Origin: an uncultured bacterium
GTDB taxonomy: Bacteria > Auribacterota > JACPWU01
Reading direction: 5' to 3'
DNA length: 32,000 nucleotides
NCBI GenBank assembly: GCA_964640155.1
Contig: CAZXEQ010000002.1
Coordinates: forward strand, 90,001-122,000
Positions within the stretch are counted from its first letter, which is position 1; every line of letters begins with the position of its first letter. The notes beneath the pieces are model-generated. The model was not told the origin of the DNA. It did not search any database and was given only the letters and a program-made list of their open reading frames with translations. Below, in pieces: positions 1 to 32,000 of this stretch. The position numbers and the translations under genes were made by a program.

Positions 1-610
1 TATGATGGATACGTTTTGATTTTTTCAATCGACCTAGATAAATAAACGTAGGAGAAATTTCTTTAGTGGGTAGACTGTCCTGTGCAGCAGCAAAAACACC
101 AGGAGAAAACACAGGAATTTCTCTCTTAACCCCTAATCGCATTAAATCCTTTTTTGAACTCTCAGAGATGGTCACACAATGTTCTTTACGATAAAAGCGA
201 AGATAAAGAAGCTCTGACATATATCCAACAAATGCGATTAAAAATGGAGTTTCATAAAACCATACTTCTCTCGCAAGCTGAAAAAAAAGCGTGATTCTCT
301 TTCCGCGAACATAAAAAGGGGTAAAAAAGGGGATCGTATTGATGCTATCAATCACACAATCATAGTAGGCATGTCCCCTTTTTCGATAATAACGGTAAGC
401 CTTCCAAACCACGGTAAGGCGATTACCTCTACGAATAATTTTGATTCCATCAATATCTTCTTCTGCAAGAGCTCCTGGGAAAGAGGAACAGAAGAAAGTT
501 ACTTCATGTCCTTTTTGAACCCATCTTTTGGCGATTTCATAAATATAAATTTCCGCACCTCCTCCAAAAGGATTACGGATATCTCGCCAATTTAAAATAA
601 GTATTTTCAT
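1..610 (-). CDS. Glycosyltransferase family 4 (GT-B fold), N-terminal part; 3' end runs off the window
   Basis: Absent from the ORF track because there is no stop in the window. Manual minus-strand translation from the ATG at 610-608 gives MKILILNWRDIRNPFGGGAEIYIYEIAKRWVQKGHEVTFFCSSFPG...EISPTFIYLGRLKKSKRIHH. It stays open to base 1 (203 codons). The sequence is a typical GT4 N-terminal Rossmann half. Confidence 0.8.
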   Translation of the reverse strand, partial: MKILILNWRDIRNPFGGGAEIYIYEIAKRWVQKGHEVTFFCSSFPGALAEEDIDGIKIIRRGNRLTVVWKAYRYYRKRGHAYYDCVIDSINTIPFFTPFYVRGKRITLFFQLAREVWFYETPFLIAFVGYMSELLYLRFYRKEHCVTISESSKKDLMRLGVKREIPVFSPGVFAAAQDSLPTKEISPTFIYLGRLKKSKRIHH

Positions 611-652
611 AAATGAAGATTTAGAAGGAAGACATCTTAATTAATAAATTTT

Positions 653-1567
653 CTAGCGATGCGTGACTATTCTAAGCTGAGTTTGAGTGGAAGAAGGATG
701 TTTTACTGTGTATTTATTCTTCATCAGAAAGAATGTATTTTCTTGAAGATCCAGACTCCCAATAAAATATCCAAAACCACCCATAGCAAACTTTAAAAAG
801 TGATAGAGAATAAAACCAATTCCAACGAAAGGATGCATCAAAAAGGTTTTCCAATGTCTAAAATATACACCTCTAAAAAAACTTAATTGCTTTTTAGATT
901 CAACTTTATTTTCTTTTCTAAAATGAACTAAATCTTTACCATAATGATAACATTTCATCATATGTTCCCAAATTCCTCGTGCCTCTCCCAGGTGCAATGC
1001 TTCTGCTTCTATATAACCTGTCTTATATCCAGCACGATTAAGCCTGTTCTGAAAATCATAATCCTCTCCAGCAATCATGTTTTCATTAAAACCATTCACT
1101 TTTTTGAAAATCTGTTTCTTGACAAATCTTGCGGAAGAATGAACTGGATCGTATTTGTACATATCTACTTCAAATTTTCGTATTTTGGCTATCCATGAGA
1201 TAGTCGGCTCTGGAGAATTATGAACAATGATTGCGTCGAATTCTTCTTGAATTTTCAGGACACACTCCTTTACAATATTCTTATCCAAAGCGAAATCTGA
1301 ATCTACTTTATAAATATATTTTCCTTTTGCTTTATTCACTCCAAAATTAACTTGTGCACTTCTTTCAGATCCTATCCGATAGATTTTTTTTGTATATTTC
1401 CTAGCAATTTCTAAAGTCTTATCCGTAGAATAATTATCTACAACAATTAACTCGATAAAGGGATAAGTTTGTTCACGAATGCTATTGAGACACTTTTCCA
1501 ACAATCTCTGAGAATTAAAGGTGGGAACAATGATAGAAACCAAAGGAGTTGATTGAGATGCTTGCAT
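653..1567 (-). CDS. Glycosyltransferase family 2 (GT-A fold)
   Basis: 304-aa ORF. The N-terminus VSIIVPTFNSQRLLEKCLNSIREQTYPFIELIVVDNYSTDKT is the classic GT2 signature, followed by a DSD acidic motif. A hydrophobic C-terminal tail is present. Confidence 0.9.
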   Translation of the reverse strand: MQASQSTPLVSIIVPTFNSQRLLEKCLNSIREQTYPFIELIVVDNYSTDKTLEIARKYTKKIYRIGSERSAQVNFGVNKAKGKYIYKVDSDFALDKNIVKECVLKIQEEFDAIIVHNSPEPTISWIAKIRKFEVDMYKYDPVHSSARFVKKQIFKKVNGFNENMIAGEDYDFQNRLNRAGYKTGYIEAEALHLGEARGIWEHMMKCYHYGKDLVHFRKENKVESKKQLSFFRGVYFRHWKTFLMHPFVGIGFILYHFLKFAMGGFGYFIGSLDLQENTFFLMKNKYTVKHPSSTQTQLRIVTHR

Positions 1568-1600
1568 ATAAAAAAACTTTCTTTCAAGTTAAAAAGAGAA

Positions 1601-2791
1601 TCAAAATAGTAATTTCTCACAAAGCTTTGAGTATGTCTCTTTCATTTTTTGAGCAACTTTATAGCCTGTGAAGTGACTTTCTGCTAATTCTTTACTGTTC
1701 TTCCCCATTTTCATTCTTAAATCTGTATTTGTTGCCAAAAGTACAATGGCTTCAACTAATGCTTCTGTATCCATGGCATTTACAACCAAACCTGCATTTT
1801 TATTAGTGACTTCTGTATGGATGCCAACACCATCAGACACAATTAATGGCAAACCACAATACATAGCTTCAGCAGCCGCAATACCAAAACTATCATACAA
1901 TGACGGTTGAACAAAAACATCCGTATCATGCTTTAAAAGCAACTCCTTTTGTTCCCCCTCAATAAAACCTCTAAAACTCACTCGAGAGTCCATTTGATAT
2001 TCATGGACACGACTCTTGAGGCAAAGAGAATACCCGTTTTTATCTGCCCCTGCAATGACAAGATATATCTGTGTTTTGTGGCAAAAATGAATCGCTTTTC
2101 TAAAAGCCTCGATTAAGAATCCCAATCCCTTTTCAGGTGCAATTCTACCAAGAAATGTAAAGGTCACCTTATCTTCTCTAACCTTTTTAGATAAGCCAGA
2201 AACAGAACAAAAGTTCTCTGTATCTATTGCATTGGGAATTACGCTTGAATTCGTATTTCCTGTCAAGGACATCGAGTGTTCTTTTTCCATTTCACTCCCA
2301 TAGAGAATCATAGCTGCATGACGAATTTCCCATTTTTCAAGAATTCGAAAATATATAGATTTCATTATTCGTCGAGGAGAAATAAAAGTTTCTTTCATAT
2401 AGGAACCATGAGGCTGAATTAAATAAGGAATTTTATAAAATCGACATAAAATAGAAGTGATCAAACTTCCAAAATAGAATCCCACATGGATATGAATAAA
2501 ATCATAATGTCTGATTTGTAATATCAATCCCTTTAAAAAACCCCAAGACCACCAATAAGGAAGCAACTTATTTAATTTACTTATTTTAAAAAAGCGAACA
2601 GGAACTCCTTTATAGTTTATAACTTTATGGAGGGGAACACCCATAGGCTGAAATTGATCATCTGCATCTGCTGCATAAATCGTAGCCAAAACATCTGACT
2701 TATTTAAATACTTAACCGTAGTCATACAACTAAATTGAGGACCTGTTCTAACAGCCCCAATTCCACCAATCACATGTAAAACTTTTAACAT
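1601..2791 (-). CDS. Glycosyltransferase family 4 (GT-B fold)
   Basis: The track ORF is 1601..2878. I prefer the internal ATG at 2791 (MLKVLHVIGGIG...), which matches the usual GT4 N-terminus. The C-terminal half carries the E-x7-E-like region (FVQPSLYDSFGIAAAEAMYCGLPLIVSD). The start choice is uncertain because neither candidate has a Shine-Dalgarno sequence. Confidence 0.85.
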   Translation of the reverse strand: MLKVLHVIGGIGAVRTGPQFSCMTTVKYLNKSDVLATIYAADADDQFQPMGVPLHKVINYKGVPVRFFKISKLNKLLPYWWSWGFLKGLILQIRHYDFIHIHVGFYFGSLITSILCRFYKIPYLIQPHGSYMKETFISPRRIMKSIYFRILEKWEIRHAAMILYGSEMEKEHSMSLTGNTNSSVIPNAIDTENFCSVSGLSKKVREDKVTFTFLGRIAPEKGLGFLIEAFRKAIHFCHKTQIYLVIAGADKNGYSLCLKSRVHEYQMDSRVSFRGFIEGEQKELLLKHDTDVFVQPSLYDSFGIAAAEAMYCGLPLIVSDGVGIHTEVTNKNAGLVVNAMDTEALVEAIVLLATNTDLRMKMGKNSKELAESHFTGYKVAQKMKETYSKLCEKLLF

Positions 2792-2895
2792 AACTTTTTT
2801 CTTTTTTAAATTATGAAAATAAAGACTATATTTTAGAAGACAAGCATCTGTCCGTCCAGATCTTTTGTAGGGATTCATAAATCATGAAGAAATGT

Positions 2896-2925
2896 TTGAC
2901 ATGTCTCCTGCGAGAAATGTAAAAT
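2896..2925 (+). promoter_or_regulatory. Near-consensus sigma70-type promoter (TTGACA - 18 nt - TAAAAT)
   Basis: TTGACA lies at 2896-2901 and TAAAAT at 2920-2925. This is about 30 nt upstream of the ATG at 2956, which has an AGGAG RBS at 2945-2949. Confidence 0.4.
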
Positions 2926-2955
2926 TTTTCTAAACTTCATGCAAAGGAGTTCCTC

Positions 2956-3201
2956 ATGCCCCCTAAAACAGATTTAAAAGACCTCAAAGACATCATGAGT
3001 GCGATTAAAGAAATTCAGGGAAACGTCAAGGATATGGTAGAAACATTTTCAAAAATCCCTTCTGGGAAACATCGAGGAGTTTCAGGCGATTTACTTCTTA
3101 CTACGAAAGAAAAAGAGGTGCTTAAACTCATCCAAACAGAACAAGAAAGAGCCAATAAATTGGTCGAAATGCTCTCGAATGCCCTCTATAATCAGGTTTG
3201 A
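2956..3201 (+). CDS. Hypothetical small protein (81 aa), charged and probably helical
   Basis: Complete ORF with a good RBS (AGGAG 6 nt upstream) and a candidate promoter. I recognise no family motif. Confidence 0.5.
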   Translation: MPPKTDLKDLKDIMSAIKEIQGNVKDMVETFSKIPSGKHRGVSGDLLLTTKEKEVLKLIQTEQERANKLVEMLSNALYNQV

Positions 3202-3338
3202 TTAATTGCTAATCATAACTACCTCTTACAAGCTTAATTATAAATTTTAAATCTTAAAAACTACTTCCTTCTGTTATTTTTTAATTTTTATAATATCTTC
3301 CTAATAAACAAGTTATAAACTCGTCATCTCTTCGTTCT

Positions 3339-3366
3339 TTGAAAAACCCAAAAAATATGATATATT
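3339..3366 (+). promoter_or_regulatory. Candidate promoter for the giant gene (TTGAAA - 16 nt - TATATT)
   Basis: Hexamers at 3339-3344 and 3361-3366 in the AT-rich 222-bp spacer. They overlap an 8-bp inverted repeat, acccaaaa/ttttgggt. AT-rich DNA produces such matches easily. Confidence 0.25.
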
Positions 3367-3423
3367 TTGGGTTGCGGTTTAACCCAAATTGATCATAACA
3401 ATAATGAGCGATAACCAAGTCAC

Positions 3424-6400
3424 ATGACCTCCATTTTTAGTCATAAATTTTGGCGTATTTTTGTGCTTATTGCCTTCGCCTTTCAAACCCTGACAAGCGA
3501 TGCATTCCTCACTTCTGTCAGTCAAAATCCTATTTCTATTAAACCCTTCACCTGGGCCGCTCATCTTGGAACTATTGTGGAACAATCTCAAGGCAGTCGT
3601 GGCCCATTTATCTTACATATTCAAGAAGCGCACTCTGTTCCTCAGGCTCAGAAAAAAATTGCTGAAATTATTCAGTGGTTTCAGAATCAAGGACTCTCAA
3701 AAGAATCTTTATCCATTGCTGTTGAAGGGGCTGTAGGACCTATCCCTACTTCCTTTCTTGGAAATTTTCCTTATGCCAAAGGGAGAGAAGAAATCACTCA
3801 AACTCTGATCGATGAAGGATGGCTCACAGGAGCCGAAGCTTTAGCTATTTCACATCCTGAATATCGTCTTCGCATTTTTGGTATTGAGGAATCTCAGGCC
3901 TATCTCAAAAATTTTTGGAGTTTTCGAAAGGCTCAAGCTGCTTGGCATCAAAAAGAATCTCAATGGAATGAACTAACCCAGATGCTTGATCAGACAAGGG
4001 AAAATGTTGATTCTCCTACGCTTCTTAGATGGAGTACACAGTTTTTTCATTTCAAAGATGGAAATTTAAGTTTTAAAGATTGGATTTCATTTTTAAATCA
4101 AGAAAAGTTTCATCCTCAAAATGAGCAAGCTCGGACTTTACTTCAAACTCTTCAACAAATTTCAGGAATGGATGAATCTGCCATCAAAAAAGAATTTATG
4201 GAGCTTTCAGAAAAAATTTCAAAGAAAAGTTCCAAGGAAGATTTAAAAAAATTCATTGAATTACAATTACGATTTCGCTTAGGGAAAATAGATTCGACTT
4301 CCTATTATGAAGAGCTCGCAAATGCATTAGACAAAAATGAACTATCTTTAAAAGATTTTCCACATCTTCAGAAAACCATTCAGTTACAACAAAAGTTAAG
4401 CGAAATAGAATGGGATAAAGCGCTAGAAACGCTTTTAAATGACGTCGAATCTCATATTCAAAATCATCTCATTAAAACAGAAGAAGAGCGCTCTTTGTGG
4501 GATTTCGAAAAATCCTTGCGCTTGGCTCAGCATGTCTTCCAATTGAAAGCTTCTAGAAAAGAGTGGGAGGAGTTTAAAAGGCCTGGCAGCATATCTACGT
4601 CATTCCGGCCCCGGATTCAAACACTCCGGGATGACAGGACTTCTCGTTTGTCATTCCCGAAGGTTTCTATCGGGAATCCATTCTTCTTAACTAAAGAAAT
4701 CTCTCAACTTTCCTGGTTTGAAAAATCAAATCTCTCATCAACTGAAAAAGAAAACTTTCTTAAAAATCATTATTTACTTTTAACTCTTTCTAAACAAGCT
4801 CAAGAATTTTATTATCATGCCGAAGAAAGAGACGAAATATTATTTAAAAATATTGAATCTCTTATCAAAAAAGAAAAACCTAAAGCGCTGATCGTTATAA
4901 CAGGCGGATTTCACACATCTCCCCTTCTTCAAAAATTAAAAGAAAAACATTTTAGTTTTTGTTCTGTCACACCACAAATGAGTGGAACTATTTCAGATGA
5001 ACTGTATTTAAAGCGCATGATGGATCAGACGCTTGAATCAAATAATTTTCATACAATCCCTTTAGCTTCTATTTTAAATCCTCTTTTTGATCTTTTGAAT
5101 CATGAAGCAGCTGAAAAACTGCGAAAAAATATCATGGGGCACTTTGTTGCCTGGGCTCGTAGAAATAATATTGCCCGTGAAGCTATTATTGCGCGTTGGC
5201 CGAAACCCAATATACCATCAGCCCCTGATCAAGCCCTCATCACAGCACTCTCCCAAGTTTGGGATGCGCCTATCACTGAGCTGCCTACCCAGGGAATCAC
5301 AGAAGAACAGACCAGAGAACTGGTCAAACTCGGAGAACCCATTTCTTCACTTTTGGAACAGTATTTGACTCAAATTCATGACAATAACTTATTAGAAATT
5401 GTAAAAGCAGAAAAAGATGACATTGACGATGAAATGCGGCTCGAAAGCGAACCAAATCTTTTAGTATTAATAAATAATCCTTTCATTCAACATATTCTTA
5501 AACGGCGAAAAAACCTAACTCGAGCCATCAAAGATGCCAGAATCGTTAAAAAGTTCTTGGTTTTTAATCGGTCAACTGTCAAAAGAATTTTTGACAGAAT
5601 CAATGCAATGCCCGATGAAAGAATTCTAGAAAAGATTAATAAATTTCTAGCAAGTAATTTGATCAATAACATTACAGGGCCCATCGAAGAATTTCTTAGA
5701 AGAGAAACTGTCGCTGATAATGACTTCCATCAAGTTTTTATGAATTGCGTTCACCATTTAATGACCCCAGATCTTCTTGATCAACCAAGGGAAATAGGAA
5801 AACGTTATCTCGCATATGTTGAATACGGTTACCTTTTATTGAAAGCTGTAGAAATTTTATCACGAACAAAACCTTATTTATTAAAAGTTACCCCGGCGAC
5901 CGTTCAAGTATCTGCCTCACCCACGAACATCCGAGACAAAGACGAAGCCATTTGCGAAGCCCTCACTGAAAGAATTTTTCAAGAAACGAATTTAGGTAGA
6001 ACAATTTATCCTAAGATTGATTGTGAAAAAGTCACATACAAACCTGTGGGCGGAGGGCATTTTACGCTTGAAGATGATGACATCACGGGACTTATTAAAT
6101 TTATCCGAATCGGCCCTCTATTTTTTATCGAAGAAGATATTTATCAGGGACTATCTTCGGATCTAAGAAAAGATTTAGGAGACAATGTCATTCGTTTAAC
6201 AAGTGTTAAAGGAGATATTGCCCCTCTCATGTATGGTAATTATACGCGAGCTGTGATTACCATGATGTTAAATAATGATTTTTCAGGGAAACGAGTTGTG
6301 GATGCAGGAGCAGGCAATGGAATTCTTTCACTTGTTGCATTAAAACTAGGAGCAACTTTTGTAGATTTAATTGATCACAGCATAGAGGAACTCGAGAGAG

Positions 6401-9400
6401 CCAAAGCACTTTTAGAGCTCAATGGTTTCGTCCCAGAAAAACATTTCTTATTACATATGCACGACCTCAAGAATCCTGACGCAATTCTTAAAGTATTATC
6501 ATCGCATGATGGAGAAACAGCTGTTATTTCCAATATTGGAACTCACCCCTATAATTATACTGTGACAAATGCGGATAGCATTCGTCTGGCCTCTAAAATT
6601 CCTCGCGTCACCCTTTTTATTGGGGGAGGGGATGAGGATACGGATGATTTTTCGCAAGCTAGATCTATAGATCAAGAACTCATCGGACAAGAAGGCTTTG
6701 TAGTACATCCCGTTATTTCGCGCATTCATGATTATGAAACCATCATCACCGCGTGGGCTGCGACGAAAAAAGTGGAAGAGAGAATTACCCCAAATGAACC
6801 TGAGGCTGATATCGAAGAAAAAGTCCAAAAAGCTCGAGAGAAAAATAAATCTGAAGAATGGGTAGGAAGAAAAAATGATCATGTTCTTACAACACTTAAA
6901 AAGCCATTTGAGAGGAGACATGTGGCTATTGGAGACGTGCATGGAGAACAATTCGCCGTTCAGCAAAACTTGAGAGATGCAGGATTAGTTGATGAAAATG
7001 ATGATTGGATTGGCGGTAATGCTATCGTGGTTCAATTGGGCGACATCATTGACCGTGGACCGCATTCCTACGAAGTAGATGTTTATCTTCGTAAGCTCCA
7101 ACAACAAGCCCGAAAGGCTGGTGGAAATGTCATCCGGCTTTTAGGGAATCATGAAGATATGTTTTTAAGAGGGATGCTAGGAGATAAGAAGCAATATAAC
7201 GATTGGTGGCTTGCTTGGACAACCTCTATGGCTTATCTATACAATCCTGCTTTTAATACCGCTTTTCAAAAAGTCGGTTACAACAACTTCCCTGATTTAA
7301 TTAAATCCGATACTCCTCCTGAAGACCCAGAACTTCTCAAATGGTGGCATCTTTATCGCAATCTTCTTACAGATATTGAAAATGGAAATATTCAAGCAGC
7401 ATACGAACATAATAATGTTCTCTTCACCCATGCGGGACTTAAGGGCAAAACAGGAATACTTCCTGCCTCCGACGGAAAAACAGCAGCAGCATATAATGCT
7501 GAACGCTTGAATGAAATATTAATAGATGAATATTTCAGAATAAAAAACCCACCACCTGGGGAGGAACAAATACCTCGCTCTCCCTTCCTGCTCTCGGCTC
7601 TTTGGAACAGAGCTCTTGATAGCTCCCCTGCTTTTGATTTACAAGTCGTCGCTCATGTTCCTAATCAAAATAATCGCAACATTCGCATTGGAGAAATTAA
7701 AGTGATCCGAACAGACATTGGTCAAAGTGCTGCAATGTATCAAGACAAAGGACGAAGAGGTTATGTAGATATTGAAGGGAATGAAGTTCGAGGGATTGAT
7801 TTAGCTAAAACCAGTGATCCTGTTTTACCTGAAGGGGTTCGTGGATACAAAGGAATTCCTAATGCTATACAAAATATCGGCAATGCAGTAGATAAGAAAG
7901 TTGATGAGGTATTAAGCAAGGCTATCGAAGTTGGTCCTACGAAAATTGTAGGGTTAACATTCGATGGTTCAATCGTAACCCAAAAGGCTTTTCCAAAAAT
8001 GGGATCTGGTCATGGGATTTCTTCTGAAAGCCTCCCTTCCCTTGCAGCCAATGAAGGTGTTTCCTTCACAGAAACTGAAATGGACAATCTCAAAAAAGTT
8101 TGGAGCAAAGTTATAGATCGAAACTTCCAACTCGGCATTTTAAGAGATGAAAATGTGATCTATCATGCGCAAGGCTCTGAAGAAATAGCCTACACGCATG
8201 CAGGCATTACAAAAGCTGGAGGAATATTCCGTGACGCCCAGCGCCGTATTTGGCTTACAGAAAATTTCCTCAAATGGCTGCTTAATAACGACACTGCTCT
8301 TCTCGAAAGAATCATTGAACATGATTTAAAACATTTGAATGATCCAGATTATAGGCATGATAACGATCTAGCCTATTACAATCCTTCGACTAAAAAAGGA
8401 TTATTAACCGATGTCAAATTAGCTGTATTACAAATGATTTTAGAAAGAACAGATAATGGACGCGCTGTCTTGATTGAAGATACTTCTGTAGAACCTTCTG
8501 ACGACTCTCTTGTAATGCAAGAAATGCCTATCGGAATCAGTCGAACTCTTACCTTGCTTGATGAACTCATTCAGGAACTCACGCCTAAAAAGGACCCGTT
8601 GCTTACTTATCTTCGTAAAATGAGAGAATCTATTAATGTCTTTGATGAATCTCCTTATGGTTCTTTAAACGTAGCCTCTGGGCTTCTAGCAATATCTTAT
8701 ATCCAAGATAAAATTTCTTTCTTAATAAATAAAGAAAAGTGGCCCCTTTGTTCTATGGATCTTAAAGATTTAAATCATCTTGATAAATTATTTTTAAAAG
8801 CAGCTCTTTATAAAGAAGCTCGTACATGGCAATTTATGGAAGATGAAATACCTCTTCAACTTCCTATTCGAGAAAGAATTCATACCGAATATGAAAGGCT
8901 AAGACAAGCTCTTGAAGATGGGGAAAAGATCTCTAGTCTTACTCCAGAACTTTTAGAAATGAGTCGAACTCTTTTAGCCATGCAAATTCATGCAGAATAT
9001 GTGGGTTATGAAGCCCAACGTGCTTTTGTAGCACAACATCTTCCTCAAGGAGCATCATCTGATTCCTTAGCTGCTCATGCTCGCAACCGTAGTCAAACGC
9101 GTGGCAAAGAAAGTCTAGGAAATTTGATTTCATCATTTTTAGATATGGTCTTGATTTCAGGACTGTATGGTATGGGGGCAGATGATACAGATAGAGGGTG
9201 GGAGCGAGGGGTCAAAATTTATTGTGCAGCACATTATTTACAAAATCGACATCTTTGGAAAGACCTTCTGGGAATTTCTTTGGAAGTAATCGAGAGGGAT
9301 GAAAACCAATCAGGAAGAGCAATTTTAGACCCTGAACAGGGGTTTACTCCGAATGGACCAGAAAGTCTTCCATTTTTAAGAAATCCTGCATATTTTGATC

Positions 9401-9738
9401 CTCGGCAAATTCCTGATCTTAGTCCCCTTGATATATCTGCCATTACAGCTAATAACATCGCGAATGCTATAAATAAATTTGCATCTAGAAAATTTTCTCC
9501 TCACTTACAACAACTTCTTGAACATTTGGTTGATTTAGATGTTCCTATAGAGTTTTTAATGATGGTTTTAGATCATCTTTCATCTGGAGATTCTAAATTG
9601 GCTAACGAATTAATTACAAAAATTTCCAAAACAAAACCTGAAGTCATTCATGCGCTCATACATTTTCCTGCTGAACAAGCTGCCGAAGAATTAATAATTA
9701 CACAAGATAGCTGGAGAAAGCTTCAAGAAGCAGCGTAA
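3424..9738 (+). CDS. Giant (2104 aa) multidomain protein: N-terminal signal/anchor, PrmA-like SAM methyltransferase module, PPP-family metallophosphatase module, large regions of unknown function
   Basis: One uninterrupted 6.3-kb ORF. The N-terminus FWRIFVLIAFAFQTLTSDA looks like a signal peptide or anchor. Catalytic motifs of two enzyme families sit mid-protein (see the sub-features). All nested ORFs on other frames are short. Confidence 0.85.
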   Translation: MTSIFSHKFWRIFVLIAFAFQTLTSDAFLTSVSQNPISIKPFTWAAHLGTIVEQSQGSRGPFILHIQEAHSVPQAQKKIAEIIQWFQNQGLSKESLSIAVEGAVGPIPTSFLGNFPYAKGREEITQTLIDEGWLTGAEALAISHPEYRLRIFGIEESQAYLKNFWSFRKAQAAWHQKESQWNELTQMLDQTRENVDSPTLLRWSTQFFHFKDGNLSFKDWISFLNQEKFHPQNEQARTLLQTLQQISGMDESAIKKEFMELSEKISKKSSKEDLKKFIELQLRFRLGKIDSTSYYEELANALDKNELSLKDFPHLQKTIQLQQKLSEIEWDKALETLLNDVESHIQNHLIKTEEERSLWDFEKSLRLAQHVFQLKASRKEWEEFKRPGSISTSFRPRIQTLRDDRTSRLSFPKVSIGNPFFLTKEISQLSWFEKSNLSSTEKENFLKNHYLLLTLSKQAQEFYYHAEERDEILFKNIESLIKKEKPKALIVITGGFHTSPLLQKLKEKHFSFCSVTPQMSGTISDELYLKRMMDQTLESNNFHTIPLASILNPLFDLLNHEAAEKLRKNIMGHFVAWARRNNIAREAIIARWPKPNIPSAPDQALITALSQVWDAPITELPTQGITEEQTRELVKLGEPISSLLEQYLTQIHDNNLLEIVKAEKDDIDDEMRLESEPNLLVLINNPFIQHILKRRKNLTRAIKDARIVKKFLVFNRSTVKRIFDRINAMPDERILEKINKFLASNLINNITGPIEEFLRRETVADNDFHQVFMNCVHHLMTPDLLDQPREIGKRYLAYVEYGYLLLKAVEILSRTKPYLLKVTPATVQVSASPTNIRDKDEAICEALTERIFQETNLGRTIYPKIDCEKVTYKPVGGGHFTLEDDDITGLIKFIRIGPLFFIEEDIYQGLSSDLRKDLGDNVIRLTSVKGDIAPLMYGNYTRAVITMMLNNDFSGKRVVDAGAGNGILSLVALKLGATFVDLIDHSIEELERAKALLELNGFVPEKHFLLHMHDLKNPDAILKVLSSHDGETAVISNIGTHPYNYTVTNADSIRLASKIPRVTLFIGGGDEDTDDFSQARSIDQELIGQEGFVVHPVISRIHDYETIITAWAATKKVEERITPNEPEADIEEKVQKAREKNKSEEWVGRKNDHVLTTLKKPFERRHVAIGDVHGEQFAVQQNLRDAGLVDENDDWIGGNAIVVQLGDIIDRGPHSYEVDVYLRKLQQQARKAGGNVIRLLGNHEDMFLRGMLGDKKQYNDWWLAWTTSMAYLYNPAFNTAFQKVGYNNFPDLIKSDTPPEDPELLKWWHLYRNLLTDIENGNIQAAYEHNNVLFTHAGLKGKTGILPASDGKTAAAYNAERLNEILIDEYFRIKNPPPGEEQIPRSPFLLSALWNRALDSSPAFDLQVVAHVPNQNNRNIRIGEIKVIRTDIGQSAAMYQDKGRRGYVDIEGNEVRGIDLAKTSDPVLPEGVRGYKGIPNAIQNIGNAVDKKVDEVLSKAIEVGPTKIVGLTFDGSIVTQKAFPKMGSGHGISSESLPSLAANEGVSFTETEMDNLKKVWSKVIDRNFQLGILRDENVIYHAQGSEEIAYTHAGITKAGGIFRDAQRRIWLTENFLKWLLNNDTALLERIIEHDLKHLNDPDYRHDNDLAYYNPSTKKGLLTDVKLAVLQMILERTDNGRAVLIEDTSVEPSDDSLVMQEMPIGISRTLTLLDELIQELTPKKDPLLTYLRKMRESINVFDESPYGSLNVASGLLAISYIQDKISFLINKEKWPLCSMDLKDLNHLDKLFLKAALYKEARTWQFMEDEIPLQLPIRERIHTEYERLRQALEDGEKISSLTPELLEMSRTLLAMQIHAEYVGYEAQRAFVAQHLPQGASSDSLAAHARNRSQTRGKESLGNLISSFLDMVLISGLYGMGADDTDRGWERGVKIYCAAHYLQNRHLWKDLLGISLEVIERDENQSGRAILDPEQGFTPNGPESLPFLRNPAYFDPRQIPDLSPLDISAITANNIANAINKFASRKFSPHLQQLLEHLVDLDVPIEFLMMVLDHLSSGDSKLANELITKISKTKPEVIHALIHFPAEQAAEELIITQDSWRKLQEAA
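4596..4680 (+). repeat. GC-enriched double-palindrome element lying in frame inside the giant CDS (MITE/REP-like)
   Basis: Two tandem units each begin GTCATTCC. Hairpin 1 pairs gtcattccgg (4599-4608) with ccgggatgac (4626-4635), 10 bp including one G-U. Hairpin 2 pairs attcccga (4653-4660) with tcgggaat (4670-4677), 8 bp. Local GC is clearly above the flanks. The element encodes SFRPRIQTLRDDRTSRLSFPKVSIGNP. Confidence 0.4.
6211..6630 (+). other. Domain: class I SAM-dependent methyltransferase, PrmA-like
   Basis: GNYTRAVITMMLNNDFSGKRVVDAGAGNGILSLVALKLGATFVDLIDHSIEELERAKALLELNGF contains motif I (VxDxGxGxG) followed by an acidic motif II. The later AVISNIG mirrors the PrmA layout (xVxANI). Confidence 0.7.
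6913..7730 (+). other. Domain: calcineurin-like / PPP-family metallophosphoesterase (lambda-phosphatase/Shelph-like)
   Basis: All three PPP signature motifs appear in order: IGDVHGE (GDxHG), LGDIIDRGP (GDxxDRG) and LGNHED (GNHE). The downstream metal-ligand histidines are in FTHAG and VVAHVP. Confidence 0.8.
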
Positions 9739-9870
9739 AAAATATTGTTTATCTTTCTTAAGAACACTCAAATCTCAACTTTCCATTTTCAAAAGCTTGT
9801 TCTCTCTGATATTCTAAGACTAATTTAAATCACTCACAAAACAGGGGGAAGAGATTTTAATCTCATACAC

Positions 9871-10893
9871 ATGCGCGTCGGGTTAACTTTCAATCTCAAA
9901 GATCCTCATGCAAACCCGGCAGACGAACAAGGGGCAGAATGGGACTCTCCTGAAACCATCAACGCCATTGTTCAGGCCTTATCAACAGAACATGTGGTTA
10001 TTCCCATTTTAGCGGATGAAGAGGCTTTTCCTAAACTCAAGAAAGAACGGCCTGATATTGTTTTTAACATCGCAGAAGGAAAGCTCGGGCCCAATCGCGA
10101 AGCCCATATTCCGGCCATGCTAGAATTTTTAGGGATCCCTTACACAGGTTCAGATCCTCTAACTTTAAGTATTTGCCTAGATAAAGCCATGACAAAAAAA
10201 GTTCTTAAGTTTAGCAATATTCCTACTCCCCCTTTTCAAGTGGTTCAAGAAGTTTCGCAGTTGAATGGATTTAATTCTTTTCCTGCTCTTGTAAAACCCT
10301 TATGGGAAGGCTCTAGCATTGGTATTCACAATGCTTCCTGGGTTGAAAACAAAAAAGAACTTGATACTCAAGTAAATCGTGTAACTGAGAACTATCATCA
10401 ACCTGCTATCATTGAACAAGCTGTAACCGGAAGAGAATTTACCGTTGCACTTTTAGGCAATGAAGAAAATCTGACCGTGCTTCCTATTGTTGAAGTCAGA
10501 CTTGATGTTCTTCCAACCCAAGCTCGTCCGATTTACTCCTACGAAGCCAAATGGATTTGGGATATCCCAGAAAAACCCTTAGAAATTTTTCAGTGCCCTG
10601 CTTTGATTGACAACCCATTAAAATTACAAATTGAAAAAATAGCAAAAGACGCTTTTAAAGCTCTTTCGTGTAGAGACTGGTGCCGCATAGATATTCGACT
10701 AGACGCTAAGGGGGAACCTCACGTTTTAGAACTGAATCCCCTGCCCGGTATTTTGCCAGATCCAAAACAGAATTCATGTTTCCCAAAAGCAGCTCGAGCC
10801 GCAGGACTCAGCTACACACAAATGATTTTCAAAGTTCTTGAGTCCGCCCTTCAACGTTATCATCTCGACTCTGAAAGAACGATCCATGCGTGA
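9871..10893 (+). CDS. ATP-grasp amide ligase, D-Ala-D-Ala-ligase-like but non-canonical (paralog 1)
   Basis: 340 aa. ATP-grasp core motifs are ALVKPLWEGSSIGI, IEQAVTGREFTVALLG and CRIDIRLDAKGEPHVLELNPLPG (Mg/ATP E-x-N). The N-terminus MRVGLTFNLKD lacks the Ddl GGxSxE(H/R)xVS motif. Confidence 0.85.
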   Translation: MRVGLTFNLKDPHANPADEQGAEWDSPETINAIVQALSTEHVVIPILADEEAFPKLKKERPDIVFNIAEGKLGPNREAHIPAMLEFLGIPYTGSDPLTLSICLDKAMTKKVLKFSNIPTPPFQVVQEVSQLNGFNSFPALVKPLWEGSSIGIHNASWVENKKELDTQVNRVTENYHQPAIIEQAVTGREFTVALLGNEENLTVLPIVEVRLDVLPTQARPIYSYEAKWIWDIPEKPLEIFQCPALIDNPLKLQIEKIAKDAFKALSCRDWCRIDIRLDAKGEPHVLELNPLPGILPDPKQNSCFPKAARAAGLSYTQMIFKVLESALQRYHLDSERTIHA

Positions 10894-11926
10894 GAAAAAT
10901 ACATCGAGAAAAATTGTAATCATCTATGATGCTACTCCTGATTCTCAACAAGACACAGAAATCAAGGCGGCATTGGACATTCTTAAAGACGTACAAAGCA
11001 TTCAAGGGATTCTGAATAAGGATGGATTCAAAACAGAAATCCTAGGGCTTCGTTTTCCACTGATGGAAAAAATTCAATATTTGATCGATTTCAAACCAGA
11101 TCTTGTTTTTAATTTATGTGAGGGGTTAGGAGAAAACAGCTCTTCAGAAATTCATGTGGCCTCTGTTTTAGAACTCTTTAATATCCCTTTTACAGGATCA
11201 GGCCCTCTTGCATTGGCGCTCTGCCATAACAAAGCTTTGACCAAAGCCATCTTAAATACTCATCACATTCCCACCCCTCAATATCTTGTCATAAAACCTG
11301 GTGATAAAATTTCAAAAAATGGATTGGGCTTTCCATTGATCGTAAAACCTATTCATGAAGATGGAAGTTTTGGAATTGAAGATGATTCTGTTGTTTCAAA
11401 TATGCAAGAGCTAAAAAATAAAACTATCATGATTCATAAAGTTTTTCATCAACCCGCTATCATTGAAGAATATATTGATGGTCGTGAATTTAATGTTTCT
11501 ATTTTAGGGAATAATTCTTTTGATTTTGTGCAAATGAGAGAAATTGAATTTTCCCCTTCTTCTGATGTTAAAATACTCAGTTTTAAATCTAAATGGAAGC
11601 AATCTAGTTTGGACTATCAAGCAACTCTTTCAACTTCCGTAAAACAACTTTCTAAATCTATTGAAAATAAAATCTTGTGCTTAGCTCAAGAATGTTTCAG
11701 AATCTTTAATATGAGGGATTACGCAAGAATTGATTTTCGCTTTGGGAAAAGCGAAGTCCCTTATGTGATTGATATTAATCCCAATCCCTGTATCTCTGAC
11801 GGATCAGGCATGGTGCTCGCAGCAAAACAAAATAAAATAAATTATGCAAACCTTATCCGAAAAATCGCTCATCTCGGGCTTGCAAGAAGTTCTGCCCTGC
11901 AAAGTTCGAGACGCCATTCTTTCTGA
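10886..11926 (+). CDS. ATP-grasp amide ligase, D-Ala-D-Ala-ligase-like but non-canonical (paralog 2)
   Basis: The track ORF starts at 10838. I prefer the ATG at 10886 (MREKNTSRKIVIIYD), which overlaps the upstream stop by 8 nt (ATGCGTGA). Motifs are LIVKPIHEDGSFGI, IEEYIDGREFNVSILG and ARIDFRFGKSEVPYVIDINPNPC. It is clearly paralogous to the preceding gene (PDLVFNLCEG...FNIPFTGSGPLALALCHNKALTK). Confidence 0.85.
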   Translation: MREKNTSRKIVIIYDATPDSQQDTEIKAALDILKDVQSIQGILNKDGFKTEILGLRFPLMEKIQYLIDFKPDLVFNLCEGLGENSSSEIHVASVLELFNIPFTGSGPLALALCHNKALTKAILNTHHIPTPQYLVIKPGDKISKNGLGFPLIVKPIHEDGSFGIEDDSVVSNMQELKNKTIMIHKVFHQPAIIEEYIDGREFNVSILGNNSFDFVQMREIEFSPSSDVKILSFKSKWKQSSLDYQATLSTSVKQLSKSIENKILCLAQECFRIFNMRDYARIDFRFGKSEVPYVIDINPNPCISDGSGMVLAAKQNKINYANLIRKIAHLGLARSSALQSSRRHSF

Positions 11927-12401
11927 CCGACAAAAAATTCAATCCATTTTAGAATCGGTGGGTGTTTTTAACTCCACAGAAGTGGAATGCGCTATTTCTT
12001 TGTTCGATATTTATATTAAAGTTGGCGCTAAGCCAGAAGAGTACATTTTCCTCTGTGCCGAAGATGCAGCAGGAAAAATCACTGGATTTCTTTGCTACGG
12101 AGAAGCCTCTTTAACGCATGGGACCTATGATCTTTATTGGGTTGCCACAGATCCTCTTCATCAAAAAAAAGGCATCGCTAGCCTTCTTATGAAAGCACTT
12201 GAAGAACAACTTCAAAAATTAAATGCTCGTTGGATACTCGCTGAAACATCCTCTCGCATAGAATATACATCCACGCGCCGATTTTACACCCAGCAAGACT
12301 ACAAAATTATTTCAACCATTCAAGATTACTACAATGCAGGTGATGATTTAGTTGTTTTTGGGAAAAGAATCTCGGCACGAGAAAAAGAAGCTAAGAATTA
12401 A
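11844..12401 (+). CDS. GNAT-family N-acetyltransferase
   Basis: 185 aa. The acetyl-CoA motif A is YWVATDPLHQKKGIASLLMKALEEQL (Q/R-x-x-G-x-A/G). The start is uncertain: the ATG at 11844 overlaps the upstream gene by 83 nt, and a TTG at 11880 is the alternative. Confidence 0.8.
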   Translation: MQTLSEKSLISGLQEVLPCKVRDAILSDRQKIQSILESVGVFNSTEVECAISLFDIYIKVGAKPEEYIFLCAEDAAGKITGFLCYGEASLTHGTYDLYWVATDPLHQKKGIASLLMKALEEQLQKLNARWILAETSSRIEYTSTRRFYTQQDYKIISTIQDYYNAGDDLVVFGKRISAREKEAKN

Positions 12402-12460
12402 ACATTTTTCGTTGAGAGAATAATCAATTAACGGTAGAATAAAGAAAAAGGGGGAATTGA

Positions 12461-13711
12461 TTGAAGGATAAAATCCTTAAATCGCTTGATGCCACGCAGG
12501 AACAATGGTCGGATTGGCATTGGCAAATGCGTTCTCGTTTTACAACCGCCAAAGAGCTCAAAAACTTTATTCATCTTTCTAAGGAAGAGGAAAAAGGGAT
12601 TGCATGGGCTTCTGATCAAAAAAATCTTCCACTTGCCATTCCTCCCTATTTTGTCTCACTGATGGATCCCAATGACCCCAATTGTCCTATTCGCCGTCAA
12701 GTCATCTGTCGCGTAGAAGAATCTTATGATGCTGTTTTTGATATGCAAGATCCTTGTGGTGAAGATTCTCACACCCCTGTCCCCAATCTGGTTCATCGCT
12801 ATCCCGATCGTGTTCTTTTAATTGCCACAGACCGCTGTCTTTCTTATTGTCGCTACTGCACCAGAAAAAGAATTGTAGGAACAGGTGAAGTCGGACTTTC
12901 CACCGAGAAACTCAACAAAATTTGTGAATATTTAGAAAAAACACCTCAAGTGCGTGACGTTCTGATTTCAGGCGGAGATCCTCTGATTCAGTCTGATGAG
13001 AGAATTGATCAACTTCTAGGTCGACTGAGAAAGATCAAACATCTTGAAATTTTGCGCATTGGAACAAGGGCTCCCATTTTTATTCCGCAACGTGTTACAT
13101 CCGATTTAGTTTCAGTTTTAAAGAAATATCATCCATTTATGATGAGCATTCACATCAATCATCCCAAAGAAATTTCAGAAGAGTCCAGCAAAGCCCTTCA
13201 AATGCTTGTGGACGGTGGCATTCCTTTAGGAAGTCAAACCGTTCTTTTAAAGGGAGTCAATGACCAACCCGAGATTGTCACCAAACTTTGCCATGAACTT
13301 TTGAAAGTCCGCGTCAAACCCTATTATCTTTATCAATGCGATCCTATTTTCGGAACCGAGCATTTCCGAACCAGTGTCGATGTGGGCGTCAAAATCATTG
13401 AAAAAATGAGGGGACATACGACAGGTTATGCGATTCCCACCTTTGTGGTAGATGCGCCTGGAGGCGGTGGGAAAATTCCTGTTGCACCTAATTATCTCAT
13501 TTCAAAAGTACGGGATAAAACCATTTTAAGAAATTATGAAAATAAGATTTTTGAATATCATGACCCCCTTGAAGTTGGGATTCAAAAGAAAAAGACCAAA
13601 ATAGATCATCACCTCCCTGTTCAACTCACCCTTCCTCTCAGTGTTGAGGCCCTCAAACCCTCTTCCAATACTAAATCTTCCAAACCTAAGCTCAAAAGCG
13701 CATTGAGATAA
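12461..13711 (+). CDS. kamA: Lysine 2,3-aminomutase (radical SAM / PLP), full-length KamA/AblA type
   Basis: 416 aa with a TTG start and an AAGGGGG RBS. The radical-SAM triad is CLSYCRYC (CxxxCxxC). The PLP-lysine loop is FVVDAPGGGGK. Close collinear resemblance to Clostridium KamA (HRYPDRVLL, VRDVLISGGDP, PYYLYQCD, EHFRT). Confidence 0.9.
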   Translation: MKDKILKSLDATQEQWSDWHWQMRSRFTTAKELKNFIHLSKEEEKGIAWASDQKNLPLAIPPYFVSLMDPNDPNCPIRRQVICRVEESYDAVFDMQDPCGEDSHTPVPNLVHRYPDRVLLIATDRCLSYCRYCTRKRIVGTGEVGLSTEKLNKICEYLEKTPQVRDVLISGGDPLIQSDERIDQLLGRLRKIKHLEILRIGTRAPIFIPQRVTSDLVSVLKKYHPFMMSIHINHPKEISEESSKALQMLVDGGIPLGSQTVLLKGVNDQPEIVTKLCHELLKVRVKPYYLYQCDPIFGTEHFRTSVDVGVKIIEKMRGHTTGYAIPTFVVDAPGGGGKIPVAPNYLISKVRDKTILRNYENKIFEYHDPLEVGIQKKKTKIDHHLPVQLTLPLSVEALKPSSNTKSSKPKLKSALR

Positions 13712-13754
13712 GTTTGATTAAATTTTTCTCTACAATCATTCTTGAAATCGTATA

Positions 13755-14765
13755 ATGGTTCGCTTTATGAATGAACGTCCATTTTTAGAAACAATCGATT
13801 TTGGCATCGCTTGGGAATGGGAGTATGATCAGGATTTCATCAAAAACCTGACACTCGCATGCGAAAAACATTCTCTCTCTTATCTCACCCTACATCCCAA
13901 AAATTTTGAAACAATCAAAAAGCGTGTTGATGAAGGCTCTCTTTCATTTCGAACTTTCTTAGATCGAGCCGGAGACACCTTAGAATATTTCAATCCTGTT
14001 GTAGAAAAACTACGCGCTAAGGGAACTTGGATTATCAATCATGCAAGTGACGTCGAAAGATCCCGTGATAAAGCGACAATGCATCTAGAATTTCTAACCA
14101 AAGGACTTGAAGTCCCTTTCACCGTCATCCTCTCTTCTTATGATAAAGACCCTGAACTTCGTTTTAGCGAACTTGAAAATCTGGGACGACCTTTCATCAT
14201 CAAACCCGCATGCGGCGCGGGTGGTTTGGGAGTAGTGATGGGGGCAGAAAATCTCTTAGATATTATTGAAGCTCGTAAAGAATATCGTCAGGATAAATAT
14301 TTGCTTCAACGTAAAATCATTCCCCGAAATTTGGGACCGCGCAGAGCTTGGTTTCGATCTTATTATGTATGCGGGAAAGTCATTTCATGTTGGTGGGATG
14401 ATCAAACACATCTTTATGATGTGATAACGCCTGAAGAAAATAATTTTTATCGCCTTTCAAAATTCAAAACCATCATGAAAACAATTTCTGAAGTCGCACA
14501 GCTTAATTTCTTTTCTTCAGAAATTGCCATTGATGCAGACAATAAATTTATCGTGGTCGACTACGTGAATGAACCCTGCGACATGAGAATCAAGTCTATT
14601 CATCCAGATGGAGTCCCAGACCTCGTGGTTCAAGAAGTCGTAGAAGCTTTAATTGTAGGAGTAAAAAGAGAATTAAAAAATCAACATATGAATACTTCTG
14701 CAATAAAACAGGCGGGGCCTTCTTTTCTTCAAAACGCCGGGAAACAGGTCAGCACAAAAATTTAA
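13755..14765 (+). CDS. ATP-grasp family ligase (third, divergent, RimK/GshB-like)
   Basis: 336 aa. It has the glycine-rich ATP-grasp loop FIIKPACGAGGLGVVMG, then YLLQRKIIP and a C-terminal metal-binding region, FSSEIAIDADNKFIVVDYVNEPCD. The ATG at 13767 is an alternative start. Confidence 0.75.
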   Translation: MVRFMNERPFLETIDFGIAWEWEYDQDFIKNLTLACEKHSLSYLTLHPKNFETIKKRVDEGSLSFRTFLDRAGDTLEYFNPVVEKLRAKGTWIINHASDVERSRDKATMHLEFLTKGLEVPFTVILSSYDKDPELRFSELENLGRPFIIKPACGAGGLGVVMGAENLLDIIEARKEYRQDKYLLQRKIIPRNLGPRRAWFRSYYVCGKVISCWWDDQTHLYDVITPEENNFYRLSKFKTIMKTISEVAQLNFFSSEIAIDADNKFIVVDYVNEPCDMRIKSIHPDGVPDLVVQEVVEALIVGVKRELKNQHMNTSAIKQAGPSFLQNAGKQVSTKI

Positions 14766-15073
14766 CTTCTCTCCCTATCAAGATCTTCAAATTTATAAAT
14801 AATCTCTTTAGGCTTAGCCATTCCTAATTCTTCGCGAGCGACTTTTTCAATATACAGAGGATCTGATTTGAGTCGTCCGATTTCTTCCTGAAGATTTTGA
14901 TTTTGAGTTTGCAAACTTTCAATCTCATCTTCCAAAACTTGAATCTGCTGATAAACTCTAGTTAATCTTAAGAAGTTCGGAGAAAAAACATAAATCAAAA
15001 GCGCAAAAATCACCGCGCCAAAAACAATGTTTTTCCAACCATCTTTCTTCATGAAAAACCCTAAACGGTTCAC
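14762..15073 (-). CDS. ftsB: Septum formation initiator, FtsB/DivIC family
   Basis: One N-terminal TM helix (IVFGAVIFALLIYVF), then a coiled coil (LEDEIESLQTQNQNLQEEIGRLKSD) and the family C-terminus YIEKVAREELGMAKPKEIIYKF. The track start at 15073 is a GTG; the ATG at 15052 is equally plausible. Confidence 0.8.
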   Translation of the reverse strand: MNRLGFFMKKDGWKNIVFGAVIFALLIYVFSPNFLRLTRVYQQIQVLEDEIESLQTQNQNLQEEIGRLKSDPLYIEKVAREELGMAKPKEIIYKFEDLDRERS

Positions 15074-15117
15074 CTATTATCCGGTAACCGGTAAACTGGC
15101 TAACCGGCAAACTAATT

Positions 15118-16487
<1,370 letters not shown>

Positions 16488-16545
16488 GATTTTTTATCAA
16501 ATATACTTTGTTTGATCTCGGAGATTAAAGTATGTCCTTTACAAT

Positions 16546-16731
16546 ACGGGTGACACTCGGCGGGGAGCCCCCCGCCGCGCGCAATTTTTCATGAGCACGG
16601 TGGGGTTGACGAGTGGCAGGACCCGTTTCTTACATAATCCTAAAGGACGGCGAAAAGCCCGAGGACACACTTTTATATACGGAATCAACCATGTCTCAGG
16701 GGCAGGTTTCGATTGACGTAGCCCAAACAGC
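16546..16731. other. GC-rich, highly structured 185-bp island of unknown class (candidate ncRNA, cis-regulatory leader or inserted element)
   Basis: Sharp GC jump in an AT-rich spacer. Nested helices: acgggt (16546-51) with acccgt (16621-26); cactcg (16554-59) with cgagtg (16610-15); and an 8-bp G/C hairpin cggcgggg/ccccgccg (16558-16577) followed by TTTTT at 16585-89. A second bulged helix pairs cccgag-aca with tgtctc-aggg. The island is flanked by the 11-bp direct repeat cctttacaata (16536-46 and 16732-42). Confidence 0.4.
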
Positions 16732-16776
16732 CCTTTACAATATTGAATATAGGCCAACTTACGAAAAGGAGGTTTT

Positions 16777-17547
16777 GTGAATATTCAATCTACTTTGAGC
16801 TTTCCATTTAAAGATTCAAACTGGGTTACAAAATTTTTGATTGGAGGGGTTCTTTCTCTTGTCAGTCTTTTGCCTCTAGCTTGCGGTTTTTTGATCGGAG
16901 AAAATGGTTTTATCAAAGTGCTTACCTATTTACTTTTCCTTCTTCTGTTGGTGGCCTTTCTTGCCCCTCTAGGTTATGCCTACAATATTCTTAAAGGAGC
17001 TCAAAATGCACAGGCTCCTAGTCTTCCTGAATGGAAAGATTGGCCCGCTCTTGTTAAAGATGGCGTAATGGTTTTTGCCGTTTGCCTTGCTTATGGAGTA
17101 GTTGTGTGGGTTTTAAGCTGGATTGTCAGCGTTCTTTCCATACGAATTCCAGTCATTGGTTCTATCTTCTCATTATTACAAATTGTCATTGGCCTTTTAA
17201 GTCTCTTGGCTGGACCTTTTATTGCTGTAGCTCTTTGTAAAATGGCTCAATCTGGCCAAATTATGTCCTCTTTTAAAGTGCTTGAAATTTTAAACGAACT
17301 TAAATCAAAAGCTTCTGAATACATTACGGTTTCATTAATTTTAATCGGAATCATGTATGTCATACGGACTTCATTGGGACTCAATCTTTATGAAACTATG
17401 ATGATTTCAAGAATTTTCACAAGAACAGCCATGAGTTTTCCTTTGGTGGGACTTTTAACACCTTTTGTTATTTTTTGGATGCTGATTGTTTCTTTTAGAA
17501 TGTATGGCGAAATTTACGCAAGCAATAAAACAGCGAACGTTTCTTAA
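16777..17547 (+). CDS. Polytopic membrane protein, DUF4013-like
   Basis: GTG start with an AAGGAGG RBS 5 nt upstream. The N-terminus FPFKDSNWVTKFLIGGVLSL matches my memory of the DUF4013 family opening. There are about 6 hydrophobic segments. Confidence 0.7.
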   Translation: MNIQSTLSFPFKDSNWVTKFLIGGVLSLVSLLPLACGFLIGENGFIKVLTYLLFLLLLVAFLAPLGYAYNILKGAQNAQAPSLPEWKDWPALVKDGVMVFAVCLAYGVVVWVLSWIVSVLSIRIPVIGSIFSLLQIVIGLLSLLAGPFIAVALCKMAQSGQIMSSFKVLEILNELKSKASEYITVSLILIGIMYVIRTSLGLNLYETMMISRIFTRTAMSFPLVGLLTPFVIFWMLIVSFRMYGEIYASNKTANVS

Positions 17548-17577
17548 ATTAAAGAAACGTTCATTAAGAAATAGCAA

Positions 17578-18882
17578 ATGAATTTAAAAGATAAAATCAA
17601 AACCCGTAAAGCCCGGGTCGCAGTTATTGGTTTGGGTTATGTAGGGCTTCCTTTAGCTGTCGAATTTGCCAAAGCAGGCTTTCATGTTCTTGGTTTGGAT
17701 CTCGTAGAAGAAAAGATCAAAGCCATTAACCAAGGCAAATCCTATATTCCTGACATTCCTGCTGATGAGCTTCGATCTCTAGTCCATCAAGGACGGCTCA
17801 AAGCCTCGTCTGATTTTTCTCTCCTTAAAAATATAGACGCTCTGAGCATTTGTGTTCCAACTCCCCTTCGCAAAACAAAAGACCCTGATATTTCTTATAT
17901 TGTGGCAAGCGTCGAAGCAGTAAGTAAGAATTTCAAAAAAGGTCAATTGGTTGTACTGGAGAGCACCACTTATCCAGGAACAACCGAAGAAGTGGTTCGC
18001 CCTATTTTAGAGCAAAAGGGACGAAAAGTTGGGAAAGACTTCTATCTTGCCTTTTCACCAGAAAGAATTGATCCAGGTAATGCCCATTATCAGACGAGCA
18101 ATATCCCTAAAATCATCGGAGGCATCACCCCTCAATGCACTGAAATGGCAATGGCGCTCTATGGAAGCATCATTCAAAAAGTTATTCCTGTTTCTTCTAC
18201 CCAAGCCGCAGAAATGATTAAACTTCTAGAAAATACGTTCCGAGCGGTCAATATTGGGCTTGTTAATGAACTGGCGATTATGTGTAATCACTTAAATATT
18301 GATGTATGGGAAGTCATTGAAGGAGCCGCCACAAAACCATTTGGGTTTATGCCTTTTTATCCAGGGCCAGGGCTTGGAGGACATTGCCTTCCTATCGATC
18401 CCATCTATCTTTCCTGGAAAGCGCGACTTTTAAATTTTGAGGCCCGTTTCATTGATTTGGCAGCTCAAGTGAATGCCCATATGCCCCATCATGTGGTTGA
18501 AATTATTTCAAAAGCCTTGAACGAAGCAGGAAAAGCGCTCAATAATGCTAGAATATTGCTTTTGGGCATAGCTTATAAAAGTGATGTCAATGATGTTCGA
18601 GAATCACCTGCTTTAGATATTTGGAAGCTATTATCTGAACAAAAAGCACAAGTGAGTTATCACGATCCCTATGTCCCTCAAATATCCATTGAAGGATTGT
18701 CTCAGCACAAATCTACCCCACTCACTGCTCAAGATCTCAAAAAGGCAGATTGCGTGGTCATCGTAACCCATCACAAAATCTTAAACTATCCTGATATTGC
18801 AAAACATGCTCGCCTTATTGTTGACACACGAAATGCAATGAAAGGTATAAAAACTAGTAAAGTAAAAATTGTTAAGCTTTAA
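17578..18882 (+). CDS. Nucleotide-sugar dehydrogenase, UDP-N-acetylhexosamine 6-dehydrogenase type (WbpA/WecC/TviB-like)
   Basis: The N-terminal Rossmann motif is VAVIGLGYVGLPLAVEFA. The catalytic cysteine motif GLGGHCLPIDP is typical of the UDP-HexNAc branch rather than the GGSCFPKD of Ugd. Confidence 0.9.
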   Translation: MNLKDKIKTRKARVAVIGLGYVGLPLAVEFAKAGFHVLGLDLVEEKIKAINQGKSYIPDIPADELRSLVHQGRLKASSDFSLLKNIDALSICVPTPLRKTKDPDISYIVASVEAVSKNFKKGQLVVLESTTYPGTTEEVVRPILEQKGRKVGKDFYLAFSPERIDPGNAHYQTSNIPKIIGGITPQCTEMAMALYGSIIQKVIPVSSTQAAEMIKLLENTFRAVNIGLVNELAIMCNHLNIDVWEVIEGAATKPFGFMPFYPGPGLGGHCLPIDPIYLSWKARLLNFEARFIDLAAQVNAHMPHHVVEIISKALNEAGKALNNARILLLGIAYKSDVNDVRESPALDIWKLLSEQKAQVSYHDPYVPQISIEGLSQHKSTPLTAQDLKKADCVVIVTHHKILNYPDIAKHARLIVDTRNAMKGIKTSKVKIVKL

Positions 18883-18966
18883 TTACTCCGCCACTTGTTA
18901 ATTACTAAAATTTGATCTTGTTTTTCATAGTTGTACTTTCCGTCCTAATTTCAGTATCCTTCTTTT

Positions 18967-19929
18967 ATGATTCGATCTTTGGTCACCGGCGGAGCCGGTT
19001 TCATTGGTTCACATATGGTTCAAGCTCTTTTAAAAAAGGGACATCGGGTACGTGTTTTGGATAATTTTTCAACTGGTAAACACGAAAATTTAGCTCCTGT
19101 TCGAGAGTCAATTGAAATTTTAGAAGGCGATCTTGCTAACCAAAAAACCGTTCAACAATCGGTTAAAGAAATTGATTTTATTTTCCATATGGGAGCTATG
19201 CCCTCGGTTGCACGTTCTGTGGAAGATCCCTTACTGGTTCATCAAGCTAATGTACAAGGGACATTACATCTTTTACTGGCAGCACGAGAAGCAAAGGCAA
19301 AACGCCTTGTTTACTCTTCTAGTTCTTCTATTTATGGAGATCAACCCGAACTCCCCAAAAAAGAAGAGATGACACCAGATCCTTTAAGTCCTTATGCACT
19401 GTCTAAACTCTCAGGAGAATATTATTGCTCTATTTTTCACTCTATCTACGGAGTCCCTACAATTTCACTGCGCTATTTTAACGTGTTTGGCCCTAGACAA
19501 GATCCCAATTCTCTTTATTCAGCTGTTATTCCACGCTTTGTCACTAAACTTCTAAGTAAAAGTTCCCCTATTATTTATGGCGACGGTAAACAAACCCGAG
19601 ACTTTACGTTTATAGAAGATGTGATCCAGGCTAATTTGAAAGCGTCCGAAGCTCCTTCAAATACATTGGGAAAAGCATTCAACATTGCAGGGGGGAAATC
19701 CTATTCATTACTTCAGCTTTTAGGCGAAATTCAGAAAATCTTAGGTATTACCATTCAACCCTCTTTTGAACCTGCACGTTCGGGAGATATTAGAGATTCG
19801 TTGGCCTCTATTCAAAAAGCCAAAGAAGCTTTTGAGTTTAACCCCACTCACACCTTACAACAAGGGCTTGAAAAAACGGTTGTTTGGTTTGTAGAAAATT
19901 GGCAAAAAAAGAAAATCTCTCATGCCTGA
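18967..19929 (+). CDS. NAD-dependent epimerase/dehydratase (extended SDR), probable UDP-sugar 4-epimerase (WbpP/TviC-like)
   Basis: VTGGAGFIGSH (TGxxGxxG) and the catalytic YALSK (YxxxK). 320 aa, immediately downstream of the dehydrogenase. Confidence 0.9.
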   Translation: MIRSLVTGGAGFIGSHMVQALLKKGHRVRVLDNFSTGKHENLAPVRESIEILEGDLANQKTVQQSVKEIDFIFHMGAMPSVARSVEDPLLVHQANVQGTLHLLLAAREAKAKRLVYSSSSSIYGDQPELPKKEEMTPDPLSPYALSKLSGEYYCSIFHSIYGVPTISLRYFNVFGPRQDPNSLYSAVIPRFVTKLLSKSSPIIYGDGKQTRDFTFIEDVIQANLKASEAPSNTLGKAFNIAGGKSYSLLQLLGEIQKILGITIQPSFEPARSGDIRDSLASIQKAKEAFEFNPTHTLQQGLEKTVVWFVENWQKKKISHA

Positions 19930-20590
19930 CAATCTCTTTTCTGAAATACGTGACTATTTAGACATACAACATTCGCTTGGAAAAAAAAGAGTTCTTTACT
20001 CTCCTAAAGTAAGCATTCCTTCACAACAAACACTTTCTACTAAAGAAGAATCATGGGATTCATTTCGAGAGAAAGTCCTCGAATGCACTCAATGCAGTCT
20101 TTGTAAAGAACGCACCCAAGTGGTTTTTGGCGAAGGCAATGAAAGCGCTACTCTTGTTTTTGTGGGAGAAGGCCCTGGTTTTGACGAAGATACACAAGGA
20201 AGACCTTTTGTTGGAAAAGCAGGACAGCTTTTAACTAAAATGATTGAAGCCATGAACTTGAAAAGAGAAGATGTCTACATTGCTAACATTGTTAAATGTC
20301 GACCTCCTCAAAATCGAACGCCTCAGCCAGATGAAATACAAAGTTGCTTCCCCTATTTAGTCAAACAACTAGAAAAAATTAAACCCAAAATCATTTGTGC
20401 TCTTGGCAATGTGGCTGCACAAACTTTACTTCAAACAAGCCAAACCATTAGTAGACTACGCGGCATGTTTCATGAGATAAATGGCATACAAATCATGCCC
20501 ACCTTCCATCCTGCTTATCTATTAAGAAATCCAGAGTTTAAACGAGAGGTGTGGAGAGATTTACAAATGATCATGGAAAAACTAAAATAG
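19922..20590 (+). CDS. Uracil-DNA glycosylase, family 4 (Fe-S type)
   Basis: Cys cluster CTQCSLC, motif A VGEGPGFDEDTQGRPFVGKAGQLL and motif B FHPAYLLRNP. The start overlaps the epimerase stop by 8 nt (ATGCCTGA). Confidence 0.9.
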   Translation: MPDNLFSEIRDYLDIQHSLGKKRVLYSPKVSIPSQQTLSTKEESWDSFREKVLECTQCSLCKERTQVVFGEGNESATLVFVGEGPGFDEDTQGRPFVGKAGQLLTKMIEAMNLKREDVYIANIVKCRPPQNRTPQPDEIQSCFPYLVKQLEKIKPKIICALGNVAAQTLLQTSQTISRLRGMFHEINGIQIMPTFHPAYLLRNPEFKREVWRDLQMIMEKLK

Positions 20591-20627
20591 TAATTCGAAG
20601 TTTGTTTTTACCAAATACGGTGTTTTT

Positions 20628-22619
20628 ATGTACGCTCACATCTTTTTTGAAATTCCTCTTGATCATGGTTTTGATTATAAAATTCCAGATCATCTCCTTG
20701 ATAAAACATTTCCTGGTATGCGCGTTCTTGCTCCATTCGGAAAATCTCAAAAAACCGGATATGTCATTCAAAAGATTCATCAACCTAGCGTCAAAGAGGT
20801 TAAAGAAATCTTTGATGTTCTGGATGTAACTCCCATCTTGAGTCCTAAACTTCTTGAACTTGCACACTGGATTTCGGATTACTATTTATGCCCCTTAGGA
20901 CTGGTTCTTAAAAGTATTTTGCCCGCCCCTATTCGCAAATTTCGTTCGAAGACTCAAGTCCTCTTAGAAACAAAATCCATTGAACCTGCATTAGAAAAAC
21001 CTCATGTTTTAAATGAAGAACAAAAAATAGCATGGGAAAACATTTCTAAATCGATTGATCAAAATATTTTTTCTACCACTCTCATTCATGGCATTACGGG
21101 TAGCGGAAAAACAGAATTATATCTTCTGGCCATTGCTCATGTTCTTGCCCAAGGGAAAAGTGCCATTGTCCTTGTCCCTGAAATTTCTTTAACTCCTCAA
21201 ACTGCACAACGCGTAAAAAATCGTTTCGGGAAAATTGTAGCCCTTCTTCATAGCCGTATGTCAGAGGGCGACCGATCGACAGAATGGGAAAGAATTCGTG
21301 AAGGAGATGCCCAGATTATAGTGGGTCCTCGTTCTGCATTATTTGCTCCCGTCAAACAATTAGGACTTATCATTGTGGATGAAGAACATGAAAAATCATA
21401 CAAACAAGAAGAACTACCCCGTTATCATGCCCGCGATGTAGCCATTATGAGAGGGAAATTGGAGAATATCCCTGTTTTACTGGGAAGCGCAACACCTTCT
21501 CTAGAATCCTATTTCAATGCTCAAGAAGGACGCTATCAGTTGCTCACGCTCAAAAAAAGAATTGAGAACCGACCTCTTCCTCCCGTACATATTATCGATA
21601 TGAGAAGAGAAGTTGAAGTATTGGGAAGAGTTTTCAGTTTTTCTAAAAGTTTACAAAAAGCACTTGAAAAAAGATTAGAGCAAAAAGAGCAATCGATTCT
21701 CTTTCTCAATCGTCGGGGATACGCCCCTGTCGTGATCTGTCCTCATTGTGGTGAAATTCTTAATTGCCATCAATGTGACCAGTCTATGACGTATCACCAG
21801 ACAAAAGAAAAATTGATATGCCATTTATGTGATTCACAAAAAGACGTTCCTAAAAATTGTCCCCATTGTGGCAAAACGAAACTTCATCACTTGGGGGCTG
21901 GCACGCAAAGAATCGAGACCCATTTAGAAAAAATTTTTCCTAGAACTCGGATTCAAAGAATGGATACGGACTCCACAAAAACAAAAGATGCACATGGGAA
22001 AATCTTAGATCAATTTCATAAAGGAGAGATTGAAATTTTAGTGGGAACACAGATGATTGCAAAAGGCTTGGATTTTCCTAATGTCACTCTGGTCGGAGTC
22101 TTAAGTGCTGATATTGCGATGAATCTTCCTGATTTTAGAATGGGGGAACATACTTTTCAATTACTCACACAGGTTGCAGGAAGAGCAGGAAGAGGAGATA
22201 AACCTGGAGAAGTTTTAGTGCAAACTTTTACGCCCATGCATCCCATTATTCGTGCCGCCGTTCAGCATGATTATGAAAAATTTTACGAAACTGAAATGGG
22301 ATTTAGGAAACAATTGGGTTATCCCCCCTTCTATCGCATCATGTGTTTTTTGGTTGATGGATCTTCCAATACAAAGGTCATTGAAATATCAAAAAAAATA
22401 AGTGAGAAATTTAAAACTCTTCTTCCCTCTCATTCACGTATTCTAGGTCCTCAAGCAGCCCCTCTTTCAAAATTGAAGGGGAAATTTCGATGGCAGGTTA
22501 TTCTCTTTTATCCACGAGGGAAAAACATTCATGAAAGCGCTAGAAAAATCTTAGAAAATTTCAAAGAAGAAAAAAGCGTGAGAATTTCACTCGATGTGGA
22601 TCCGGTGTCATTGATCTGA
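20628..22619 (+). CDS. priA: Primosomal protein N' (replication restart helicase PriA)
   Basis: Walker A GITGSGKTE, the DEEH box IVDEEHE, and a Cys-rich zinc region CPHCGEILNCHQCDQSMTYH...CHLCD...CPHCG. 663 aa. Confidence 0.95.
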   Translation: MYAHIFFEIPLDHGFDYKIPDHLLDKTFPGMRVLAPFGKSQKTGYVIQKIHQPSVKEVKEIFDVLDVTPILSPKLLELAHWISDYYLCPLGLVLKSILPAPIRKFRSKTQVLLETKSIEPALEKPHVLNEEQKIAWENISKSIDQNIFSTTLIHGITGSGKTELYLLAIAHVLAQGKSAIVLVPEISLTPQTAQRVKNRFGKIVALLHSRMSEGDRSTEWERIREGDAQIIVGPRSALFAPVKQLGLIIVDEEHEKSYKQEELPRYHARDVAIMRGKLENIPVLLGSATPSLESYFNAQEGRYQLLTLKKRIENRPLPPVHIIDMRREVEVLGRVFSFSKSLQKALEKRLEQKEQSILFLNRRGYAPVVICPHCGEILNCHQCDQSMTYHQTKEKLICHLCDSQKDVPKNCPHCGKTKLHHLGAGTQRIETHLEKIFPRTRIQRMDTDSTKTKDAHGKILDQFHKGEIEILVGTQMIAKGLDFPNVTLVGVLSADIAMNLPDFRMGEHTFQLLTQVAGRAGRGDKPGEVLVQTFTPMHPIIRAAVQHDYEKFYETEMGFRKQLGYPPFYRIMCFLVDGSSNTKVIEISKKISEKFKTLLPSHSRILGPQAAPLSKLKGKFRWQVILFYPRGKNIHESARKILENFKEEKSVRISLDVDPVSLI

Positions 22620-22640
22620 CGTATAGGGATGCGTGTTGCG

Positions 22641-24032
22641 TTATTCATATGTCTTTTGAATTTTCTGGGCTACATCCTTAAAAGCAATGTCTACTTCGAA
22701 AATCTTTTTATATTCTGCAGTGGCTTTTGCTGTTTGTTTTGTTGCTTCATACACAAGGCCTAAATTATAAATCACATCTTTTTTAAATTGATCCATGTCG
22801 ATTAATTCATCTAAAACTTTTAAGAATTGCTTTTCGGCCAAATCATAAAATTTGCTTTCCTTAAAGCAAAGTCCCAAGTAATACAAAGAGCGCGTGCGCT
22901 TTTGCGGATCTTTTACTGCCTGCTGAAACTCTTGAATCGCATCATTCCATTGTCCCAACTCAAAATAAAGATACCCTAGTTCATATCGATAGAGAAGATT
23001 GTTAGGATAATGTTCAACCCGTTTTTTACAATCTATTAAAATAATTTCTTTTTTCTTTTTCTGAAGATCTTCAAATTCGCTTAAGAGTTGCGCATTATTT
23101 GAATCCCTGGAAAGAGCATTTTTTACCGTCATCATCTGAGCATTTATTTTTTGAGTACTCAAATCCGATATTTTCTTTTGAATACTTTCATCAAAAGATA
23201 CAAGTGCAGAAAGCTTTCGATTGATTACGATAGCATCGTCCCATGATTGATTTTGTTCAAGAAGTTTTGCTAATTCTTTTAAGAGAGTAATATTTTCAGG
23301 TTCTGTCTCAAGTTTTTTATGAATATCTTCTATCAATAGAGCGAGATCTTCTTCTGTTTTGACTCGTTTAGCTCCTTTTTCTAAAATTTCCGCTCCAGAC
23401 TCATCTCGAATTTTTTGGCGATAATTTGTTGTATCTGTCCATCCGCCTTGCTCAATCGTCTTCATGGCAGCTAAATCCTTCAATCCCCTTAAAGCCACTG
23501 GATCTGAAGAAGATAAACGTAAGGCTTCTTCGAAGAGTTTGCGTGCTTTCTCTAAATTTTTGACCTTGGCATATAAATGGGCAAGTAAGTTAATCACTTT
23601 AACATCGGAAGTGATTGTTTTTTTCAAAATCTCTAAAGCATCAATCGCAGCTTGATTCCAATTTAAAGCTGCAGCACATTCTGAAAATTTCTTAAGAGCA
23701 AAAACAGAGGAAGGATTCACCTGAAACATTTTTTCTAAAGCATCCACAGCTGAAATCCACTGATCTCGGGAGATTAAAAGAATAATTCTAAGACGTAAAG
23801 GAATGAGGAGCATCTCATTTAAATATTCCTTTAGTTTTGAATCTTTCTTCGCATCCATTCTTTTGATCTGAGTTACTCTCAAAAGGCTTCTCGCCTTTTG
23901 AAAATCAGGATAGGAAATTAAAAGATTTTTGAGAAGGGCCTGTGCATAATCAAAATTGCTTCTATCAAAAGCCTCTTTTGCTTTTTGATAGAAATTCTGA
24001 GCGTTTTTATTTTTTTCTACTTCATCAGACAT
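22641..24032 (-). CDS. TPR-repeat protein
   Basis: Repeated 34-aa A/Y/L-patterned helices, e.g. YELGYLYFELGQWNDAIQEFQQAVKDP and LYYLGLCFKESKFYDLAEKQFLKVL. The track start at 24074 is a TTG. I prefer the ATG at 24032 (MSDEVEKNK). Confidence 0.75.
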   Translation of the reverse strand: MSDEVEKNKNAQNFYQKAKEAFDRSNFDYAQALLKNLLISYPDFQKARSLLRVTQIKRMDAKKDSKLKEYLNEMLLIPLRLRIILLISRDQWISAVDALEKMFQVNPSSVFALKKFSECAAALNWNQAAIDALEILKKTITSDVKVINLLAHLYAKVKNLEKARKLFEEALRLSSSDPVALRGLKDLAAMKTIEQGGWTDTTNYRQKIRDESGAEILEKGAKRVKTEEDLALLIEDIHKKLETEPENITLLKELAKLLEQNQSWDDAIVINRKLSALVSFDESIQKKISDLSTQKINAQMMTVKNALSRDSNNAQLLSEFEDLQKKKKEIILIDCKKRVEHYPNNLLYRYELGYLYFELGQWNDAIQEFQQAVKDPQKRTRSLYYLGLCFKESKFYDLAEKQFLKVLDELIDMDQFKKDVIYNLGLVYEATKQTAKATAEYKKIFEVDIAFKDVAQKIQKTYE

Positions 24033-24129
24033 ATTTTTTCTTTTTACTAAGCCAGTAAAATGACAGTAAAACAAAAATGTTTGCTTTAGTATATCGCACT
24101 CTTAATAAAAAAAATAGTTCAACATACAA

Positions 24130-24280
24130 AAAAAGGAAGAATTGCTTTTCGCAGACCGTTGATGAGGCTTGTGACCATGGCGTGCCGACATAACGTCGAC
24201 ACGAACAAGCCGAATCATCGAGTAAATTTTCATCGGTGGTGAAAATTTACGTGTCCTAGAAAAGCAATTCTTCCCTTTTT
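24130..24280. repeat. Inverted-repeat-bounded, GC-enriched structured element of about 150 bp (candidate ncRNA or MITE)
   Basis: A perfect 16-bp closing inverted repeat pairs ggaagaattgcttttc (24135-50) with gaaaagcaattcttcc (24259-74). It extends to 21 bp through flanking A5/T5 with one bulge. Inside are a 12-bp bulged helix (24161-72 with 24205-19), an apical 8-bp helix (24182-89 with 24195-202) and a perfect 11-bp hairpin gtaaattttca/tgaaaatttac (24222-32 with 24240-50). Confidence 0.45.
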
Positions 24281-24304
24281 CCCTGTCAGTTAAAGGGTAA
24301 AGTT

Positions 24305-24313
24305 TGGTATAAT
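24305..24313 (+). promoter_or_regulatory. Extended -10 element (TGgTATAAT) just upstream of def
   Basis: TGG at 24305-07 plus TATAAT at 24308-13. The hexamer ends 14 nt before the def ATG. There is no convincing -35 and no Shine-Dalgarno in between. Confidence 0.3.
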
Positions 24314-24327
24314 ATGGTTATTACTAT

Positions 24328-24879
24328 ATGATACGAGAAATCAAAACTTATCCAGATCCTGTATTAAGACTCAAGGCTGAAGAGGTCAAAACCTTTGATG
24401 CCAAGCTGCAATCACTTGTCCAAGATATGGTTGAGACAATGAAAGAAGCAGGTGGTATTGGGCTTGCAGCCCCTCAAATTGGGGTTTCTCAGCGTGTGCT
24501 TGTCCTGGACCTTCAGAAAGGACCTCAAGGGCGTTGGGCCATTATCAATCCAACCTTACAAATCAGTGGTGAGCCTGAATCAGGAGAAGAAGGATGTCTT
24601 TCCATTCCTGGGATTTCTGGCGTAGTGACACGGTTAAATCGTGTCCAGCTCAAAGGATTTAATCCTAAGGGAGAGTTAATTCAATTGGACGCTGAAGGTC
24701 TTTTAGCACGCGCCCTTCAGCATGAAGTAGACCATTTGGATGGAATTTTTTTCGTAGATCGACTCAGTCCTGTTAGAAGAGCCCTTGTGTCTGGAAAACT
24801 TAAACGTCTAGAAAAAGATTTTGCTGCAGGGAAAAAAGTAGCACAACCTCTGCGAGAAAATGCTGAAAGTCTACTCTAA
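24328..24879 (+). CDS. def: Peptide deformylase
   Basis: All three PDF motifs are present: GIGLAAPQIG, EGCLS and HEVDHL. Confidence 0.95.
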   Translation: MIREIKTYPDPVLRLKAEEVKTFDAKLQSLVQDMVETMKEAGGIGLAAPQIGVSQRVLVLDLQKGPQGRWAIINPTLQISGEPESGEEGCLSIPGISGVVTRLNRVQLKGFNPKGELIQLDAEGLLARALQHEVDHLDGIFFVDRLSPVRRALVSGKLKRLEKDFAAGKKVAQPLRENAESLL

Positions 24880-25679
24880 TGCTGTCTTCCTTCTTTTCCA
24901 TCTTTAGAAAATCCTTCACAAGTTTTAAGTCCTATACCGTTTTTTTAACTCTTCCTTTTAAGAAAGCTTTCTTTTACTTTCTGACCCTTATCAGCCTATT
25001 ATCTGCTTTAAGCATCTTGATTCAACTTCCTGCTTTTATTCTAACCCTAACAGAATTGACCGATTGGGCTGTCAGAAAGCTACCTGCCATGCGTATTGAG
25101 CATGGGCAAATGGAGCCTCTTAAGGGAGCTTCAAATCAAATGATTAGCCTAGAAGAGCTTTCTCCTGTCTTTGGAAAAAATCTTTACCTTCTCATCGATC
25201 CTACTCAGGAAGAAGCCAACACAAAAGATCCAAATGGTATTTTATTCAAAAAACATAAAATTCTAATTAAAGATCAAACCATACTCAAAGTTATTTCATT
25301 CCCTAAAGACCTCTCTGTCACGATCTCTGATTTTACTTTGATGCAATGGAGAGACATTTTAGGATGGCTCTCCCCTATTTATTTATTTTTAAGAACCTTT
25401 ATTAACTTAACGGTCTTAAATGGGTTTGAAGTTTTACTTTTGGGAACGCTTTGTTTTTTGGGAATAAAAATCTTGAGAAAAAATATTCCTTTTAAAATCT
25501 GTCTTTCTATTACAACTGTTTCCATGACACCTGCTTTGACGCTTGCTTTTATTTTTCAACTTTTGAATATCTATTTTCCTTTCTTGCCTTTTATATTTAT
25601 GGCTATTTATCTGATTTACACGATTGGAGCACTAAGAGCATGTCTTCAATCTCAAAACGAAGAAGTCATTATTTCATAA
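24879..25679 (+). CDS. Polytopic membrane protein, DUF1189-like (tentative)
   Basis: 266 aa with a TAATG stop/start overlap with def. An N-terminal amphipathic segment and TM helix are followed by a soluble insert and three or more C-terminal TM helices. The family assignment comes from memory of that architecture only. Confidence 0.55.
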   Translation: MLSSFFSIFRKSFTSFKSYTVFLTLPFKKAFFYFLTLISLLSALSILIQLPAFILTLTELTDWAVRKLPAMRIEHGQMEPLKGASNQMISLEELSPVFGKNLYLLIDPTQEEANTKDPNGILFKKHKILIKDQTILKVISFPKDLSVTISDFTLMQWRDILGWLSPIYLFLRTFINLTVLNGFEVLLLGTLCFLGIKILRKNIPFKICLSITTVSMTPALTLAFIFQLLNIYFPFLPFIFMAIYLIYTIGALRACLQSQNEEVIIS

Positions 25680-25694
25680 TCAGGAGGCGGTAAA

Positions 25695-26639
25695 GTGAAA
25701 CTTGTTTTCATGGGGACTCCTCCTTTTGCAGCTCAAACCTTAGAACAACTTCTCAAAAAATATTCTTTTGAAGCAGCAGTTACTCAACCAGATCGCCCTC
25801 AAGGTCGAGGCCTTGTTTTAACCCCTTCTCCCGTCAAAAAGCTGGCTCAAGCACAAAAAATTGAAATCCTGCAACCTGAGAAAACAAAAGATTTGAAATT
25901 TGTAGATCGGATGAAAGAGATTTCTCCTGACCTTATTGTTGTTGTGGCCTATGGAGCATTGTTACGTAAAGATATTATTGCTATCCCTCGTCTTGGATGT
26001 ATCAACTTACACTCTTCTCTTTTGCCCAAATACCGTGGAGCCACACCTGTACAATGGGCACTCATGAATGGAGAAACAGAAACAGGTTGGACCACTTTTT
26101 ACATTGATGAAGGATTAGATTCTGGAGACATGATCCTCCAAAAAAAAATAAATATTAATCCCAATGAAGATGCCTCAACCTTATTTGAAAGAATGTCTTT
26201 ACCTGGAATACATCTTCTTGAAGAAACGATTGATCAAGTCATTCAAGGCAAAGCCCCTCGAATTAAACAAAACTCTGATCAAGCTACTTTTGCTCCTCGT
26301 CTCAAGAAAGAGAAAGGTTTAATCCATTGGCAAGAACCTGCTTCTAAAATTTGTAACTATATCCGTGGCTTGATTCCTTGGCCCATGGCTTACACATTCA
26401 TAGAATGGAAAGGACGACGACTCGAACTTAAAATTTTCAAAGCCTATTCACATGAGAACATGTCTTCTCCAGGAGAGATTTTTAAAATTGATTCTGAAGG
26501 GATTTGGGTTGGAACAGGCAAAGGAAGTTTAACCATTCAAGAGTTACAACTTGAAGGATCTCGCAGAATGAATGCGCAAGATTTCCTAAGAGGACATCCC
26601 CTTTCCGTAGGCATGAAATTAGGATCTTTAGAATCGTAA
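25695..26639 (+). CDS. fmt: Methionyl-tRNA formyltransferase
   Basis: GTG start with an AGGAGG RBS. KLVFMGTPPFA, the motif HSSLLPKYRGATPVQWAL, and a C-terminal tRNA-binding domain. Confidence 0.95.
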   Translation: MKLVFMGTPPFAAQTLEQLLKKYSFEAAVTQPDRPQGRGLVLTPSPVKKLAQAQKIEILQPEKTKDLKFVDRMKEISPDLIVVVAYGALLRKDIIAIPRLGCINLHSSLLPKYRGATPVQWALMNGETETGWTTFYIDEGLDSGDMILQKKININPNEDASTLFERMSLPGIHLLEETIDQVIQGKAPRIKQNSDQATFAPRLKKEKGLIHWQEPASKICNYIRGLIPWPMAYTFIEWKGRRLELKIFKAYSHENMSSPGEIFKIDSEGIWVGTGKGSLTIQELQLEGSRRMNAQDFLRGHPLSVGMKLGSLES

Positions 26640-27998
26640 ATGGTTAATCCAAAAAGAACAAAATCACAAAGAATCTCTCCCAACCCGCAAAACACAAAGC
26701 TCTCTACGATGTCGGCCCGCCAAATCGCTTTTCAAGCTTTACAAGCATGGGGAATGAAAGAGCGGCCTCTTCAAGATACTCTAGACGAATTACTCAGCGG
26801 GGAAATGATTGAAGCTGAAAGAGCTCTTGCCAAAGAACTTTGCTTTGGAGTCATGCGACGAAAACTAACCTTAGATGAAGTTATTCGTCAATATGCCCAG
26901 AAGTCCTTACAAAAAACCTTAACATCGACAATGAATATTCTTCGGCTTGGACTTTATCAATTGCTTTATCTATCTAAAGTTCCGGAACACGCAGCTGTCA
27001 ATGAATCTGTCAATCTAGCTAAAAAATTTGCTCCTTCGTCTAGCTCTTTCGTCAACGCACTTTTAAGAAACTTCTTAAGAAAAAATAAAAAAGTTCAATG
27101 GCCACAAAATGACCCCATCAAAAACCTTTCACTCCAAGCTTCTTATCCTCTTGAACTGGTCAAACGCTGGGGAGAACTCTATGGCCTTGAAAAAGCAGAA
27201 AATCTTTGTGAAATTGAAAATACTCCTCTTTCTTTAAGCCTTCGTGTCAACACACTTCTCATCCCTCGCGAAGAACTCATTCAAAAACTACAAGAAGAAG
27301 GAATCGAATGTAAAGCCTCTGCCTTACATGCTTCATCCATTCATATCATTAAAGGAGCTCATCTGTTTGAAACAAAATCCTTTCAAAAAGGTTTTTTTCA
27401 AATTCAAGATGAGAGCATGCTTCAAGTCATAGATGCTATGGAATTAAAAACACAAATGAAAGTTTTAGATTTATGTAGTGCCCCTGGAACAAAAGCAACT
27501 GCCATCGCAGAACGCATGCAAGACAAGGGACTCATTATTGCGGTGGATCAAAATTACAAACGTCTTAAAAAGATATTCGAGAATTTAAAAAGATTGAATA
27601 TTCACTGTGTTCAACCACTGGTCAGTGATGCAAGAAAAATGAGTTCTACACTAAAAACAACATTTGATCGTATTTTAATTGATGCCCCTTGCTCCAACAC
27701 AGGTGTTTTAAACAAACGTCCTGAAGCTCGGTGGAGATTTTCTCTTAAAGACCTTCACCGATTATCTACATTGCAACGTGAGATCCTTGAATCTGCCCTC
27801 CCCCTTCTCAAACCCGAAGGGATTTTGATCTACAGCACTTGCAGCATTGATCCTATAGAAAATGAAAAAGTTATTGAATCTGTATTAGAGAAAATTCCTA
27901 AGTTAACGAAAATTGAAGAAAAAACAATTTTCCCTTCATTAACTCATGGAGGAGGATATTGGGCGAAGTTAAAAATGACAAACCCCCTTCCCCAATAA
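26640..27998 (+). CDS. rsmB: 16S rRNA (cytosine-C5)-methyltransferase RsmB/Sun type
   Basis: A NusB-like N-domain, then DLCSAPGTKAT (SAM motif), DAPCSNTGV and YSTCS (catalytic cysteines). The ATG abuts the fmt stop (TAAATG). The alternative start at 26709 (MSARQIAF) would remove a basic 23-aa extension. Confidence 0.9.
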   Translation: MVNPKRTKSQRISPNPQNTKLSTMSARQIAFQALQAWGMKERPLQDTLDELLSGEMIEAERALAKELCFGVMRRKLTLDEVIRQYAQKSLQKTLTSTMNILRLGLYQLLYLSKVPEHAAVNESVNLAKKFAPSSSSFVNALLRNFLRKNKKVQWPQNDPIKNLSLQASYPLELVKRWGELYGLEKAENLCEIENTPLSLSLRVNTLLIPREELIQKLQEEGIECKASALHASSIHIIKGAHLFETKSFQKGFFQIQDESMLQVIDAMELKTQMKVLDLCSAPGTKATAIAERMQDKGLIIAVDQNYKRLKKIFENLKRLNIHCVQPLVSDARKMSSTLKTTFDRILIDAPCSNTGVLNKRPEARWRFSLKDLHRLSTLQREILESALPLLKPEGILIYSTCSIDPIENEKVIESVLEKIPKLTKIEEKTIFPSLTHGGGYWAKLKMTNPLPQ

Positions 27999-28016
27999 TG
28001 GGAAAGAGGGTTTGTT
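27979..28016 (-). terminator. Intrinsic terminator for the FG-GAP gene, overlapping the last codons of convergent rsmB
   Basis: An imperfect 14-bp G/C-rich hairpin pairs acaaaccccctt-ccc with ggg-aaagagggtttgt. On the minus strand it is followed by ca-TTTTT (27976-27972). Confidence 0.5.
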
Positions 28017-28037
28017 TAATAGCTTCTTCCTGATAAC

Positions 28038-29744
28038 TTATTTTACTTGGTTTTCTTTTTGATCTAGAACAACATCCTGCTCTAACTTTTTTACAATTTG
28101 AACATCGTCAGAGATTTTTATGACATCCGGAACTGGATCAGGTTGTGGAATTGGATTTAAGAACACCTTCTCTTCTGGCCAAGGCCTTGGATCAATGTCA
28201 TCTGGAAAAATAAGAGGCCGAGTATAAATGATATCGTATGGGAAATAAATTACGTCTATTGGAGAGAAAAGTGTTTCACCAAAAATAAGATAAACTCTTC
28301 CATTTCCCATTTCAGCAGCATGGGGAGGAACTCCTATTAAAACATCTGCTTTTCCTCCTGAGTTTACATCTCCAACCATGCTAATGGTAATGTAATTAAG
28401 ATTGTCTTCTGATTCTTCTCCAATAAATCTTACATCAGAACGTGCAAAAGGACTAAAATCTGGGCCGAAACCAAATCTTCTTCCTAAAACAACATAAGCA
28501 ACTCCGTCATTATGAATTCCTCCTAGCAATAAATCTGAAAAACCATCGTTGTCGACATCTCCAATTCCTTTGAGTGAAGAAAGATGTAAGTATTGGCCCC
28601 CTTCATAGCTCACCTCTGTAGAATAAGACAATGTGGTTGATGGCCTCAAACTTGAAAGATCCCCCGCCTGACCTAAAACAAGATCTACATTGCGAGAATC
28701 TCCTGCTACAAAATCCTGGTACCCATCTCCATTTACATCTCCCACAGAAGCGGCCTGCATTCCATACCATGGAGAATTATTAGTATCTGATAAGCGATGA
28801 TGCCAAGAAGTTGTTCGTGTTAAAGATCCTCCCGGATTTCCTGTAAAAAGATTGATAGATCCATTTAAATAACTACATCGAGGACTACAAAGAGCTTGAT
28901 GAGAAGGAATGATTAAATCTTCGTATAAAGCGGAATCACTTCGAGGATTTTCATTGAGATGCCCCACAAAGAAACTCGCGTAGCCTGAACGATCACTTAA
29001 ATGGTTCCAAAAAGCATGGGCTTCCGAGGAAGTTGTCCCCATATGCCAACCGCTTTCTCTTCCTAAAAATAAATAAGTTCGTCCAATGATCAAACCCGCC
29101 GTATTGCGATATTCAGGATCTCCAATAACAATATCTTTAAGTGGATTCCCAGAGCTTGAAATATCTCCATTGAAATTTCCTATGCTTGCAACACCTGAAA
29201 AACCAGTAAAACTTGCATCTGCATCCGATGTAGATCCCACTGACCAACTTCTACGTCCTAAAAAAAGAAAAGCCTGCCGCGTTCCTGGTGCTCCGATAAG
29301 AACATCATTGATTCCATCTCCATTCACATCTCCAGCGGTAATATAAGATCCAAATTGATCATCGATATTTATAGCAGGAGGATCCGTTCGACCCAAAAAA
29401 TAAAATGATCCTGTAAAACTAACATCTGCATTGCCAATTGTTAGAGAAGAAGGCCATGGCATCGTCCTTGATTTTCCAAAAAAGATACCCACCCGGCGAT
29501 AAGAATAGAAACGCTGAGATGTGCCAGTAATTCCACCACTTGAGATGGCAAAGTCTGGAATACCATCTCCATTCACATCTCCCAAGCTTGCAATACTCAT
29601 TCCGGCTGAAATACCACTCACTCGTTCTATTCCATCAATTTTTACATCCGAATTTGAAAGATTAAAATCGAGGGCCAAAACAGGACTTAATTTTGATAAG
29701 AACAAAAAACTGGTCAAAACAAACAATTTGAATGAAGTCTTCAT
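28038..29744 (-). CDS. Secreted FG-GAP / integrin-alpha-like beta-propeller repeat protein
   Basis: I prefer the ATG at 29744 (MKTSFKLFVLTSFLFLSKLSPVLA, a signal peptide) because of its GGGAGGAG RBS. Ca-binding FG-GAP loops recur: GDVNGDGIPDF, GDVNGDGINDV, GDVNGDGYQDF, GDVDNDGFSDL and GDVNSGGKADV. Confidence 0.85.
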   Translation of the reverse strand: MKTSFKLFVLTSFLFLSKLSPVLALDFNLSNSDVKIDGIERVSGISAGMSIASLGDVNGDGIPDFAISSGGITGTSQRFYSYRRVGIFFGKSRTMPWPSSLTIGNADVSFTGSFYFLGRTDPPAINIDDQFGSYITAGDVNGDGINDVLIGAPGTRQAFLFLGRRSWSVGSTSDADASFTGFSGVASIGNFNGDISSSGNPLKDIVIGDPEYRNTAGLIIGRTYLFLGRESGWHMGTTSSEAHAFWNHLSDRSGYASFFVGHLNENPRSDSALYEDLIIPSHQALCSPRCSYLNGSINLFTGNPGGSLTRTTSWHHRLSDTNNSPWYGMQAASVGDVNGDGYQDFVAGDSRNVDLVLGQAGDLSSLRPSTTLSYSTEVSYEGGQYLHLSSLKGIGDVDNDGFSDLLLGGIHNDGVAYVVLGRRFGFGPDFSPFARSDVRFIGEESEDNLNYITISMVGDVNSGGKADVLIGVPPHAAEMGNGRVYLIFGETLFSPIDVIYFPYDIIYTRPLIFPDDIDPRPWPEEKVFLNPIPQPDPVPDVIKISDDVQIVKKLEQDVVLDQKENQVK

Positions 29745-29943
29745 ATTTATTAACTCCTCCCTTTGATAATAGGGATATACCATGCAAAACCCCTTTTGTC
29801 AAATAGAGCAATTTAACTTGTTCAGAAACAAATAGTTATAAAAATTACCTTCAAAAGATAAAAGATCGTTTAAAACAAAAACATCGACTTAAAAACAGAA
29901 AGTTGCTAGTCTTTCAACCTTCTTAGAAAGAAAGGAGAATGTT

Positions 29944-30072
29944 ATGGGTCAGCAATTTAATCGAAGAGAAAAAAGACAAAGAACCGAAGCAAGACTTAAA
30001 AGACAAAAGAAGGCTCTCAAGCTTAAGAAGGCATCTCAGTCCACTGGACAATCTGTTTCAACAACCGCTTAA
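29944..30072 (+). CDS. Very basic 42-aa peptide (MGQQFNRREKRQRTEARLKRQKKALKLKKASQSTGQSVSTTA), not in the ORF track
   Basis: An AAGGAG RBS at 29932-37 lies 6 nt upstream of the ATG at 29944. The track ORF at 29939 is in another frame only 1 nt from the RBS. The stop TAA at 30070-72 is followed by a 10-bp hairpin. Confidence 0.45.
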   Translation: MGQQFNRREKRQRTEARLKRQKKALKLKKASQSTGQSVSTTA

Positions 30073-30080
30073 ATCTTTTT

Positions 30081-30105
30081 CTGTCGCTCGCCAAACGAGC
30101 GACAG
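30081..30105 (+). terminator. Stem-loop between convergent small genes (possible terminator)
   Basis: A perfect 10-bp stem ctgtcgctcg/cgagcgacag with loop ccaaa. The T-run (TTTTT at 30115-19) lies 9 nt downstream, which is non-canonical spacing. Confidence 0.4.
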
Positions 30106-30120
30106 GATATTGATTTTTAA

Positions 30121-30390
30121 TCAATCGTAGTGACCTCGATGCCCTCTACGACCATACCCACGGGAGTCATGATGACGCCTCCAGGGCTTTCTATCTTGAT
30201 ACGATACATGTACGCTTGGTGAAGTATAATAATACCCTGAACGATACATCCCATAATTGGAATAAGGGGAGTAATCATAATAAACCTGCTGATACGGATC
30301 GTAGTAGCGCTCACATCTTATTTCATCTGCTTGAAGAGTTGTTACCCAAAAACCAGCAGATAAAATAAATGCTAAAAGTACATTTTTCAT
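30121..30390 (-). CDS. Small secreted Tyr/Arg/His-rich protein (89 aa)
   Basis: Strong RBS (AAGGAGGG) and a signal peptide MKNVLLAFILSAGFWVTTLQA. The mature part is low-complexity, with about 19 Tyr and a basic His/Arg-rich C-terminus (RRHHDSRGYGRRGHRGHYD). Confidence 0.6.
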   Translation of the reverse strand: MKNVLLAFILSAGFWVTTLQADEIRCERYYDPYQQVYYDYSPYSNYGMYRSGYYYTSPSVHVSYQDRKPWRRHHDSRGYGRRGHRGHYD

Positions 30391-30423
30391 ACTATTCCCT
30401 CCTTTTGTATAGAGAGGCCATTT

Positions 30424-30690
30424 TTATTCTACAACTTCATTTGTCTCGGTAACAACTTGATGCTCTACAGTCCGACCATGCTCAACAATTGTCGGTTCAA
30501 TGACGATACGATCGAAATGATGGTGACTTGGATAGTGATATAAATGGCAAACGCGACAAAAAATATGACCTCCCCGATAGTGATGATGTCGATCATGATG
30601 GGGATGTCTGTCGCATCGATAAGCATAAGTGAAAGGAGCTATAAAAAGAGAGCTAATAAGAAAAAAAATGATTAAATAAAGCTTTTTCAT
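30424..30690 (-). CDS. Small secreted His-rich protein (88 aa)
   Basis: I prefer the ATG at 30690 (MKKLYLIIFFLISSLFIAPFTYA) because of its AAGGAG RBS. The mature part is His-rich (RHPHHDRHHHYRGGH, HLYHYPSHHH) with 3 Cys. Confidence 0.6.
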   Translation of the reverse strand: MKKLYLIIFFLISSLFIAPFTYAYRCDRHPHHDRHHHYRGGHIFCRVCHLYHYPSHHHFDRIVIEPTIVEHGRTVEHQVVTETNEVVE

Positions 30691-30820
30691 AACATTCTCC
30701 TTTATGTTGAGAACTAACAAGTTCCATTATACTCTTTTGAACTTTGAATTTCTTGTAAAAAACACCTATTTAAAAAACCTTGGCAAGCTCATGAATCTAT
30801 GACATAAATATGCAATTCCG

Positions 30821-32000
30821 ATGAATACAAAATCCTTCTATATCAAAACTTATGGATGTCAAATGAATGTCTATGATTCAGAAGCTATGGAAGGACTTCT
30901 CATGGATCATGGTTTTTCACCTGCAGCATCTGAACCAGAAGCTGATATTATTCTCCTAAATACTTGCAGCGTAAGAGATTTAGCTGAGCAAAAGGCCATT
31001 GGGAAAACAGGTATTTTAGGGAAACTAAAGCGAACCAATCCTGACTTGGTACTCGGTATTTGCGGTTGCATGGCTCAGAATATGAAAGAAACCCTTTTTA
31101 AGAAAATCCCTACCCTTGATCTGGTATGTGGCCCTAATGACCTTTTAAGTCTTCCCAAACTCATTCGTCAAGCCCTTGAAGGGAAACGCCAATTGTTGCA
31201 AGTTGAGAATCCTAATTGGGTGATGACAGCCGATATTCCCAAGCGTAGAAAAACAAGCATTTCAGCATGGATTTCAGTCATGAGAGGTTGTAATCATAAT
31301 TGTACTTTTTGTATTGTCCCCACCGTGCGAGGACGTGAAGTGAGCCGTCCTGTAGAAGATCTTCTTAAAGAAGTACACGCTCTCGTTCAAGACGGATATA
31401 AAGAAGTAACTCTGCTTGGACAAAACATTAACTCTTATGGAAGAGATTTAAGAAATGGATCCAATTTTTCAAAACTTTTAGACAAATTGAATGAGATTCA
31501 TGGTTTAGATAGAATACGATTTACAACTTCTCACCCTGTAGATATTCGAGACGAACTCATAACAACCATGAGTCGTCTGGGAAAAGTTTGCGAATTTTTA
31601 CATTTTCCCATTCAATCCGGATCTAATCGTATTCTTTCTGCTATGAAACGGGGTTACACAAGAGAACAATATTTAGAAAAAGTTGAGAAAGTGAGAAGTA
31701 GAATCCCCAAAATTGCACTTTCAACAGATATTATTGTTGGATTTCCAGGCGAGACCGATGAAGATTTTCAAGAAACATGTAAAGTGCTGGAAGATGCACA
31801 ATTTGATGGGGCTTTTCTATTTAAATATTCTGTGCGATCCGGGACTCCAGCTGCTACCCTCCCCGATCAAGTTCCAGAAAAGATCAAGGAAGAACGTCAC
31901 AACATTATATTTAAGCTTCAAGATAAAATTTCCGCACATAAAAACAATCAATGTGTGGGGAAAGCCTTGGAAGTTTTAGTAGAAGGCCACGATCGAAAAG
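30821..32000 (+). CDS. miaB: tRNA (N6-isopentenyl-A37) methylthiotransferase MiaB, 5' part (runs off the window)
   Basis: Absent from the ORF track because there is no stop in the window. Translation from the ATG at 30821 gives MNTKSFYIKTYGCQMNVYDSEAMEG... (UPF0004 domain Cys), then the radical-SAM motif MRGCNHNCTFC. The frame is open to the window end (..GKALEVLVEGHDRK). Confidence 0.95.
   Translation, partial: MNTKSFYIKTYGCQMNVYDSEAMEGLLMDHGFSPAASEPEADIILLNTCSVRDLAEQKAIGKTGILGKLKRTNPDLVLGICGCMAQNMKETLFKKIPTLDLVCGPNDLLSLPKLIRQALEGKRQLLQVENPNWVMTADIPKRRKTSISAWISVMRGCNHNCTFCIVPTVRGREVSRPVEDLLKEVHALVQDGYKEVTLLGQNINSYGRDLRNGSNFSKLLDKLNEIHGLDRIRFTTSHPVDIRDELITTMSRLGKVCEFLHFPIQSGSNRILSAMKRGYTREQYLEKVEKVRSRIPKIALSTDIIVGFPGETDEDFQETCKVLEDAQFDGAFLFKYSVRSGTPAATLPDQVPEKIKEERHNIIFKLQDKISAHKNNQCVGKALEVLVEGHDRK

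Follow-up and report, generated by a model that had tools for sequence, protein, structure and literature searches.

A predicted exported, modular protein joins a PrmA-like methyltransferase to a Shelph-type phosphatase within an Omnitrophota-type family

The open reading frame at 3424..9738 (+ strand) of the 32,000-nucleotide stretch of DNA analysed here (the window) encodes a 2104-amino-acid protein assembled, mosaic-like, from seven or more modules. With a confidence a little above even, we read it as a Sec-targeted, modular multi-enzyme protein, in which a signal peptide is followed by a head of ~500 residues with a TIKI-like residue set, by swappable cargo domains and by a helical, small-residue C-terminal end.

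The gene is real, and it joins a methyltransferase to a phosphatase on one chain. The frame runs from an ATG start through 2104 codons to its stop codon with no internal stops, and the ORF listing holds no other long reading frame in this region. A promoter-like site (TTGAAA-16-TATATT, with TG before the -10; 3339..3366, + strand), recognised by consensus match only, lies 58 nt ahead of the start codon. The unique domain adjacency and unusual length could suggest an assembly chimera, as the preliminary description had allowed, or separate genes called as one; we consider this extremely unlikely. An independent Logan assembly of SRR8893623 matches over 16,562 bp at 100% identity, including the whole gene and an identical protein, such that two assemblies agree base for base across 16.5 kb. 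A composition scan shows even GC along the frame, and neither the two assemblies nor the GC profile carries signs of a chimera. In addition, the relative P0146, on another contig, orders its head, methyltransferase and tail alike.

The head (residues 1-540) is common to about 25 proteins of 1.2-5.6 kaa, comprising at least 21 distant proteins at 20-27% identity together with the closer P0143 and P0146 at 39%; the named members (n=3) all come from Candidatus Omnitrophica MAGs. Behind the head the cargo differs, and includes histidine-kinase ATPase, GNAT, phosphoglucomutase, glycosyltransferase, glutamate dehydrogenase and APH kinase domains (PF02518, PF00583, PF02878-80, PF00534/PF08323, PF00208, PF01636 and PF01252 among the relatives' Pfam domains). 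In P0146, the closest relative, the head, the methyltransferase module (residues 1915-2230, 58% identity) and the tail are alike, with an APH kinase replacing the PPP phosphatase. Inter-module motifs, RSEVR-like and SSLG, recur in many members. As judged by sequence homology, the family is united by its N-terminal head and its C-terminal end, both conserved, and the cargo between them is interchangeable; most members come from uncultured bacteria of the Omnitrophota type.

Conservation within the family is highest in residues 40-540 (3541..5043, + strand), a domain defined by family homology, invariant columns and an AF2 model (pLDDT 78, pTM 0.72). E68-x-H70, E101, R469 and G494-G-F-H497 are invariant, the first position being [E/D] across the family, and the alpha/beta core is interrupted by a helical insert of ~300 aa (residues 157-455). 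These [E/D]xH, E, R and GGFH elements occur in the order, and at nearly the spacing, of the 2His/2Glu+Arg catalytic set of RRSP (Glu3900-x-His3902, Glu3930, Arg4001, His4030; PMC6254334). Several TIKI-type Pfam families converge below threshold on the same R...GGFH segment, the sub-threshold matches of the head being DUF5694, Erythro_esteras, TraB_PrgY_gumN, ChaN and DUF5682. The best Foldseek match is the TIKI-superfamily effector HopBA1 (E 0.53), with EreC ranking lower, and PDB profile searches with the head found nothing. We regard the head as a candidate hydrolase of the TIKI/TraB/PrgY/ChaN/erythromycin-esterase/RRSP superfamily: motif order, spacing and predicted core resemble it and the weak profile and fold matches all point toward it, whereas the large helical insert sets the head apart, and the assignment reaches significance in no single test, Pfam matches lying below cut-offs. 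The N-terminal 900 residues, earlier described as largely devoid of nameable motifs, thus contain a conserved, hydrolase-like domain. A head extension (residues 541-669; 5044..5430, + strand; RWPKPN..., VRELVKLGEP...) is kept only in the close subfamily, and head plus extension is 39% identical to P0143 1-637 and P0146 43-670. For residues 670-825 (5431..5898, + strand), Pfam/NCBIfam and module searches found no homolog or family.

The methyltransferase module (residues 826-1137; 5899..6834, + strand) comprises an N-terminal subdomain and a PrmA-like class-I SAM core, which the preliminary description had correctly placed around 6211-6630. On the same strand it carries motif I, VVDAGAGNG (residues 958-966, nt 6295-6321), DLID (981-984), SNIG (1036-1039) and FIGGG (1065-1069); motif I, the post-I acidic DLID, DLKNP, SNIG and FIGGG are all kept in the three methyltransferase homologs found. 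P0150 is 42% identical over the module. The top HMM matches are PrmA models: Pfam PrmA (PF06325) gives 20.4 bits (E 4e-4), just under the gathering score of 22 that the P0146 module clears, and the NCBIfam PrmA models give E 3.9e-7, yet far under their cut-offs. PRMT1/Hmt1 in the PDB matches at E 1.2e-5; AF2 modelling of the module is poor and cannot be relied on. The PrmA-like layout proposed earlier therefore holds for the catalytic core, where motif I, the post-I Asp, (A/S)NI and a later G-rich strand are shared with PrmA, the ribosomal protein L11 methyltransferase. Identity as a PrmA ortholog is rejected. The scores fall below both sets of cut-offs and only the core matches: the alignment is limited to profile positions ~155-213 of 296, and the L11-binding N-domain was not detected by HMM search.

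A Shelph-type PPP metallophosphatase follows (residues ~1163-1480; 6910..7863, + strand), identified by Pfam, PDB profile, Foldseek and motifs. In agreement with the complete PPP domain reported earlier at 6913-7730, all five metal-binding and catalytic motifs are intact (GDVHG 1170-1174, GDIIDRG 1206-1212, GNHE 1241-1244, THAG 1335-1338 and VAHVP 1409-1413, + strand), the last His aligning in profile comparison with the IVvGHT His of Shelph homologs. Pfam Metallophos matches over its cut-off (E 1.5e-8), and the C-terminal half is divergent (10.6 bits). The closest structures are 1v73 (Foldseek E 2.9e-8), 2z72 and 5vjv (E 1.5e-4), that is, Shewanella-like PPP phosphatases (Shelph/SLP; 1V73, 2Z72) and Rhizobiales-like phosphatase 2 (5VJV), which share every PPP motif and give the best sequence and fold matches; solved relatives are deposited in the PDB as protein-tyrosine phosphatases. 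Shelph/SLP relatives are typically stand-alone proteins of ~370 aa, whereas this domain is embedded in 2104 aa, has an insertion after GNHE, is ~25 residues shorter before the last His and reads AH, not GH. By eye, the stand-alone homologs begin with short hydrophobic stretches resembling signal peptides, which fits an extracytoplasmic site. The Legionella effectors WipA and WipB, PPP-fold phosphatases serving as secreted effectors, are also among the Foldseek matches, but the match is weak (E 4e-3 to 0.2) and their secretion route and architecture are different.

Among the proteins found by phosphatase and methyltransferase searches, none other places a methyltransferase next to a PPP domain. 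The 330 matches of the phosphatase search all span the phosphatase only, the methyltransferase search returned one fragment match, and the search with the modules behind the phosphatase covered the C-terminal region only. The fusion had been put forward as seemingly undescribed. Among the proteins found, this stands for the exact pairing; the architecture itself is one shuffle within the family, and modular architecture of this kind was previously reported for Omnitrophota.

Behind the phosphatase, residues 1482-1671 (7867..8436, + strand) form a zincin-like module homologous to two copies in P0143 and one in P0144, with the signature AYTHAG..GGIF..RRIW..ENFLKWLL..H-D-L-K-H-L-N-D-P-D-Y-R-H. 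One P0143 copy reads HELRH, with Asp standing for the catalytic Glu in our protein; the module could be a zincin of the HExxH type that has degenerated. Over the first ~45 residues (IQNIGNAVD...) it shows a weak likeness to the AbrB/MazE swapped hairpin (MazE-family PDB match, E 0.19), and the junction motif NIGNAVD of this subfamily may be the start of such a fold. The helical Module X (residues 1692-2007; 8497..9444, + strand) has counterparts at 27-29% identity in P0145 (669-1008) and P0147 (658-986), and in both proteins these come immediately after the head. Neither module has a Pfam match. The conserved tail (residues 2022-2104, ending ...KLQEAA; 9487..9735, + strand) shares 35-45% identity with the very C-terminal ends of P0143, P0146 and P0148, and [AS][AL] are the last two residues in 23 of the 28 family sequences checked. 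More than 1200 aa were initially left unassigned; this remains so for Pfam/NCBIfam, but most of that sequence now divides into modules with homologs.

The Asp in the zincin-like module and the divergent second half of the phosphatase would fit a largely non-catalytic surface or adhesion protein using enzyme-like domains as binding modules, and an adhesin or coat role has been put forward for the giant ORFs of Omnitrophota (PMC10066038). We consider such a pseudoenzyme improbable, given the conservation of the five PPP motifs and of motif I and the post-I residue of the methyltransferase, and the protein shows neither repeats nor domains of the adhesin type.

Strong hydrophobicity is confined to residues 12-30 (KD 1.65), within and just behind a predicted Sec signal peptide (residues 1-27; 3424..3504, + strand). 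K8 and R11 lie in the n-region, IFVLIAFAF marks the h-region of about 10-12 residues and TSDA|F is a small-residue c-region; the N-terminal signal described earlier is thereby supported, and a hydrophobic N-terminal segment is present in all family members. SAM is absent outside cells, and the methyltransferase requires it. Many cargo domains of the family likewise depend on ATP, acetyl-CoA or NAD, and these needs speak for the cytoplasm as its location, unless the protein finds its way into another cell. An uncleaved anchor holding the enzymes on the cytoplasmic face, where they would control proteins of the same cell by methylating and dephosphorylating them, is thus a reading of some weight, though an unlikely one. 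It would suit the cofactors of the methyltransferase and of the relatives' kinase, HATPase, GNAT and dehydrogenase cargo, and the available part of bioRxiv 10.64898/2026.06.07.730766 reads what 'Module 1' of the long proteins of Omnitrophota contains, which is regulatory, as consistent with a position on the cytoplasmic face. However, with K8 and R11 ahead of the hydrophobic core, the positive-inside rule puts the C-terminal bulk outside; the short h-region is followed by a cleavage-like site, the stand-alone Shelph relatives start as secreted proteins might, and the hydrophobicity scan finds no second transmembrane segment able to return the chain inward. Export thus remains our leading reading, as does the effector-like or surface-enzyme role first suggested; it counts against this reading that the window encodes no secretion system or delivery apparatus adjoining the gene.

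If exported, the chain would be carried over the inner membrane by its signal peptide and would work on the surface of the cell, or inside a partner or prey cell, which can supply SAM. Target proteins there may be methylated by the first cargo enzyme, a PrmA-like SAM-dependent protein methyltransferase (acting on lysine or an N-terminal amine), and dephosphorylated by the second, a binuclear-metal Shelph-type PPP whose substrates are probably phosphoproteins and possibly phosphotyrosine. The putative H-D-x-x-H zincin-like module and Module X would be the third and fourth cargo, and the head hydrolase may cleave the chain or its targets.

The gene is followed on the same strand, after a 132-nt gap, by an ATP-grasp/GNAT/aminomutase cassette, and no terminator-like hairpin lies between 9738 and 9871. 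This arrangement would suit a single operon, in which the protein partners the cassette, for example by modifying or exporting its product. We find this very doubtful: such a cassette adjoins the gene in none of the four relatives' loci examined, and amino-acid ligases have no biochemical link to a protein methyltransferase or phosphatase. The missing synteny already weakly refutes the partnership. Of the 'beta-lysine cassette' described at first, strand and proximity are confirmed, whereas linkage fails in those four loci and the aminomutase scores under the AblA equivalog cut-off.

In design, the protein is comparable to MARTX toxins, large exported proteins with several unrelated effector enzymes, including a TIKI-family module (RRSP), that a built-in protease cuts into pieces. 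Unlike them it has no RTX repeats, cysteine protease domain or nearby type I secretion genes, and the resemblance is one of analogy, not homology. In the portions available of two bioRxiv reports, the family matches the multi-enzyme large proteins known for Omnitrophota, namely the long or giant 'Archaeovorin' type of West-Roberts et al. 2023 (10.1101/2023.11.21.568195) and the class 1 'multi-enzyme clusters' (10.64898/2026.06.07.730766). As described in those portions, numerous enzyme domains unrelated to one another line up on one chain behind an N-terminal signal, and the repertoire (methyltransferase, HATPase_c, GNAT, phosphoglucomutase, starch-synthase/GT1, signal peptidase II and HEAT), which is that of 'Modules 1 and 2' in the long proteins of Omnitrophota, is the cargo repertoire of our family. 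The giants described there reach at least 10-30 kaa, compared with 2.1 kaa here, and our protein, unlike them, has no internal transmembrane helices; in those same portions neither report mentions a conserved head, an [AS][AL] C-terminus or junction motifs. On the best reading, the protein would be a small member of the Omnitrophota class of multi-enzyme large proteins, exported and possibly processed.

The 2104-aa protein is encoded at 3424-9738 on the + strand by a single ORF that begins with ATG. Because this ORF is uninterrupted, because GC content is uniform over it and its flanks, and because an independent assembly of run SRR8893623 (a Logan contig) matches window positions 1-16562 at 100% identity and encodes the same 2104-aa protein, an assembly or gene-calling chimera, a refuting outcome named in the preliminary description, is very unlikely. 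The same protein is also found on a 501,885-bp contig in the database. Residues 12-30 form its sole strongly hydrophobic stretch and, judged by inspection, look like part of a Sec (SPI) signal peptide, with K8 and R11 preceding an h-region (IFVLIAFAF) and small residues at -3 and -1 (S25-D-A27, followed by F); this layout fits the signal peptide that had been proposed. No tandem repeats of note were found in the gene. A PADLOC scan gave a single match, the generic methyltransferase model mad2. We also observed a 7-codon mini-ORF at 3405-3428, ATGAGCGATAACCAAGTCACATGA, which shares an ATGA overlap with the start codon of the large gene, and an 81-aa ORF at 2956-3201 (+) in the divergent intergenic region, which has no family match but is likewise annotated as a gene in the public entry.

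A search with the whole protein returned 21 distant relatives of 1.2-3.6 kaa and 20-27% identity, all of which align to residues 1-~540 alone; the three that bear organism names are Candidatus Omnitrophica MAGs, and no relative turned up when GTDB representative genomes were scanned with the complete protein. Behind this shared N-terminal domain (the head), the precomputed Pfam content varies from one relative to the next and includes MidA or other methyltransferases with HATPase_c, phosphoglucomutase with UDPGP, CN-hydrolase, HEAT with choline kinase, GT2, GT1 with starch synthase, signal peptidase II, GNAT and glutamate dehydrogenase. Module borders were obtained by running BLAST with the query against the proteins found in an exhaustive HMMER search with residues 1470-2104 (7 matches in all). 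The head plus an extension (aa 1-669) is 39% identical to two closer relatives, P0143 and P0146, and is followed by an orphan segment (aa 670-825) for which no homologues were found. C-terminal to the two named enzymes lie an H-D-x-x-H module (aa 1482-1671), present in two copies in P0143 and in one in another relative, P0144; a module X (aa 1692-2007), which P0145 and P0147 carry immediately behind their heads; and a C-terminal tail (aa 2022-2104) shared with P0143, P0146 and P0148. Neither the H-D-x-x-H module nor module X nor aa 540-830 has a Pfam match at E up to 10. The earlier view that much of the N-terminal 900 and the C-terminal 660 residues hold no nameable motif stands for several modules at the level of Pfam, but the head, the H-D-x-x-H module, module X and the tail all have homologues. 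At the start of the H-D-x-x-H module, window positions 7867-8010 (aa 1482-1528) encode IQNIGNAVDKKVDEVLSKAIEVGPTKIVGLTFDGSIVTQKAFP, which bears a weak resemblance to the swapped-hairpin motif of AbrB/MazE/SpoVT (PDB 7d2n, E 0.19); a zincin-like H-D-L-K-H signature comes after this segment, and reads HELRH in one P0143 copy.

The same comparisons place the proposed fusion in context. Behind the methyltransferase module that it shares with the query, P0146 has an APH-type kinase (Pfam E 9e-22) and no phosphatase. The cargo of P0143 has an M50-like membrane protease segment instead. On this basis, the methyltransferase-phosphatase adjacency is unique among the sequences found, and represents one of the arrangements that arise when modules are shuffled while head and tail stay fixed. 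The fusion had been put forward as undescribed: the adjacency itself does occur in no other protein found, although proteins of this kind have already been reported, as discussed below.

The phosphatase module (aa ~1163-1480; homologues among Shelph relatives) bears out the initial reading most fully. The motifs GDVHG (1170-1174), GDIIDRG (1206-1212) and GNHE (1241-1244) are present and conserved, and in a profile of 21 homologues the downstream metal-ligand histidines fall into register, with THAG (1335-1338) on vHgG and VVAHV (1408-1412) on ViGHt. A MAFFT alignment had suggested loss of the last of these histidines, which we rejected because the same profile identifies a misalignment. Pfam Metallophos (PF00149) is matched at E 1.5e-8 and 35.8 bits, above the gathering cut-off of 21.5. 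The nearest PDB sequences are the Shewanella cold-active protein-tyrosine phosphatase (1v73/2z72, E ~1e-13) and, in addition, Rhizobiales-like phosphatase 2. The AlphaFold2 (AF2) model is confident across the PPP core, and Foldseek matched it to 1v73 (E 2.9e-8) and 5vjv (1.5e-4), followed by PP5, calcineurin and the Legionella effectors WipB and WipA. Given these motifs, scores, solved relatives and structural matches, the domain is assigned by homology as a Shelph-type PPP with a complete catalytic motif set; all five of the motifs originally listed (the last two as HAG and AHVP) are intact, and the degeneracy of catalytic residues that would have undermined the proposal was not seen in the profile alignment. 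A search with the phosphatase segment yielded 330 database relatives, every one aligned to the phosphatase part alone; among the matches listed, most are ~360-420 aa and some are longer, with TPR or other added domains. The aligned stand-alone homologues start with hydrophobic, signal-peptide-like stretches.

The methyltransferase module (aa 826-1137) has three homologues in the databases searched: P0146 (58% identity, at its residues 1915-2230), P0150 (42%, annotated PF06325) and P0005 (29%). Motif I (VVDAGAGNG, 958-966) and the acidic post-I motif (DLID, 981-984) are kept in all three, as are DLKNP, an (A/S)NI motif and a G-rich strand. Matches to PrmA-type models are short (~aa 945-1007): PF06325 reaches 20.4 bits where its cut-off is 22, only positions 155-213 of the 296 in the PrmA profile align, with no full-length match that includes the N-terminal substrate-binding domain, and the NCBIfam PrmA model (TIGR00406; E 3.9e-7) scores 29.5 bits against an unreached cut-off of 188. 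The P0146 module does exceed the Pfam PrmA cut-off (28.8), and a PDB search found PRMT1 at E 1.2e-5. The module is accordingly best described from its sequence as a PrmA-like class-I methyltransferase core and not as a PrmA orthologue, so that the original class-I assignment is retained and the PrmA-like layout first described holds for the catalytic core only. As the homologue search with this module alone returned a single fragment, its AF2 model was poor (pLDDT 30-50, with 3 homologues available) and was left out of the fold assignment.

The conserved head domain spans aa 40-540. In an alignment of 14 heads, A69-H70, Q76, E101-G102, Y160, R469, G494-G-F-H497 and P517 are invariant, and position 68 is E or D. 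The AF2 model built from this alignment is of good quality (pLDDT 78, pTM 0.72) and has an alpha/beta core broken by a ~300-residue helical insert. The 2His/2Glu plus basic residue set of the TIKI/TraB/ChaN/Ere proteins is present in order (H70, E101, R469, H497; E/D68). In the TIKI-family endopeptidase RRSP, the catalytic set is Glu3900-x-His3902, Glu3930, Arg4001 and His4030 (PMC6254334); the head has the same order, with spacings of 31 and 28 residues where RRSP has 28 and 29. Various members give Pfam matches below cut-off to DUF5694 (E 1.2e-3), Erythro_esteras (0.024), TraB_PrgY_gumN (0.042), Cofac_haem_bdg (annotated in Pfam as 'Tiki superfamily, ChaN'; ChaN 0.24) and DUF5682; all those whose coordinates were inspected fall on the R...GGFH segment. 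The best Foldseek match, not significant, is HopBA1 (E 0.53, probability 0.51), with EreC lower in the list; structures of the TIKI superfamily include HopBA1, Bcr135, ChaN and PMT (PMC6254334). No TIKI member was found by sequence search of the PDB, whether the query was the single head sequence, the full profile or a profile with the insert deleted. From the residue pattern together with these weak Pfam and Foldseek matches, we consider it fairly probable that the head is a TIKI-like hydrolase.

The family also displays regularities at its ends and joints. A C-terminal [AS][AL] is found in 23 of the 28 family sequences checked (P0001-P0022 and P0143-P0148), in endings such as QEAA, QRAA, AQAA, LSAA, LAAA, LQAA, LTSA, ATSL and GKAL on tails that otherwise seem unrelated, and is reminiscent of C-termini with small residues, as recognised by tail-specific or ClpX-type proteases. 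Across 15 members, 43 copies of an RSEVR-like motif, [RK][SA]E[VMLIST]R, were counted (the members including P0012, P0015, P0022, P0004, P0019, P0020 and P0016), with the highest count in P0012 (7 sites against 0.12 expected). Sites directly behind the head, where there are any, lie at ~residue 530-640, and those further along are mostly spaced by 200-600 residues; the residue immediately before the motif is A, G, S or L in about half of cases, against a background of 31%. In the P0145/P0147 subgroup, [SAGQ]SLG replaces RSEVR (5 in P0145, 10 in P0147), and the subgroup of the query has NI[GA]NA, with 2 sites (aa 1484 and 2011) against 0.064 expected. The first of these may simply be the start of the AbrB/MazE-like hairpin, since the residue correspondence in the PDB profile match is plausible; as this weak match is the plainer explanation, NIGNAVD was downweighted below RSEVR and SSLG as a candidate inter-module cleavage motif. 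Taken together, the recurrent motifs and common ends suggest defined joints between modules, and are compatible with proteolytic processing.

How might such a protein work? A single chain combines a signal-like N-terminus, a conserved head, intact methyltransferase and phosphatase motifs and modular homology to proteins with other cargo. We infer that Sec would export it and that the phosphatase would act outside the producer's cytoplasm, as its stand-alone relatives look secreted. The methyltransferase is confined to where SAM exists, which points to action inside another cell or else favours the rival reading of a membrane-tethered cytoplasmic scaffold. The putative head hydrolase would be the natural choice for an enzyme that processes the chain or cleaves targets. 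In its strongest form, which we judge unlikely, this proposal makes the family self-processing exported polyproteins: the head protease would cut at RSEVR-like sites in one subgroup, at SSLG in another and possibly at NI[GA]NA in the query, the native [AS][AL] C-terminus would imitate the product side of the cleavage site, and the freed methyltransferase, phosphatase and other enzymes would work inside or on a host or prey cell.

The surroundings of the gene were examined as well. GT4 and GT2 glycosyltransferases lie upstream and divergent. Downstream, on the + strand, are two Ddl-like ATP-grasp ligases (9871-10893 and 10838-11926), a GNAT (11844-12401), a KamA-family radical-SAM aminomutase (12461-13711) and a RimK-like ATP-grasp protein (13755-14765). 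The second Ddl-like gene, read from TTG, encodes 362 aa and overlaps the first by 56 nt; the public call (15104-16144 of locus L001) starts later and gives 346 aa. The cassette is indeed directly downstream on the same strand, as first described, and no terminator-like hairpin was found in the 132-nt gap. Since the aminomutase reaches 479.7 with the AblA model, whose cut-off is 525.4, and also scores well on glutamate and arginine 2,3-aminomutase models, the beta-lysine label given to 9871-14765 is plausible but not established; the three ligases suggest a beta-amino-acid peptide or polymer as product. As the loci of four relatives (P0010, P0146, P0143 and P0004) have no neighbours in common with the window, we treat the adjacency as incidental. 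In the locus of P0143 (L084), ParA-like, PilM, PilO and GspD-type secretin genes occupy 2650-8034, with P0143 2 kb downstream, an arrangement reminiscent of secretion loci that have been reported close to giant genes of Omnitrophota. P0143 and P0146 lie on separate contigs of one sample (SRR22387960) and may be paralogues in one genome. An enolase at 15118-16446 (-) is 62-69% identical to the best GTDB species representatives over many phyla (Clostridia, Auribacterota, Acidobacteriota and others), which indicates that the source lineage is without a close representative among them. A 581-aa FG-GAP repeat protein is encoded 18 kb downstream (28038-29783, -); such proteins are typically extracellular or adhesion-related.

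Omnitrophota, like other host-dependent nanobacteria, are marked out by giant or large multi-enzyme proteins. According to the available text of a 2026 survey, the multi-enzyme class of long Omnitrophota proteins has recurrent methyltransferase, HATPase_c, GNAT, phosphoglucomutase and GT1/starch synthase domains, and 94% of its members have a signal peptide or TM helices (bioRxiv 10.64898/2026.06.07.730766). The domain repertoire and design of our protein and its family agree with this class, and with the 'Archaeovorin' description as far as the available text goes, several unrelated enzyme domains and a signal peptide on one chain being common to both. At 2104 aa, however, the protein falls short of the giant lengths of at least 10 kaa (2026 catalogue) and >30 kaa (2023 definition); it is 5 to 40 times shorter than the Omnitrophota giants and has no internal TM helices. 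In the available portions of both surveys, the N-terminal regions of giants are generally without identifiable domains, the exceptions being C39 and S8 peptidases, which were proposed as possible cutters of giants (bioRxiv 10.1101/2023.11.21.568195). We found no mention of a TIKI-like head in those portions, nor of 'TraB' in that of the 2026 preprint, and no paper in the indexed literature joining Omnitrophota and polyprotein. Traits of MARTX toxins are also missing, with no Pfam match for RTX repeats or an inositol-hexakisphosphate-activated cysteine protease domain, and no tandem repeats. The protein is best regarded as a small, new variant within a kind that has been reported before, and not as a new class.

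The present analysis adds a division of the protein into modules and three family features that can be tested, namely the catalytic residue set of the head, the dipeptide at the C-terminus and the motifs at the junctions, in a 2.1-kaa member whose single hydrophobic segment and size make it amenable to expression and dissection. Should processing and delivery be shown, the methyltransferase-phosphatase pair would represent a new type of effector payload. The polyprotein reading, if true, would make the family a bacterial counterpart to viral polyproteins and to MARTX toxins, and would provide a key to the mechanism of the Omnitrophota giants.

Follow-up and report, generated by a model that had tools for sequence, protein, structure and literature searches.

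We propose, at about even confidence, that five adjacent genes in the window (the whole 32,000-nucleotide stretch of DNA analysed here) form an operon encoding a non-ribosomal amide-ligase pathway that operates in the cytoplasm, uses up beta-lysine and has a predicted N-acetylated product. The genes are as follows:

9871-10893, + strand, Ddl1, a Ddl-like ATP-grasp ligase (340 aa)
10886-11926, + strand, Ddl2, a Ddl-like ATP-grasp ligase (346 aa counted from ATG)
11844 or 11880 to 12401, + strand, a GNAT acetyltransferase of the 2R7H family (185 or 173 aa)
12461-13711, + strand, KamA, a lysine 2,3-aminomutase (416 aa, TTG start)
13755-14765, + strand, grasp3, a third and divergent ATP-grasp protein (336 aa)

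The same-strand reading frames, their coordinates and their overlaps, as given in the original prediction, were borne out by an open reading frame check and by gene calling done independently on the source contig, which returned the identical five genes. An upstream TTG at 10838 is likewise open as a start for Ddl2, and independent gene callers place the start of grasp3 at 13767 (332 aa). The Ddl1 stop and the Ddl2 start share 8 nt (ATGCGTGA, 10886-10893, read directly from the sequence), the last 47 or 83 nt of Ddl2 also belong to the GNAT gene, depending on its start, and spacers of 59 nt (12402-12460) and 43 nt (13712-13754) separate GNAT from KamA and KamA from grasp3, respectively. The gene overlaps are consistent with translational coupling, and a search of the cassette interior for terminator-like sites on the + strand found none. 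The predicted gene identities were also correct: Pfam and NCBIfam profiles confirm two Dala_Dala_lig_C proteins, the GNAT and a Radical_SAM protein with LAM_C, and grasp3 was confirmed by its AlphaFold fold.

The co-conservation of these genes is upheld in other genomes. The five-gene order recurs in three of them (L002, 89-97% identity; L003, 53-75%; L060, 36-54%), and the four-gene core Ddl1-Ddl2-GNAT-KamA is present in dozens of metagenome loci, in Kryptonia, and in cultured Desulfovibrionaceae. Chance adjacency of unrelated genes is refuted by the conservation of order, overlaps, and fusions across phyla, and we assign it next to no probability. Among 35 well-flanked Ddl1 loci, all four core genes occur together in 24, with Ddl2 in 33, GNAT in 26, and KamA in 29. 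As to whether kamA is always present, it is in those 29 loci, but the remaining six carry a pyruvoyl arginine decarboxylase (PvlArgDC) instead, so that one or the other is found in 35/35 and the two are mutually exclusive. The PvlArgDC sister loci occur with or without agmatinase; they form a narrower clade (69% mean identity), and part of the PvlArgDC linkage could therefore be inherited synteny. On gene neighbourhood grounds, the evolutionary core is Ddl1-Ddl2, often with GNAT, plus an amine-making enzyme, and beta-lysine would be one of two alternative amine inputs.

The first step of the proposed pathway, in which KamA would convert L-lysine to beta-lysine, is well supported. KamA matches PDB 2A5H (5.3e-141), and when judged against the solved Clostridium enzyme, it retains CxxxCxxC and the equivalents of the lysine-specific residues Arg134, Asp293, Asp330, and Lys337, as do 51 of 51 cassette KamAs. 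Its NCBIfam scores rank AblA (479.7 bits) above Glu-AM (438.5), Arg-AM (370.5), and EpmB (245.6, against a cut-off of 369.3), which places the aminomutase outside the EpmB clade; the best score falls just under the AblA equivalog cut-off, and six other cassette KamAs show the same ranking with the AblA-type model best. The earlier description of KamA as full-length holds for the catalytic core, which is complete, but not for the zinc site, as KamA lacks a counterpart of the Clostridium Cys268 and has none of the C-terminal cysteines.

In the second step, Ddl1 and Ddl2 would act as descendants of D-Ala-D-Ala ligases with a remodelled substrate site, each using ATP to form an acyl-phosphate and then one amide bond, so that together they may extend beta-lysine, at an amino group, with a short chain of acyl or aminoacyl units. 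Both match Pfam Dala_Dala_lig_C (1.5e-37 for Ddl1 and 1e-24 for Ddl2) and share 34% identity with each other. The AF2 model of Ddl1 matches Ddl structures over its full length. With Ddl and VanA, the D-Ala-D-Ala and D-Ala-D-Lac ligases, the pair has in common the entire fold (TM 0.7-0.8), the motifs for ATP and Mg, and presumably catalysis through an acyl-phosphate. However, identity to these enzymes is only 25-30%, and scores lie under the curated cut-offs for Ddl2 as well as for Ddl1 (192.9 and 170.2 bits with the best Ddl models, against 243 and 245.65). Where Ddl has 'LHG' and 'AKY', Ddl1 has 'AEG' and 'AKW' and Ddl2 has 'CEG' and 'SKW', such that both paralogues carry Glu for His and Trp for the omega-loop Tyr; Ddl1 also has a 4-residue insertion after 'PG'. 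Moreover, they occur as a paralogous pair beside an amine-producing enzyme rather than mur genes. Ddl1 and Ddl2 are thus predicted to be competent ligases, yet not Ddl, and the ATP-grasp proteins do not prove to be bona fide Ddl or RimK enzymes.

Beta-lysine most likely contributes the nucleophilic amine, since in sister loci KamA is exchanged for arginine decarboxylase and agmatinase, and agmatine and putrescine are amines that lack a carboxylate. No residue of Ddl1 discriminates KamA loci from PvlArgDC loci (57% identity between the groups and 58% within the KamA group), and Ddl2 shows merely two minor discriminating positions. This pattern fits poorly with ligases that recognise different amines; either the ligases may bind a feature shared by the amines, or the PvlArgDC genomes may encode KamA elsewhere.

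In the third step, the 2R7H-type GNAT would acetylate a leftover free alkyl-amine and neutralise its charge, and in some lineages a histone-deacetylase-family (HDAC) amidohydrolase could take the acetyl group off again. The GNAT matches Pfam Acetyltransf_7 and Acetyltransf_1 and aligns over its full length with PDB 2R7H (2.8e-23), its sole close solved relative, which has no assigned function. NCBIfam gave no AblB-type match and only weak RimI matches. In some lineages, HDAC-family amidohydrolases are joined to the cassette by fusion or adjacency: some GNAT-family representatives are HDAC::GNAT fusions, one KamA-Ddl1-Ddl2 operon (L172) has such a fusion in the GNAT slot, and in D. mangrovi a GNAT-HDAC gene follows the operon.

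It is possible, but very unlikely, that only KamA and GNAT cooperate to yield N-acetyl-beta-lysine, with the Ddl-like genes as spare, co-transcribed cell-wall ligases. AblA and AblB (kamA/yodP in Bacillus) produce N-epsilon-acetyl-beta-lysine (PMC3543383), an established osmolyte of bacteria and archaea, and the cassette resembles that system in having an AblA-like aminomutase beside an acetyltransferase, both cytoplasmic, and probably an acetylated beta-lysine derivative. However, the cassette GNAT is a protein of ~170 aa from the 2R7H family, and 57 of the 150 best representatives of its family are fused to a Ddl-like ATP-grasp, mostly of the Ddl2 type, rather than to KamA (in L169, Ddl1 is followed by a Ddl2::GNAT fusion). 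Minimal KamA-Ddl1 pairs (L087, L089, L166) have no GNAT of the cassette family, Ddl1-Ddl2-GNAT sets are found without KamA, and the altered substrate residues and sub-threshold scores of Ddl1 and Ddl2 also argue against spare cell-wall ligases. Unlike AblA/AblB, the cassette has two or three integral ATP-grasp partners and a KamA that lacks the C-terminal zinc-binding region. The original idea of AblAB plus three ligases as the conserved unit fails on the GNAT and on grasp3, which is present in just 2 of the 35 Ddl1 loci.

Our preferred pathway has grasp3 adding one more amide bond in the present lineage as a possible fourth step. Its sequence matches are weak (rimK_fam, 33.8 bits against a cut-off of 143.4), and the AF2 model (pLDDT 86.9) has a complete ATP-grasp fold whose top Foldseek matches are Ddl, ArgX/LysX, PsnB, and RimK at TM ~0.6. 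RimK, LysX/ArgX, and the graspetide ligases share the fold and a similar size with grasp3 and are as close to it as Ddl (Foldseek E ~1e-11 to 1e-12), but at just 13-20% identity and with no carrier, target, or precursor gene linked; as modelled, the resemblance to Ddl, RimK, and LysX/ArgX is at the fold level only. The ATP-grasp motifs IIKP, GxGV, LLQE, and DYVN are invariant, and grasp3 belongs to a separate, unnamed family of >1700 proteins. Although grasp3 adjoins KamA directly in L038, L065, and L082 and precedes Ddl1 in L113, L120, and L145, and although KamA-grasp3 pairs also exist by themselves, it is a stand-alone gene in ~70 of the 80 loci that represent its family; from this distribution, it is an accessory cassette gene. 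Because it is mostly unlinked to KamA, its substrate in this cassette is uncertain.

The resemblance of grasp3 to protein-modifying ATP-grasps, and its stand-alone conservation in most genomes like that of rimK, would suit post-translational modification. In that reading, one or more ATP-grasps would couple beta-lysine, alone or within a short peptide, to a translation factor such as EF-P or to a ribosomal protein, in functional analogy with EpmA/EpmB or RimK, while GNAT and HDAC would act on the modified side chain. Ddl1, with >8000 homologues, is the best-conserved cassette member, and its unusual identity of ~55-60% across phyla is expected of enzymes acting on conserved macromolecules; KamA and the PvlArgDC, agmatinase, and deoxyhypusine-synthase-like enzymes represent chemistries that modify EF-P and a/eIF5A, and N-epsilon-acetyl-lysine is a typical deacetylation target of HDAC-family enzymes. 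We nevertheless consider this unlikely. Neither the window nor ~165 related loci show a linked efp, rpsF, or LysW-like carrier gene, the deoxyhypusine-synthase-like link is limited to three loci that form a single closely related set, and agmatine or putrescine, for want of a carboxylate, could not be transferred by an ATP-grasp onto a protein lysine. EpmA/EpmB likewise feed beta-lysine from a KamA-family enzyme to a dedicated ligase for EF-P beta-lysylation, but the cassette aminomutase is clearly not of the EpmB family and its ligases are ATP-grasps rather than a LysRS paralogue.

The D-Ala-D-Ala ligase ancestry of both core ligases raises the question of envelope modification, in which they would make or modify a peptide stem like that of peptidoglycan, or else a surface polysaccharide, by amidating carboxylates with the cationic amines beta-lysine, agmatine, or putrescine, as in polyamine-linked peptidoglycan and amidated uronic acids. 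In the PvlArgDC variant, Ddl1-Ddl2 are followed by GT4 glycosyltransferases and a methyltransferase, some loci have Kdo-pathway genes downstream, and grasp3 weakly matches a 'sugar-transfer associated ATP-grasp' family. However, the glycosyltransferase linkage is limited to a single sub-clade, the cassette has no conserved mur, fts, flippase, undecaprenyl-linked, or export gene alongside it, its neighbours in the window are unrelated housekeeping genes, and the five proteins all appear to be soluble and located in the cytoplasm, making this explanation quite unlikely.

Two further known systems can be compared with the amide-ligase pathway that we favour. The ligase domain of Ngg is an ATP-grasp. 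In Ngg/AsnO, as in the Ddl2::GNAT fusions of cassette relatives, a GNAT and a peptide ligase share one polypeptide, presumably in the opposite domain order. Acetylation and peptide-bond formation by Ngg yield a small N-acetylated peptide that serves as a cytoplasmic osmolyte (PMC8070244). The cassette differs in that its ATP-grasps belong to a different, Ddl-derived clade, it lacks an AsnO-type amidotransferase, and it starts not from glutamine but from a beta-amino acid made by a radical SAM enzyme. PylC is also an ATP-grasp ligase. In pyrrolysine synthesis by PylB/PylC/PylD, radical SAM rearrangement of lysine is followed by an ATP-dependent ligation that joins the product in amide linkage (PMC8225853), a combination that the cassette shares. 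However, KamA, as a PLP-dependent 2,3-aminomutase, is not a mutase of the PylB type. The matches of Ddl1 and Ddl2 are to Ddl, with no PylC structure among their sequence or fold matches, and PylD, pylS, and pylT are lacking. The logic of the proposed pathway resembles that of N-epsilon-acetyl-beta-lysine and N-acetylglutaminylglutamine amide.

Overall, the pathway would use beta-lysine as an amine, amide-linked to between one and three units, either acyl or aminoacyl, and N-acetyl capped, and the predicted product is a small N-acetylated peptidyl-beta-lysine (or acyl-beta-lysine) retained in the cell. Around the cassette loci, no exporter, carrier protein, precursor peptide, or small ORF was found to be conserved, and regulators or transporters for osmotic adaptation or stress are likewise not conserved with the cassette. 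By analogy, the most plausible role of the product would be that of a charge-balanced compatible solute or a polyamine-like stress metabolite. The five-gene combination had been put forward as an undescribed pathway, and full-text searching of the literature found no description of the pathway or its product. In both Desulfovibrionaceae loci, the region upstream of kamA contains a TGGCAT-N5-TTGCT element and the gene of a dedicated sigma-54 activator, which point to conditional expression in that family. The cassette reaches beyond an exotic lineage, as cultured Desulfovibrionaceae carry it, and its four-gene core is shared by many anaerobic bacteria, culturable sulfate reducers among them.

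The five consecutive + strand open reading frames that the original prediction had joined into one cassette lie exactly where they had been placed, and the same five genes were obtained from independent gene calls on the source contig (Logan assembly of SRR8893623). Four of the five gene identities are backed by Pfam and NCBIfam.

Features of the cassette (window coordinates, strand, identity and basis)
9871-10893, +, Ddl-like ATP-grasp ligase (Ddl1); Pfam/NCBIfam
10886-11926, +, second Ddl-like ATP-grasp ligase (Ddl2), with an ATG overlapping the Ddl1 stop; Pfam/NCBIfam
11844 or 11880 to 12401, +, GNAT; Pfam/NCBIfam
12461-13711, +, KamA-family radical SAM protein; Pfam/NCBIfam
13755-14765, +, divergent third ATP-grasp (grasp3); marginal sequence matches, complete ATP-grasp fold in an AlphaFold model

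The overlap between the Ddl1 stop and the Ddl2 ATG is the octamer ATGCGTGA, as read directly in the sequence, the spacers in the cassette measure 59 and 43 nt, and a terminator scan found no terminator-like site on the + strand inside the cassette. The flanks hold housekeeping genes with no relation to the cassette, namely a 2104-aa lineage-specific protein, ftsB, enolase, UDP-sugar dehydrogenase, priA, def, and fmt. The 2104-aa ORF (3424-9738, +) lies directly upstream. Its product has a hydrophobic segment at the N-terminus, residues ~1167-1330 form a calcineurin-like metallophosphoesterase domain, and a PrmA-like methyltransferase segment is weakly matched at ~948-1006. Because it is not kept upstream of the cassette in the related loci L003 and L060, it is probably unrelated to it. 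Downstream, an ftsB/DivIC-like gene (14762-15073, -) converges on grasp3 with stop codons overlapping by 4 nt, and an enolase ORF (15118-16446, -) was called with 442 aa from a TTG start. Since relatives start ~19 codons later (423 aa in the related locus L002), this call is probably over-extended. Enolase and ftsB are also found near the cassette in L003 and in a further locus, L082, and a DUF4013 multi-pass membrane protein gene (16777-17547, +) keeps its placement with respect to enolase in both L002 and L003.

The adjacency of the cassette genes is more than chance. Among named relatives, the closest is a PVC-group MAG, Candidatus Auribacterota, with 89-97% protein identity. In a survey anchored on grasp3, with one genome per species and 80 grasp3 loci, the complete five-gene order was also found in this Auribacterota MAG, a 'Chlamydiae'-labelled MAG (53-75% identity), and a 'Cytophagia'-labelled MAG (36-54% identity) in which the genes overlap by 4-14 nt, while overlapping KamA-grasp3 pairs occur in two Verrucomicrobiota MAGs. 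A second survey, anchored on Ddl1 in metagenome contigs, yielded 80 loci, 35 of them with adequate flanks; among these 35, Ddl2 is present in 33, KamA in 29, GNAT in 26, and grasp3 in 2, and all four core genes (Ddl1, Ddl2, GNAT, KamA) are found together in 24. The commonest architecture, Ddl1-Ddl2-GNAT-KamA, accounts for 35 of the 85 tabulated Ddl1-anchored loci, a set comprising the 80 metagenome loci and five further look-ups and including contigs that end within the locus. Mean Ddl1 identity within the KamA-linked loci is 58% (minimum 45%), which points to deep divergence among them at the sequence level. Among individual genomes, Candidatus Kryptobacter tengchongensis carries Ddl1-Ddl2-GNAT-KamA, an unclassified bacterium carries Ddl1-GNAT-KamA-grasp3-CorA, and the complete genome of Desulfovibrio mangrovi carries a sigma-54 activator gene followed by KamA-Ddl1-Ddl2-GNAT, an order seen again on a contig that encodes a GNAT with 99% identity to PDB 2R7H. 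Overall, the cassette occurs in PVC-group, Kryptonia, Nitrospinae, Thermodesulfobacteriota, and Desulfovibrionaceae genomes.

Roughly 70 of the 80 grasp3 loci, mostly from Ignavibacteria and Bacteroidota, hold grasp3 alone in a housekeeping neighbourhood, which marks it as an accessory gene of the cassette. The neighbourhood of this lone grasp3 is itself conserved (~70 loci among L004-L081, for example L012, L028, and L044), with an opposite-strand TPR protein upstream and a CpoB/YbgF-like coiled-coil TPR protein and RadA downstream. A profile search of grasp3 against PDB sequences returned marginal Ddl matches only, so fold comparison was needed. The AlphaFold model, built with 20 homologues, has a pLDDT of 86.9 and a complete ATP-grasp fold, and its best Foldseek matches are Ddl, ArgX/LysX, PsnB, and RimK at TM ~0.6. 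Assignment to the RimK/LysX family was rejected, as the scores of 33.8 against 143.4 for rimK_fam and 24.6 against 275.6 for LysX leave a resemblance at the fold level only.

KamA aligns over residues 10-371 with the solved lysine 2,3-aminomutase of Clostridium subterminale (2A5H; E 5e-141). The equivalents of Cys125, Cys129, and Cys132 of the radical SAM CxxxCxxC motif (2A5H numbering) are present in the window protein and in all 51 cassette KamAs compared with it, as are those of Lys337, Arg134, Asp293, and Asp330, which are, in the C. subterminale enzyme, the PLP lysine, the carboxylate-binding arginine, and the two aspartates that bind the lysine epsilon-ammonium group. In glutamate 2,3-aminomutase, Lys and Asn replace the Asp293/Asp330 pair. 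Against NCBIfam, KamA exceeds the cut-off of the KamA-family model TIGR00238 (350.6 versus 199.2), and its best match is the AblA equivalog TIGR03820, where 479.7 falls just under the cut-off of 525.4 because 45-55 C-terminal model positions are missing. Seven cassette KamAs share one ranking of models: AblA-type, Glu, Arg, then generic KamA and AblA-like-2 in variable order, and EpmB last. The Zn-site Cys268 has no equivalent: Gln stands at the aligned position in the window KamA, and its relatives have Asp, Ser, or Asn. As for the C-terminal cysteines of the inter-subunit Zn site, the tails of the window KamA and of 44 relatives out of 51 contain none, and those of the remaining seven contain one or two that form no conserved cluster. 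We also considered whether KamA might be EpmB, which would have turned the cassette toward beta-lysylation of EF-P. It scores 245.6 on TIGR03821, below the cut-off of 369.3, this model ranks lowest of the KamA-family models for the window protein and six relatives alike, and neither epmA nor efp is found in the window; the aminomutase thus falls outside the EpmB clade. Residue-level homology supports the prediction that KamA makes beta-lysine from L-lysine. As a separate observation, the gene next upstream of the PLP-dependent KamA is, in one related locus, pdxA (L038 7773-8642), which belongs to PLP biosynthesis; in another locus, a pdxA-like ORF (L166 395-1411), identified by its N-terminal sequence alone, is found two genes upstream. 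Since these lineages are unrelated, the neighbourhood may reflect a cofactor-supply linkage.

KamA is not the only amine-forming enzyme in these loci. In all six KamA-less loci among the 35 well-flanked ones, a pyruvoyl-dependent arginine decarboxylase (PvlArgDC) sits immediately upstream of Ddl1, in one case with an overlap of 4 nt, so that KamA or PvlArgDC is found in 35 of 35 loci and never both. Therefore, the invariant element is the Ddl1-Ddl2 pair together with an enzyme that makes a cationic primary amine. Most PvlArgDC loci also encode agmatinase, and a SAM methyltransferase after Ddl2. Since neither agmatine nor putrescine bears a carboxylate, the chemistry most simply shared by both contexts has the amine as nucleophile, with a different carboxylate being activated by the ligases. 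As a caveat, a comparison of specificity-determining positions found no residue separating KamA-linked from PvlArgDC-linked Ddl1 and two weak positions for Ddl2, which do not single out the ligase that handles the amine, and the PvlArgDC loci form a narrower clade (69% mean identity). A predicted membrane protein of ~80 aa is encoded downstream of the methyltransferase in this variant (L086 10903-11154, L098 4663-4902, and six other loci). Three closely related loci carry, in this order, a deoxyhypusine-synthase-like gene, PvlArgDC, grasp3, Ddl1, Ddl2, GNAT, methyltransferase, and a second GNAT. In these, the deoxyhypusine-synthase-family gene and then PvlArgDC (L113 5789-7425, L120 7439-9069, L145 3482-5210) stand directly upstream of grasp3-Ddl1-Ddl2-GNAT-methyltransferase, and the linkage of such a bacterial gene to ATP-grasp ligases is confined to this closely related set.

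Ddl1 and Ddl2 are 34% identical to each other, and each is ~25-30% identical to true Ddl. Pfam Dala_Dala_lig_C matches both, and both retain the ATP/Mg-binding Lys, Arg, Asp, and Glu/Asp-x-Asn motifs. The AlphaFold model of Ddl1 superposes on Ddl structures along its whole length, and its best 50 Foldseek matches are all Ddl or D-Ala-D-Lac ligases, including VanA (TM 0.7-0.8). The substrate site is different: the His of the Ddl 'LHG' motif is replaced by Glu (AEG in Ddl1, CEG in Ddl2) and the Tyr of the omega-loop 'AKY' by Trp (AKW in Ddl1, SKW in Ddl2), positions that correspond to His63 and Tyr216 of E. coli Ddl. Ddl1 also has a 4-residue insertion beside the Ser-containing loop, and both this insertion and the changed substrate-site residues are invariant in the Ddl1 family, which has >8000 detectable members and also occurs with KamA without the other core ligase. 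On the two curated NCBIfam Ddl models (cut-offs 243 and 245.65), Ddl1 scores 192.9 and 170.2 and Ddl2 scores 140.4 and 121.5, and both proteins fall under the cut-offs of all curated Ddl, Van, or other models. Sub-cut-off scores and altered substrate-site residues led us to reject a housekeeping Ddl function for this pair, and, as the curated thresholds are missed, the ATP-grasp proteins of the cassette are not bona fide Ddl or RimK enzymes. The 'D-alanine--D-alanine ligase' label carried by cassette-type ligases is probably wrong.

The GNAT was originally proposed to be an AblB-like partner of KamA, and this part of the proposal has to be given up. NCBIfam, which we believe includes an AblB model, gave no AblB-type match and returned weak RimI-type matches (best 34.5 bits). 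The closest solved relative of the GNAT, and the only close one, is PDB 2R7H, deposited as a 'putative D-alanine N-acetyltransferase', a name that presumably reflects the neighbouring genes. Searching 1.84 billion representative proteins with the GNAT profile gave 8478 relatives, 864 of them at E<1e-30. Among the best 150 of these 8478, 57 are fusions in which a Ddl-like ATP-grasp precedes the GNAT on its N-terminal side; 50 of these 57 are closer to Ddl2 than to Ddl1. In the related locus L169, such a fusion occupies the Ddl2 slot directly after the Ddl1 gene. These fusions indicate that Ddl2 and GNAT act on the same molecule. Other GNAT relatives are fused to a histone-deacetylase-family amidohydrolase. 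Fusions of this kind lie beside or within the KamA-Ddl1-Ddl2 operon in two loci (L167 9629-11386 and L172 3746-6034; proteins P0389 and P0434). The 762-aa fusion of L172 fills the GNAT slot itself, and its N-terminal region of ~260 aa is similar to the GNAT-HDAC arrangement in D. mangrovi, where the GNAT-HDAC gene follows the operon. It is unusual for a single polypeptide to combine acetyltransferase and deacetylase, and the combination hints that acetylation is reversed in a cycle. Enzymes of the histone-deacetylase family remove, by hydrolysis, the acetyl groups of N-acetylated alkyl-amines, for example N-epsilon-acetyl-lysine and acetylpolyamines, which suggests that the acetyl group is on a side-chain-type amine and is removable.

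In Desulfovibrionaceae, a one-mismatch sigma-54 element (TGGCAT-N5-TTGCT) lies between the activator gene and kamA in two loci (L167 5457-5472 and L168 5488-5503); the kamA start called in L168 (484 aa) is upstream of this element and probably over-extended. No sigma-54 promoter was found upstream of the window cassette, and promoter and terminator counts in the window were not above shuffled expectation, so we make no regulatory claim for the window. A search of 9300-15300 for riboswitches and known RNAs gave one chance-level match to the PhrS sRNA (E=0.66, 16.8 bits against a gathering score of 37), and defence-system models (PADLOC) gave one insignificant match only.

A LysW-like carrier or a RiPP precursor was also considered and rejected, since no such small ORF is present in the window or among the ORFs of 35-115 aa around 85 related cassettes, all of which were clustered. 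The only recurring small ORFs were alternative-frame artefacts inside conserved genes and the membrane protein of the PvlArgDC sub-clade. Neighbour clusters and small-ORF clustering revealed no exporter, carrier protein, or precursor peptide conserved with the cassette, and no efp, epmA, rpsF, or mur gene was found among the conserved neighbour clusters or in the window flanks. A role in protein modification and a role in the envelope, for which the Ddl ancestry of the ligases may speak, are both of lower probability.

Known pathways offer partial parallels. AblA/AblB is a close functional precedent (PMC3543383). Ngg is a bifunctional acetyltransferase/peptide ligase that makes the osmolyte N-acetylglutaminylglutamine amide (PMC8070244). 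Its joining of GNAT and ATP-grasp in one polypeptide is matched by the Ddl-like::GNAT relatives and not by the window, where GNAT and the ATP-grasps are separate genes, and the asparagine-synthetase-like partner of the Ngg/AsnO system is not among the conserved neighbour clusters of the cassette. The PylB/PylC system (PMC8225853) is alike in pathway logic, as its ATP-dependent ligase acts after a radical SAM lysine mutase. PylBCD uses a PylB-type mutase, PylC, and PylD, whereas the aminomutase here is of the KamA family and the cassette has no dehydrogenase; PylC is absent from the sequence and fold matches of Ddl1. No description of the cassette was found in the searchable full-text literature, a scope that does not extend to the amidoligase-neighbourhood survey of Iyer et al. 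2009, which may mention it. The operon is real, widely conserved, and apparently uncharacterised, and it varies known ATP-grasp plus GNAT small-molecule pathways; it is not a categorically new system.

The best-supported reading of the cassette is a cytoplasmic, non-ribosomal amide-ligase pathway. KamA would supply beta-lysine, as its residue-level homology indicates, and Ddl1, which also stands alone with KamA, and Ddl2 may form one amide bond each. Judging from the fusions, GNAT would, together with Ddl2, acetylate a remaining amine, and grasp3, given its independent pairing with KamA, could add one more bond where it has joined the operon. Beta-lysine probably enters as an amine, and the predicted product is therefore an N-acetyl-capped peptidyl-beta-lysine or acyl-beta-lysine. 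By analogy, this product could plausibly serve as a compatible solute or polyamine-like metabolite. The core of the original prediction, a candidate undescribed pathway coupling beta-lysine formation to ATP-grasp amide ligases and a GNAT, stands. Its picture of the conserved unit as five genes with three ligases does not, nor does its view of the GNAT, and beta-lysine is likely one of two interchangeable amine inputs.

More broadly, we tentatively hypothesize, at somewhat less than even chances, that the Ddl1-Ddl2 loci represent a large unrecognised class of metabolites, in which a cationic amine (mostly beta-lysine from KamA, elsewhere agmatine or putrescine via the pyruvoyl decarboxylase) would be extended through ATP-grasp amide bonds and then capped by acetyl or methyl groups, giving a new family of compatible solutes or polyamine surrogates that is common among anaerobes from several phyla. 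The alternative of a new beta-lysine-based protein modification is less likely. Among the cultured Desulfovibrionaceae with the core are D. mangrovi and a relative that shares 99% identity with the 2R7H source, which is presumably the genetically tractable strain G20; the pathway question is therefore directly testable. If the cassette product is a solute or polyamine-like cation, this would give a function to thousands of genes annotated as 'D-alanine--D-alanine ligase', a label that can mislead cell-wall and vancomycin-resistance surveys, and to the structural-genomics entry 2R7H. The cassette, which is not rare, indicates another fate for beta-lysine, and under the same condition its product would be a widespread new component of how anaerobes handle osmotic, charge, or nitrogen stress.
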